IMG/VR virus record: IMGVR_UViG_3300037424_001778
Coordinates: 1 to 45,585 of that record
DNA: 45,585 bases
Direction: 5' to 3' (one strand)
Origin: a virus
Part shown: positions 1-45,585 of the stretch, piece after piece
Layout: the number at the start of each line of letters is the position of its first letter
How positions within the stretch are numbered: position 1 is the first letter of the stretch
Position numbers and translations under genes: made by a program
Notes under the pieces: generated by a model
Database searches by the model: none
Seen by the model: the letters and a program-made list of their open reading frames with translations, nothing else
What the model was told of the DNA's origin: nothing

Positions 1-57
1 CTTGTTGAGGGTGTGGAGGAAGCTGCGGGCTGCACCGAGGATTTCGTAGTGGCTCAT
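1..57 (-). CDS. 5' part of a duplicate of the 213-419 gene (truncated by window edge)
   Basis: MSHYEILGAARSFLHTLNK identical to 213-419 product. Confidence 0.6.
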   Translation of the reverse strand, partial: MSHYEILGAARSFLHTLNK

Positions 58-95
58 GTCCATCTATATACGTGAGTCCGAAGGTAGAGTCAAGC
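1..95. repeat. Direct repeat copy 1 (gene 5' end plus promoter), identical to 363-457
   Basis: 1-95 matches 363-457 exactly (period 362); runs off the window's left edge. Confidence 0.95.
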
Positions 96-212
96 CGTCT
101 CCAGAGATTTCCCTAGTCCCAAAACGACCCCGTTTCGGGCTTCTACAAAAGCTAAGTGCCTGGAATCCTTATGTAGGACACCAAGCACTCTGAAAACCCC
201 TAGGGGAAAATC

Positions 213-419
213 TCAATCGTGGTGGGTCCAGCAACGCCGATTAATTTCGGCGAACACCGCAGCGAGGGCTCCAGCCTTGGGCTCCAGCCTCTCGGCGTAG
301 TGAGAGTCGTTCACTTCGTTGGCGAGGGTTTGATAGACCTTGTCGAGGTCGGCAGCGGACGCCTTGTTGAGGGTGTGGAGGAAGCTGCGGGCTGCACCGA
401 GGATTTCGTAGTGGCTCAT
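213..419 (-). CDS. Hypothetical protein
   Basis: ORF directly behind TTGACT-N17-TATATA promoter. Confidence 0.7.
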   Translation of the reverse strand: MSHYEILGAARSFLHTLNKASAADLDKVYQTLANEVNDSHYAERLEPKAGALAAVFAEINRRCWTHHD

Positions 420-457
420 GTCCATCTATATACGTGAGTCCGAAGGTAGAGTCAAGC
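363..457. repeat. Direct repeat copy 2; partial third copy at 652-682
   Basis: Exact match to 1-95; tcatgtccatctatatacgtgagtccgaagg recurs at 652-682. Confidence 0.95.
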
Positions 458-655
458 GGAAGCGGCGTGTTTCACGTCTTCAGCTGTTGAGCTGTTGAAG
501 CTACAGTATCGAAGCCATGCTACTGGATTGCCGAATCCCAACAGAATCAACTTCCTGCGCATCCTATACGTATCTGGGTCCAGTTCGGGTCGGTCCACCT
601 CCAAAAGAGCCAGGCGGTATTCGATGAGTTGTGCCAGTGTGGGTTTGTCGTTCAT
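452..655 (-). CDS. Hypothetical protein
   Basis: ATGA-coupled to 652-909. Confidence 0.65.
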   Translation of the reverse strand: MNDKPTLAQLIEYRLALLEVDRPELDPDTYRMRRKLILLGFGNPVAWLRYCSFNSSTAEDVKHAASA

Positions 656-909
656 GTCCATCTATATACGTGAGTCCGAAGGCGGTGTTCTAGGTACTCG
701 TCAAACTTCTTGGAGCATTCGTCCGAGCACAGATGCACTTCCGCCAACTCACCAAGGTCCACAGCGGCCCACTGGGTGGGAGTACCGCACACGGCGCACG
801 GATACACTCGCCCTGACGCTTCCAGGCCATCAACGACAGGCGGCGCCGTCGGCTCGTACTTCTCTTTGAGGGATTCGATGATGGCTGGGTACTTGTCGTT
901 GTAGTTCAT
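652..909 (-). CDS. Small Zn-finger protein
   Basis: CAVC...CSDEC; GGGAG RBS upstream. Confidence 0.7.
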   Translation of the reverse strand: MNYNDKYPAIIESLKEKYEPTAPPVVDGLEASGRVYPCAVCGTPTQWAAVDLGELAEVHLCSDECSKKFDEYLEHRLRTHVYRWT

Positions 910-987
910 GGCCTATGCTCCCGACTTGTAGATGATTTCGCACTTGGTTAGAAATTGAGCCAGTGACGTTACCCCACGGGGCCGCTC

Positions 988-1302
988 TCAGCTTGCGTCA
1001 CACGAACCGGCGACGAGAGTCAGTCCGCGCCGACCGGGAAGCGGGGCTTCAGTGTGGCACAGCCCGGCGGCACATGCTCGGCCCACGATCTGGTAGCCGT
1101 AGCACAGCGACCCGTGGGGTCCAACGATGCCAGCGACGTCGATCAAGGCCATCGGCCCACGACGCTCAAGGAGGTCTGCTACTCGCTGCATCTTCGGTCC
1201 GACTCGGTTGGGCTTGTTCATGTGTTTGGGGTATTGCAGTTTGGTGGTTACGACAGAGACGGTCTCGACAACGAAAGGGAAGAAATCTGTGTTTGCGTTC
1301 AT
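988..1302 (-). CDS. Hypothetical protein, possible HTH
   Basis: Leaderless behind TTGACA-N17-CATATA (1310-1338). Confidence 0.55.
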   Translation of the reverse strand: MNANTDFFPFVVETVSVVTTKLQYPKHMNKPNRVGPKMQRVADLLERRGPMALIDVAGIVGPHGSLCYGYQIVGRACAAGLCHTEAPLPGRRGLTLVAGSCDAS

Positions 1303-1341
1303 GGGTATCTATATGCCAGGGTTCGGATTGTCTGTCAACTC

Positions 1342-1473
1342 TCAAAGTCCCAAGCAGCCGAGCCCTAGGGCGTGAGCCACCTTGTCGGCGATGACCCAGG
1401 CCAAACCCCCAAACAGCCCCAAGCGCATCAACATGATTTTGGTCTTAATCTGCAATCGGTTGAGGGTTTTCAT
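1342..1473 (-). CDS. Small membrane protein
   Basis: MKTLNRLQIK..LGLFGGLAWVIA; AAGGA RBS; ATGA overlap. Confidence 0.5.
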   Translation of the reverse strand: MKTLNRLQIKTKIMLMRLGLFGGLAWVIADKVAHALGLGCLGL

Positions 1474-1559
1474 GGCATTTCCTTGAGAAGGGTTATGAAC
1501 TCCGGGCAGGACGCATTGCTCCAGGCCCAGCGGATGACGTATTGGGTCGGCTCGCTCAT
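1470..1559 (-). CDS. 29-aa leaderless peptide MSEPTQYVIRW...
   Basis: ATG 7 nt after TTGACA-N17-TAGATG. Confidence 0.4.
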   Translation of the reverse strand: MSEPTQYVIRWAWSNASCPEFITLLKEMP

Positions 1560-1602
1560 GGACCAACATCTACCATCCCCACGTCCAGGTGTCAAGCCCG
1601 GA

Positions 1603-1608
1603 TAATCT
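1603..1608 (+). promoter_or_regulatory. Putative late promoter RTAATCT (also at 4219, 6238, 9563, 14141, 20346, 21937, 27052, 28091, 29362, 30372, 33868, 37320, 40058, 44281)
   Basis: 15 copies, all preceded by a purine, 14 upstream of + strand genes and one internal to 28104-30374; 7 lie 7-8 nt before the ATG. Confidence 0.8.
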
Positions 1609-1616
1609 ATCCACAC

Positions 1617-2000
1617 ATGAAGGATTGGTACAAAAACCCCATTCTGAAGGACTCCGATTACGACGCCCTCGAGACAGCAGCGGCCCTGAAGGAGTTTGGC
1701 GAAGGTACGCCCAGAAGTCAAGCGGAAAAAGAATCTTATAAAGAGTATAAGCGCACCCAGCACCTTCAAGCGTCGGCGCATCATTTGCGCGGAATGCGTA
1801 TGGCCCAAGCTGGTGGAGACTTGGACGAAGCTCGAATGCACGGTGAAGCCTACAGCCACCACATGGATGCTCTGGGGCTTGACGCTACCGACCAAGTTCC
1901 TGACGAAGTCAAAGCCCTCCTAGAGGCTGAAGACAAGCCTAAACAATACAAGTTCAAAGCACACGGTGCTGACGCTTTTTTGCTCCCCAAAGAGGAATAA
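1617..2000 (+). CDS. Late hypothetical protein
   Basis: ATG 8 nt after TAATCT; co-oriented with fibre cluster. Confidence 0.8.
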   Translation: MKDWYKNPILKDSDYDALETAAALKEFGEGTPRSQAEKESYKEYKRTQHLQASAHHLRGMRMAQAGGDLDEARMHGEAYSHHMDALGLDATDQVPDEVKALLEAEDKPKQYKFKAHGADAFLLPKEE

Positions 2001-2003
2001 TCC

Positions 2004-3500
2004 ATGCCCATTACATATTACACCCACCGGACATTAAGCGACATCGTTGGCCCTCCTTCAGCCCAAGACATCGCCGATGCCATCAACTCAGCCGCAACCA
2101 CTACGTGGGGTAGCATCACCGGCACTCTTTCGAACCAGACAGACCTACAAGCCTCCCTTAATGGCAAGGTCGGTGAGAATGCTCCCATCACTGCAGGCAC
2201 CAATACCAAAATCACCTACGATGCAAAGGGCCTTGTAACTGCAGGCGCTGCAGCTACCACAGCCGACATCGCAGACAGTACTGACGCTCGGTACGTGACC
2301 GACGCCCAGCTCGTTGTAATTGCCAACACGTCCGGAACCAACACTGGCGACCAGCCGCAAATGGAATACGCCACAAACACTTTGTGGGTAGACGGAGGCC
2401 GCACAGACACATACACCGAAAACGGCTCACCGGCCTTCCCTTTCAAGACCATACAGGCTGCAATCAACTCCATCTCAGGCAGCGGTCCAACCAACCCCTT
2501 CGTTGTCCAAGCGGAAGCCGGAGTGTACACCGAGGACGTCACACTAGCTAAGCCCTACGTGACCATCTCCGGAGACACTACTTGGGGCACTGTCATCAAC
2601 GGAGCTTTCCTAGTGGCGCCTGACGGCTCTCCCTGGAATACGACGATTTCTGAGATTGGAATCGCTTCGGGCAGCTTCACGGTCCATGGCAACAGTACAA
2701 TGGGAGGGAACGTCCCCAGAATCTATGTGTATGATTCTCGCATCGCTGCCCCGGTTACATTCACCCAAGACAACTCAGCTGGCTCGCTCATTCTATACGT
2801 GTTCGACGTTATCTTCACTGGCGCCATGGCCATTCAGAACGGTACGTCTGTGTGGTTCTATGACTGTCACGGGACATCACAGGCCACTACGATTACCGAT
2901 GCGAGCGCTGTGCAGTATTACGGTGGGTCCACCCAGTCAGCCATCTCTCTGTCCGGGGCCAACGCCTACCTTTCGATGTCTTGTATCGGTCGCAAGGCGA
3001 TGGAGACTCCGTTCTCTGTTACTGGCACGGATGCAACTCAAGCCATCACGCTCGACCCAATCTCACTCGGCAACTGCACGCTTACGGCTGGGCCCGCTGT
3101 ATTGACTCTAATTGGTCAGGCTGACGCCACACATGCTGGCTCAGTGTCAACCACAGGCCAGACCTTTGGTGGGGCCAAGCGAGTAGCCGAAGTCGCCCTG
3201 ACGTCGACCGGTGGGTCCATCGCTGTCGACCTCAACCTAGCAAACGACTTCCGCCATACCACGACTGAAGACACAACCCTAGCCGCCCCAACAAACGCCG
3301 TCGCAGGGCAGTCTGGTTCGATTGCCATCACGGGAGGAGCGATTCCCCGAACGATGGCATTCAATACGTTCTGGGTCTTCGCTGGTGGTACGGTTCCCAC
3401 ATTGACAGCTACAGCAGGTGCGGTCGACATGCTTGTCTATAGAGTGCTGCCTGGAGCCACCACCGCATTTTGCCAACTCTTGAAAGACGGTAAGCGCTAA
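2004..3500 (+). CDS. Tail fibre/spike-like protein, probable beta-helix
   Basis: T/G/A-rich; PFKTIQAAIN..GVYTEDV beta-helix entry motif; shared ITYDAKGLVT module. Confidence 0.8.
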   Translation: MPITYYTHRTLSDIVGPPSAQDIADAINSAATTTWGSITGTLSNQTDLQASLNGKVGENAPITAGTNTKITYDAKGLVTAGAAATTADIADSTDARYVTDAQLVVIANTSGTNTGDQPQMEYATNTLWVDGGRTDTYTENGSPAFPFKTIQAAINSISGSGPTNPFVVQAEAGVYTEDVTLAKPYVTISGDTTWGTVINGAFLVAPDGSPWNTTISEIGIASGSFTVHGNSTMGGNVPRIYVYDSRIAAPVTFTQDNSAGSLILYVFDVIFTGAMAIQNGTSVWFYDCHGTSQATTITDASAVQYYGGSTQSAISLSGANAYLSMSCIGRKAMETPFSVTGTDATQAITLDPISLGNCTLTAGPAVLTLIGQADATHAGSVSTTGQTFGGAKRVAEVALTSTGGSIAVDLNLANDFRHTTTEDTTLAAPTNAVAGQSGSIAITGGAIPRTMAFNTFWVFAGGTVPTLTATAGAVDMLVYRVLPGATTAFCQLLKDGKR

Positions 3501-4201
3501 TGTTTAGCTCCATTTGTATGCTCTTCGGTGGTGAGGCTGGCCCACCCCCAAACCCACTGTGGAATGGGTTGCAATTCTATTACAAAATGGACGGCAATTC
3601 GCACGAAGAGCTAGGTGGTACGAACGGCACCGATACGAACGTCCTATACGATTCGGCATACGGCAAAATCAACCAGGGCGGCGACTTCGACGGCAGCACT
3701 AGCCAAATCGTTACGACGGTCAGCCCTACCGTATTGGGAGCTAGCTCGCGGACTTCAAGCGTGTGGGTAAAGAGTACGATGTCGGGAGGCGCGCTCACTG
3801 TGATGCCGATATTTGGGTATGGCAGTCCTTTGCCCCAGGGCATGTGGACGCCCACAATCCATCATATGGAAATGGGCGGACCCATAATGGAGACGTTCGT
3901 ACTAGACTTAGGAGGGACGATAGTTTTGGGGCCGTTGACTATGGTCATGGGGGCATGGCACCATGTAGTTTGGGTATATGACGGCGTCAACGCCACATGT
4001 TATCTAGACAACGTCGCCTGGACGCCTACCGCCGCCGCTCCGAACACAGCTAGCGGGGTGCTGGGTATCGGCAAGGCGCCATTGGGCCTGAATAAATTCA
4101 AAGGCGACATCGATGAAATCGCCATGTGGGATAGGGTGCTCACCCCAGCCGAAATAACTGAACTGTACAACGCTGGAGCTGGAAAGCAGTACCCAACCTA
4201 A
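3500..4201 (+). CDS. LamG/concanavalin A-like domain protein
   Basis: WHHVVWVYDG, FKGDIDEIAMWDRVLTPAEITELYN. Confidence 0.9.
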   Translation: MFSSICMLFGGEAGPPPNPLWNGLQFYYKMDGNSHEELGGTNGTDTNVLYDSAYGKINQGGDFDGSTSQIVTTVSPTVLGASSRTSSVWVKSTMSGGALTVMPIFGYGSPLPQGMWTPTIHHMEMGGPIMETFVLDLGGTIVLGPLTMVMGAWHHVVWVYDGVNATCYLDNVAWTPTAAAPNTASGVLGIGKAPLGLNKFKGDIDEIAMWDRVLTPAEITELYNAGAGKQYPT

Positions 4202-4252
4202 TCGGGCTCTTAGTCGGATAATCTAAGATTCGACCAGCACCGAGCGGAGTAC

Positions 4253-5602
4253 ATGCGCACCCACACCAAGCAGCTATCTCAGTCTGGAGCGTCCCTAGGA
4301 CAAGGTGTCGTGTGGGACGGCGATGTGTGGCAGCCCACCGAGACAAAGGATTTGGCAGGTTTCGAGAACCGCACTGATTCTACTTTAGCATTCAACAACA
4401 CCAACCGCATCTTTACGATTTCTGGCGCCTACAACGTATACTTTCAAAATATCAAATATTCCATTACGTCACCACTAACCATCGAAGTCCCAAACGTCGT
4501 AGGTTTTTATTACATCTATCTTACATCCAGCGGGCTCAACATCTCTACGTCTGTTTGGGAAATCACAACCAACCTAGCAGCCCCTACCGCAACCGTCTAT
4601 TGGAATGGCACCGAGGGCGAACTTTCGGACGAACGACACTCATACAAGCGAGACCGACAACTACACAAATACCTGCACTACACCCGAGGCGCAGCTTGGG
4701 GCTATGGATACGGAGGGACCTTCGGCAATGCATCTTTTTCTATCGCGACTGGGATTTTGTGGGACGAAGACATACAACTCAACGTAACCGGACCGCTGAC
4801 TACATGTAGGCTGTGGTACCGCAACTCCTCCAACCAGATGCAGTTTGAAAGCACCATCTCGACCCCCTACAAAGCTGTAGCTTCCGTTCTGAAATACGAC
4901 AATGCGGGCACGCTCACAGACGTCCCAAACAACAACTATGTCAAGAACTGGGTTTACGCGACCAATGCAGTTGACTACCCAATATCTGTAGTCGTAGGCC
5001 AATCACAAGGAAATCTAGCTAACACACGAGCCGCCGCACAGCCCAATTTTCCCAATTTGACCACCCAAGAATGGAAGCTGCTGTATTCGGTCGTCTACCG
5101 ACGTACGGGCGGAACCACTATTACCTTCATCGAATCGACCGACTATCGCACCTCTGTCTCTCTCCCCAACGCCACCGCCACCGCCCTTCCTGCTGCATCC
5201 GTCACTTACACGCCTACAGGCAACATCACATCCATCGATGTTCAGGCAGGACTTAGCGAACTCGATGGCTTGATGGTACATTTGGCCGGCACCGAAGTCA
5301 TCACCGGTTCCAAACAGTTCGACGCCAAGCTCGTACGCACAGGCACCGACTCTTCAGGAACTCCAGGTGACGCAATTATAAATAAGCCGTCTGGTATTTC
5401 CGCCATAGCGTCAGGCCAAACGACCTGCACCATAACCAACTCTCTTGCCGCGACTACGAGTCAGATATCTATATCTTGGTTCGGGGACCACGGAGCGGCC
5501 CGAAGCTGGACCGTCCGCAATTCTGGCAACTTCGTGGTGACGCTATCTGCGGCTGCCAGTGCTGATACTGCTTTTGGGTGGAGCGTCGAAGAGATAGGGT
5601 AA
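4253..5602 (+). CDS. Fibre/appendage protein
   Basis: N-terminal KQLSQSGA module; C-terminal GDHGAARSW module shared with neighbours. Confidence 0.75.
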   Translation: MRTHTKQLSQSGASLGQGVVWDGDVWQPTETKDLAGFENRTDSTLAFNNTNRIFTISGAYNVYFQNIKYSITSPLTIEVPNVVGFYYIYLTSSGLNISTSVWEITTNLAAPTATVYWNGTEGELSDERHSYKRDRQLHKYLHYTRGAAWGYGYGGTFGNASFSIATGILWDEDIQLNVTGPLTTCRLWYRNSSNQMQFESTISTPYKAVASVLKYDNAGTLTDVPNNNYVKNWVYATNAVDYPISVVVGQSQGNLANTRAAAQPNFPNLTTQEWKLLYSVVYRRTGGTTITFIESTDYRTSVSLPNATATALPAASVTYTPTGNITSIDVQAGLSELDGLMVHLAGTEVITGSKQFDAKLVRTGTDSSGTPGDAIINKPSGISAIASGQTTCTITNSLAATTSQISISWFGDHGAARSWTVRNSGNFVVTLSAAASADTAFGWSVEEIG

Positions 5603-5603
5603 C

Positions 5604-6197
5604 CTACTTCGGGTCACACAGCGATGCTTTGTTCTTGTACCAGTTCGACAAATCCTCGCCCCAGCCAGCATCGATGAGGTTGTACTTGATATTTAAAGGG
5701 AGTGTGCTCTTGCAGTAAAACAGCTTGCCTGCTGTGGGGTCTAGGCCGTAAACCTCGTGGCTGTAGAACGAACTCAGGGCGTAGCGTCCATTGATGTCCC
5801 AATCGGCGTGTCCGTCACCCAGCGGGAATCCACTGTCATTGTAGTCCTTGATATGGAACATCTCGTGTACCAGAGACATCATTCCCACATCTACGTCTAC
5901 CGACCCACCGATGTAGTATGCCACCCCTCCGACTCCGACCCCGAAAATCTCCCAGGCGTGGACATTGTAGACGAAGAGTTCGACACCTGGAGCTTCGGCC
6001 GTGAAGTCTTCGTACAACTTCGAGTCTTCCATCAAGTCCCGTGCCAGCCGAGCCCGCTCCGAGATTTGGGCGCAGGTCAGCTTCACCCCATCTTCGATGC
6101 CAATCTTGCCGAAGATGGGGTCGGGGCAGTTGAAGTAATACCCGCCCTCACACCCGACCAGGACAACTGCACACGCTGCGATGATTTTCGAGTTCAT
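5604..6197 (-). CDS. Lipoprotein with HExxH motif (possible Zn peptidase)
   Basis: Lipobox LVGC; VHEMFH; leaderless TTGACA-N17-TAGAAG promoter. Confidence 0.7.
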   Translation of the reverse strand: MNSKIIAACAVVLVGCEGGYYFNCPDPIFGKIGIEDGVKLTCAQISERARLARDLMEDSKLYEDFTAEAPGVELFVYNVHAWEIFGVGVGGVAYYIGGSVDVDVGMMSLVHEMFHIKDYNDSGFPLGDGHADWDINGRYALSSFYSHEVYGLDPTAGKLFYCKSTLPLNIKYNLIDAGWGEDLSNWYKNKASLCDPK

Positions 6198-6251
6198 GGA
6201 TAACTTCTACAGTGCTTGGGGGAGAATGTCAAGCCCATAATCTAGATTTCG

Positions 6252-7994
6252 ATGGCACGAGCAATTTTAGACATCCCGGGTGCGTATCCAGAATACACGG
6301 TCTATGACCCTGGCGCTAGCAATGGCGGGGCTTCTGCCGGTCAAAGAGGTCCCCCGGGTCCGCCAGGACCTCAAGGGCCACAGGGTATTCAAGGCCCAGT
6401 TGGCAGTCAAGGTCCACAAGGTGACCCAGGCCCAGCAGGCCCGCCGGGTCCAGCCGGACCCCCAGGCACGGGCCTTGAGGGTTGGATTATCATCAACGAC
6501 ATCGCGGTCACAGGCGGCGGCGTAGCTTCCGACAAGACCTTCGAAGACCCACCAGGCAATACGGTCCTTCAGTCATGCACCATTTCTGGGCTGACCCTCA
6601 ATGTCTTTGTTCGTGCATCATACCCAATCGTGACCATCGACGCAACCCCAGCAACCCTGACCCGAGACGTCAGTGGCGGGTTCTATTCTGGTACCGTGGC
6701 CGTAACCGTAGCGGGTTCTGGCGATTTGGTGGCCCGAGTCACTTCACCCGATGGCAACCCTGGTGCAGCCGACACAGCCGTCCTCACCTACGACGCTCCT
6801 CCCACAATTCTTACACTCGCTTTCACGGGCGGGTATCCAGGTTCACAGACTGAGCTAAAAGCAGGCGACACTTTCCAGGTTTCCGGTACAACTGACGTCC
6901 CCACGAATGGGGTCGAGGTCCAGAACTTTGGAGCTGGCGTCCTGCAGACTATCGCGTGTGGTTTGTCGACGAACTTTAGCGTCACAATCACCATCGCCGA
7001 CAGAGGTACCACACCTCAAGCCCTGGCGGCCCGCCTCAAAGCCAAGAACGTTGCTGGCGCGTATGGAGCCACAGCCGACACCTCCAACACCGTTGTGCTG
7101 TGCAATCTTTATCCGACAGCTACGTGGGGAGCCAAGACTTACCCGGGCTCGCAACTCGCGTTGAAGAACTCTGAGTCGGCCACGGTCGGTATTACATTAG
7201 CCAACCTAGACACGGTTACTTTTACGTCTCCCAACGGCGACGTGTCAATAGCCAACCCGACCCTCATCGAAGCCACCAAGACCGTCACTCGCATTGCCGG
7301 GACATACAACATCTCGACAACCAACCTTCGTGCCTTCGCGACTCGAGCAGCAAACGCAGCCAGCACCACCGGAGACACGGTAGTCAGTATCGCCAACGTA
7401 GCTCCAACGGTTGGTGTAGCCACACCAGCAACCCGCCTTCGCTCTGGGGGCAACGATGGGACCGCACTCCAAAACCACACAATTACTTTGACTGCCGACC
7501 AACAGCTCTTAAGCGCGCCTACGATGCTTGAAGGTGCTGGTGGAGGCACATTCATCGGTAGCTGGGCTGGCGGGCCTTCAGTTTGGACTCGCGCTCTGAC
7601 TGTCCATGACAACGACGTCAAGGCCAGCTACGCCTTCGACGGACTCGTAGCTACAGGACTCGCAGGCCTAGTGCAGAACTCGATTGGCTCTGGCTCAACA
7701 TACGTACTCGGTGGCTTTGTGGCCAGGGATTTGACTTTCCCCGCCTTCAGTCAAACCACGACCATGAACGTGGCGGTAGTTACCTACTCGAAGCTCACGG
7801 CCAGTATCTTCACCGCCACGAACCAGCCAGCGCTTCGCAACGCTGTGCAGGGGGACCATTCCAATATCGTAGACACGTACACCGTGGATTCGATTGGCAG
7901 CAACCCTACTAGCTTGTGGTGGAATGATGTGTCGGCGGCCAGCACTAACTCCACGGGCACAGCCCAGATTCTGTCCGTACAGGAGACCGTCTAA
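6252..7994 (+). CDS. Collagen-repeat virion protein with probable Ig-like domains
   Basis: [12 protein letters not shown] Gly-X-Y run followed by T/V/A-rich beta domains. Confidence 0.8.
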
Positions 7995-8527
7995 TGGCTA
8001 CTCCATTCGAGACATTCGTCACAACAGAACTTCCCCAACGCCCAGTTCTCCTCACCCCAGCCAACTGCGGCGGTTACGACGGCGACCCAAATGGTGGTGG
8101 CGCTCCAGCCAAGATTCAGAATTGTCCGTCCGGGACTCTCTACCTTCGTGTATCCACTACCCAGCTCTATCAGAAAATAGCCGGCCCGGGAACTTGGGTT
8201 CTGGTGGGTGGGACAAGTACGGTCGGTCTATCAGACGACAACCGCAACATGGCGGCGAGCGTCACAGCCAGCGATGGCGACTTGGCTTGTGTGACCGCAC
8301 TGGCCGTAACCCTTCCTGGTTGGGTTGAGGTGCTAGCTAACGGGCTAGGCGCTCGTCTAGGCAATGGGACCAAGGTTGGAGTTGATTGTTATTTCAGCGG
8401 AGACGGTGGCGTGACTCCTCGTGCCTCCGGCGCCCTTACGACAGGAGACCTTTTGTATTGGAATCCGACTGTGGCTGGGTTCCAACTAGCCGCCACAGAC
8501 GTAATCGACTTCATCTACAGCGTGTAA
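7994..8527 (+). CDS. Virion appendage protein
   Basis: C-terminal CYFSGD module shared with 9653 and 14168. Confidence 0.75.
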   Translation: MATPFETFVTTELPQRPVLLTPANCGGYDGDPNGGGAPAKIQNCPSGTLYLRVSTTQLYQKIAGPGTWVLVGGTSTVGLSDDNRNMAASVTASDGDLACVTALAVTLPGWVEVLANGLGARLGNGTKVGVDCYFSGDGGVTPRASGALTTGDLLYWNPTVAGFQLAATDVIDFIYSV

Positions 8528-8535
8528 GGTAACGT

Positions 8536-8856
8536 ATGAGGATACCCACAAACGAAATAGAATTCAAGCGCGCAGTAGGTAAGGTCAAAGGCAAGGTGCT
8601 GTGGCACGTCAAGACACGCGGCGGACTCCACCTCATGGCTTTGGATGGCGGCGAAGTAGTAGGCGCAGCTTCACACCGAGCCGTGGCCAGGCACATAGCC
8701 CAACAGCACGAGCCAGGTCTAGAGTGGACCGAATTGTCCAAGGGGGAGTGGGCGGCTCTTTCGGACTATGAGTTCTGTTTGCCGGAGTACCAAGAGCTAA
8801 CGGATAGAATGAGGACCCTACAAAAGAAGACGCGCTCTGGTGACGCCTGTGACTGA
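8536..8856 (+). CDS. Hypothetical late protein
   Basis: AAGG RBS; contains ELSKGE. Confidence 0.75.
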   Translation: MRIPTNEIEFKRAVGKVKGKVLWHVKTRGGLHLMALDGGEVVGAASHRAVARHIAQQHEPGLEWTELSKGEWAALSDYEFCLPEYQELTDRMRTLQKKTRSGDACD

Positions 8857-9565
8857 CCGCCAAGATGGCGTCATATACGCTCTCACCGACCCACGCTACG
8901 ATAACGTTCGTTATGTGGGTCAGACGATACGGCCAATGAAAACTCGCCTGCGTGAGCATATCAATGCGGCACGCAAGGGCGAGAAAGGCCATAAGGGGAA
9001 CTGGATACGGTCTTTGTTGGAGCTGGGTCTCGCTCCAGGATATAGGATTCTACATTCAGTTGCACGGGAGCGATTGGACGTAATGGAGGAGCTTACGGTC
9101 TCGTACTATAGATTGTATGGCTCGCAGTATCTTTTCGACCTCATCGAGGATTGCCCTTGGCCGGTCCAACCTCCCCTCACCAACGCGGCCGATGGAGGCG
9201 CGCACGGTGTAGGCATAAGCGGGCGTCACCATACACCGGAAGCCAAGGCACTTATCGGAGCGGCCTCAAAAGGAAATAAGTACGCCCAAGGCAAGGGGCG
9301 CGCCAGGTCTAGCCCAAGAACCCCAGAGCACGCTGCCAAGCTGGGTGCGGCGCGGCGAGGCAAGCCCGGTCGTATTTTTGATGTCGAGGCCCGTAGGGCT
9401 CAGTCTAGACTTAGGGGCGGCTCGCCAATAGTAGACCAATTGGGGCATCGCTACGAGACGGTCGCAGAGGCCGCTCTTGCCACCGGCTATAGCGGCGGTG
9501 CGATATCTCGAGTCGTAAGAGGTGAACGAAGGGCTATTGGTGGGCTTGTTTTCTCTAGGGTGTAA
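8840..9565 (+). CDS. GIY-YIG homing endonuclease with NUMOD3/NUMOD1-like tail
   Basis: GVIYALTDPR..RYVGQT..RLREH; HHTPEAKALI; C-terminal HTH. Confidence 0.85.
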   Translation: MTPVTDRQDGVIYALTDPRYDNVRYVGQTIRPMKTRLREHINAARKGEKGHKGNWIRSLLELGLAPGYRILHSVARERLDVMEELTVSYYRLYGSQYLFDLIEDCPWPVQPPLTNAADGGAHGVGISGRHHTPEAKALIGAASKGNKYAQGKGRARSSPRTPEHAAKLGAARRGKPGRIFDVEARRAQSRLRGGSPIVDQLGHRYETVAEAALATGYSGGAISRVVRGERRAIGGLVFSRV

Positions 9566-9652
9566 TCTTCGTAGACAGTAAACCCATCGTGGTGCGGCTC
9601 GCGTCGGTTGCATCATACTACACTTTGGCGCAATACAATAGGGGAATAGTCA

Positions 9653-10975
9653 ATGGCTACTCTAGACGGCAAACAACTCAAGAATGGTACAGTCACTTCG
9701 GCTAAGGTCGACAGCACTGTACTTACCACCGATGGCGCTCGTGCACTTAGCTCGGGCGTAATCACAGTCAGCGGCACTGGCGACATCATCCTACCCACGA
9801 CCCCCCTTACGGCGACTTCGGCCGTAAACAAGACGTATGTTGACGCAGTTGCGTCAGGTCTAGACCCCAAGGCTTCAGTATCGGCAGTAACGGCCGCAGC
9901 TCTTCCTGCGTACACGCGTGTTGGCAACGTCATCACGGCAGATGCAGCCGGCGCTCTCCCTGCAATCGACGGCGTTACCCTCGACGTCACCAACAAGAAG
10001 CGCTTGCTCTTGAAGAACGGCGCAGCCGGAGCTGACAACGGTATCTACGAAGTAACCACGCTTGGAGATGGCGGAACAGCCTTCGTCCTTACCCGTGCTC
10101 CCGACGCCAATAGCGACGCCGAAGTTACGTCGGGTATGTACACCTTCGCAGTTGAAGGTACCGCGAACGGCCTCAAGGGCTGGGTCCTTGTAACTCCTGA
10201 CCCCATCACCCTCAACACAACCTCACTCAGCTTCAGCCAGCTTTCACAAGCTGCTGCGGCCGCATGGGGTAGCATCACAGGGACTCTCTCGAACCAGACT
10301 GACCTACAGACTGCCCTCGACGGTAAGGTCGACGAGAACGCAGCCATCACCGCTGGCACCAATACCAAAATCACCTACGACGCAAAGGGCCTCGTCACTG
10401 CCGGCAGCGCTGCAACAACCGCAGACATCGCCGACAGCACCAACGCTCGGTACGTCACTGACGCACAGCTCGTTGTAATCGGTAACACCAGCGGCACGAA
10501 CAGCGGCGATGTAACGGTTGGAACCACCACAACCGCACAAGCCAACGGTGCTAGCATCTCGAGCCAGGTTCTTCACCTGAGCGTCGCTGATGCAACCAAC
10601 CCCGGTCTCATGGTCGCAGCCGACTTCAGCAAGCTCGCTGCAATCACTGGTACCAACACAGGCGACCAGGCACTTGCCACGGGCATGCGCCACCTCACCG
10701 CGTCTGTGACCACCACGGACTTCGACCAGGCAATGACGACCACCGTCAGCGCAACCAACACACACGGTGGCGAAGTTGCAGTATTCGTCAACGGCATGAA
10801 GCAGTGGGTCGGCTCCGGCAACAAGACCAGCGATTGCTACTTCTCTGGCGACGCCGGAACCACCGCACGCACCTTCGCGGCGATTGCATCTGGTGACACT
10901 CTACACTGGGTTGGCAGCGTTGCTGGGTATCAACTCGCGGCCTCCGATGTGGTTGACGTAATGTTCATGCCATAA
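9653..10975 (+). CDS. Tail fibre-like protein
   Basis: NKTYVD..IDGVTL..RLLLKN..NGIY..LTRAPD fibre domain plus shared modules. Confidence 0.85.
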   Translation: MATLDGKQLKNGTVTSAKVDSTVLTTDGARALSSGVITVSGTGDIILPTTPLTATSAVNKTYVDAVASGLDPKASVSAVTAAALPAYTRVGNVITADAAGALPAIDGVTLDVTNKKRLLLKNGAAGADNGIYEVTTLGDGGTAFVLTRAPDANSDAEVTSGMYTFAVEGTANGLKGWVLVTPDPITLNTTSLSFSQLSQAAAAAWGSITGTLSNQTDLQTALDGKVDENAAITAGTNTKITYDAKGLVTAGSAATTADIADSTNARYVTDAQLVVIGNTSGTNSGDVTVGTTTTAQANGASISSQVLHLSVADATNPGLMVAADFSKLAAITGTNTGDQALATGMRHLTASVTTTDFDQAMTTTVSATNTHGGEVAVFVNGMKQWVGSGNKTSDCYFSGDAGTTARTFAAIASGDTLHWVGSVAGYQLAASDVVDVMFMP

Positions 10976-11104
10976 TGTGGTAAGCTGGTAATGGTTGCAG
11001 ACTAACGGTTTGCAACCCAACACGCGCGTGGCGCCTCGGCATCCAACAAACGGTGTCGGGCCAATCTTCAAAGGTTGGGCGTGCTTTACAGACTGGGGCA
11101 ATGA

Positions 11105-12979
11105 ATGAAATCAGACTTGAAACAGCTTGGTCCGTCTGGCGCAACCCACGGCAGTGTTCCCATCTACGATGGACACACTGGCAAGTGGGGCTTTCGAACA
11201 TCCGCCCTAGGCTTTGCTGACGAAGTTATGATTAGGATGGGCACCTCCACCGCTGTTGGAGACATGGACCCAACTACCCGCTTGCTGGAGCTGGTCACTG
11301 GCAACGGCGCGGCTATCCCCTTTTTTATTGACGTCTACGGTACAGTAACCACCGGCAGCGGCTATTTCTACGGGCCAGGGTGGGGTGGCGGTGGCGTACT
11401 CGCTCTACTAGCCGGAACGGCAGACACAAGCCTAACTACGGCCGGAGGTAGTTCTCAACGGTTGATGTTGGGCCCTACCGGCGCTCGGCTCTACGGCGGA
11501 CTCGGGGCTGGCGCCTCAGACGTTTGTGTTAGGGCCGGTTCGAGTGTTGCTGCAGCATCGGTGCACGCCACAGCCAAGTTATTCAGTGTGCGGGCCGGAC
11601 TCGACGCGACGGAAACTGAGTACTTCAGCATCAACAAAACCGCAGCTACCTTCGCTGGAACCGTAGCAGCCTCTAACCTGTCTGGCTCAAATACAGGCGA
11701 CCAAGACCTATCCGGCTTGGTGGTTAAGAATGCGGCCATCACCGCAGGTACCAACACCAAAATCACCTACGATGCAAAGGGCCTCGTAACTGCAGGTGCC
11801 GCAGCTACAACCGCAGACATTGCTGACTCGACCAACGCTAGGTATTGCACCGACGCACAAAAGACAGTCATCGGCAATACTTCTGGAACCAACTCGGGTG
11901 ACGTAACGGTTGGAACCACAACTACAGCTCAGGCCAATGGCGCTAGTATTTCAAGTCAGGTACTGCACCTCAGCCTCGCCGACGCGTCTAACCCAGGTAT
12001 TATGACTGCGGCCGGGTTTACTAACCTCGGAAACCAGTCTGGAACCAACTCGGGTGACGTGACGCTCGGTGCGTTTGGTTCGACGCCTAACGCCAACGGT
12101 GCTTCACTCAGCACACAGGCCATAACCCTACAGCCTGCCGATGGTACTTACCCAGGTGGGGTCAGTACCGCAGCTCAGACCTTTGCCGGAACCAAGACCT
12201 TCTCTAATATTATATCCCCGACCATTTACAACACGAACGGGACCGGCGCCTCTGATATTTGTGTCAAGATCGGAAGCTCGGTAGCGGACGGCTCAGTCAA
12301 TGCAACAGCCAAGCTATTTAGCGTTCGGACCGGCATCGGCGGGACTGAAGTAGAGAAGCTGTCAGTCGATAAGTTAGGGCTTTCTATCGGCTCCCTACGG
12401 CTCCAGCCGTCGAGCACAGGCGTCACCCCAGGACCGACCATCTGGACAGAAGGAACGGTCATCCATTTTGCGACTTACTGCGAAATCTCGACCGGTCTAA
12501 ACCTTCAGTGCGACACTATCTATACTCATACCTCCACTGGTCTCAATTTATTCGGCCAGAACGGCACTGGAGCCTCGGACCTTTGTCTTAAGGTCGGCAC
12601 TACCACAGCAGACGCTTCGGTCAATGCCACAGCCAAGCTGCTCAGCCTTCGGACCGGTGTCGGTGGGACTGAGGTAGAGAAGGCGGCTATATCTTCAGCC
12701 GGCCGCATCGACCAATCAGGCACCGACTCTTCTGGTACCCCCGGTGCAGCCACAATCAACAAGCCCACAGGCGTTTCTGCAATCGCTTCGGGCCAAACCA
12801 CATGCCAAATCAATAACTCCCTCACCACTGCTACTAGCCGCGTCACAATCACTTGGTATAGTGACCATGGTGCTACCAGGTCTTGGGTGGCCCGTGCCGC
12901 TGGCTCGTTCACTGTCACTCTTTCTTCGGCCGCTACCGCCGACACGTCGTTTGGCTGGGAAGTCTCCGCAATCCTATAA
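11105..12979 (+). CDS. Modular tail fibre-like protein
   Basis: Three GASDxCx[KR]xG repeats, ITYDAKGLVT and FGSTPNANG modules, DHGATRSW C-terminus. Confidence 0.8.
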   Translation: MKSDLKQLGPSGATHGSVPIYDGHTGKWGFRTSALGFADEVMIRMGTSTAVGDMDPTTRLLELVTGNGAAIPFFIDVYGTVTTGSGYFYGPGWGGGGVLALLAGTADTSLTTAGGSSQRLMLGPTGARLYGGLGAGASDVCVRAGSSVAAASVHATAKLFSVRAGLDATETEYFSINKTAATFAGTVAASNLSGSNTGDQDLSGLVVKNAAITAGTNTKITYDAKGLVTAGAAATTADIADSTNARYCTDAQKTVIGNTSGTNSGDVTVGTTTTAQANGASISSQVLHLSLADASNPGIMTAAGFTNLGNQSGTNSGDVTLGAFGSTPNANGASLSTQAITLQPADGTYPGGVSTAAQTFAGTKTFSNIISPTIYNTNGTGASDICVKIGSSVADGSVNATAKLFSVRTGIGGTEVEKLSVDKLGLSIGSLRLQPSSTGVTPGPTIWTEGTVIHFATYCEISTGLNLQCDTIYTHTSTGLNLFGQNGTGASDLCLKVGTTTADASVNATAKLLSLRTGVGGTEVEKAAISSAGRIDQSGTDSSGTPGAATINKPTGVSAIASGQTTCQINNSLTTATSRVTITWYSDHGATRSWVARAAGSFTVTLSSAATADTSFGWEVSAIL

Positions 12980-12990
12980 GGTACTAAATT

Positions 12991-13197
12991 ATGCCATCAC
13001 AACTACTCGCTACCATGATTGCAACAGCCACCTCCAAGCAGGACCTACGCTCCAAAATTGGCGATGCAATCAATTTATTCCAGTCGTACGCAGCCAAGCT
13101 AGACGTCCTAATCACTAGCGCACCGGCCGCTTACGCCGAAAGCGACCCAGACTTCGACAAGTTCCTAGAGTTACTCCCGTTGCCAAAGGTAGAATAA
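12991..13197 (+). CDS. Small hypothetical protein (possible fibre chaperone)
   Basis: TAAGG RBS; tightly packed between fibre genes. Confidence 0.65.
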   Translation: MPSQLLATMIATATSKQDLRSKIGDAINLFQSYAAKLDVLITSAPAAYAESDPDFDKFLELLPLPKVE

Positions 13198-13198
13198 T

Positions 13199-14131
13199 AT
13201 GGCTAATCGTAACGTCGAAACGTCTAACGGCGAAATCTTCGCTCCAGGTGCGGCTCCAGGCACGCCCACAGAAGGTCAAGTATATTATGACTCGACCGAG
13301 CATCTCCTCAAGTTCCGAACAGATGTTGGTTGGGTCGCTGCTGGTGGTGGATCTGGCGGTACCACGATGGGCTCATTTGGGTCAACCCCAAATGCCAACG
13401 GTGGGACAATTACGGCGGGCGTACTGTATCTACAGCCAGCCGCAGGCACCTACCCTTCCGGCCCATGGTATCCGGGCGGGGTGTCCGCCGGCAACCAGAT
13501 AATGCCGTATGGCACTAAAACGTTTCAAGCATTGGTCTCCGAAAGCGTCAGCTCCCCAGTGCTCTTGAATACCGCTGGGCTGGGCGACGGCGGGCGCGTA
13601 TCGATTTACACAAACTTAGGCTCGGGCGCAAGCGACATATGTGTGAGGGCAGGCTCTTCAGGGACCGATGCTGAGTGCGATGCCGCAGCTAAGCTATTCT
13701 CTGTAAGAACAAACATCACCGGGACCACGGAGGTCGAATACCTCTCTGTCACCAAGACTGCTTGCAATGTAATATCATCGGCTTGGGTAGCAGATGCCGA
13801 CTACGTCCACAATTCCACTGAGATTCGTACTGATGGCATGATTGCCAGATATGGGCGCGACAGCTCAAGCGACCCCGCCATTCAAAGCGAATACGCTCCG
13901 GTAGGCATAAACGCTATCGCATCAGGAGGTACGACGACGACAATAACTACATCCTTCGCTACAACTAGTTCGCATATACTTATTACTTGGCTAGGCGACC
14001 ACGGCGCAGCGCGTAGTTGGGTTACGAGGGCAGCCGGCTCGTTTACGGTTAACCTTTCATCTGCAGCCTCAGGCAATACTGGTTTCAGTTGGATGGTGAC
14101 CTCACTCCTAGCCCCATGGATTAGCAGCTAA
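13199..14131 (+). CDS. Modular fibre-like protein
   Basis: FGSTPNANG, GASDIC and GDHGAARSW modules. Confidence 0.75.
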   Translation: MANRNVETSNGEIFAPGAAPGTPTEGQVYYDSTEHLLKFRTDVGWVAAGGGSGGTTMGSFGSTPNANGGTITAGVLYLQPAAGTYPSGPWYPGGVSAGNQIMPYGTKTFQALVSESVSSPVLLNTAGLGDGGRVSIYTNLGSGASDICVRAGSSGTDAECDAAAKLFSVRTNITGTTEVEYLSVTKTACNVISSAWVADADYVHNSTEIRTDGMIARYGRDSSSDPAIQSEYAPVGINAIASGGTTTTITTSFATTSSHILITWLGDHGAARSWVTRAAGSFTVNLSSAASGNTGFSWMVTSLLAPWISS

Positions 14132-14167
14132 ACCATCCCGTAATCTAAGATTCAAAGGAAAACAATA

Positions 14168-15244
14168 ATGCGACTACCACTAAAGCAACTCGGACAAGAC
14201 GGCGCAACGCAGGGTCAAGTGGTGACCTGGAACGACACAACCGGCAAATACGAGCCCGGCGACTCCAACCTAGCTGGTGGACTCTCGGTCTCTAACCGAG
14301 ATATGGTCGCCAGCATCACTACGGCCGATGGCCAGCTAGCTACAGCCACTACACTTGCGGCGACCATCACGGCATGGGTTGAAGTACAGGTCAACGGAGC
14401 TGGCGTTGAAATGGGAGACGGCGTCAAGACCAAAGCTTGTTATATGTCGGGCGACAGCGGCGCGACCGCACGAGCCTACGGCGCTTTGACTGCCGGGGAC
14501 CAGTTGTATTGGAATGGCTCGATTGCTGGGTACGAGCTGTCGGCCACTGACCGTATCGACGTCATCTATGACAACGAAGGAGCTGGCGGCAGTGGTGGTG
14601 GGGGTGGCGGCGTAGACACGATGGGCGCCTTTGGCTCGACTCCAAACGCAAACGGCGGTTCTATTGCTGGAACGACTCTAACGCTACAGCCAGCCGACGC
14701 AACGAACCCTGGTGGAGTAACGACCGGGGCCCAAACCTTCGCCGGCGTCAAGACCTTCAGCGCAGGTATCGCCCTCAACAGCCAGGCAATAACTGGAGTG
14801 GCGGCTGGTGTTAGCGCTACCGACGCAGCAAACGTAAGTCAACTGCTCGGCTCGTCAGGGTCATTTGTTTCGGAAGTGACCGTATCGGACGCCACCTCTA
14901 GATTGACAGACGCAGCTCTTGCTGGATTGAACCCATCTAGGGTAGTTTTTACCACGCTATTAACCACAGACGTCACCCTGGACGACGACGCGATTACAGG
15001 GCCTGTAATCGAAGTCAGCTACGCGAATGGATATGAAGTACATATCCAAAGCTCCCTCGGTCCGAGCTATACAGGCAACCTAACCATCTATAGCGATGAC
15101 GACACGACGCACTTTTCTGGTGTCGTATTGACCACCGCTTCGATAGTAATTAAGCCTGGCGACCATCTACATTTGATGGCTAACTACGAAGCCCCCTCTC
15201 CTGCTAGATGTTTGTGGCGAGAAGTCTACCGGGTGATAGCCTAA
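14168..15244 (+). CDS. Modular fibre-like protein
   Basis: KQLGQDGA, CYMSGD and FGSTPNANG modules. Confidence 0.75.
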   Translation: MRLPLKQLGQDGATQGQVVTWNDTTGKYEPGDSNLAGGLSVSNRDMVASITTADGQLATATTLAATITAWVEVQVNGAGVEMGDGVKTKACYMSGDSGATARAYGALTAGDQLYWNGSIAGYELSATDRIDVIYDNEGAGGSGGGGGGVDTMGAFGSTPNANGGSIAGTTLTLQPADATNPGGVTTGAQTFAGVKTFSAGIALNSQAITGVAAGVSATDAANVSQLLGSSGSFVSEVTVSDATSRLTDAALAGLNPSRVVFTTLLTTDVTLDDDAITGPVIEVSYANGYEVHIQSSLGPSYTGNLTIYSDDDTTHFSGVVLTTASIVIKPGDHLHLMANYEAPSPARCLWREVYRVIA

Positions 15245-15444
15245 CCCTTAAGCGCCTGCTCCAGCTTCAGGCACATCGTACGCATAGACCGTCGAGCAAG
15301 TTCGTATCGCTCGACGAGGGCTACGTGTACCTCACGCTCGCGGATGAGGATTGACCGCAGTGCTAGGATTTCATCCCATGCGTCGTCGATATCGTCGGGC
15401 AGAGGCGAGTTCGGGGCTCCTGGGTGGATTTCCACGGGACTCAT
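15241..15444 (-). CDS. Hypothetical protein
   Basis: ATGA-coupled in minus-strand operon. Confidence 0.6.
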   Translation of the reverse strand: MSPVEIHPGAPNSPLPDDIDDAWDEILALRSILIREREVHVALVERYELARRSMRTMCLKLEQALKG

Positions 15445-15659
15445 AGGTCTCGGACCCACTGCACTTCGTGGAATTGGAATAGTACGCGGTTGTCGTCCGA
15501 GTACATATTATCCCAATCCAAAATACGCACCTCGACCCAGCCATGGACAAAATCCGAGATACGGCCCTTCCGGCTGTGAAAGGAACTGTCCGGGTTAATT
15601 ATCTTCACTGTGTCGTTCAGTGCTAGCATATCTTCCTCTAGGTCGCCAATCGGCGTCAT
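15441..15659 (-). CDS. Small KOW/SH3-like protein
   Basis: NDTVKIINPDSSFHSRKGRI. Confidence 0.55.
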   Translation of the reverse strand: MTPIGDLEEDMLALNDTVKIINPDSSFHSRKGRISDFVHGWVEVRILDWDNMYSDDNRVLFQFHEVQWVRDL

Positions 15660-16000
15660 TGCCAGTCCATTTCGCTAAACAGTTTCACGAGCAACAGTAT
15701 TACCGTCCCTGTAATGGCCAACGGGCGCCCGAAACCAATCCAGCACGTAACGGATACGGCCATCGCCATCCACAACACGCTATTCGGGCGCAGCGTTTCG
15801 TACGCAAGTCGGTGAGTCGAAGTCGTCCTGCGAGAGTCGTCCGTTCTGCTGCCTATCCCGAATCGTCCATACCCTCCTCTATTTAGGCTGCCCATCCAGA
15901 GCCAGCATCCAGTATTCGGTTCTGGCGTTATCTTAGTCCAGAACCGTCGTGGAAGCCGTGGGCCGTCTAGCCCCACTTTGGCTGACAGACCCTTTTTCAC
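15656..16000 (-). pseudogene. Truncated HNH endonuclease fused to a hydrophobic tail
   Basis: RFWTKI..GCWLWMG..GYGRF..THRLAYE, then no HNH catalytic core. Confidence 0.7.
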
Positions 16001-16656
16001 GGCTTCGGGGCCTTCACACGGTCATCGGTGCCGAGCCCGAACTTCTCGAAGGTATACAAAGTGAAGCAATGCCACGCAACCGAAATAAGTGGGTGTGTTC
16101 CAGCGGTGGGGTCTTGTGGCTCGCCGGGCGGATTCTGGGGGGTTTCTTTCTCCCCTTCACGCCAATCCTCCAGGTGTCGCATCGAAGCGCTGATGGAATA
16201 GCTCCACGGGTAGCCCTTCATCCAGTTTTGCTCGTCTGGTCCTCCCAACGTGCCATCAGGCTTAGGGTACTTGGAGTTGCCTTTACCGAAGAGGACAGCC
16301 AGCGCGCGCAAGGGCCATGTAGGAATCAGAGCGTATTGGGCTGGCTTGGTGCCCTTCGCGCCTCCCGTCTTCGACACGGCTCGGACTTCACCAGAAGACA
16401 GAGCTACCGGCGTACCGACCTTCACGCAAACGTCAGAAGCCCCGGTCCCGTTTGTGGTGCCTTCGCACGTAGAACGTGTCGGGTCGTCGGCGACGGGCTG
16501 GATATCGTACTTGGAGCGCCCTTGGGCGGATGCCAATAGTCTCTTGGACTCCTCGACGGAGGTGGGGCACCCATCGGGGCATGGTCGTGATATTTCGCGA
16601 CCATAGGCGCCATCAAACGCGCAGTCTTCACACGCAATGGAAAATTTATCGGTCAT
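15997..16656 (-). CDS. DUF5664-type dATP/dGTP diphosphohydrolase domain protein
   Basis: GGAKGTK..YALIP..GNSKY..NWMKG.PWS..ASMRHLEDWREGE..HPLISVAWH. Confidence 0.8.
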   Translation of the reverse strand: MTDKFSIACEDCAFDGAYGREISRPCPDGCPTSVEESKRLLASAQGRSKYDIQPVADDPTRSTCEGTTNGTGASDVCVKVGTPVALSSGEVRAVSKTGGAKGTKPAQYALIPTWPLRALAVLFGKGNSKYPKPDGTLGGPDEQNWMKGYPWSYSISASMRHLEDWREGEKETPQNPPGEPQDPTAGTHPLISVAWHCFTLYTFEKFGLGTDDRVKAPKP

Positions 16657-16880
16657 GGTGCAACCCCTTCGTCCCACTCGTATGTGTCTGGTCCATCTTC
16701 TCCGGCCTTGGTTTCGGCTACCCACTGCTTGTAGTCCTCAGGACTTGACACAAGCTGGCGGACCACCTGGTCGAGCACCCACTGCTTATTGTGGGGTCCG
16801 TCGCATCCATAGCATTGAATAATAGCCAAGGCGGCCTCAATGCGATAGTCTAGGGTTTCGATAAGGTCTTGCTCGGTCAT
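16653..16880 (-). CDS. Phage hypothetical protein
   Basis: GCDGPHNKQWVLDQVVR..WDEGVAP; coupled operon. Confidence 0.75.
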   Translation of the reverse strand: MTEQDLIETLDYRIEAALAIIQCYGCDGPHNKQWVLDQVVRQLVSSPEDYKQWVAETKAGEDGPDTYEWDEGVAP

Positions 16881-17071
16881 CGTGTTTCCTCCAGGTCTCT
16901 AATTCGGTCATACACAGCCAAGACATCCTTCATTTCAGGAGTGTCCAAACACAGCTCGTCCTGGACGAACCGCCAAGCGAGAATCCAGCGCGGCTTGAAG
17001 CGCTTTAACGCCTCTAGCGACCTAGCGGCGTCTTCTGCGTCCATCATAGCCTTTTCGTCGGTCGTTGTCAT
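16877..17071 (-). CDS. Hypothetical protein
   Basis: AGGAG RBS; coupled. Confidence 0.65.
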   Translation of the reverse strand: MTTTDEKAMMDAEDAARSLEALKRFKPRWILAWRFVQDELCLDTPEMKDVLAVYDRIRDLEETR

Positions 17072-17079
17072 TCTTTCTC

Positions 17080-17262
17080 CTATGGCTCATCTGACGGCAA
17101 CCACGAAGTCACCCAACGTCCGTCTGGAGACTTCCGATGGGCGTACCCGTCCTGAGCCCAGAAAAGCAGCCGTATGGCGTCATCTAGGTCGCCATTGCCA
17201 GATTCCAGGAGAATGTCCAAAACCTCTTCGATGACTGCTGCGTATCGTTCTTCTCGTGTCAT
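17080..17262 (-). CDS. Hypothetical protein
   Basis: ATGA-coupled. Confidence 0.65.
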   Translation of the reverse strand: MTREERYAAVIEEVLDILLESGNGDLDDAIRLLFWAQDGYAHRKSPDGRWVTSWLPSDEP

Positions 17263-17480
17263 ACCACATCTCCCTTTTCGAGTCGAACCAGCTCTCGCTC
17301 ACACGCCATTGCCAAAGCACGCTTGGCTTTGGCTGTAGTCATTCGAAGTGCAGCGAAGTATAGCTGCTCTGGGTCTCGCCTCATCTTGGTCAGAGTGTCA
17401 AGTGCGCGTCGCCTGGTGCGTAGGTCGTTGGTGCGCCCGACCAGGTCCTGAGCCTCTTCAATCATCTGCAGAATTCTCAT
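17259..17480 (-). CDS. Hypothetical protein
   Basis: ATGA-coupled. Confidence 0.65.
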   Translation of the reverse strand: MRILQMIEEAQDLVGRTNDLRTRRRALDTLTKMRRDPEQLYFAALRMTTAKAKRALAMACERELVRLEKGDVV

Positions 17481-17782
17481 CGTACCCCATCCTTCAATGC
17501 AACGACAAGAGCTTCTTGCGCTAGCTTGAGGAACTTCTCTTCTTGCTTGAACAGGGCAGACCGAACCACCAAGCGAGCCATCTCCTGTAGCTGTCTCTTG
17601 ACCTCTCCGTCTACAATCCTGGCGACTTCTGCCTGGAAGTCGAAGGCTTCGACGGCCCGGTCAACCGCCTCCTTGATGGCCCCCTTCTGCTGGTCGAAAA
17701 ATGTGCCCATGTGGTTGATGATAGTGTGCCGCATGCTGTCGATGGTCAATCGGACTTCTGGGTACATAGCATAGTTATTCAT
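17477..17782 (-). CDS. Hypothetical helical protein
   Basis: ATGA-coupled; GAGG RBS. Confidence 0.7.
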   Translation of the reverse strand: MNNYAMYPEVRLTIDSMRHTIINHMGTFFDQQKGAIKEAVDRAVEAFDFQAEVARIVDGEVKRQLQEMARLVVRSALFKQEEKFLKLAQEALVVALKDGVR

Positions 17783-18669
17783 GGCGTCCTCATTTTGAGC
17801 ATCTTGGCTGTAGCGTTACCGATGGCCTTGCGGTTGGGCTTGGTATTCTCGACTTCACCGGCCCCTTCTCGTAACACGTCCTCCATCATGGCGTCAATGA
17901 CTTCCGGGATGTCCGCGAAGGTCAGTTCTCGACCTACTGTTCCCTTGAGCTTGTCGACTACATGGCTTAGGCGCATCTCGGTCACGAACTCGGCCGCTAC
18001 CGCTTCCGCATTGGCCAGCGCTAGGGCTTTGTCTGGGTTGAGGTTTGTATCTGCCTTGGACTTGCGCTCGCTGAAGTCGCTTCGCTTGTGCTTGGCGATG
18101 ATACGGCTACCGTTGGGGTAATCAAGCTCGATGACGGGTCGAACCACAATCCCTTCGGCCGGCTTTGGGACGTAGTCTGTGACACCGTCCCGCTGGGCGT
18201 TGATGACGCCAATCCGCGACGGGATGTCCCGCTCCGCGTTGAGGGCTTCTGGGGTGCAATCGACCAGGTTAAAGGGCACGAACTCGAGGCCGAGGCTTTC
18301 TGTCAGGCGCTTGGCGTGTTCGACCTGAAGCCATTTATCGTTGATGGCCACGTCGAAAGCGATGAAGCGAGCCTTCGTGCCATAGGTGCCAGACATGCCC
18401 TGCATCTTGCCGCCGTAGGCTTCCCCGTACACTACCACCTTGGTGGGTGGCGTATGGAAAATCTCAGCGAAGCGTCGCCCGAGGTCTGCCTGGTCGAAGA
18501 TGCTGACGAACGTTTCTCGCTTCTCCCCGCCAGAGAAGAAGTGGATGGTGTCGGACTCAAAGCGCAAATGTGCGCTAGTTCCATGCACCTTCTCCAAAGC
18601 ATACACTTGACGAAAAAACCTAAGAATGCTGGGGTCACGACTCAGGTTGTCTATGTGAAGGTATCCCAC
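17779..18669 (-). CDS. RNA ligase, Rnl2 family
   Basis: EKVHGTS (motif I), YGEAYG, AFDV, EGIVVRP, IIAKHK, FVTEMRL. Confidence 0.88.
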   Translation of the reverse strand: MGYLHIDNLSRDPSILRFFRQVYALEKVHGTSAHLRFESDTIHFFSGGEKRETFVSIFDQADLGRRFAEIFHTPPTKVVVYGEAYGGKMQGMSGTYGTKARFIAFDVAINDKWLQVEHAKRLTESLGLEFVPFNLVDCTPEALNAERDIPSRIGVINAQRDGVTDYVPKPAEGIVVRPVIELDYPNGSRIIAKHKRSDFSERKSKADTNLNPDKALALANAEAVAAEFVTEMRLSHVVDKLKGTVGRELTFADIPEVIDAMMEDVLREGAGEVENTKPNRKAIGNATAKMLKMRTP

Positions 18670-18670
18670 T

Positions 18671-19174
18671 TTATCCTACCTTGTTTGGTTGGTCGTTGAG
18701 AACTGCAAGCATTTCGTCTGCACTGCGCGCCATTCGCACCAACTCATCTGTGGGACGCCGCCACGGGCCCCTTTCTAGCATGGCCTCTAGGTGGCGCGCA
18801 AGCTTTTTGATAGAAGAGATGGACTCTTTCTTGTTGTCGTCGTCGATGATGGATTGCGAGATTTCTGGAGTGACGGGCTGTAGCCAGAACGATTCGCGGC
18901 AATACATGCTGCGAATCCGGTGCAGTCCTTCACGGTCGAAAGAGACCTCACTGCGTAGAGAGACGTCGAACGCCTGGGAAGGGGATACGGTCAAGTCGGG
19001 CAGCCAACAATCGAATCGCGTACGCTTGGGGGTAATGTACCTCACTGTGTAGAGTTGATATCCGTATATGGCCTCGGAGTACCCGCCCTGAAGTGTTCGG
19101 TCCTTGACCGCCACTACGTCTCCCGCCTTGAGGGAAGACAACCACGTTTTGTATTCCGGTTTCCAGACGTCCAT
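18671..19174 (-). CDS. Hypothetical protein
   Basis: AGGAG RBS; operon packing. Confidence 0.7.
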   Translation of the reverse strand: MDVWKPEYKTWLSSLKAGDVVAVKDRTLQGGYSEAIYGYQLYTVRYITPKRTRFDCWLPDLTVSPSQAFDVSLRSEVSFDREGLHRIRSMYCRESFWLQPVTPEISQSIIDDDNKKESISSIKKLARHLEAMLERGPWRRPTDELVRMARSADEMLAVLNDQPNKVG

Positions 19175-19175
19175 G

Positions 19176-19448
19176 TCATCTCCTAATCAGGTGCAGGTTG
19201 TAAGCGTGCAGGGCAAACTTCGCCGGCTGCGTGGTGAAGGTATCTGGGGTATAGTCGCCAGTCACAGCAGCGTCCATGATACTGGTCAATTCGGCCAGCG
19301 CATCGGCCAGATTTGCCGCAATGGCTTCTGCCGCCTCTAAGTCGCGGGCCGTAGAGATAAATCGGTCACGGTCCACTTCTAAGTTGCCGCAACGGCACCA
19401 ATCTACGCACTCCGCTTCGAATCTCGAGTAAGACTTACTGTCGTTCAT
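19176..19448 (-). CDS. Hypothetical protein
   Basis: ATGA-coupled. Confidence 0.65.
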   Translation of the reverse strand: MNDSKSYSRFEAECVDWCRCGNLEVDRDRFISTARDLEAAEAIAANLADALAELTSIMDAAVTGDYTPDTFTTQPAKFALHAYNLHLIRR

Positions 19449-19711
19449 TCTGCGTCCTTCCAGGTGAACTTCGAAGTGGTCACGCGAACTTGACGGGTAT
19501 AGGGCTCGGCGTCAATGTAGATTTGCGGGATGGTATCGATTCGACGCGCCTCATAGCATACCCGAAACGCCTGTCGAAGCTCGACCATCAACGATTCGAT
19601 GACGTCCGGGGTGTGCTTGCACCCGGTATAGTTCCGGGCGATGCCCTTGAGTTGCTCCAGGAATTCTTCCTGGGTAGAAGGGACAACCGCGCTTGCGTGG
19701 GTATGGTACAT
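19445..19711 (-). CDS. Hypothetical protein
   Basis: GGAG RBS; operon packing. Confidence 0.65.
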   Translation of the reverse strand: MYHTHASAVVPSTQEEFLEQLKGIARNYTGCKHTPDVIESLMVELRQAFRVCYEARRIDTIPQIYIDAEPYTRQVRVTTSKFTWKDAE

Positions 19712-19712
19712 A

Positions 19713-20279
19713 TCAGTAATTCTCCGCTTCGACTCGGGAACAAAAGAAATGGATTCCGGCCCCGTATTCTACCGTTGTGTCTGGATTGTAAGTCCAGCTC
19801 ATGGCCCGCTTGCCTACAGTGTAGGTGAACTTTAGGTCGTACAGAGACCCGAAAGTAGTCTCTTGGGACCCGGCATCGAGGGGAAACGCTTCGAGAACGA
19901 GGCAGTGGTTCGTTCGACACTTGACGCCCCAGCTCCCACTTCGAGTCCCGAGAATTTGGAGCTTCAGAATGGCCCCTCGGACCTTTTTCCAGCCGATGAA
20001 TTCTTCGGTTGTCGGAAAGGGTCGGTCGATTCGGGTGTCGCCGTAGACCCGGGCGTTGCCGTAGACCCGGGTGTCGCCGTAGACCCGGGCGTTGCCGTAG
20101 ACCCGGGCGTCGCCGTAGACCCGGGTGTCGCCGTAGACGAAACACTTGCCTTTGTGGCTCAGGTTGGCTTCGGATTCAATCCATCCTCCAACCAAACCAT
20201 CGGAAAGACGACGGATGCGACGGAGAGTGATGCCATTGAACTTCTTTGTTTCGCCTATGAATTCGTATTTTGGTGTCAT
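19713..20279 (-). CDS. Hexapeptide-repeat protein with DUF5758-like C-terminus
   Basis: GGWIESEANLS, six VYG[DN][AT]R units, GAGIHFF..EAENY. Confidence 0.8.
   Translation of the reverse strand: MTPKYEFIGETKKFNGITLRRIRRLSDGLVGGWIESEANLSHKGKCFVYGDTRVYGDARVYGNARVYGDTRVYGNARVYGDTRIDRPFPTTEEFIGWKKVRGAILKLQILGTRSGSWGVKCRTNHCLVLEAFPLDAGSQETTFGSLYDLKFTYTVGKRAMSWTYNPDTTVEYGAGIHFFCSRVEAENY
20032..20138. repeat. 18-bp coding tandem repeat, about 6 units
   Basis: cgggYgtYgccgtagacc units. Confidence 0.9.
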
Positions 20280-20358
20280 TTGGTTAGCTCCCTTATCGTC
20301 GACACCCTACCTCGGTTGCCTCTTGCGTGTCAAGCGCCATCGGTATAATCTATGTCAC

Positions 20359-21897
20359 ATGCCATCAACATTCGTCTACTTAGCATTCAGTGCGGACCGT
20401 AGTCCCAAAGAAGTGGAATACGCGTCAGCCGCCGATGATTTTGAGCGTATGGCACGCTTTGCGCAAGTGCAAGAAACGGGCAACGAAGGCTGGAAGAGCT
20501 GGGCTTTGGCCAACAATGGCGAAGTCATCATCATGAATGGCGACGAAGGTCGAATTCGCATCCCAGCGGAAAAGTTGACCGAACTTCCCCACCTCCGCTC
20601 ACAATATGCCGAAACGGTTGGGGCGACGGTTTCGGTCGGTGTGGGGGCCAAGATGTCAGAAGCCGATAAAGCCCTCCAGGCAGCCCAGAAGGCTGGAGGC
20701 GACCGTATCCGTCTCTATGACCAGTCCGTAGAGGAAGACCTCGCTGCGGGCCTCCAGAAGACGCAGGCGGCCTTTCATGACCCGCGCACCGGTAAGGTAT
20801 ACCCCACAGGCTCCATCCATGACCTCGAAGGCCTCCCCGAAGAGCTGCAGCAGGATGCAATCGACGGCAAGGTTTTGTCTGGTTTCGTGGGGGATGACGG
20901 CAAGTTCTTCCAGCGCAAGCCAAAACTTCCCCACCTGGCAAAGGCGGAAGGGCGGGCCTATGCCGAAATCGCGGGAGCCGGAACTGTACCCCCCCAGCGC
21001 CCCACAACGGCCCACCCCCTAGCCCCAGAGCCACCCCAAACGGGCGACCCAGAACCATCTGAGGACGAAGCCTCACCGCAGCTAGACATGGACCAGCTCC
21101 ACGACACCATGACGCAAATGGCCTCCCAGCAGGGCCAACAGGACTCCCAAGACGAGCAAGTCCAACAAGCCGCCGAAGCCAAGGGCCAGGCCCACGGAGA
21201 CCTGACCAAGCGTGTAGCGGCTATTCTACAGGTCTTCAAAGCGCGCGCTTCCGAACTCGAGCAACTCCAGCAAGCGGACCCAGAGCTATACCAATCGTTG
21301 GTAGGCATGCTCCAGGCCATGGTCGAGATGGCCCGAAGCGTTCAAGGAGGAGATAGCAATCCCGGAGAAGATTCAGGAGCTGAGGTCAAGAAGTCTGAGT
21401 CTAGCTGTCCCATGTGCGGAGCTGAACCCGGGACCGACATCGATTGCCCCGAATGTCTCGCTTACGACAAGGTCGAGGTCTCACCAGAAGAATCGTTTAC
21501 AGAAGATAGCGAACTCCACAAGGATTCGATGCCTGGTGGCAAAGGAGACGACGCTCCAGACGAAGAGTTTGCCCAGGATGACCTAGAGCATGGCGTCAAG
21601 GAAGAGCGCAAGGAGCACGGTCTCGATGCAGAACGTGCCAAAGAAATCGTTAAGGACCATTTGACTGAGGACGATGAATATTACGCCAAGGCCGCCCTCG
21701 ACCCAGGCAAGACAGGCCGCCACGAAGTAAATTATCCGGTGGGGTCCACAAAAGAGCCCGGCCCGGGTGGGACGAAAGACGCCGGGAAAATCAAAATTCA
21801 AAAGCCGGATGGTAGTACAACGTGGAGAAGTGTGCGCGCGGGATTAATCATGGATACAGAGGGGCGCCCCATTTCGTCCAGGAGGCAGTCATCGTAA
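20359..21897 (+). CDS. Multidomain late protein: mCpol-like N-terminus, small GKFxxR domain, DUF5661-like domain; probable internal head protein
   Basis: ATG 7 nt after TAATCT; GEVIIMNGDE..TVSVGVG..EADKALQAAQKAGGDRI; GVKEERKEH..IVKDHLTEDDEYY. Confidence 0.75.
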   Translation: MPSTFVYLAFSADRSPKEVEYASAADDFERMARFAQVQETGNEGWKSWALANNGEVIIMNGDEGRIRIPAEKLTELPHLRSQYAETVGATVSVGVGAKMSEADKALQAAQKAGGDRIRLYDQSVEEDLAAGLQKTQAAFHDPRTGKVYPTGSIHDLEGLPEELQQDAIDGKVLSGFVGDDGKFFQRKPKLPHLAKAEGRAYAEIAGAGTVPPQRPTTAHPLAPEPPQTGDPEPSEDEASPQLDMDQLHDTMTQMASQQGQQDSQDEQVQQAAEAKGQAHGDLTKRVAAILQVFKARASELEQLQQADPELYQSLVGMLQAMVEMARSVQGGDSNPGEDSGAEVKKSESSCPMCGAEPGTDIDCPECLAYDKVEVSPEESFTEDSELHKDSMPGGKGDDAPDEEFAQDDLEHGVKEERKEHGLDAERAKEIVKDHLTEDDEYYAKAALDPGKTGRHEVNYPVGSTKEPGPGGTKDAGKIKIQKPDGSTTWRSVRAGLIMDTEGRPISSRRQSS

Positions 21898-21950
21898 GAG
21901 GTGGCGACCGGTAAGCCTACTAACTCTAGAACGATGTAATCTGATTGTAT

Positions 21951-22826
21951 ATGATACAATACGAAGCCGATAGGGATTTCTTCCGGTCGATAGATACGCC
22001 CGAAAAGGCATACACCTTAGGTTTTATGGCCACGGATGGACATGTAGCTGAGAACGGGATGGTATTGAGTCTCCAAAAAGGAGATAGGACCGTTCTAGAG
22101 CGAATTCGTGGCTGGATGCACAGTTCGCATAAAATAACCGAGCGCCCAATGTCCAGGAGTACAGGGACGCAGGCAACTCTTAAGGTTTACGGGTCCGAGA
22201 TAGTCCGAGATTTACGCCTATTGGGGTTTTCCAACAATAAGACATTTACGATTTCTCCTTGGACTGGGCCATCCGAACTGTTACCCCATTATTGGCGCGG
22301 ATGTGTAGATGGTGATGGGTGGGTTATAGATCACGGCTCGAACTTCACTGTTGGTTTTTGTGGCAACATACACATGGTAACCGGTTTCCGGGACTACATT
22401 GAAAATACCACTCAACATCGCGCCAATATTCGATCCCACAAATCCATCTTTAGGGTTGAATATTCGGGCGTTAGACCAGCGCAAAGGGCCATCCGCGCGC
22501 TGAAGTATAGCGACTACCCCGAAATTTGTCTTCCGCGCAAACACACACTGGCGTTAAAAGTCCTAGAGGCCAAGTTTCGACCTAATGGGAGCTCTACAAA
22601 AGGGAAAAAATACGATGAGGCACACAATCTAGCCAATTCGCGCAGACAGGGCGGTACCGCTATACGCGACCAAAACGGTATAGTTTACAGTACAGCAGCT
22701 TCAGCGGCGCGAGCACTTGGAATACAACGGTCGCATGTATCTTCTGTTCTTAGCGGGCGGCGCAAGACTGTCGGTGGGTACTCTTTTGTACGAGTGCAAG
22801 ATGGGTCAATGGGACAAGCCCAGTGA
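21951..22826 (+). CDS. LAGLIDADG homing endonuclease with NUMOD1-like tail
   Basis: AYTLGFMATDG and YWRGCVDGDG. Confidence 0.88.
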   Translation: MIQYEADRDFFRSIDTPEKAYTLGFMATDGHVAENGMVLSLQKGDRTVLERIRGWMHSSHKITERPMSRSTGTQATLKVYGSEIVRDLRLLGFSNNKTFTISPWTGPSELLPHYWRGCVDGDGWVIDHGSNFTVGFCGNIHMVTGFRDYIENTTQHRANIRSHKSIFRVEYSGVRPAQRAIRALKYSDYPEICLPRKHTLALKVLEAKFRPNGSSTKGKKYDEAHNLANSRRQGGTAIRDQNGIVYSTAASAARALGIQRSHVSSVLSGRRKTVGGYSFVRVQDGSMGQAQ

Positions 22827-23644
22827 TTTCGCTGAACGTAGACTTGACGGCTATACTGGACCTCCAGAAGGAGCTAGAGCCCAAAGTCCAGAAAGCCTTC
22901 TTGGATGCAGCTCAGGGCTTGGCCCTGCAGGCCCACGCCCATATCCTCGAAGAAGCTCAGTCCAAACTGCATTCGACCCGAGATAAGTACATATCGGCGC
23001 TGGACTTCAAGCAAGTCTCTCAAGACACTTGGATTATTGCGCTGGACGAGTCCGCCATGTGGGTGGAGGAAGGCCAAAGTGAGCATAGTATGCTAGATTC
23101 GTTGCTGTCTAGCCCTAAGGCGAAGACGGCAAAAGATGGTTCGACCTACATCGTCGTGCCATTCCAACACAACAAAGGACCGTCGAGGCAAACTCCAGCC
23201 CAAAACGACCTCACCTCGACGATAAAGCAAGAAATGCGACAGCGAAAAATCCCATACGGCAAACTAGAAGTTGACGAGCACGGCAAGCCCAAAGTGGGGA
23301 AGCTGCATACATTCGACATTTGGGCGCCGATGAAGACAGCTCAAGGCCCAGGACAGGGCCACGGACCCATCGGGGCCCCCAGGCAAGGACCGACAGGCAT
23401 TCCATTCTTGAACCGGGTCAACGTCTACCAGCGCGAAATAAAGAATGCGGCCGGGAAGTCGTCGGTACGCAAAGACATCATGACGTTTCGCGTGGCCTCT
23501 AGCAAGCACTATGCCGAGGGCCGCTGGTACCATCCTGGGACCCCAGCCAGGAATCTTATGGATACTACTGCTGATTGGGCTTTGAAGGTATGGGAGACAA
23601 AGATTGTGCCAGACCTACTTCGCAGGTTGGACTCCACTCTCTGA
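22823..23644 (+). CDS. Probable neck/tail-completion structural protein
   Basis: Position in late series; TFRVASSK..WYHPG. Confidence 0.55.
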   Translation: MISLNVDLTAILDLQKELEPKVQKAFLDAAQGLALQAHAHILEEAQSKLHSTRDKYISALDFKQVSQDTWIIALDESAMWVEEGQSEHSMLDSLLSSPKAKTAKDGSTYIVVPFQHNKGPSRQTPAQNDLTSTIKQEMRQRKIPYGKLEVDEHGKPKVGKLHTFDIWAPMKTAQGPGQGHGPIGAPRQGPTGIPFLNRVNVYQREIKNAAGKSSVRKDIMTFRVASSKHYAEGRWYHPGTPARNLMDTTADWALKVWETKIVPDLLRRLDSTL

Positions 23645-24625
23645 TATTTGTGGAGGTACGCGGCTAAAGAGACCCCCACGCACCGGCTTACTGAACCCCT
23701 TGCTGATGGTATTTTCTTCGACGTCGTAATGCGCCGCCGCCGCCTTTACAGAAGCAAAGACGGTTCCATCTGGGGCGCGGACCGCCCACTTGTCCTTTAG
23801 TGGCAAATTATTTCTTTTGAATGCGTTGCGGACAGCAGCGGAACTACACCGACAAGACACTGCGAGCGTGGGAATGGTGTCGCCATGAATATACTTCACA
23901 TAAGCTATAAGCGCTTGGCTCCTGTCTAGGATGGAGAGGGCCTCGGAATCTGACCGAGCGCGCAGCCCCGCCCTATCTAATATGCCGTATATCAGAGTGC
24001 GAGAGCAGTGATACCTCTCTCCAACTTCGGGAGCCGACATACCAGACAAGTAATCAAACAGAGCCTGAGACTGTTCCGAAAGGGTGAGGCCGCCCTGGGA
24101 TGAGAACCTATCTTGGCGCGCAATGCCGTGTGATTTCAGGATATAGATAATACTTTGGTGGTACACCTGGAACTTTTCGGCAAGTCGGCGCGTATTGAGC
24201 CTGGGATACAGTGAACAAATTTCCCTCTCCTGCTCTTCCGTAATACCCGTTCGGGCTCGGCGAAGGTTTTGCACTACGGCGGCAGATGCGGCTCCACCCC
24301 GTCCGCCATCAGTCTCGTTGACCAATCTGCATCCTTTTTTACGAAAAAAGTCAATCCAATAGATTTCGCATTCGTCCGCTTGACTCTGGGATGTTAATCC
24401 CGTTTGTAGTGACTGTATTCTTGTTGGAATATGAAGGAGAGCGCATCTGCGAAAAAGACGGGCCCGGTGGGTTTGGTCTCTTGGCCCGGGGCGTCGGTGT
24501 TTATTGAGTCTCTTTCGGAGGTCGCCCCATGTTTGGCCGACATAGCGCAGCTCCTCCTCGACGAAGAGAACGTACACAGTACACGACCTTGCTTTTGGAG
24601 CCAAACCCTCCCCTAGCTCAATCAT
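23615..24625 (-). CDS. GIY-YIG homing endonuclease with multiple HTHs
   Basis: VYVLF..RYVGQT..RLNKH..EIYWI..LVNETDGG. Confidence 0.85.
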   Translation of the reverse strand: MIELGEGLAPKARSCTVYVLFVEEELRYVGQTWGDLRKRLNKHRRPGPRDQTHRARLFRRCALLHIPTRIQSLQTGLTSQSQADECEIYWIDFFRKKGCRLVNETDGGRGGAASAAVVQNLRRARTGITEEQEREICSLYPRLNTRRLAEKFQVYHQSIIYILKSHGIARQDRFSSQGGLTLSEQSQALFDYLSGMSAPEVGERYHCSRTLIYGILDRAGLRARSDSEALSILDRSQALIAYVKYIHGDTIPTLAVSCRCSSAAVRNAFKRNNLPLKDKWAVRAPDGTVFASVKAAAAHYDVEENTISKGFSKPVRGGLFSRVPPQISESGVQPAK

Positions 24626-24851
24626 ATAGGCTAGACTCTAATTCTAGCTGTTGCCTTTCCTGGCACCCTTTGGCCCAAGCTAGAATGGCATCTCCGGTCT
24701 CTTGGATGTCTTGCCTAGCGCTCTGATTCCCGGCCAAATAGTCGGCAATCGCCACTGCATCCAGGCCGAGCTTGTCCCGAAACGAGGCCAGGCTTTCAGG
24801 GCGTTGGGCCAAAAAGGCCAAGACTGACGACTCATAGGCGCTAAGTTTCAT
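24618..24851 (-). CDS. Hypothetical protein
   Basis: AGGAG RBS. Confidence 0.65.
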   Translation of the reverse strand: MKLSAYESSVLAFLAQRPESLASFRDKLGLDAVAIADYLAGNQSARQDIQETGDAILAWAKGCQERQQLELESSLYD

Positions 24852-24861
24852 TGTGCGGCTC

Positions 24862-25152
24862 CTAGAATCCGTAATCGTCCTGCATGTACTCTTTCAGCTC
24901 GCGAGCTTTGGCCTTGTTGGCTGCCACCTTCGTGCCAAAAACCGCCGACGAGTCGAAGGTCTTCGTCCGCCCAGCAGCACCCTTGGTAGGGGAGTAGCCC
25001 ATAGCGAGCGAGTCCTTCTGTGTCAACTCAACTGTACTGGTGCCGTTGTACCGACCCACCAATCGCGCCTTGACTACCCGCAAGCAGCCGGGCGTATGGG
25101 GAGAGTTGCCGGCGTTACCGCGAAGGACGTAAACCGTGTCTCCGAATTTCAT
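24862..25152 (-). CDS. Hypothetical protein
   Basis: ATGA-coupled. Confidence 0.65.
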   Translation of the reverse strand: MKFGDTVYVLRGNAGNSPHTPGCLRVVKARLVGRYNGTSTVELTQKDSLAMGYSPTKGAAGRTKTFDSSAVFGTKVAANKAKARELKEYMQDDYGF

Positions 25153-25349
25153 TTCGTCACCGATTCCCTGCTTTTGGGTGGCAACCCAAGGGCTGCGCGT
25201 GCTCGGTCCAGTGCCACGATGAAGGAGTGCTTATCGAAAGTGCTTAGGCGACCTTTGCGCTCTAACCGCACCTCCATTTCGAACACACAGCAAGCTAGTG
25301 CCTCTTTGAGTACAGCCCTCTTAACGGCTCTTGGTTCATTTTCGTTCAT
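25149..25349 (-). CDS. Hypothetical protein
   Basis: Operon packing. Confidence 0.6.
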   Translation of the reverse strand: MNENEPRAVKRAVLKEALACCVFEMEVRLERKGRLSTFDKHSFIVALDRARAALGLPPKSRESVTK

Positions 25350-25380
25350 GGTGTCGATCTACCAGTCTTCGTCGAAACCG

Positions 25381-25740
25381 TCAAGTAAAGCTTGGAGGAA
25401 TCCCAGGGAGCCGGACCGCTTCCAGCTCGGCTAAAATCCCCGCCATCGTGGGGTCCTTGTCGTCGCCCACAACCACCATCAGCCCTCCCGGTACGATGGC
25501 CAGCTCAATCATATCGTTGGGTTTATCTTCAGCGTCCCAACTTATGACTGATTCGAAGTTCCGATAGACAAAGAGGTCCAGCTTCTGGCCAAAGGCAACC
25601 TCATCAATCCCGCAGATGTAGTCTGTCAAGTCCAGAAAGGCACCCCTAGGCCACCTTCGGATTATCATCCGTGCGGCAAGTTCCATGCCATAGGGGCTAC
25701 CTAGATTCGGTAAGGTTCTTTCCACTCCTGAGATATTCAT
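25381..25740 (-). CDS. Hypothetical protein
   Basis: ATGA-coupled. Confidence 0.65.
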   Translation of the reverse strand: MNISGVERTLPNLGSPYGMELAARMIIRRWPRGAFLDLTDYICGIDEVAFGQKLDLFVYRNFESVISWDAEDKPNDMIELAIVPGGLMVVVGDDKDPTMAGILAELEAVRLPGIPPSFT

Positions 25741-26045
25741 TTAATTCCGAACCTCAAACCTACGGTAGCGATAGCGTCGGCCATATCTTGATGGCTAATA
25801 CGGTCGTGTCGATTCTCTTCGTTGAATTTTTCGGCCTCTTCGATGATAACTGCGATTATCCGGTCTCGGGTCGATATTAGCCACCGAGTTCGTGGATTGT
25901 CAAGTGGTATTTTTCGGGACAACGCGTCTTTAATTAGCTGGCGCTGGTGGGCTCCGAACGCCAACTTGGCCTCTCGGCTTGTCACCAACATGTGTAGGAA
26001 TCGGGCGATGGCTTCGAGTTGTTCGGCGTTGAGTGGGGCGTCCAT
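25737..26045 (-). CDS. Hypothetical protein
   Basis: Leaderless behind extended -10 TGcTACAAT-N6-ATG. Confidence 0.7.
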   Translation of the reverse strand: MDAPLNAEQLEAIARFLHMLVTSREAKLAFGAHQRQLIKDALSRKIPLDNPRTRWLISTRDRIIAVIIEEAEKFNEENRHDRISHQDMADAIATVGLRFGIK

Positions 26046-26063
26046 ATGGGTATTGTAGCACAG

Positions 26064-27029
26064 CTACGCTGACGCGAGCCAGTCAAGGACTCGTTTGATT
26101 GTGGCGGCGGGGTTGCCACCTAAGTGCTTTTCGTACTCGGAGTCTTTGACTCTGAGGAGTTTAATTCCAGCATCGAGACACTGTTGGTTTTTGCGCAAGT
26201 CGCACTCTACGCGTCTGGACTCCGAGTGCCACTTACCGCCATCATATTCTATCGCCTTACGAAGTGACGGTACGTATATATCCAGTTTGAATCGCTTGTT
26301 GTTCAAAAGGCCGTCGCCGTGACCCGCATCTGGATGGAGACCCCGAACCGCTCCTAGGATAGCCAACTCGGCTTTGGAATGCTGGGCGATGTCGGCGCAT
26401 TTCGGACAGCCCCTTGGGTCTAGGGCTTTAGATCTATTGGCAATCGAGGCCGGCCACTCGTGGCCCTTAGCGCATATCCACCATACCTTTTGGGCGGATC
26501 CATACGATACAGTATCTGGCGTAAGGTGTTTATTCTTTGTGGGATGCCATTCTTGGCATAGCTGCGGTCGCACAGCCGATAGTGCGTTTTGGGGCGACAC
26601 ACGACGCCCGCTACAGTACGGACATCCTTGCGCCTACGACACTCGCATGTTGGGGCTCATCGCCCATTCGTGACCTTCTGCGCATACCCACCAAAATTCG
26701 CTTGTGCATCCCTTAGCTATAGTATCAAAGACCCGCGCGTTTTTGGGATGCCATTCGGGGCGTAGTTCTGGGGAACAGGTCGCTAAAGAGTTGTGCCGGC
26801 GCGCCTGGCGGGGGCCACTGTTTCTTTGGGTAGAACATGTCGGACACCCGCTACCGTTCCTGGTCCTATTGTAGGGAGTTGCGGACCATTCGTGCATCTT
26901 CGAACACACCCACCAGCATTCTCGCTCGGACCCACAAGTGACGCCTTCAAATCGGACGTCTCCGTTCTTGGTCGGATGCCATTCGGCCTCCAGGTGCGGT
27001 GCTTTGAGTTTGAGGGAGTTCTGTTTCAT
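26064..27029 (-). pseudogene. Zn-ribbon-repeat (DUF4379-like) plus Vsr/DUF559-like endonuclease with one in-frame TAG at 26634-26636
   Basis: EWHP.KN..WW.C..GHEW..GCP.C repeats; LDIYVPSLRKAIEYDG.KWH; frame continues RVS*AQGCPYCSG. Confidence 0.85.
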
Positions 27030-27064
27030 ATCTCTATTCTACCACACCCCATAATCTTTCCCAT

Positions 27065-28093
27065 ATGGCCCAACCACTCGTCAAACGCCTTGAACTTCCT
27101 TTGCCCGATGCCCTTACCACTAAGGTCTTGGGAATCCATCAGGGAGACCTCATCCTCAAGAGCGCTTTAGATGTTGCTTTTGCAGATTTGCGCGCCAACC
27201 CCAGTCTTTTGAACTTCGTGTGGGCCTCTTTGCCCCAGGATTCCCTGACCTGGAAAGAGTACGGAATGAAGGAACTGAACCAATGCAAGAAATGGTTCAT
27301 GGATACCAACATTCCGGTCAAGATTTCGCCCGTCCGCAATGAGCTTACCGTACCGTGTATCGTAATAACTATGGCTGATTCCGGTGAAGCCACCAATGAA
27401 TCGACCCTAGGCGACATCAACCCAGAAACCGCATTCGAAACCACGCTAGGTGATTGGCCAGCTTTGACTAGGCCCTTCACCCCATCTTCGTACGAGCCAT
27501 TGACTGGTATCGTGCTGATGAAGTCCAGGGATTTGCCGGCCGACATCCTCATCGCAGAAGGCATGTTTATTGTAGACAAGGTCGGCAACCCATACGAAAT
27601 CCTAAAGGTCTACGATGCTACGAGCTTCCAGATTGCCCCAGCTACTGTTGCCGACTTCAAAGGCGCCGTGCTCAAGGGCCACCGCCCATCGTGGGTGACT
27701 TCAATCGAGTCCTCCAGCTTCAAAGAGACTTACCAGGTCAGCGTCAATGTGGGCGGCGAACCGACGCTGACGGTGCTACTGCATTCGGTGGTGGTGTTTT
27801 GTTTATTGCGCTACAAAGAATTTCTCCTTGAGGCGCGGGGGTTTGAGCGGTCCACCTTCACCTCGAGCGACCTCAAAATCAACCAAACCTTCCCAGACAC
27901 CGAAGCCGTGTTCACGCGAAACGTGATGGTTTCTGGGTATGTGCGGATGTACTGGCCCAAAATCATCGCACCTGCCATCGATGGCATTGTGGCTCAAGAG
28001 CGAGTGACCGGTTCCGACCACCTACCTGCAGGTATGAATCCAGACGACCAGCTATGGGTCGGCGAATACGATGGGTTGAGCCAGACCCGATAA
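27065..28093 (+). CDS. Probable tail terminator/neck protein
   Basis: Late promoter; upstream of sheath; PCIVITM..E and ETYQVSV..LLHSVVVF.LLRYK segments. Confidence 0.55.
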   Translation: MAQPLVKRLELPLPDALTTKVLGIHQGDLILKSALDVAFADLRANPSLLNFVWASLPQDSLTWKEYGMKELNQCKKWFMDTNIPVKISPVRNELTVPCIVITMADSGEATNESTLGDINPETAFETTLGDWPALTRPFTPSSYEPLTGIVLMKSRDLPADILIAEGMFIVDKVGNPYEILKVYDATSFQIAPATVADFKGAVLKGHRPSWVTSIESSSFKETYQVSVNVGGEPTLTVLLHSVVVFCLLRYKEFLLEARGFERSTFTSSDLKINQTFPDTEAVFTRNVMVSGYVRMYWPKIIAPAIDGIVAQERVTGSDHLPAGMNPDDQLWVGEYDGLSQTR

Positions 28094-28103
28094 TCTTTGC
28101 GGT

Positions 28104-30374
28104 ATGGCTATTCCTCCGCACCTCCAAAACCATCCAGTTTTTTCTGGCCAGGGCTCATTCGGTATTATGAGCGGGGTGGACGCATACTTCCCAGCGCAGA
28201 CGGAGGCGACCCACGCCAACCTCCTATCGACCGCACAAGGCGCCCTTGCTGCCCTCAGAAGCAGAGCCCAAACCAAGAAGCCAGGTCTCACCAAGGCTGA
28301 ACCAGACATCGTAGCCGACCTAGGCGCCGAACTGGCTGGCCAGGGTGAGCACATCCCGTCTCTGTTGACTCCATTCGGTGCAGCCATGGGGGCCGGCGCA
28401 GCTACCCCATCCGCCTATGACCTTCGGACCAAGCTACCAGAAATACACAAGCTAGTCCAAAGCTACGGCTTCAAGTCCTTCCTGCACGGCGGCAGGTACG
28501 GGTCTCGTGCCCCAGAACACGACTTCCAATCCGGCCTCCTTCCTGTCCATGACCCAGGGGAGACGGACCCCCAGCAATTCAACACGGAAAACGCAAAGCA
28601 GACCCTCATCCAGCTAGCCCGAGCATTGACCAAGCCAGAAATCGACAAACTGTACGGACCGGCGCCGAGTCCGGAATCTGACGTTCATTGGGAAGACCTA
28701 GCTTCCAGGAAGCAGCGCGAGTTGGCTGGGGCTCTCGGTATGCATATTTCCGATGACGCCTTCAACCGTGAGCACAATTGCGCGATGGCGAATGCTGTAC
28801 ACGTAGCAGTCGCCAGCACTCTCCCAAACATGGAGCAAATCGGGTTCGTCCCTCACTCGCATGAAGTTCCTCTATCTATCGCGCTGGACCTAGTACGCGG
28901 TAGTCAGCCTATGGCCAAAGCTGAGCCCAAAGTCAAGATTGCCTGGCGCCACAAAACCACCGGCAGCGTGACCGAAACCGATACAGCCTACCACGACCAC
29001 AAAGAACTACCCGAGCCCAAAGAAAACTACGACGAGGGCTACACGGAAAAGGGCAAGTTCCATACTCGGGAAGAGTACAAAAAGATACACCCCCGCAAGA
29101 TGAGAGTGCACAAGGCAGAAATTCCGGCAGGAACCCACAGTACCGTTGAAGGATTCACGCAAGGACTCAAGGCTCTTCCGAAGGGCTCTCCAGCCAGAGG
29201 CAAGTTCATCACCCAGCACATGAACCATCCCAACTTCATCGCAGCCCTACAAACACACCCGCAAGGCGCGCAAATACACAAAATGCTGACAGCACACCTC
29301 AACAGTCCAGCCAACGCTGGGCCAGGTCGAGGTGTGGTTACCGCAAAATCGGAAAGTGCTGTAATCTTTTCGACATTGCAGGAGAAAAACGTGGCCAATC
29401 CTATCGACCGACAAGCTGCTCTAGACCGTATTAAGAACCTTACGGCACAAATCGAAGACTTGCGCAAAAGGGAAATGGCCAAGGCTCTCATTCCTCCCCA
29501 CAAACACAACGTAGGCACGACCGTCTCGTCCGGCATCGAGGACGTAGCTCCCGCCCACCTCAATCCTCAAGGCAAGAACGACCCTCTCCACGGTGGAACC
29601 GCCGTACGCCCGATGGTCGCCCAAAAGGCCGAGCTTTGCAAGGGCTGTGGCAAGTCTGAATGTGCCTGCATCAAGAAGGACGAACTCGTCGACCCCAAGG
29701 GCAAGCAGTCCTGCAACGGCGTAGTCACCAAGATGCCTGCGACTTCGAAGGAAGTATCTGCCGAAGGTTCAGGCGGGCAAATCAAGAAGGGCAAAACGCT
29801 GTCGGACATTCGCAAGGGCGACCCGCGCCATGCTCCAGGTCCATTCTATCAAGGCAAGCCCTGGCAGGTGAGCGGCGAAGGTAGGAATGCAGAAGAGTCT
29901 TCTGCCAAGCCGGCACCCACCAAGAAGCCACGGGACTTCCCACACAAAGAGACTCCAGTCAAGTCGCCGACCCAGAAGGCAGAGCCGCCTATGGCGAAAC
30001 CCCCGTCTGGCGCAAACATGGGTACCAAGACGCCGGTTTCCAAGCCAGGCAATGCAATGAAGCCTGCTGCTGGCGGCAGCATCCCGAAACCACCTACAGC
30101 CACAAAAATGCCGCCACTCGGCAAGGGCGTGATGTCTGACATCGCCCACCGCGAAAGCCAAGCAATGGGCGCCCCATCGGCAGCTCCAACCCCTAAGGTC
30201 AAGCTCCCAGCCCCACACGAGCAAGAGGACCGTGCCGCAATGTTTGCCGACGCAATGGCCGGAGCCTACAAGCCACCGGCTCCCGTCAAGCCCATCCATC
30301 GGACCACCACAACGGTTTCCGTTCAGCCCCAATCTCGCCCTGGTATTTTTGCCAGACTAAATAATCCCAAGTAA
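28104..30374 (+). CDS. Large K/P-rich multidomain late protein, probable internal head polyprotein
   Basis: About ten hydrophobic-X-K-[ASGD] motifs; internal promoter, RBS and in-frame GTG at 29391. Confidence 0.7.
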   Translation: MAIPPHLQNHPVFSGQGSFGIMSGVDAYFPAQTEATHANLLSTAQGALAALRSRAQTKKPGLTKAEPDIVADLGAELAGQGEHIPSLLTPFGAAMGAGAATPSAYDLRTKLPEIHKLVQSYGFKSFLHGGRYGSRAPEHDFQSGLLPVHDPGETDPQQFNTENAKQTLIQLARALTKPEIDKLYGPAPSPESDVHWEDLASRKQRELAGALGMHISDDAFNREHNCAMANAVHVAVASTLPNMEQIGFVPHSHEVPLSIALDLVRGSQPMAKAEPKVKIAWRHKTTGSVTETDTAYHDHKELPEPKENYDEGYTEKGKFHTREEYKKIHPRKMRVHKAEIPAGTHSTVEGFTQGLKALPKGSPARGKFITQHMNHPNFIAALQTHPQGAQIHKMLTAHLNSPANAGPGRGVVTAKSESAVIFSTLQEKNVANPIDRQAALDRIKNLTAQIEDLRKREMAKALIPPHKHNVGTTVSSGIEDVAPAHLNPQGKNDPLHGGTAVRPMVAQKAELCKGCGKSECACIKKDELVDPKGKQSCNGVVTKMPATSKEVSAEGSGGQIKKGKTLSDIRKGDPRHAPGPFYQGKPWQVSGEGRNAEESSAKPAPTKKPRDFPHKETPVKSPTQKAEPPMAKPPSGANMGTKTPVSKPGNAMKPAAGGSIPKPPTATKMPPLGKGVMSDIAHRESQAMGAPSAAPTPKVKLPAPHEQEDRAAMFADAMAGAYKPPAPVKPIHRTTTTVSVQPQSRPGIFARLNNPK

Positions 30375-30397
30375 TCTGCCTTACCAGGAGAATTCTC

Positions 30398-32965
30398 ATG
30401 GCCAAATCGCTCAGCACTGTTGACGGAACTCTAGTGATTCCGGGAGCTTACGCTAAATACACGGTCCAGTCCAACCCTAGCGGGCTGGCCACGACCGGCG
30501 TGTTGATGCTTGTCGGCGAAGCCAATGGCGGCCCCGACTTCACCCAAGAGGAAGACCTTGAGCAAAACGCCTTCGGTCCAGACCAGCTGGCCGAAGTCCA
30601 GGCCAAGTATCAGGGCGGCCCCCTCGTCGATTCCTTCCGAGCTGCCATCGCTGCAGCCAACGACCCAGACATCACCGGCTCCCTCAGTCGTTGCATTCTG
30701 GTCAAGACCAACATCGGAACGAAAGCTTCTGGCGCGCTTCCGAAGATTGGTGGCGGAACCTACGCCACGTTGTTCGACCGCTCGTACGGCAAGGCTGGCA
30801 ATGGCATTGCGTACCGGACCACTCAAGCACAGGCTGAAGTTCTACCTACGACTGACGTCTTCACTTACATTCCCCCAGTCGGCGCTGTCGACTACCGTAT
30901 TCGCGTCAGCGGTGGCGCTGCAGTTGGTTCGACTGTTTCAGCCGCAATGCTGCCTCCCGCATTCCAAGGCCTCATCGAGGCTCTTCCGGGCGTGACCTGT
31001 TCTGGCGGCGCGACCCGCAACCTACTCCTTGCTCCTATCGGAGCACGTACGGTTGCGATTACCGTGACCCCAGCCCTAAGCAATACCATCGTTGCCACCA
31101 TCGCTGGCGGCGCATGGGACAATACCCCGGCAGTGGGAGACACCCTGGTCCTCCCCTTCGGAGCCATGAACCCCCTCAAGGGCGCAGCCGACGAAAACGT
31201 CGGGGCGTACGTCGTCACAGCGGCCAGCTCTGTTTCTATCACTGCGACCAAGCTCAGCGACGCTACCAAGCCCGCTGGCGTACCCGGAACCATCACAGGC
31301 CCAGCTAACGTTCTGGCCGTCAGCCCCTCCGCAGTGACAGACCTACAGGCCTTCGCTCCCGTCTCGATTTCGCTCGAGTCTGGTGCCGTAATCGATGGCG
31401 TCGGCAAGTCACTCGAGCTTGCAGAACTCACCACTGGCGCTGACCTCCTTTCTCGCACCGCCTTCGTCCTCGGAACCACCACCGCCGTTTCTTGGGTGAG
31501 CAAGGCTTCATCCGCCAAGCTCCTAGTTTCGTCTGCTGAATACAAAGTCACCCTGAGCACCAACCAGTCCTCCACGGCAATTTCTGAGTCCTCCACTGTC
31601 GGCGGCGAAATCGTCCTCAAGATTGGCTACCAAGGCACAACCGCCACGATGACTCTGACGGATGACCTTCTGACGACCGCTGTCACTGGCGGCTCAGGTG
31701 GGAACCTCAGCGTCAACCTCAACGACTTCTCGAATATCCAAGCCGTAGCAGATTTCATCGCTAGCCAGACCGGTTATTCGTGCTCAGTCGGTACCGCAGC
31801 TCTAGGCAACCTTCCCGCGTACGCCCTTGACGACGTCACCACCAAGGACATCTGCGGACAGTTCGGGACACAGCCTGGCCGTCTCAAGGTGGACGCCTAC
31901 CGCTTCTACAATGAAGTCAGCGGCTCCTCGAGCCTCGTTCAAGTCAACGACCCAACCGTAGCAGCACAGAGCGGACTCCCCGATGTAATGGCAGCTCAGG
32001 TTTTCCTGGCTGGCGGGACGTGGGGCGGAACTTCAGACGCAACCATCCAGGCGGCATACGCAGCTCTCGAGCAAGTCCGAGGCAACTTCCTCGTTCCGTT
32101 GTTCTCTCGTGACGCTTCGGAAGACATTCTGGACGGACTTACGGAAGGCGGGGTCCCAACAGCAGTCCCCCCGGTTCCCGCTTCTTCGTACACCATCTCA
32201 GCAATCCACGCAGGAGCCAAGTCACACGTCCTCTCGATGTCAACCCTCAAGCGACGTCGCAATCGTCAAGCGTTCCTTTCGATTGCATCTGACTTCGATA
32301 CCTCGAAGAACGTCTCAGCAAACATCGCCTCGTTCCGAAGTGCAGTTGCTTTCCAGGACTTCAAGCAAATCGGCTCAGACGGTTCCATCCAACAGTTCCT
32401 CCCTTGGATGGGCGCTTCACTTGCTGCAGGCATTCAGGCCGCAGGGTTCTACCGCAACATCGAGCACAAGGGAATCAACACCTCGGGCGTACTGTCCCGC
32501 GCTGGTGACTTCAACCCGAAGAACGACTCACAGGTCGAATCAGCCCTGCAAGCCGGACTTTTGGTCGCTGGTATTCCGATGGACGGAGGCGGGTACATCT
32601 TCCTGAGCGACCAAACATCTTACGGAACGGACTCCAACTTCGTCTTCAACAGCATTCAGGCCGTCTACGCAGCGGATACCGTTTCGCTGACAATGGCCCA
32701 GCGAATGGAACGTGCTTGTGTGGGTCAATCTGTGGCCGACATCAGTGCGGCTGTGGCTCGGTCCTTCGCCGAAAGCGTTTTGGCGGACATGCTTCGCCTC
32801 AAGCTCATCGCCCCGAGTGACGATGGGGCCCCTAAGGGATACAAGAACCTCGTCATAAAAATCAACGGCAATGCTATGCTGGTGTCCTGTGAAATTAAAT
32901 TGGCGACGGCCATCGAATTCGTCCTCATAAATTTCCTTGTGTCGGCGGTTCAGCAGTCAGCCTAA
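30398..32965 (+). CDS. Contractile tail sheath protein
   Basis: IPGAYA..VLMLVGEANGGP N-terminus; LAGGT.G; C-terminal IEFVLINF; precedes tube gene. Confidence 0.9.
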   Translation: MAKSLSTVDGTLVIPGAYAKYTVQSNPSGLATTGVLMLVGEANGGPDFTQEEDLEQNAFGPDQLAEVQAKYQGGPLVDSFRAAIAAANDPDITGSLSRCILVKTNIGTKASGALPKIGGGTYATLFDRSYGKAGNGIAYRTTQAQAEVLPTTDVFTYIPPVGAVDYRIRVSGGAAVGSTVSAAMLPPAFQGLIEALPGVTCSGGATRNLLLAPIGARTVAITVTPALSNTIVATIAGGAWDNTPAVGDTLVLPFGAMNPLKGAADENVGAYVVTAASSVSITATKLSDATKPAGVPGTITGPANVLAVSPSAVTDLQAFAPVSISLESGAVIDGVGKSLELAELTTGADLLSRTAFVLGTTTAVSWVSKASSAKLLVSSAEYKVTLSTNQSSTAISESSTVGGEIVLKIGYQGTTATMTLTDDLLTTAVTGGSGGNLSVNLNDFSNIQAVADFIASQTGYSCSVGTAALGNLPAYALDDVTTKDICGQFGTQPGRLKVDAYRFYNEVSGSSSLVQVNDPTVAAQSGLPDVMAAQVFLAGGTWGGTSDATIQAAYAALEQVRGNFLVPLFSRDASEDILDGLTEGGVPTAVPPVPASSYTISAIHAGAKSHVLSMSTLKRRRNRQAFLSIASDFDTSKNVSANIASFRSAVAFQDFKQIGSDGSIQQFLPWMGASLAAGIQAAGFYRNIEHKGINTSGVLSRAGDFNPKNDSQVESALQAGLLVAGIPMDGGGYIFLSDQTSYGTDSNFVFNSIQAVYAADTVSLTMAQRMERACVGQSVADISAAVARSFAESVLADMLRLKLIAPSDDGAPKGYKNLVIKINGNAMLVSCEIKLATAIEFVLINFLVSAVQQSA

Positions 32966-33611
32966 GCTTAGCCCATCGTTTTTGGCCAGCCAGGGACATG
33001 TTCTTCCTGGCTTCTTCGCTCGGTGGTTTCCTCCGACGTGCGGCCTCAGATATATTTCTCTTAGCCTCGTCGCTTTTGGGCCGACCCAAGGCCTTTGCGG
33101 ACATCAATCGTTTGGTTTCATCGGTGTGTTTGCGGCCCCTCCGGGAGTTTCCCATCTTTATTTTTGTCTCCTCAGACGCTTTCTTGCCGATATGGGCCTG
33201 TCTGATTAGTTCTTTAGTGGATTCGGACTTTGGCAGGCTGGAACACTTCGGAACCATGCCCTTCTTGGCATCACTCATTTTCTGTCTTGTCTCTGCGGAC
33301 AAGCCCCTTACCCCACAGCCTCCCTCGGCGTCGTTGACTAGCCGATATCCATTCTGACGGCACCAAGCGATCCAATAGATTTCGGCTGCGTTTGCGTCGC
33401 CCTCGCCATACAAGACCTGGAGAAGAGCGATTGTAGGTCGCTCCCCAATATCGACCAGGCCCTTCAGCCAATGTGTTCTGTGGGAGGGCTTCTTAAGGCA
33501 GGACGGCTGCAGGTGCTCGCGTAACCGCCTGTTGAGAGTTTTGGTAGTCTGTCCAACGTAACGTATTTCTCCGTCTGGACCCGACAATACATAGATAAGG
33601 AAGTTGGCCAT
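32925..33611 (-). CDS. GIY-YIG homing endonuclease with NUMOD3 repeats
   Basis: LIYVLS..RYVGQT..RRLREH; SEETKIKM/TDETKRLMS repeats; own TTGACA-N17-TATAGG promoter. Confidence 0.88.
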   Translation of the reverse strand: MANFLIYVLSGPDGEIRYVGQTTKTLNRRLREHLQPSCLKKPSHRTHWLKGLVDIGERPTIALLQVLYGEGDANAAEIYWIAWCRQNGYRLVNDAEGGCGVRGLSAETRQKMSDAKKGMVPKCSSLPKSESTKELIRQAHIGKKASEETKIKMGNSRRGRKHTDETKRLMSAKALGRPKSDEAKRNISEAARRRKPPSEEARKNMSLAGQKRWAKLRLTAEPPTQGNL

Positions 33612-33642
33612 CCTACACCTATACCCCCATCCCACCCAGATG

Positions 33643-33840
33643 TCAATCCTCCCGGTCGTCCTCAGCAGCAAAGGCGAAGTTGTCGAGTCTCTTTAAGAAG
33701 TACTGCCAGTTTCTCTCTTGTTGCAGAAACAAGTTGTATCGACACCAGGTGTCGCGTGAGATTTCTTGGGTACGGGTCTCGTCTGGCTCGGACGGTACCA
33801 TACACCGCACTCCGTCTTCATAATAGATGGTGACTTTCAT
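33643..33840 (-). CDS. Hypothetical protein
   Basis: Behind TTGACA-N17-TAAAGT. Confidence 0.65.
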   Translation of the reverse strand: MKVTIYYEDGVRCMVPSEPDETRTQEISRDTWCRYNLFLQQERNWQYFLKRLDNFAFAAEDDRED

Positions 33841-33925
33841 TACGTACGCACTTTACTTCATCCCGTGTAATCTGTCAACCGTAAACCTAACTTCCTGGCT
33901 TTGCCAGAACTAAGGAGAATTTTCT

Positions 33926-34396
33926 ATGGCCAGCAAGGTAATGAGCGGCGCCCGAGCGAAGGTATTCATCGCCGACCCGAATTCAGGCAAGCCCGAGCTT
34001 GTAGGTAGCTTTCACACGGTTACGGTAGGGCTTACGTTCGACGTCCAGCCAGTGAACATTCTGGGTCGATTCAGCCCCGATGAGCTGGTGTACACCGCCC
34101 AAGAGGCAGTAACCGTCCAGTGCTCCGGCTTTCGAGTCATCGGGGCGGGGGTTCACCGCATGATGAAGGTCCCCAACACCCGCGACCTACTGACCCACGA
34201 ATACCTGCAGCTGGTCATAACGGACCGTCAAACGGGCCGCGACATCCATAAGGTCCATTCGGTTCGCCCCGTTAGCTACTCGACCACACTGAATGCGCGA
34301 GCGCTCGAAGATGTCTCGGTAACGTACCTGGGATTGCTGATTGACGACGAAGACACTGAACTGTCCGAGTCTGTCGGAGCTGCAACCCTACCGTAA
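33926..34396 (+). CDS. Tail tube protein
   Basis: 156 aa following sheath; SGARAKV..QPVNILGRFSPDELV; TAAGGAG RBS. Confidence 0.8.
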   Translation: MASKVMSGARAKVFIADPNSGKPELVGSFHTVTVGLTFDVQPVNILGRFSPDELVYTAQEAVTVQCSGFRVIGAGVHRMMKVPNTRDLLTHEYLQLVITDRQTGRDIHKVHSVRPVSYSTTLNARALEDVSVTYLGLLIDDEDTELSESVGAATLP

Positions 34397-34442
34397 GTCT
34401 GTTTGTGTGTCGCCCTGCCTTCTCTTTGGGACGGCGGGGTTA

Positions 34443-34625
34443 TCATTTGTAGTCCTTGAAGTAACCATCGTACCCATCCCCTTCGTAGTCGGTAGAGACG
34501 TGGCACTTGGGTTTCGGGCAGTCCAAATACGTGCTGCCGGACATCTTCTTGATGGCTACCATTACGGAGCCGCATTCGCGACACTTCTTCGGGAAGTAAA
34601 TGATTTCAACCATGGGGTAATCCAT
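34443..34625 (-). CDS. Small Zn-ribbon protein
   Basis: CRECG..CPKPKC. Confidence 0.6.
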   Translation of the reverse strand: MDYPMVEIIYFPKKCRECGSVMVAIKKMSGSTYLDCPKPKCHVSTDYEGDGYDGYFKDYK

Positions 34626-34804
34626 ACCTTATGCCTTTTTGCGCTTCTTTTTGCGCTGAGGCTTGCGTTCCATCAACTTCTCACCTATCTTTTGGCCGAT
34701 TTCGGCTGCGGCTGCTACCGCCATCGCCTGAAGGGTCTCCTTCAGGAGGTACTGCCACAAGGGCTTGGCAAGAACGCTTAGCGTAACGGTCCTTTAGAGA
34801 AAGA

Positions 34805-35140
34805 CTAAAAGCTGTAAAGGCCGGGTATAGCGGCTTCGTACTCTCGTACCAGGCTCGACACCGGGATTCGAGTATTCGCCCACCGTTCGTCTTCCAGGCG
34901 AATGACGTAATCCTCTAGGTTGAGGTTGTCTCGCATTTGGACAACGTCCAGAGTGACGCCGACCCACTCGCCCTTCCACCTAAGAACCATCCTGGGTGGA
35001 GCGGCGAACCCGAATCCGTACAGCACGTATGGGATTTCACCGGACGGTATTTTGATTTCTCCAAAGACGGCGTCACACCATGCCGCGTCGCGGAATGTCT
35101 CGGGGTAGCGGGATTCAAATTCACGTTGGGTCAGAATCAT
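34805..35140 (-). CDS. Hypothetical protein
   Basis: AAGGAG RBS. Confidence 0.7.
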   Translation of the reverse strand: MILTQREFESRYPETFRDAAWCDAVFGEIKIPSGEIPYVLYGFGFAAPPRMVLRWKGEWVGVTLDVVQMRDNLNLEDYVIRLEDERWANTRIPVSSLVREYEAAIPGLYSF

Positions 35141-35148
35141 TGTGCTCC

Positions 35149-35394
35149 TTAATGGGTGGCGGCAAGCTTGACATGGTAGCCGTACAGCTCCAACGTAGAG
35201 AACCGACAGTTGCCGTTGAGGCAGTATTTGTAGGGGGTGCCTGGGAAGCTTTGAAACCGTACCACGACCCCTTCGGCAATCATGCCATTCAGGGCTCTAC
35301 GAATGGTCGAATAATGCGCGCCAATCTGCCAGGCTAGGCTTCGAACCGTCTGTGGAATATACAGGCTCAGCAGATTGATGATTTTGTGTTTCAT
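35149..35394 (-). CDS. Winged-helix DNA-binding protein
   Basis: TVRSLAWQIGAHYSTIRRALNGMIAEGVV. Confidence 0.7.
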   Translation of the reverse strand: MKHKIINLLSLYIPQTVRSLAWQIGAHYSTIRRALNGMIAEGVVVRFQSFPGTPYKYCLNGNCRFSTLELYGYHVKLAATH

Positions 35395-35407
35395 GTTGTT
35401 TCTCCTA

Positions 35408-35480
35408 TGGGCCCCCTCGGACTCGAACCGAGATAAGACGCGTTATGAGCGCGCGGCTCTAACCATTGAGCTAAAGGCCC
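35408..35480 (-). tRNA. tRNA with CAT anticodon, probably Ile2 (elongator Met possible); CCA not encoded
   Basis: GGGCCTTTAGCTCAATGGTTAGAGC..GCGCG-CTCATAA-CGCGT..CTCGG-TTCGAGT-CCGAG-GGGGCCCA. Confidence 0.9.
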
Positions 35481-35488
35481 GAACTTCT

Positions 35489-35758
35489 TCATTCCACACC
35501 TCTCAAGATTTCAATCTCAGCCAGTACGACCAGAATACGCGTTTTCTGGTGCTCGTACAAGGGGCAATCCAGCATTTGCGCCAAGTACCTTTGGTGTACG
35601 GCAATCATTTCGTCCCGAGCGATGTGGATGGCGGCGGGGCGATTGAAGGCCGCCCAAACGGCCCCGCCCGTCATTTTCATGTTGAAGTCGCTCTTGAGTC
35701 GAGCAACACCGAATTCAATTCCTTCGCGCAGGCCCTTGGGCAATTCTTCGAGCTTCAT
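35489..35758 (-). CDS. Hypothetical protein
   Basis: GGAG RBS. Confidence 0.65.
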   Translation of the reverse strand: MKLEELPKGLREGIEFGVARLKSDFNMKMTGGAVWAAFNRPAAIHIARDEMIAVHQRYLAQMLDCPLYEHQKTRILVVLAEIEILRGVE

Positions 35759-35761
35759 GAT

Positions 35762-36112
35762 TTACTCCAGGTAGCTGTCGTAGATTGTGATGGTGGGGTA
35801 CTCTTCGATAAAAGGGTCTACCACACACCTGCCATGAGTGTCAATGAACTTCATGAGTTCTTCGAGGCCTTCTAGGTCGATAGCCCATTCCTTGCGGACA
35901 CCCATTCGCCGCTGGATGCCCTGAGGAGTGACCTTATGCTCGGTGCCTTCCTCCAGGAAGCCGACAGTCCGCCATCGGGGCGACTCAAGGTCGTACTCTT
36001 CGAACGACTTGTAGGTCCGTCGTTCGATGATGGGGACCGAGATTTCGATAGCCCCTTCGCAAGGGGAGGCGGTATCGAGGCGGGTACTGGCACGGCTGAT
36101 GATGAATTTCAT
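35762..36112 (-). CDS. Phage hypothetical protein
   Basis: MKFIISRAS..LEELMKF..ITIYDSYLE. Confidence 0.7.
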   Translation of the reverse strand: MKFIISRASTRLDTASPCEGAIEISVPIIERRTYKSFEEYDLESPRWRTVGFLEEGTEHKVTPQGIQRRMGVRKEWAIDLEGLEELMKFIDTHGRCVVDPFIEEYPTITIYDSYLE

Positions 36113-36140
36113 GACTTTTCCATGGCCTTCTTGAAGATGC

Positions 36141-36389
36141 TCACGACTGGCCGCCATGCACGTACACAGTGCGGAGGGGGTTGGTGGGGTCCTTGACTTC
36201 CTTGTTGCCGACCTGGTTGGTGTCGACATACCAGAACTTGACGGTGGGCCACGGACCCGGGCCGTCCGAGGTGAGCATAGAGAAGTCTCGGCTATTCTTG
36301 GCCTTGTTGTCATGCACGAAGTTGATAGCCCGGCTCAGCATGAGAAAGGTGCGGGGAGGGAAGAAATTCGAGTGGAGCTGGATTGCCAT
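36141..36389 (-). CDS. Hypothetical protein
   Basis: AAGGAG RBS; TTGACA-N17-CATATA promoter at 36416-36444. Confidence 0.65.
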   Translation of the reverse strand: MAIQLHSNFFPPRTFLMLSRAINFVHDNKAKNSRDFSMLTSDGPGPWPTVKFWYVDTNQVGNKEVKDPTNPLRTVYVHGGQS

Positions 36390-36440
36390 TGTGATTCTCC
36401 TTGGGTGATGCTTTGTATATGCCAGACTGCGGATTTGATG

Positions 36441-36821
36441 TCAAGTGCGGGGGGTATACTTGAAGATAAACAAGGGGTAGTAATCGTCGTAGTTTTCCGT
36501 GCCGAACCGGAGCCAAACGTGCCCGTCAACGGCAGACCGCAACTCGAATCCGGCAAAGCACGAGGAGTCGGTGGTCCAGAGAGTGTTGTCCGCTCGATGG
36601 ATTCGAACCGAGTCGATGGGACGACCGAAGAAGATAGGCCGGACGCCTTCAAGCTTGGGGTCAATTTCGACCGACCCAAGGTGGGAGCGGTAACCGTCCG
36701 ACTCGTCCTCCAGAACGCGGATGACGTGGGGGCCAATCTTAAATAGGTTCTCGTCAACCCCAAAGAACTCGTAAACTGCGCCAGTATCAGTATTCATGTC
36801 AACAAAGTCGTCGAAGTCCAT
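36441..36821 (-). CDS. Phage hypothetical protein
   Basis: LEDESDGYRS..FGTENYDDYYP; AAGGAG RBS. Confidence 0.75.
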   Translation of the reverse strand: MDFDDFVDMNTDTGAVYEFFGVDENLFKIGPHVIRVLEDESDGYRSHLGSVEIDPKLEGVRPIFFGRPIDSVRIHRADNTLWTTDSSCFAGFELRSAVDGHVWLRFGTENYDDYYPLFIFKYTPRT

Positions 36822-36852
36822 GTGCGTCTCCTTGAGGGATTAACTACTATAG

Positions 36853-37038
36853 TTAGAGGCCGATTGCAAGCGCCACGATGTAGCCGGCGACGAAATCGGG
36901 GGTTGCGTATTTCTCGTTGACGGAGCCGCAGTGCTTCACCCACAGCGGGCGGTTGCGGTCGCTCTGGGCCCAGGCTCGGATTGACTCGGACTGAACCTTC
37001 TTAAGAGCGGCTTCGAAGAGCTTGTTGGCGTCGTTCAT
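36853..37038 (-). CDS. Hypothetical protein
   Basis: Leaderless: TTGACG-N17-TACATA-N6-ATG. Confidence 0.65.
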   Translation of the reverse strand: MNDANKLFEAALKKVQSESIRAWAQSDRNRPLWVKHCGSVNEKYATPDFVAGYIVALAIGL

Positions 37039-37142
37039 GATGAATATGTATCAATCCTCCGCATTGCCGTCAAGGCCTTTGAACATAAAACCTTGCGAGT
37101 CTAGCCCTTGACAGTCCGTCCTCAGAAGCGTACTGTGGCTGC

Positions 37143-37322
37143 ATGCGATACCTAGCCCGACGAATTGTCCGCAACACTCTTTACTTCGGCTCCTCCAGTC
37201 CCGAGGGCATCGAGCATAGTATAGTCCTGACCCAGGACATCCTGTGGCGCACTTTGACGGTGTCGTTCTTCGTTGGTGGGCTCTTTGGCATCGCGATACT
37301 GAGTTTTGTCCAGTCCCGATAA
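37143..37322 (+). CDS. 59-aa membrane protein (absent from ORF track)
   Basis: TTGACA-N17-TACTGT-N6-ATG; MRYLARR..VSFFVGGLFGIAILSFV. Confidence 0.6.
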   Translation: MRYLARRIVRNTLYFGSSSPEGIEHSIVLTQDILWRTLTVSFFVGGLFGIAILSFVQSR

Positions 37323-37332
37323 TCTTTGTGGT

Positions 37333-37773
37333 ATGGCTACTGACCCCCTAGATATTATCCAGGCTCTACAAGCGATTGAGTCCAGACTGGATTCTCGCTT
37401 CGACAAAATTGATGAAAAATTTGCACGAATAGACGAAAAATTCGACCGAGTCGAACGAAAATTCGACCAAGTCGACGTAAGGTTTGGCGAACTAGAGACC
37501 GGCCTGGCCGGGATAAAAGCCGCACAGGCGACCCAAGCCGGAATTTTGGTAGGTCAGGCAGCATCTCTCGTACAGCACATGCACCGTACAGAGCTTCTAG
37601 AGGGAGCCCTGGCTGAAGTAGACGACCGAATAACACCATTGCAGAAGAAAGTCCAGGTGGCGGCTATCTCTGTTCGAGTTGCCGCTGGATTTGCCGCTGT
37701 AGGCAGTATGTTGATGGCTGGGCCCAAAGCGCTGGATTACCTCAAGGTGCTGTTAACTATCGTGGGATTGTAA
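37333..37773 (+). CDS. Coiled-coil protein with C-terminal TM (XhlA/holin-associated type)
   Basis: Heptads FDKIDEK/FARIDEK/FDRVERK; ATG 7 nt after TAATCT. Confidence 0.65.
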   Translation: MATDPLDIIQALQAIESRLDSRFDKIDEKFARIDEKFDRVERKFDQVDVRFGELETGLAGIKAAQATQAGILVGQAASLVQHMHRTELLEGALAEVDDRITPLQKKVQVAAISVRVAAGFAAVGSMLMAGPKALDYLKVLLTIVGL

Positions 37774-37775
37774 TT

Positions 37776-38018
37776 ATGGACCTTAGCGATGGCGGACTCA
37801 CCTCGAGAAAACTCCATTTGACATGGCTCACCATGGCCCTGGCCACTGTTGGCTACGGTGTCACAGGTATTTGGCCCACACTCGTTCCGGTGTATCCCGA
37901 ATACGTCACCGCGCTCCTAGCGGCTACGGCAGTCTACGCAGGCGGGAATATTATGGCCAAGAAGATCCTCAAGGACTCTTCACCGCCCTCCGACGAGCCG
38001 CCTCCCCCATCAGAGTGA
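37776..38018 (+). CDS. Two-TM holin-like protein
   Basis: LTSRKLHL, two hydrophobic helices, charged tail. Confidence 0.6.
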   Translation: MDLSDGGLTSRKLHLTWLTMALATVGYGVTGIWPTLVPVYPEYVTALLAATAVYAGGNIMAKKILKDSSPPSDEPPPPSE

Positions 38019-38210
38019 CCAAACGCCGAGCATGCTCGGGCCTAATCCTACGCCCGTATAGAGCTTATCGGCTGCTGTCGCCAAGAACTGCTCTATGTGG
38101 GCGATATGCGCCGGAGAAGCCTTGCTTCCAATAGCATATCCGTAATCGGCCGCTACGTCCAGCGCTTCTTCAATCAGCTCGGCCAAAAATGCCTGGTGGT
38201 TGGCGTCCAT
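38010..38210 (-). CDS. Hypothetical protein
   Basis: AAGGA RBS; TAATG coupling. Confidence 0.6.
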   Translation of the reverse strand: MDANHQAFLAELIEEALDVAADYGYAIGSKASPAHIAHIEQFLATAADKLYTGVGLGPSMLGVWSL

Positions 38211-38383
38211 TAGTTCATCCTTGTCAATTTAAAAGCTCGGAGTGTGGCTTCGGTGGTCAGCTTGGGGGCCGTAACGTCTTGGCCGGCCAGCATCGGAGGG
38301 TATGGGAGCCTGTGGTGGGGGTGGAGTCCGAGGGAATCCAGCTTCTGGACCAGGGCTAGGCGCAGCTCTTCCTCGTCAATCAT
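38210..38383 (-). CDS. 57-aa hypothetical protein MIDEEELRL... (absent from ORF track)
   Basis: Translationally coupled at both ends. Confidence 0.55.
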   Translation of the reverse strand: MIDEEELRLALVQKLDSLGLHPHHRLPYPPMLAGQDVTAPKLTTEATLRAFKLTRMN

Positions 38384-38493
38384 GGCAGCAACCCGTACCG
38401 GTAGCCAGCGACAATCAGGGGAAGCAGAGAGCCTGTGAGGATGACAACGGCGCCGACTACGAACATCGCCTTAGCTACGATTCTTGGGTTCAT
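38380..38493 (-). CDS. 37-aa single-TM protein (absent from ORF track)
   Basis: TTGACA-N17-TATGTA-N6-ATG; MNPRIVAKAMFVVGAVVILTG. Confidence 0.55.
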   Translation of the reverse strand: MNPRIVAKAMFVVGAVVILTGSLLPLIVAGYRYGLLP

Positions 38494-38524
38494 GGCGTAT
38501 ACATACCAGGCCCTACTTGGTCTG

Positions 38525-39083
38525 TCAAGGCCTTTCTCGCCAGCTCGCCACTGGAGCGCCGTCCGGGTCGCCTTCGAGTTCTTCTCGCGTGAGAGCTGCG
38601 GCTTCTGTTCTGAACCGGTAGCCCTGGTCGGACCAGCGATTGTAGCCCAACCTCAATCGGTTCCGTTCAGGCACGATGCTGGACCATGAAGATGTGACTT
38701 CCTGGCCCTCATCAAACGGTCCTCGCCAAGTTTCGGGCACACCGTCGAACTCGTGCTGGATTTGCTGGAATAGTCGTTCGGTCATATCTATCCGTACCCA
38801 TGCATCCAGATTGCCGGGAGGAGCCAACTGGTATTTTTTTTTTGCCAGTAATCCAATGCAACAGCGGGCCCCCGGGCGACACGATTCCGTTCTGATGGAT
38901 GGCCCATATGGCTACGCTTTGGCCTCGGTAATCGTTCGTCATCCTACCCTTGATTTGCCCCCGAATCGACAACACCCATCGCCTGATGGCGGTTCGTTCA
39001 TCTAGCACTTCCAAAGAAAAGCCCGCTTCTGTAAGCTGGTCACATGCTACCGCGTCAGCGCCTGAGAAGAACGTCGGATTCAT
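38525..39083 (-). pseudogene. Gene split by an A10 tract (38834-38843)
   Basis: Removing one A joins ORFs 38712-39083 and 38525-38827 in frame. Confidence 0.6.
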
Positions 39084-39141
39084 AAGTGCATTGTAGCAGC
39101 CAGCCCTTGACTCCACAAGAGTGCGAGGGTATAACTAATTC

Positions 39142-39501
39142 ATGTTCACTCCTCCATCAATCGTCAACGAAGTCGAATTCGAATTGGTTCTGGACGCTGA
39201 CCTCCCCATCATCGAGGGCGAAGCGGTCGACGACCCAGAAACCGAGCTGCTCAACAAAGAAGCGGACACTTACGAGTTCTTGACGGAGCGCCTCGACAAA
39301 GCCTTCTTCCAGGGTATGGAGCCTTGGATGCCGGCCCCAGCCGCCAATTCCCCTCGTAGCGAATCGTTCCGGGTCTGGATGGCAGAGCGCGAGGTCTTCA
39401 AGGCTCAACTCGCTCTGGAGGATGCCTTGAGGGCTCTGGCTACCGCCAGGGCTTCCTTCGCACTGGCAACCACACCCCCAGCCGTCAAACCGGTTATTTG
39501 A
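39142..39501 (+). CDS. Hypothetical early protein
   Basis: TTGACT-N17-TATAAC-N6-ATG. Confidence 0.7.
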   Translation: MFTPPSIVNEVEFELVLDADLPIIEGEAVDDPETELLNKEADTYEFLTERLDKAFFQGMEPWMPAPAANSPRSESFRVWMAEREVFKAQLALEDALRALATARASFALATTPPAVKPVI

Positions 39502-39541
39502 CACCCTTGACACTCAACCCAAACCCTGGCATATATACACC

Positions 39542-39862
39542 ATGACCAACGCACAACTCATCCAGAAGCTGATTCAAATCAACGCTTGTGACGAAGCTCT
39601 TGATTGGGTCAGAACGACCCCAGGAACTCCCGAAGAACTCTGGAATAAATGCGAAAGGCCAGTTTGGTTGGAGTTTCTTGTCCGCGAGTCCAAAGTCTCT
39701 TTCGACTGGGCCGAACACAACCGTCAGGTCGACCAGCTGTGGGCCGAGTACCACCGTCAGGTCGAGCAGTTGTGGGCCGAGTGCCACCGTCAGGGCTGCG
39801 ATATCATCCGTTCGTTGGTTTTGTGGGCTGACATCGAAGGGGCTCTTGGAACCGCACCATGA
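39542..39862 (+). CDS. Hypothetical protein, paralog of 43078-43371, with 11-aa repeat
   Basis: AC..A..WVR.TPGTP.EL..KC....WLEF. Confidence 0.8.
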   Translation: MTNAQLIQKLIQINACDEALDWVRTTPGTPEELWNKCERPVWLEFLVRESKVSFDWAEHNRQVDQLWAEYHRQVEQLWAECHRQGCDIIRSLVLWADIEGALGTAP

Positions 39863-40065
39863 AGACCTACGTAGTCCGCCTAGAGTCCCACCTATCCGGT
39901 CAACGCTGTGACCCCAGCGTCTCAGCCCTGTACGTAGGCCCCATCTACGTTTGGGTCCGAGCGGACACGGCAGACTACGCCGTCCTCAAGGCTCAGGCGA
40001 TGGTGCCGTGGCGGCTCGTAAGCACATTCAGCGCTACCGAGATGTTGCCGGGTGACATAATCTGA
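39859..40065 (+). CDS. Hypothetical protein
   Basis: ATGA-coupled. Confidence 0.55.
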   Translation: MKTYVVRLESHLSGQRCDPSVSALYVGPIYVWVRADTADYAVLKAQAMVPWRLVSTFSATEMLPGDII

Positions 40066-40111
40066 GAAATCGGAGCCAAAACCATATAGGTTACCGCGCT
40101 CCGAGGAGTGC

Positions 40112-40789
40112 ATGATGCGTAGATTTCTCCTGGTACTGATGGTAGTTGCTAGTTCGTGCGCCTACATTCGCACCGAAGCGCAACGAGAAATCACTTCGGC
40201 CGTCCGTCTAGAAATCACACATAGGCTGGCCCTGGGCCCGGACAGCGTCACCCAAGAAGGAAGCTGTAGCGGCGTGGCGATTTCCCACGACCTCATCCTG
40301 ACTGCCGGTCACTGCGGCGTGGCCCACGTTCCCCCAGACTTGGCGGGGTCGGGGGGCACGGCTTCTATCGGCTCCATCACGATTTTTGACTACGCGAGCC
40401 GGGAGTTATGCTTGGCCGAAGTGGTTGCGGTCGACGAAGACAAGGACCTAGCTCTTTTTCGGTCAAAGTGCTGGCTTCCTGACCACTCCGACATCGGGCT
40501 CTTCTCACCGCCAGCGGGCGCGAAGGTCACCAATGTAGCTTACCCTCTCGGGATAGAGTTTCCTATCATGACGGACGGCTATCTGACGGTCACGATTCAT
40601 GGTGGACGTCTAGACGGCTTGGTAATCGGAAGCTTCCCTGTACTTCCAGGCGGCTCTGGCAGCCCTGTCTTCTATCGAGGCGCCGTCGTGGGGATAGTCA
40701 GTCGTGGTACCCCGAGGTCGAACCATCACGTAGCGATGAATGCTTCGTGGACTTCGATTCGGGACTTCTTGGCTGGCATCAAGAAGTAA
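40112..40789 (+). CDS. Trypsin-like (S1) serine protease, probable lipoprotein
   Basis: LTAGHC, DLALF, PGGSGSP; signal ending VASSC. Confidence 0.85.
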   Translation: MMRRFLLVLMVVASSCAYIRTEAQREITSAVRLEITHRLALGPDSVTQEGSCSGVAISHDLILTAGHCGVAHVPPDLAGSGGTASIGSITIFDYASRELCLAEVVAVDEDKDLALFRSKCWLPDHSDIGLFSPPAGAKVTNVAYPLGIEFPIMTDGYLTVTIHGGRLDGLVIGSFPVLPGGSGSPVFYRGAVVGIVSRGTPRSNHHVAMNASWTSIRDFLAGIKK

Positions 40790-41198
40790 GCAACCCATAG
40801 AAGCGGCCAACAGGCGAAACCCACCGCGACATGAACTCGGCTCGACCGTAGACGCACAGCCCCACCAGTGGGTCCCAGACCAGGATTCTGCGGCCCACCC
40901 CAGACATCAACAGCACCCAATGCTCGTCTTTGTCGACGGACAGCAGCCCAGGGCGACTCGAGCGGGTCAAACGGCCCCAGCTACGTCTCAGCCCGGGCGA
41001 CGAGTACTCCACGCACGGCACCTTGAGCCAGTCCAACGCACGCTTGAGCGCTGCTGCTGGAGTGCCCTTTTCTGGCGTGGCCCCGGTCCAACGAATGGAG
41101 GCCTCTAGGCCAATCGCACGACCACGAAGGGCCATGAGATTGACCAAGGAGGTGGGCCCACAAACCCACCCATTCGGCTGTAGAATTAGCGGACCCAA
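40779..41198 (-). CDS. C39-like cysteine peptidase
   Basis: LQPNGWVCGPTSL..HWVLL..VWDP. Confidence 0.8.
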   Translation of the reverse strand: MGPLILQPNGWVCGPTSLVNLMALRGRAIGLEASIRWTGATPEKGTPAAALKRALDWLKVPCVEYSSPGLRRSWGRLTRSSRPGLLSVDKDEHWVLLMSGVGRRILVWDPLVGLCVYGRAEFMSRWVSPVGRFYGLLTS

Positions 41199-41416
41199 AG
41201 GAAGATAGCCCGGCTCAGGGCTTCCTTGGCGTCTGAACCAAAGGCCAATTGCTTACCTCGACGAACTACATAGATTAGCCCAGGCTCGTCTTCGTAACAC
41301 CAAAAGATGGCGCCTGGCAATACGTACTTCAACTCACGTACCAACTCTTGTGGGACCCACTCGCTTGGCAGGCCTACGTGTCGCATCTCTTCTAACCGCT
41401 CTTGCACGGTTGCCAT
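41186..41416 (-). CDS. Hypothetical protein
   Basis: Operon packing. Confidence 0.6.
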   Translation of the reverse strand: MATVQERLEEMRHVGLPSEWVPQELVRELKYVLPGAIFWCYEDEPGLIYVVRRGKQLAFGSDAKEALSRAIFLWVR

Positions 41417-41654
41417 TATGCACCGAATCCCATCTTACGCTCGCTGCCATTTTGTGCAGTCCACTCGGAGTCAAAAGCCTTTTGGTAGATTTCAGCCAAG
41501 GTCGCCCCACGCGGGAACAGGAGTGTGCCGTCAAGGTTATTCTCAACTGGACTGATGGTGGTGCATTGGCAGTAAAGACTGCCGTCCTTCTGGTTGGTCG
41601 CAATTCTGACGGCCCCAGCCTTCGAAACTCGCCACGACCCGACCTCCTGACCTT

Positions 41655-41960
41655 TCAGAAGATTCCGAATGCGATGGCCTGGTAGATACGGACGGCCTGT
41701 GCCTGATTCTCCAGAGCCTGGCGACCGAGGAAGTCGGTCCCGACCTTGGTGGGGGCGAAGTTGACCCCTACCTTCTGGACGTACCCGAGCATCAAGAGAC
41801 GGTCCAGTAGGGCGAGCCACATCGTCTTGTCGTAGACGAAGGACCCACACGGACGCCCAGCAAGCTCATGGGCGATTTGGGCCAGTTCGATGCGTTCCGC
41901 ATTGGGGTGAGTCTTGATGGCTGCAAACATCACGAGGTCGTTGCTGATAATGTGGCTCAC
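41655..41960 (-). CDS. Winged-helix-like protein
   Basis: LLDRLLMLGYVQK..FAPTKVG; AAGGA RBS. Confidence 0.6.
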   Translation of the reverse strand: MSHIISNDLVMFAAIKTHPNAERIELAQIAHELAGRPCGSFVYDKTMWLALLDRLLMLGYVQKVGVNFAPTKVGTDFLGRQALENQAQAVRIYQAIAFGIF

Positions 41961-42175
41961 GGTAGTTCCTTAAGTTGTTCGTCGGTTACGATGTATACAG
42001 CTTTTGCTGGGCCCATTGGGGGGCCGATAAAGTATTGCCAGTCACTTCCGGAGGCTACGGCAAGGGCGCTGCCCTCTTCCCCGGTCAGTCGGGCAAGCGC
42101 AGCTTCTAGCGCTCGCCGGTCGTCGGCTTCCACGATGATATCGATTGTGCGTTCCATCTGTACGTGGTACTTCAA
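41957..42175 (-). CDS. Hypothetical protein (TTG start)
   Basis: AAGGAG-N6-TTG; TTGACA-N17-TACCTT promoter upstream. Confidence 0.6.
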   Translation of the reverse strand: MKYHVQMERTIDIIVEADDRRALEAALARLTGEEGSALAVASGSDWQYFIGPPMGPAKAVYIVTDEQLKELP

Positions 42176-42209
42176 GGTTTTCTCCTTTGATAAGCGGAAG
42201 GTACCACCC

Positions 42210-42335
42210 CTAGTCGGGGCTGTCAATCCACAAAAGCACCCTTCGCACGGTTTCTTCGGGGGGCTTAATGTATTCTCGGTCGGTGACTCGAAGTAATTGT
42301 ATTCCCGCACCTTGACATTCGTCATTCTTCTTTGA
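42210..42335 (-). pseudogene. Relic C-terminus of a Vsr/DUF559-like endonuclease
   Basis: KNDECQGAGIQLLRVTDREY..VRRVLLWI resembles KNQQCLDAGIKLLRVKDSEY..IKRVLDWL at 26064. Confidence 0.7.
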
Positions 42336-42345
42336 TAGAGAGAAC

Positions 42346-42636
42346 CTACCCGATAAAGTCGGCGATGTCAAGCTCCAGCTTGTACTTTGAATTGGAAGTC
42401 GAAAAGACAATCTCCATCAAGCATTTTGCTGGCCAGGAGGTCGAGCGCTCCTTTACGTGGGACGTCGCGCATACCCGTCCATCCAGAACAAACTCCCACC
42501 GTTCCCCAACCTTGGGCATCGAATCGAATAGCACCTCCTGCGGACCTCTAGAATCGCAAGGGTGTGGGTGTCCAGCCCGCGCATGGGCATCGGATACGTC
42601 ACCAAGCTTCGTCAGAAAACCAATGTCGTTGAACAT
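42346..42636 (-). CDS. Hypothetical protein
   Basis: AAGGAG RBS; contains FSTSNSKYKLE. Confidence 0.65.
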   Translation of the reverse strand: MFNDIGFLTKLGDVSDAHARAGHPHPCDSRGPQEVLFDSMPKVGERWEFVLDGRVCATSHVKERSTSWPAKCLMEIVFSTSNSKYKLELDIADFIG

Positions 42637-42637
42637 T

Positions 42638-43081
42638 TCAATCTCCTTTTGGGGGGCTATACCGCTCTTTTCCTGCTTTGGCAAGTGCGTCTACCTTCGA
42701 GTTGAAGGGGTCGCCCGAGTGGCCCTTGACCCAGTGGGTCTTGGCCCCTGTTATCGCCACCAGCGCCTGCAAAGATTTGACCAGCTCTTGATGCTTGTGA
42801 GCCTTGAAGGAACCGTTGGCTAGATTGAGGGCGTATTGGCTGTCGGATATCAGCGTCACGTCGTTTCCTACATGCACGTTCCGGTCCATAACAGCCCTGA
42901 GTCCGCATATGGCTGCTTGCAGTTCTGCGGTCGAATTAGAACCATTGGGTGAGCCTTCGGACCCAGCACAAACGATTTTGTCGTCGGTCCAATCGATGAC
43001 AAGCCACCCCCATCCAGTGGCACCTTCAAGGCGCCCCGTGCTGGACCCGTCCGCATAGACGGAGATTTTGTGTCTAGTCAC
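42638..43081 (-). CDS. rnhA: Ribonuclease HI
   Basis: VYADGS, NSTAELQA, ISDSQY, WVKGHSG..NSKVDALA. Confidence 0.92.
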   Translation of the reverse strand: MTRHKISVYADGSSTGRLEGATGWGWLVIDWTDDKIVCAGSEGSPNGSNSTAELQAAICGLRAVMDRNVHVGNDVTLISDSQYALNLANGSFKAHKHQELVKSLQALVAITGAKTHWVKGHSGDPFNSKVDALAKAGKERYSPPKGD

Positions 43082-43371
43082 TTCTCCAGCGCCTTCTTGA
43101 GCTTTGCCCACGGCACCATTTTGCGGATAATATTGCAGGCCTTGAGGTTGAATCTGCAGTAGTACTCTTTCCAGTCCTCGCCGGATGCCTTGCGGTATTC
43201 GTACCAATCGAAGCTGGAATATAAGCGTTCGACGACAAACTCTAGCCAGATACGGTTGCGGCATTTTTGGTACAATTCTTTGGGGGTTCCCGGAGTGTCT
43301 CGCACCCACTTCATGGCTGCGGGACAGGCACCAATATCAGACAAAATCTGCAAAAGTTGGGTCTTAGTCAT
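43078..43371 (-). CDS. Hypothetical protein, paralog of 39542-39862
   Basis: TTGACG-N17-TACAAC-N6-ATG; shared motifs. Confidence 0.8.
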   Translation of the reverse strand: MTKTQLLQILSDIGACPAAMKWVRDTPGTPKELYQKCRNRIWLEFVVERLYSSFDWYEYRKASGEDWKEYYCRFNLKACNIIRKMVPWAKLKKALEK

Positions 43372-43395
43372 GGCGTAGTTGTACCTTGTTGCTAG

Positions 43396-43440
43396 AAAAA
43401 CGTCAAGGCCCCGAGACACTCTTTTCGCGGGGCCTTGACG
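43396..43440 (-). terminator. Intrinsic terminator after wHTH gene
   Basis: 13-bp perfect stem cgtcaaggccccg/cggggccttgacg followed by T5 on the minus strand. Confidence 0.7.
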
Positions 43441-43456
43441 GAGATTCACCCGGATT

Positions 43457-43813
43457 TTACGGCCGGTCGGTATCGTCGAAAGAGAATGTCTTGGTCTCTT
43501 CGAGCGGGGAGGGTGCAACCTCTACCGGAACGACCGGAACCTCTACAACCCCCACTGGAGCTGCGGGAGTCTCTACGACCTCGCCTGCAGCCAGGACGCC
43601 ATACAGGAACTCCGGACGGCCACGAACGGCACCGCCCTGGGGGTTCACCTTGTTGCGGCTCGACACCACCGCTACCGTGCCGACCTTGCGAAGATTGGCC
43701 AGCACCCGGTTGGCGGTCTGCTTGGTAGCGGCGAACTTGGCCGCAACCTCGTTGACCGTTGCGGGGGCTGACTTCAGGAAGGAAACGACGTCATCGGTAT
43801 TTAGCTTTTGCAT
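43457..43813 (-). CDS. Winged-helix transcription regulator
   Basis: TVNEVAAKFAATKQTANRVLANL..RGRPEFLY; TGgTATAAT promoter; AAGGAG RBS. Confidence 0.8.
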   Translation of the reverse strand: MQKLNTDDVVSFLKSAPATVNEVAAKFAATKQTANRVLANLRKVGTVAVVSSRNKVNPQGGAVRGRPEFLYGVLAAGEVVETPAAPVGVVEVPVVPVEVAPSPLEETKTFSFDDTDRP

Positions 43814-43875
43814 TTTGTTACTCCTTGCACTGCGTTATTTAGACTGCGGTGATTATACCATATTCGTTGCGCGCT

Positions 43876-44085
43876 CTACTCCTCCTCGGGGGAGATGACG
43901 TCGCCGTCCGCCACACTACAACACCCACCATTGAACCAGCGAACCATTGGCCCTTCGTCGATGTCGTAGTATCCCGCTTCCTCGAACACAACCCCCAGAG
44001 TGCCCTGAGGCACACAAGCTCCGGTGGGGTCAAGGTCACGTGCTGCTTTTACTGGGTCGCCGCGCTGCAACTTGGAAGTATTCAT
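43876..44085 (-). CDS. Small SH3-like hypothetical protein
   Basis: LQRGDPVKA..GTLGVV..MVRWFNG. Confidence 0.6.
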   Translation of the reverse strand: MNTSKLQRGDPVKAARDLDPTGACVPQGTLGVVFEEAGYYDIDEGPMVRWFNGGCCSVADGDVISPEEE

Positions 44086-44096
44086 TTTCTTTTTTG

Positions 44097-44231
44097 CTAC
44101 TTGTTGGGGGTGGTGAATCGGGTGAGTTCCGCTTGGAGCTTGTCGATAGTATCACACGCTACTTCGTGCTTGGTGACCAACTCGTTGTACTTCAGGAGCA
44201 GCTCGGCGTACTTTTCTTTGGGGGTTGCCAT
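44097..44231 (-). CDS. 44-aa coiled-coil protein
   Basis: TTGACA-N17-TACTAT-N6-ATG. Confidence 0.6.
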   Translation of the reverse strand: MATPKEKYAELLLKYNELVTKHEVACDTIDKLQAELTRFTTPNK

Positions 44232-44355
44232 ATATGAATAGTATACCCCACAAACCCCAGTGTCAAGCGCTTTGGGGAGATAATCTGCAGTCCGAGGGTC
44301 GAAGTGCTCGTGTGGTATACTGAGTGCCGACTCCAACCCCCAACAGAGGTTACAT

Positions 44356-44742
44356 ATGGCCCGTAAGACCGCAGAATTCGTAGTGTCTATCCCCGTCGAA
44401 GGTGAAGAAAACCTGCGCGGGAAGTTCAAGGTGAACGTCAAGTTGTCGCTGCGTGAAATCCTCGAGATGGATGCCCTAAAGCGCAGCCTTCTGGGCCCCC
44501 AAGGAGGAGAGGTCGGAGGAATGGCCCAGCTTGTCGCGGGCACTATCGCCCGCATTCAGACCCATGCTGTTGAGACGCCTTCGTGGTTCAAGGACGCAAA
44601 CTGCGGACTTGATTTTGATGACGTCAACGTCGTTCTTGCCATTGGTGCCGAACTGAATAAGGTGGAGAAGTCCCACCTAGAAGATATTCAGAAGGCGGCA
44701 TCAAAGGCAGCCGAGGCGCTAATCAAGACGACAAAGGAGTAA
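44356..44742 (+). CDS. Probable tail assembly chaperone
   Basis: Late promoter; downstream of tube in late series; ETPSWFKD..DVNVV. Confidence 0.65.
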   Translation: MARKTAEFVVSIPVEGEENLRGKFKVNVKLSLREILEMDALKRSLLGPQGGEVGGMAQLVAGTIARIQTHAVETPSWFKDANCGLDFDDVNVVLAIGAELNKVEKSHLEDIQKAASKAAEALIKTTKE

Positions 44743-44746
44743 GAGC

Positions 44747-45250
44747 GTGGCACATCGAATCAGAATTCCGTTTTTGGTCAAGGCGCCTCATCTAGGGGCA
44801 GAGTGGCATTGGTCCAAAAACGGAAGTCTGTTGCCGGACGATATTTCGTTTGGGTCCGAACGCTCCGTCTGGTGGATATGCAAAGATGGCCATGAGTGGG
44901 AAGCGTCCCCAAACGACAGAACATCTATGAAATCGGGATGTGCGGCCTGTTTCCATCGACACTCAAAGGCGGAACTAGCGCTGTACGAACTCATCAAGGA
45001 AAGACACCCAGACGCTCTTAGTGGGCGAAGAGGGCTCTTGAACAATCCGCAGTTCGAGTTAGATGTATTTATGCCCTCCCCACGTAAGGCGGTTGAGTAT
45101 GACGGCAAGTATTGGCATAGCACTCCAGATGCAATCGATAGAGATGCTCGCAAAGACAGGGACTGTAGGGAGGCTGGGATACCCCTTATGCGTATTTCAA
45201 GTCCGTCTGAGTATTCCGCTGTTCTTGATTGGTTGGGCAACTGCCCATGA
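44747..45250 (+). CDS. Zn-ribbon plus Vsr/DUF559-like homing endonuclease
   Basis: EWHWSKNG..WWIC.DGHEW..ELDVFMP..AVEYDGKYWH. Confidence 0.8.
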   Translation: MAHRIRIPFLVKAPHLGAEWHWSKNGSLLPDDISFGSERSVWWICKDGHEWEASPNDRTSMKSGCAACFHRHSKAELALYELIKERHPDALSGRRGLLNNPQFELDVFMPSPRKAVEYDGKYWHSTPDAIDRDARKDRDCREAGIPLMRISSPSEYSAVLDWLGNCP

Positions 45251-45585
45251 CACCTCAGTACTTGCGCAATCTGAAGCTTCTCGCTGTCCACGCTGTGGCC
45301 GAGGAGCCTTCTGATTACACGTTGAGGAAAATAATGCGTTGGTACTCACACGAGTACCACACTCCCCTAGACGCTGTGGAGGATTTGCCCCTGGAGGACG
45401 TCCTCCAGCATTGGTTTGAGACCCATTACGAAGGATACGAAGATGGGGACCTTCAAGCGGAAATCGACCGTCTGCTGACTTCAGAGGACAAGCTTGCCGA
45501 AATGAGACGCCAAGAAGACGCTGAAGAAGCGGACCAGTGGGAGTTCGGCCGGGAAGCGTTGGCAGAAGAAGAGAAGAAGGCTACC
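45247..45585 (+). CDS. Probable second tail chaperone (partial, runs off window)
   Basis: ATGA overlap; open to the end: MTPQYLRNLKLL..IMRWYSHEYHTPL..LQHWFE. Confidence 0.6.
   Translation, partial: MTPQYLRNLKLLAVHAVAEEPSDYTLRKIMRWYSHEYHTPLDAVEDLPLEDVLQHWFETHYEGYEDGDLQAEIDRLLTSEDKLAEMRRQEDAEEADQWEFGREALAEEEKKAT

Follow-up and report, generated by a model that had tools for sequence, protein, structure and literature searches.

A late polyvalent-type protein of an Mx1-like phage begins with an mCpol domain predicted to be a pseudo-enzyme

Introduction

Do phages make or deliver the means for immune-type cyclic nucleotides, for example to neutralise nucleotide-depletion guards, and which non-catalytic job preserves the fold of a nucleotide cyclase once catalysis is lost? 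Both questions are raised by a gene in a 45,585-nucleotide stretch of viral DNA (the window; IMG/VR record IMGVR_UViG_3300037424_001778), whose product starts with a domain of the minimal CRISPR polymerase (mCpol) type. Work on mCpol has so far been confined to its role as the synthase of the Panoptes guard system of bacteria, and phage-encoded mCpols are described neither in the Panoptes papers nor in the polyvalent-protein paper that we searched. The original prediction for this gene, made from the DNA letters, was an mCpol-like domain with an altered active site, acting as a virion-delivered synthase, a decoy or a nucleotide-binding pseudo-enzyme to manipulate the nucleotide immunity of the host.

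Here we describe the protein, P0001, and its family. New are the degraded phage mCpol itself, a roughly even split of the family into intact and degraded copies, the repeated independent loss of the catalytic residues, the dead copy predicted in Myxococcus phage Mx1, and the swapping of cargo modules on a common tail. Since Mx1 is cultured and carries such a copy, direct study of the family is feasible.

The gene and its genomic context

The source virus is an Mx1-like myophage with a 165-kb genome (164,882 bp) that is judged complete. The region 20359-20730, to which the mCpol-like domain was originally assigned, makes up residues 1-124 of a 512-residue reading frame that ends at 21897. All peptide strings quoted for it are present in the frame opening at ATG 20359, and the LQKT stretch that was said to follow it is found at aa 132-135. 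No + strand ORF in another frame overlaps the 3' half of the gene, so a programmed frameshift is not proposed here. The features of the gene are collected in Table 1.

Table 1. Features of the P0001 gene and its product, in window coordinates (↓ marks a candidate cleavage position)
Feature	Residues	Position	Strand	Basis and remarks
TAATCT late-promoter-like motif		20346..20351	+	13 nt 5' of the P0001 ATG
CDS of the late protein P0001	1-512	20359..21897	+	ATG 20359, stop at 21897; modules vary between the mCpol N-terminus and the conserved C-terminal tail
mCpol (minimal CRISPR polymerase) palm domain	1-134	20359..20760	+	Pfam, profile vs PDB, AF2, Foldseek, dN/dS
Degraded first catalytic motif	10-17	20386..20409	+	Ser11 for OptS D6; Asp13 kept; SPK for IGR loop
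Second motif NGDE	60-63	20536..20547	+	Hairpin Asp62 (OptS D57) kept; Asn for first Gly of GGDE
LQK↓T, candidate prohead-protease site closing the mCpol domain	K134↓T135	20752..20763	+	Family-wide enrichment
Small conserved module, ends at LAK↓A	135-195	20761..20943	+	Alignment; dN/dS 0.007
Pro-, acidic- and Gln-rich linker	196-275	20944..21183	+	dN/dS 0.19, fastest-evolving part of P0001
Conserved helical hairpin module, ends at VKK↓S	276-345	21184..21393	+	Alignment of C-terminal halves; AF2 helices, pLDDT 80-89
CxxC-9 residues-CxxC zinc-ribbon-like insert	350-366	21406..21456	+	Weak Pfam Zn_Ribbon_1 match; varies among relatives
DUF5661-like helical module, between LHK↓D and YAK↓A	389-444	21523..21690	+	PF18905; AF2 helices, pLDDT about 88
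Conserved C-terminal tail (68 residues)	445-512	21691..21897	+	LPVGSxK-type and W-x-S-V-R-A-G motifs; candidate carrier/packaging element

The "late motif" of the original prediction is the hexamer TAATCT at 20346-20351. It is skewed in the 165-kb genome, with 43 copies on the + strand and 4 on the - strand. Most copies precede + strand structural genes by 8-60 nt, and a distance of 13-15 nt to the ATG is frequent. Between the hexamer and ATG 20359 no Shine-Dalgarno sequence is found. The homologous gene is preceded by a (T/C)AATCT motif in four of five relatives.

The P0001 gene is the first + strand gene past a - strand block that encodes an RNA ligase and a DUF5758/YdcK-repeat protein, and its neighbours are an I-HmuI-like endonuclease, a phrog_16819 protein and the DUF5758 protein. 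In relatives it is followed directly on the 3' side by a phrog_16819 protein of 270-290 aa, a protein of 330-342 aa, large proteins and the tail sheath; in the present genome homing endonucleases interrupt this order of genes. The gene heads the neck/sheath operon. The head operon, with the portal, a protease ORF, an intact GGDEF protein, a scaffold-like ORF and the capsid protein, is about 100 kb away. Together with the TAATCT motif, this distance indicates that the gene is late-regulated and not head-linked.

The N-terminal domain is an mCpol palm domain

Residues 1-134 of P0001 form a genuine mCpol palm domain, as was originally proposed, and the assignment is secure since Pfam, the family profile, the AF2 model and Foldseek all agree on it. 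Scanned alone, aa 1-135 match Pfam PF18182 (mCpol) over aa 8-119 with 29.3 bits (E 1.2e-6), above the gathering threshold of 26.4 bits. At 25.7 bits the whole protein stays just under the threshold; a score above it, 29.1 bits, is again reached when the genome is searched in six frames. Against the PDB a profile of 47 family N-terminal domains matches the mCpol structure 9nwn (E 5.7e-13) and KpOptS 9mnr (E 1e-12) over their full length, and GGDEF domains rank far below these structures. The family profile is needed for this result: by phmmer the single P0001 domain gives at best E 1.2, to 9nwn.

The AF2 model of aa 1-135 (pLDDT 91.6, pTM 0.83) has the topology beta-alpha-alpha-beta-beta-alpha-beta-alpha-beta. 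The comparison of mCpol with GGDEF folds, put forward as a check on the prediction, was made with Foldseek against the PDB. The six top matches of the model are OptS/mCpol chains (9pd0, 9mnr, 9nwn), with TM scores by target of 0.80-0.85 and an rmsd of 1.9-2.3 Å over about 116 columns; GGDEF domains come next. The best score, 0.85, is to KpOptS (9pd0/9mnr). A PHROGs search with P0001 returns no informative family, and BFVD holds one uncharacterised homologue.

The active site is degraded

The metal ligands of KpOptS are Asp6 and Asp57 (PMC12657218). They correspond to D11 and D63 of the type II Cst mCpol, which is inactive as a D63N/D64N mutant (PMC13577387). Selectivity for ATP comes from S30 and N34 in 9nwn (PMC12657230). 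We mapped these residues onto P0001 by residue-by-residue alignment of the family profile to the PDB structures. The metal-binding Asp of beta-1 is absent, its place being taken by Ser11, and the hairpin Asp is present as Asp62. OptS Asp8 becomes Asp13, the G-R following the motif becomes P-K, and the S30/N34 pair of 9nwn is not kept (Ala35/Glu39). The alignment thus bears out the readings SAD for DGD and NGD for GGD that were made from the sequence.

In P0002, P0003 and P0007, which are 87-94% identical to P0001 in the mCpol domain, position 11 is Lys and hence unable to bind metal. Compared with the P0002 gene (92% identical; locus L010), the mCpol domain has a dN/dS of 0.14, and 5 of its 8 amino-acid differences fall within aa 11-20, so that the fold is constrained and the former catalytic loop free to vary. 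We predict that the mCpol domain of P0001 is a pseudo-enzyme, because of Ser11, the lost IGR loop and ATP-selectivity Ser, and the Lys11 of close relatives. Of the original proposal, the mCpol homologue with an altered site stands, and among its three functional options the sequence favours the pseudo-enzyme. Asp13, Asp62 and Glu63 are kept, which leaves room for residual or altered chemistry and counts against an entirely structural role.

Intact and degraded copies in the family

A search with the whole of P0001 finds 67 homologues, most of them flagged PF18182, on contigs of up to 170 kb. The family is large and occurs in Mx1-like phages of 150-170 kb; its members start with mCpol and close with a conserved C-terminal tail, and the small modules in between vary. 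Intact DGDHIGR and GGDEGR motifs are found in most relatives. The sole cultured relative is the Mx1 protein WNM70340.1 (29% identity), which is degraded in both motifs. It is also found by tblastn, where the only other match is a DUF5661-like stretch in Virus Rctr197k, and 20 kb of the window have no megablast match among phage genomes. By profile and word-indexed search only one relative has a stand-alone size (67-237 aa), which points to a phage-specific clade of mCpol.

The survey of homologues for intact DGD and GGD motifs, suggested with the original prediction, divides the family almost in half. Among the 138 members with a complete N-domain, the catalytic Asp...Asp/Glu pair is kept in 72, including copies with DGDHIGR and GGDEGR motifs, and lost in 66. 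The Ser of ATP selectivity is retained in most intact members, and many members have neither catalytic motif at all. When the loss is placed on a maximum-likelihood tree of 47 domains, 5 changes are required; well-supported branches force at least 3 of them, and the degraded lineages sit on long branches.

Two other readings of the domain have to be weighed against this pattern. It could still be a non-canonical cyclase, with the metal held by Ser11, Asp13, Asp62 and Glu63. Such a reading, which we regard as very improbable, would draw on the invariance of Asp13 across the 47-sequence alignment, on the retained Asp62 and Glu63, on the purifying selection on the domain and on the fact that OptS itself works without a canonical GGDEF motif (PMC12657218). 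It is opposed by the Ser, Lys and Lys at position 11 of three proteins that are 87-94% identical, by the loss of the IGR loop and the selectivity Ser, by the former active-site loop being the most variable part of the domain, and by the disappearance of both motifs from many other members.

The domain could also be a decoy or sponge, a dead palm that sequesters host immune signals by binding either ATP or cyclic (oligo)nucleotides. Phage cyclic-nucleotide sponges are a known strategy (PMC12657218, PMC12657230), and the pocket of the palm fold appears to be retained in the model. Yet the lost residues are those with which mCpol selects adenine and holds the complex of triphosphate and metal, and one copy per late polyprotein is ill-suited to early stoichiometric sequestration, unless the protein is delivered. 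We consider a sponge very improbable. Neither reading replaces the pseudo-enzyme as our preferred prediction.

A conserved tail carries exchangeable modules

Downstream of the mCpol domain P0001 is a series of small modules (Table 1). The small module is placed elsewhere in some relatives, as in P0018, where it comes after the helical module. Its resemblance to ORF 28104-30374 of the same genome is too weak for BLAST. The match to PF18905 (DUF5661) is weak in P0001 and clear in relatives, and our literature search for DUF5661 found nothing. The tail has no substitution at all relative to P0002. For aa 270-512 a profile search of the PDB gives no match and an ESM Atlas feature search gives uninformative scores of 0.75-0.76. 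The AF2 model of this part is weak (pLDDT 66), which counts against our preferred reading of P0001.

A search with the tail alone against 1.84 billion cluster representatives returns 146 proteins. In these clusters it nearly always forms the extreme C-terminus, and an mCpol-like domain opens most of the proteins. Among the tail-bearing proteins that have no mCpol, P0075 and P0098 contain ART-PolyVal (E 5e-15 and 2e-17) and one has an EncFtn-like module (E 6e-9); DUF3293 occurs as well. GNAT and ParB modules occur within the family members P0031, P0054 and P0062, and the middle of the family proteins is a variable cassette. Such exchange of modules is a hallmark of phage polyvalent proteins. 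These are predicted capsid cargo delivered with the DNA and have an experimental precedent in T4 Alt, a packaged ADP-ribosyltransferase (PMC5512222).

P0001 shows two features of such proteins. It joins several unrelated globular modules in a late or virion gene setting, as judged from the mCpol domain, the small and helical modules, the Zn ribbon, DUF5661 and the tail, along with the late motif and the neck/sheath synteny. Its family also shares domains and architecture with recognised polyvalent proteins (ART-PolyVal, GNAT, ParB). When each P0001 module was searched by tblastn against its own genome no paralogues were found, so the tail is not a signal common to other candidate cargo proteins of this genome.

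Candidate prohead-protease sites border the modules

The mCpol domain ends at a Lys in a hydrophobic context, and similar Lys residues border other modules. A hydrophobic-x-K-[ASTN] motif lies within 48 residues after mCpol in 138 of 158 members, where shuffling predicts 39, and K-[A/V/S/G] stands directly before the tail in 62 of 69. When the C-terminal halves are aligned, such sites coincide at three borders: at the end of the helical module and ahead of both DUF5661 and the tail. Such Lys positions could also simply be conserved helix ends.

Across the genome the strict form of the motif is seen 40 times, with 21 expected, and the P0001 ORF has 3 (0.37 expected, p 0.007). It is concentrated in a scaffold-like ORF of 314 aa that precedes the capsid gene (5 where 0.3 are expected), in an ORF of 1295 aa with a weak match to head-maturation proteases (5 against 0.7), and also in ORF 28104-30374 and ORF 160995-162023. 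A site of this kind is present at residue 11 of the major capsid protein (phrog_752, E 1.8e-39), and the residues that follow the site recur inside the protease ORF. During maturation the capsid protein of HK97 is cleaved behind a Lys with a comparable sequence context. From these sequence patterns we infer that P0001 is cleaved at the Lys sites.

Packaged cargo or a protein of the infected cell

Circumstantial indications that P0001 is packaged into the virion and delivered come from its late motif and polyvalent-type architecture, from a tail that also occurs on ART-PolyVal and EncFtn-like proteins, and from the candidate protease sites. The location of the gene in the neck/sheath operon rather than the head operon counts against packaging, as does the P0007 genome, where the gene sits between replication and fibre genes. 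The absence of the tail from other candidate cargo proteins of the genome is a further point of this kind.

These observations would suit a late protein that stays out of the particle and works in the cytoplasm or in assembly: a chaperone or scaffold of the neck or tail, or a late factor acting in the cell, with the mCpol fold as its oligomerisation module. The gene is the first of the neck/sheath operon, usually followed by the conserved phrog_16819 protein of 270-290 aa, it lies outside the head operon, and its tail is unique in this genome. The exchange of modules argues in the other direction, since a carrier fused to ART-PolyVal, GNAT, ParB and EncFtn-like enzymes fits delivered or encapsulated cargo and not an assembly chaperone, and the border motif is common to the scaffold-like and protease proteins. 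We regard the unpackaged protein as a possible, though rather unlikely, alternative.

Hence, we suggest that P0001 is probably a late protein of the polyvalent type, packed into the capsid and cut by the protease, in which the mCpol domain is dead and is kept for a structural or oligomerisation role.

Proposed mechanism

We suggest that P0001 is made alongside the particle proteins from the TAATCT late promoter. Parts of the carrier, namely the helical module and the C-terminal tail, would then load it into the prohead. There the prohead protease would cut it after the Lys of hydrophobic-x-K, where Ala, Ser, Thr or Asp follows, into about six pieces, and the pieces would leave the capsid together with the DNA.

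The mCpol module of P0001 presumably no longer synthesises cyclic nucleotides. By analogy with OptS, which itself forms dimers and tetramers, the dead module most likely serves the folding or oligomerisation of its carrier. In the roughly half of relatives that have DGDHIGR and GGDEGR, the motifs suggest that the module is an active synthase of cyclic di- or oligo-adenylates, which would be delivered in the same way.

For Mx1 the literature yields a genome announcement and no virion proteomics. The CBASS/type III-B island of M. xanthus does not restrict Mx1 (PMC11506125); this is compatible with counter-defence and uninformative on this gene.

Comparison with known systems

P0001 shares the palm fold and the sequence family of Panoptes OptS and mCpol (PF18182; KpOptS 9mnr and 9pd0, 9nwn and the type II Cst mCpol), and has retained its hairpin Asp as well as the C-terminal block SxGxG...A(D)xAL...AK..G. 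However, bacterial mCpols are stand-alone proteins of 115-130 aa, whereas this domain is fused to the N-terminus of a 512-residue phage late protein, and it has lost the catalytic Asp of beta-1 along with the IGR loop and the Ser of ATP selectivity. A Panoptes system pairs a stand-alone mCpol with a nucleotide-restrained membrane effector (S-2TM-beta/Cap15-like or CARF-TM), and the identified neighbours of P0001 include no such partner (2TM-beta or CARF-TM). The Cap15/OptE-type receptor family PF18153 has no match in the 165-kb genome, in a search without a positive control that also missed all control genomes. With a fused domain, no effector neighbour and no receptor match in that search, the locus does not qualify as a Panoptes system (optS-optE, types I and II).

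Degenerate GGDEF domains are catalytically inactive palm domains that are kept as binding or structural modules. P0001 resembles them in having a palm cyclase fold that is under purifying selection after the loss of a metal-binding residue. Unlike them, it belongs to the mCpol family, is viral and has no I-site or known ligand, and in its case the loss has recurred at least 3-5 times within one orthologous phage gene family.

The tail also recalls the cargo-loading peptides of encapsulins. The signal of M. xanthus encapsulin cargo is LTVGSLRR (PMC5959871), and the P0001 tail has an LPVGSxK-type motif, one tail-bearing protein is EncFtn-like, and the shell would have the HK97 fold. In contrast to a signal of about 8 residues the tail has about 68, and only 4-5 of the 8 positions resemble the signal; we take the sequence likeness as a lead and not as a claim of membership. 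A wider and quite unlikely reading would be that Mx1-like phages use such a C-terminal signal to load swappable enzymes into their HK97-fold capsids, the protease freeing this cargo at the K↓ sites before its co-injection with the DNA. The cargo would comprise mCpol cyclases, ADP-ribosyltransferases, acetyltransferases, and ParB-like and ferritin-like modules. If so, the cyclic adenylates of intact modules would act as decoys that silence Panoptes-type guards or otherwise distort host nucleotide immunity, and dead copies, as in P0001 and Mx1, would be kept since the fold also multimerises the carrier.

The closest likeness in architecture is to the phage polyvalent proteins of Iyer et al. 2017 (PMC5512222), which string unrelated modules like beads in late or structural gene contexts. 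Members of the P0001 family bear ART-PolyVal, GNAT and ParB as these proteins do, and packaging in the capsid and delivery are predicted for them as well. The domains described in polyvalent proteins include GGDEF and not mCpol (PMC5512222). Unlike them, the P0001 family has a carrier of its own, made of the helical module, DUF5661 and the tail, in place of MuF, portal or MPTase anchors. Processing of P0001 at its K↓ sites would be the work of the prohead protease instead of an internal peptidase.

Putative late promoter

The hexamer TAATCT is strongly skewed in strand across the genome (43 occurrences on the plus strand versus 4 on the minus strand) and is frequently preceded by A. It lies 8–60 nt upstream of plus-strand structural genes, with the ATG very often 13–15 nt downstream of the motif. 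Strand skew and spacing to the structural-gene start codons suggest that TAATCT is a phage late promoter, the mRNAs of which would be leaderless or near-leaderless. The motif also precedes both the giant NUDIX/ParB-like/HEAT gene and the PI3/PI4-kinase-like gene elsewhere in the genome.

Features of the window, its 164,882-bp genome record (G000:C1; L007–L009 are regions of it) and phage Mx1 (locus L001)
Feature	Position	Strand	Remark
TAATCT	window 4219, 6238, 14141, 20346, 27052, 28091, 30372, 33868, 37320, 40058		further sites in genome
Homing-endonuclease-type genes	window 21945-22826	+
	window 23615-24625	-
	window 26064-26600	-
	window 8840-9565	+
188-aa protein	window 19713-20279	-	YdcK-type beta-solenoid repeats, DUF5758 domain
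756-aa late ORF	window 28104-30374	+	numerous candidate prohead-protease sites after Lys
1295-aa ORF	G000:C1:129152-133039 (L007:9152-13039)	+	N-terminus: weak head-maturation-protease match
GGDEF protein, 386 aa	G000:C1:133108-134268 (L007:13108-14268)	+	Pfam GGDEF, E 2.8e-9
Near-copy pair, 1295-aa ORF / major capsid protein	G000:C1:129152-133039 and 136166-137557		sequence likeness
NUDIX/ParB-like/HEAT giant protein, 1607 aa	G000:C1:152960-157783 (L008)
PI3/PI4-kinase-like protein, 771 aa	G000:C1:158524-160839 (L009)
mCpol-family member WNM70340.1	L001:7995-9401		cultured Myxococcus phage Mx1

Neighbourhood of the mCpol gene

The gene for the 188-aa protein and the mCpol gene are transcribed divergently, and the close relative L010 has a conserved copy of the former. 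Between the conserved late genes of the window sit several insertions of homing-endonuclease type (I-HmuI/NUMOD-like, GIY-YIG plus HTH, DUF4379 treble-clef and HNH); in another relative (L005) a phrog_16819 gene lies directly 3′ of the mCpol gene. Homologues of the NUDIX and kinase proteins are encoded immediately upstream of the mCpol-family gene in Mx1. The product of this Mx1 gene has both catalytic motifs degraded, and its annotation is simply "hypothetical protein".

Second cyclase and shared modules

The head operon encodes a second palm-domain cyclase, the 386-aa protein, whose GGDEF motif is intact; its gene is flanked by the protease ORF and a scaffold-like ORF. The 1295-aa ORF ends in a PI3/PI4-kinase-like domain. 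The first ~30 residues of the major capsid protein recur inside this ORF as a near-copy that includes the candidate cleavage site between K and A.

The N-terminus of the 756-aa ORF is similar to that of P0070, a protein of 1097 aa which carries the conserved C-terminal tail of the mCpol protein family internally, and an inner stretch of this ORF is similar to the middle of the family member P0019. By these resemblances, late proteins of this kind seem to exchange modules with one another. The same tail is fused to an EncFtn-like (encapsulated ferritin) domain in P0143 (metagenomic, 224 aa), and its LPVGSxK motif is similar to LTVGSLRR, the encapsulin loading signal of M. xanthus (PMC5959871).

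Follow-up and report, generated by a model that had tools for sequence, protein, structure and literature searches.

Two late proteins whose modules are joined by a candidate cleavage motif

The analysis of the window (the initial 45.6 kb of a 164.9-kb relative of Myxococcus phage Mx1) leads us to a reading that we judge a little likelier true than false, in which the late proteins P0001 and P0002 are modular "polyvalent" proteins whose modules are joined by hydrophobic-x-Lys-[Ala/Ser], usually then Glu, and are cut after the Lys by the prohead protease. Judged from sequence comparisons, the head protease probably cuts both proteins into pieces. We infer the cutting, the enzyme, the bond and the packaging or ejection of the products as follows: P0001 and P0002 would be assembled into the prohead along with the scaffold and the protease, the latter would cut after Lys, the hydrophobic residue occupying P3 and Ala/Ser occupying P1', and the products (about 6 fragments from P0001 and 8-10 from P0002) would stay in the head and may exit with the DNA.

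Both are late-gene products that combine at least two unrelated globular modules in a single chain, as polyvalent proteins do, and both have homologues in Mx1 (WNM70340.1, WNM70344.1). The TAATCT signal that precedes their genes (Table 1) is also found upstream of the sheath and further structural genes, and in most of 23 related loci a P0002 homologue is encoded immediately ahead of the sheath gene or a short way upstream. A point against the reading is that the P0001 and P0002 genes are nearer to the tail genes than to the head genes. GGDEF, ParB and NUDIX partner modules occur elsewhere in the 164.9-kb genome.

Table 1. Features of P0001, P0002 and their surroundings; sites are putative, and ↓ marks the predicted cut.
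Feature	Coordinates	Strand	Basis or comparison with homologues
TAATCT late-gene signal, 13 nt upstream of P0001 start	20346..20351	+	
P0001, modular late protein, 512 aa	20359..21897	+	Translation, Pfam, 67 homologues, clade alignment
mCpol-like palm module, aa 10-119	20386..20715	+	PF18182 profile match; homologues with PF18182
LQK↓TQ, candidate site K134, directly after mCpol module, outside strict core	20752..20766	+	L-x-K-[T/N/A] conserved in Mx1-like clade
LAK↓AE, strict site K195, end of small module	20935..20949	+	Aligns with QK↓AE in 3/4 clade members shown besides Mx1
VKK↓SE, strict site K345, after helical core	21385..21399	+	VQKSE in same column in Mx1 and P0027
LHK↓DS, weak candidate site K388, before DUF5661-like module	21514..21528	+	Lys in 3/5 homologues; alignment ambiguous
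YAK↓AA, candidate site K444, before conserved C-terminal module	21682..21696	+	Lys in 6/6 sequences; P0023/P0025 module insertions end here
TAATCT late-gene signal, 13 nt upstream of P0002 start	28091..28096	+	
P0002, modular late protein, 756 aa, immediately upstream of tail sheath gene	28104..30374	+	Translation, homologues, alignment
LTK↓AE, strict site K64	28287..28301	+	Aligns with MAKAE, LKKSE; IQKSF, LYKAD nearby in distant homologues
Degenerate zincin-like metallopeptidase module, aa 67-272	28302..28919	+	AF2 model, pLDDT 78
MAK↓AE, strict site K272	28911..28925	+	Lys + small residue in every aligned homologue but P0013 (gap); Glu replaced: MLKAW, VAKSL
VHK↓AE, strict site K337	29106..29120	+	Same column: IQKSD, VTRAP (K to R, Glu lost)
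TAK↓SE, strict site K415	29340..29354	+	K415, E417 invariant in 9 sequences
MAK↓AL, candidate site K460, within well-conserved stretch	29475..29489	+	K460 invariant, neighbours too
AQK↓AE, strict site K508, before Cys cluster	29619..29633	+	Homologues: MTKAL, MAKAL
IKK↓DE, candidate site K525	29670..29684	+	Same column: GMGKAE, GMDKAE, VAKAD
TQK↓AE, strict site K625	29970..29984	+	Homologues: KKAEPP, VAKAEPP
LGK↓GV, candidate site K674, before conserved C-terminal tail	30117..30131	+	L-x-K-[G/A] in all homologues having region
Tail sheath gene, negative control without strict site (no K[AS]E)	30398..32965	+	phrog_279; 44% identity to Mx1 sheath

Degenerate enzyme modules

The modules of P0001 follow one another as an mCpol-like module, a small "AFHDPRTGKVY" module, a conserved helical core, a Cys4 ribbon, a DUF5661-like module and a conserved C-terminal module. 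The mCpol profile PF18182 matches over positions 4-113 of 114 with 25.7 bits, just below the Pfam gathering cut-off of 26.4; the family is nevertheless assigned to P0001 in the collection's precomputed table and is carried by more than 60 homologues. The catalytic D-G-D and G-G-D-E of the mCpol palm domain are not intact in P0001, where they read SAD and NGDE: the second Asp and the D-E are kept, while one metal-binding Asp and one Gly are replaced in columns that hold D in 41 and G in 47 of about 63 relatives. The match of DUF5661 (PF18905) to aa 418-444 is likewise below its cut-off (E 0.031, 15 bits against 27), but several homologues carry PF18905, and the module is therefore probably a divergent member of that family. 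No signal that would target the proteins to the capsid was identified, which also counts against the reading; the small "AFH/KxxxTG" module that recurs here and the conserved helical core in P0001 are no more than candidates for one.

In P0002, the top fold matches of the aa 67-272 model are all zincins, although weak (Z 6.4 or less), and include IrrE/PprI (Z 6.0), ArdC (Z 5.5), YbeY, SPRTN and Wss1, so that the zincin assignment is a tentative one. Sequence comparison did not find the catalytic HExxH in this module of P0002; its place is taken by IQLAR followed by a 12-residue deletion. Of 29 P0002-family members with the HWE anchor, 27 retain HEL[AS]H; P0002 and its nearest relative, P0005, lack it. 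The two nominal enzyme modules, mCpol and zincin-like, thus look inactive in this phage lineage, and on that ground P0001 and P0002 may serve chiefly inside the head or in ejection, and less as enzymes. These substitutions weaken the preliminary description of this DNA where it had the released pieces be small effector domains.

Enrichment of the strict core motif

That description had rested on a loose motif (hydrophobic-x-K-[ASGDT]), and each of its 15 listed pentapeptides is indeed present in P0001 or P0002 (Table 1; the remaining one, IRKGD, is at K571). The loose motif itself, however, does not exceed chance when each protein is shuffled with its composition kept, with 9 seen vs 4.55 expected in P0001 (p 0.04), 14 vs 9.2 in P0002 (p 0.09) and 421 vs 403 over the 203 predicted proteins of the genome, and this is the outcome that the description had named as counting against it. 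Eight further matches that it did not list (ADKAL, AQKAG, VFKAR, IVKDH, TEKGK, LPKGS, LCKGC and IKKGK) lie inside folded domains. Since the loose motif is not enriched, the non-strict sites LHKDS, IRKGD, MAKAL and LGKGV may be false. The ELSKGE at 8536-8856, also listed there, is a single copy in a 106-aa ORF among tail-fibre genes, stands at chance level and does not count as evidence.

The strict core, hydrophobic-x-K-[A/S]-E, is above chance. P0002 is the most enriched protein of the genome (6 vs 0.26 expected, p 4e-7; KAE alone, 5 vs 0.45). The scaffold (5 vs 0.26), a 1295-aa protease giant (4 vs 0.33) and a NUDIX giant (3 vs 0.43) are enriched too, and P0001 modestly so (2 vs 0.2, p 0.018). 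By block, 24 sites vs 4.2 expected fall in head-side late proteins, 0 vs 1.0 in tail proteins and 3 vs 3.1 in the minus-strand block. The strict core is common to the scaffold, the protease giant and further head-side late proteins and absent from tail and early proteins. Across the P0002-family ORFs of the 23 loci, 53 motifs were seen vs 6.3 expected.

Sites at module boundaries

Where it could be tested, the placement of sites at domain boundaries was borne out: K134 follows mCpol, the folded domain at 67-272 lies between K64 and K272 and has an AF2 model that falls under pLDDT 50 at either end, and module insertions and deletions among homologues start and stop at sites. A small module is inserted in P0010 and P0012 at the junction ...PMTK / ANPPSD... 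of P0009, a position uncertain by one residue, and further insertions in the P0001 clade end at motif sites. Of the 13 motif Lys residues of P0002, 8 show full conservation, vs 10 of 42 other Lys (Mann-Whitney p 0.008). K460 is an exception in how it is to be read, because its neighbours are equally invariant and its conservation is therefore no mark of a site.

Head protease, scaffold and capsid protein

This genome encodes an assemblin-fold prohead protease as the first module of the 1295-aa protein. The AF2 model of the domain (pLDDT 92.5) matches VZV protease (Z 9.7) and T4 gp21 (Z 9.6, rmsd 2.5 over 117 aa), with the next unrelated fold at 4.9 or less; it has 30% identity to the SPO1 gp3.2 head maturation protease (E 2e-6), and neither His40 nor Ser120 varies among 19 sequences. 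An N-terminal assemblin domain is found in at least 769 sequence clusters (50% identity), and 130 representative protease-fused proteins hold 156 strict motifs vs 18.8 expected, with reversed-order controls at about 1.

The scaffold is poorly conserved between this phage and Mx1 apart from three sites that line up, and in two IMG/VR relatives its ORF contains 7 and 5 copies of K-[A/S]-E. The major capsid protein shares only a looser form of the motif, Leu-Met-Lys-Ala, at its N-arm, of which the protease giant has a copy; its KAE at aa 125 recurs in one relative (L013) and not in Mx1, and is therefore no reliable propeptide site.

The residue at the cut and alternative explanations

One alternative is a prohead protease that cuts the same sites after Glu (K at P3, A/S at P2, E at P1), as T4 gp21 does at L/I-x-E and phiKZ gp175 at S/A/G-x-E, and we regard it as unlikely. 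In its favor, the tripeptide enriched both in this phage and in the 130 protease-fused proteins is K-[A/S]-E (KSE 3.5x, KAE 2.5x), and T4 gp21 is among the best fold matches of the protease. In distant mCpol proteins, the linker after the domain has the form K-[T/S/P]-E-[A/G], where Glu varies less than Lys, and this keeps a cut of the T4 and phiKZ type, after Glu, in play. Against this, aligned sites in homologues keep Lys and a small next residue while Glu is often replaced (W, L, D or P), with one K to R; a pattern without Lys loses the enrichment and is depleted (0.57x), whereas a pattern without Glu retains 1.78x. In the SPO1 scaffold, h-x-K-S occurs 12 times vs 1.1 expected (0 of 2000 shuffles), with L, I, F, Q or V after the K-S, and the SPO1 capsid N-arm LNK-ALEAG is homologous to LMK-AMEAG here, with no Glu at +2. 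In a related Staphylococcus phage, the deposited capsid chain (PDB 9row, 439 aa) is 24 residues shorter than its 463-aa precursor (5lii); from this length difference and the alignment offset, it would start at Ser25, right after V-V-K24 at the homologous site. HK97 gp4 is cut at K103/S104 (PMC10275583). Given the Lys conservation, the insertion between Lys and Ala (to within one residue), the kinship with SPO1 and the shorter Staphylococcus phage chain, Lys is the favored residue before the cut. The marked preference for Glu at the second position after Lys, which is specific to this clade, counts against that choice. What stands of the proposed Lys-specific prohead protease is thus the assemblin-fold enzyme, a tightened motif common to the scaffold and the conserved positions, with Lys at the cut favored indirectly; the loose pattern does not stand.

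If the proteins instead stay intact, like the unprocessed N4 virion RNA polymerase, the motif would be a conserved joint that serves either as a flexible hinge or as a short peptide for docking to the scaffold or the capsid. The transfer of some polyvalent proteins uncut (Iyer et al., PMC5512222) speaks for such a joint, and the capsid N-arm copy in the protease giant suggests docking by mimicry. It is nonetheless unlikely: the motif is densest in the scaffold, a protein class that prohead proteases degrade, and the Staphylococcus phage capsid protein was deposited lacking its 24 N-terminal residues at the homologous N-arm site. The five-residue signal, with its hydrophobic residue two before the center, also fits the assemblin-family cut pattern (V/L-x-A↓S, L/I-x-E↓). 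Processing by the zincin-like module of the P0002 family or by a host protease, rather than by the prohead protease, seems to us very unlikely; polyvalent self-processing was proposed by Iyer et al. (PMC5512222) and accords with the prevailing HEL[AS]H of anchor-bearing family members, but the motif is also present in the scaffold, the protease giant, the NUDIX giant and P0001, none of which has such a module. P0002 still has six or seven strict sites despite a zincin module without HExxH, and its nearest relative likewise retains sites; the sites are therefore not maintained for self-cleavage. Scarcely credible, finally, is a functionless by-product of K/A/E-rich helical or low-complexity sequence, which would accommodate the chance-level loose pattern and the abundance of A, E and K in scaffold-like proteins; it is already contradicted by the composition-keeping shuffles for P0002 and the scaffold, the unenriched reversed-order controls and the distribution over head and tail blocks, and the site positions are conserved.

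Broader implications

Beyond cutting after Lys in this phage, we offer as a tentative and on balance doubtful proposal that a mostly uncultured phage group, the same at least 769 clusters, fuses a Lys-specific assemblin-type head protease to the front of its cargo and uses a five-residue "joint code" that releases any inserted module. If true, the joint code would amount to plug-and-play packaging, in which any module between two joints is freed as a separate protein, and nucleotide-signal enzymes (mCpol, GGDEF, NUDIX), kinases and peptidases could be delivered with the DNA, blunting signaling-based immunity.

Comparison with known systems

The proposed arrangement resembles T4 gp21 with IPI-III/Alt, phiKZ gp175 and SPN3US gp245 in having an assemblin-fold protease and one short motif common to scaffold, protease and extra head proteins. 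It differs from them in that the core residue is Lys rather than Glu, each substrate strings many unrelated modules into a long chain instead of being a single protein with its propeptide, and the protease is the first module of a 1295-aa chain, with processing here deduced from sequence. HK97 gp4 and the Herelleviridae (SPO1 gp3.2, Staphylococcus phage) share the hydrophobic-x-Lys followed by Ser/Ala, and the N-arm site is homologous to that of the Herelleviridae capsid; the Glu at +2 is, unlike there, a preference of the present clade, and the Herelleviridae cut is deduced from deposited chain length. We know of no processing of multi-enzyme cargo chains in the HK97 or Herelleviridae phages. 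For SPN3US, the processed products reportedly remain in the head and are ejected (PMC7411985, PMC10052503).

The N-terminal module of P0001 aligns along the whole profile of mCpol (minimal CRISPR polymerase, PF18182), although its score is just below the Pfam cut-off and the first metal-binding Asp and first GGDE Gly are replaced; mCpol is a stand-alone defense gene, whereas P0001 is a phage late protein with a cut-site-like linker after the module. Like the polyvalent proteins of phages and conjugative elements (PMC5512222), P0001 and P0002 bring together unrelated modules in one late polypeptide and are predicted to be delivered with the DNA, and P0002 has a zincin-like peptidase as its hub. 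Iyer, Burroughs, Anand, de Souza and Aravind (2017) predicted self-processing by the zincin module and reported assemblin-like peptidases at C-termini only (PMC5512222); here, by contrast, the assemblin domain is N-terminal, the linker motif is defined and the zincin module of P0002 appears inactive by sequence.

Recurrence of a lysine motif in head-side late proteins

The preliminary description proposed that two late modular proteins, P0001 and P0002, are punctuated by a loose hydrophobic-x-K-[ASGDT] motif, and this observation is partly confirmed: the 15 pentapeptides that it listed are all present at their places, the loose motif stands at chance level, and a tighter form, hydrophobic-x-K-[A/S]-E (the strict core or strict site), is strongly non-random. 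Written as [LIVMFYAT]-x-K-[ASGDT], the loose motif is no commoner than composition predicts in P0001 (9 vs 4.55 expected), in P0002 (14 vs 9.2), or genome-wide among 203 predicted proteins (421 vs 403), an outcome that the description itself had named as counting against it, and its list omitted matches located within folded domains. The loose expression was dropped for the strict core because this enrichment was absent.

The excess of strict sites in P0002 is the strongest of all proteins of the genome, and the suggested comparison of late with early genes bears out the tightened motif, with 24 sites vs 4.2 expected in head-side late genes, 0 vs 1.0 from sheath to baseplate, and 3 vs 3.1 in the minus-strand block. 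Strict sites also recur in the scaffold, the protease-fused protein and two further proteins (see table). In a GGDEF protein, one strict site (LAKSE) separates the cyclase domain from the N-terminal part; a lone site (1 vs 0.16) does not count as enrichment. The ELSKGE noted earlier in 8536-8856 is a lone site in a small ORF amid tail-fibre genes and was taken as chance. A KAE at residue 125 of the capsid protein, considered as a propeptide site, is present in the related sequence L013 and absent from Mx1; it was rejected as a reliable site because of this L013-only sharing and the well-conserved N-terminal 120 residues.

Genomic setting and late expression

The window comprises bases 1-45585 of one 164,882-bp contig. 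Its sole close named relative is Myxococcus phage Mx1, a cultured phage with homologues WNM70340.1 and WNM70344.1; the tail sheaths of the two share 44% identity, and their gene order matches between the head region and the sheath. A search of the phage collection gave no match to the region (megablast) or to P0002 (tblastn). Both ORFs translate without stops, and a gap of 24 nt separates P0002 from the sheath gene that follows it. Small genes of unknown function and two homing-endonuclease genes lie between P0001 and P0002; in all, three such genes intersperse the late operon. Elsewhere in the genome, the place of the Mx1 portal gene is taken by an HNH/DUF4379 gene.

The hexamer TAATCT lies 13 nt 5' of the start codon of both P0001 and P0002 and also precedes the genes for the sheath, tail fibres and baseplate as well as several head-side genes. 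Sixteen of its 47 genomic copies fall 6-45 nt 5' of a same-strand start, where we estimate that about one would be expected by chance. TAATCT probably serves as a late promoter or leader signal. This placement supports co-expression of P0001 and P0002 with the structural genes and says nothing on the location of the proteins in the virion.

Features of the phage genome and of Mx1, with strict-site counts (seen vs expected)
Feature	Position	Strand	Strict sites	Remarks
P0001	20359-21897	+	2 vs 0.2 (p 0.018)	512 aa
P0002	28104-30374	+	6 vs 0.26 (p 4e-7)	756 aa
DUF3293 / SAM-lyase-like remnant of P0002	28104-28223			aa 1-40
Zincin-like module of P0002	28302-28919			aa 67-272
Tail sheath gene	30398-32965			
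TAATCT copies	20346-20351, 27052-27057, 28091-28096, 30372-30377 and 12 more genomic places			8-34 nt, in many cases 13, upstream of the starts of late structural genes
GIY-YIG/NUMOD homing endonuclease gene	8840-9565	+		late operon
RNA ligase gene	17779-18669	-		just upstream of P0001
DUF5758 / YdcK beta-solenoid gene	19713-20279	-		just upstream of P0001
HNH homing endonuclease gene	21945-22826	+		between P0001 and P0002
GIY-YIG/HTH homing endonuclease gene	23615-24625	-		between P0001 and P0002
1295-aa protein	L002:9652-13539 (genome 129152-133039)		4 vs 0.33	head protease at start, capsid N-arm copy, conserved middle domains, PI3/4-kinase-like domain at end
Scaffold			5 vs 0.26	314 aa, Pro/Ala-rich and coiled-coil, immediately 5' of major capsid gene
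NUDIX/ParB-like giant			3 vs 0.43	1607 aa
Neighbour protein			2 vs 0.06	342 aa
Mx1 protein 5' of sheath	L001:32604-34283			

Conservation of the sites

The motif sites line up in the alignment of P0002 homologues, which span 580-1320 aa, and fully conserved Lys residues are concentrated in motif context (8 of 13, vs 10 of 42 other Lys; p = 0.008). These observations were extended to 23 related viral loci, where the P0002-family ORFs hold 53 strict sites vs 6.3 expected and lie directly or closely 5' of the sheath gene in most cases. The scaffold is otherwise poorly conserved, yet three of its sites align with sites in the Mx1 protein, and in two IMG/VR relatives the ORFs 5' of the capsid gene carry seven sites in 214 aa and five in 264 aa. 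In the P0001 clade, modules are gained and lost between sites, as in the P0002 homologues, and L-x-K-[T/N/A] comes after the mCpol module. Among mCpol homologues of other phage clades (P0026-P0087), nearly all have a K-[T/S/P]-E-[A/G] linker about 20 residues past mCpol, in which Glu is more constant than Lys; Glu-specific proteases of those phages may use this linker as their cut signal.

A head protease fused to a giant protein

Residues 1-170 of the 1295-aa protein adopt a high-confidence predicted fold (pLDDT 92.5), and structural alignment of this model by VIA-align places it closest to the varicella-zoster protease (Z 9.7) and T4 gp21 (Z 9.6, rmsd 2.5 over 117 residues), followed by the HCMV and KSHV proteases, with unrelated folds at 4.9 or below. 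Sequence searches with the domain gave no match in Pfam or PDB sequences, and Foldseek against the PDB returned weak assemblin matches only. A tblastn search matched the domain to the head maturation proteases of SPO1 (gp3.2) and other Herelleviridae at 30% identity (E 2e-6), and His40 and Ser120 are invariant across 19 protease-domain sequences. Further along, the protein contains a copy of the capsid N-arm, ILKAMTAGNMNAAPSTL, that is conserved in Mx1 and in the further related sequence L014. Among 50%-identity representatives, 769 relatives were recovered at E <=0.001, and in most of them the domain is N-terminal in a protein of 500-1950 aa. The C-terminal parts of 130 protease-fused proteins contain 156 strict motifs vs 18.8 expected, while reversed-order motif controls in the same proteins stay near 1.

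The bond predicted to be cut

Our initial reading, in which the cut follows Glu as in T4 and phiKZ, was abandoned on the basis of substitutions at aligned sites, Lys/Glu pattern statistics, the SPO1 scaffold and capsid sequences, and a Staphylococcus phage capsid chain. Where aligned sites have another residue for Glu (MLKAW, VAKSL, IQKSD, MTKAL), Lys and the small residue after it are retained, and one aligned site has Arg in place of Lys; patterns without Lys are depleted (0.57x), whereas those without Glu are still enriched (1.78x). The SPO1 scaffold has 12 h-x-K-S (h, hydrophobic), followed by L, I, F, Q, V or E, where 1.1 are expected (0 of 2000 shuffles), and the SPO1 capsid start ...ALNK-ALEAG is homologous to LMK-AMEAG, residues 9-16 of the capsid protein here. 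For the related Staphylococcus phage capsid protein, the full 463-aa deposit (5lii) reads V-V-K24-S25 and later deposits (9row and others) have 439 aa; judging by the 24 residues that separate the two lengths and by the offset in an alignment showing the shorter chain from its third residue, that chain would begin at Ser25. A module found in P0010 and P0012 and absent from P0009, all P0002 homologues, is inserted at a ...PMTK / ANPPSD... junction whose register is open by one residue. HK97 is cut at K103/S104 (PMC10275583).

Taken together, this evidence points to Lys rather than Glu before the putative cut, and the motif is best read as a signal for the prohead protease to cut after Lys. With a hydrophobic P3 and a small P1' residue, this reading also fits the general pattern of assemblin-fold proteases. 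On the other side, the Lys reading accounts neither for the marked preference of this phage's clade for Glu at +2 nor for the Glu-centred linker past mCpol in distant clades. The literature searched gave no proteomics or cut sites for Mx1, SPO1 or phi812. The earlier proposal, in which a Lys-specific prohead protease releases small effector domains that are packaged and injected, is partly supported, by the tightened motif, the assemblin-fold protease and the evidence for Lys before the predicted cut; packaging and injection are putative steps. Self-processing cannot explain the sites, since P0002 keeps them without a working zincin module.

Modules of P0001 and P0002

P0001 comprises an mCpol-like palm module, a small module, a conserved helical core, a Cys4 ribbon, a DUF5661-like module scoring below the Pfam threshold, and a conserved C-terminal module. 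The mCpol module has S-A-D for the family D-G-D and N-G-D-E for G-G-D-E. The small module, described earlier as shared with P0002, is not significant in a direct comparison of the two proteins (E 1.7) and becomes visible only through P0010 and P0012, which contain it.

The largest module of P0002 (pLDDT 78) has disordered ends adjoining the motif lysines K64 and K272; its best structural matches, all zincin-like peptidases (IrrE/PprI, ArdC, YbeY, SPRTN, Wss1), are weak (Z <=6.4), and a protein atlas search gave no usable match. On the corresponding helix, 27 of 29 family members bearing the HWE anchor have HEL[AS]H; in P0002 and its nearest relative, IQLAR replaces HExxH and the following 12 residues are missing, so the module looks like a pseudo-enzyme retained within a modular protein. 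The N-terminal DUF3293 / SAM-lyase-like module of the homologues is mostly lost in P0002, its first ~40 residues remaining. Judged from their motifs, the P0002 zincin and P0001 mCpol modules both look inactive, and the effector activity proposed for the two is doubtful. The Mx1 protein 5' of the sheath has only two short modules in common with P0002, arranged in another order, and includes a series of repeated 'HKM(D/E)xPAxKExANGGP' units; modules are shuffled within this one genomic slot.

Implications and relation to known systems

Should the cuts prove real, a single short motif would predict which mature proteins the heads of a large phage group contain, a group that includes Mx1, an old laboratory phage, and it would explain the free swapping of modules in these phages. 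A testable rule, hydrophobic-x-Lys followed by a cut before Ala/Ser, would allow better annotation of giant phage proteins, of which hundreds are now listed as 'hypothetical', and would flag proteins that enter the cell ahead of any phage gene expression. For the P0001/P0002 pair, less is to be gained, since two of the enzyme-like modules in these proteins seem to be inactive.

We read the phenomenon as a variant of three known kinds: the processing of head proteins in T4 and phiKZ, the Lys-type capsid maturation of HK97 and the Herelleviridae, and the polyvalent proteins of Iyer et al. (2017; PMC5512222), a class that the P0002 family fits. In that account, assemblin-like peptidases lie at the C-termini of polyvalent proteins only, whereas here the protease domain is N-terminal in most of the 769 sequence clusters.
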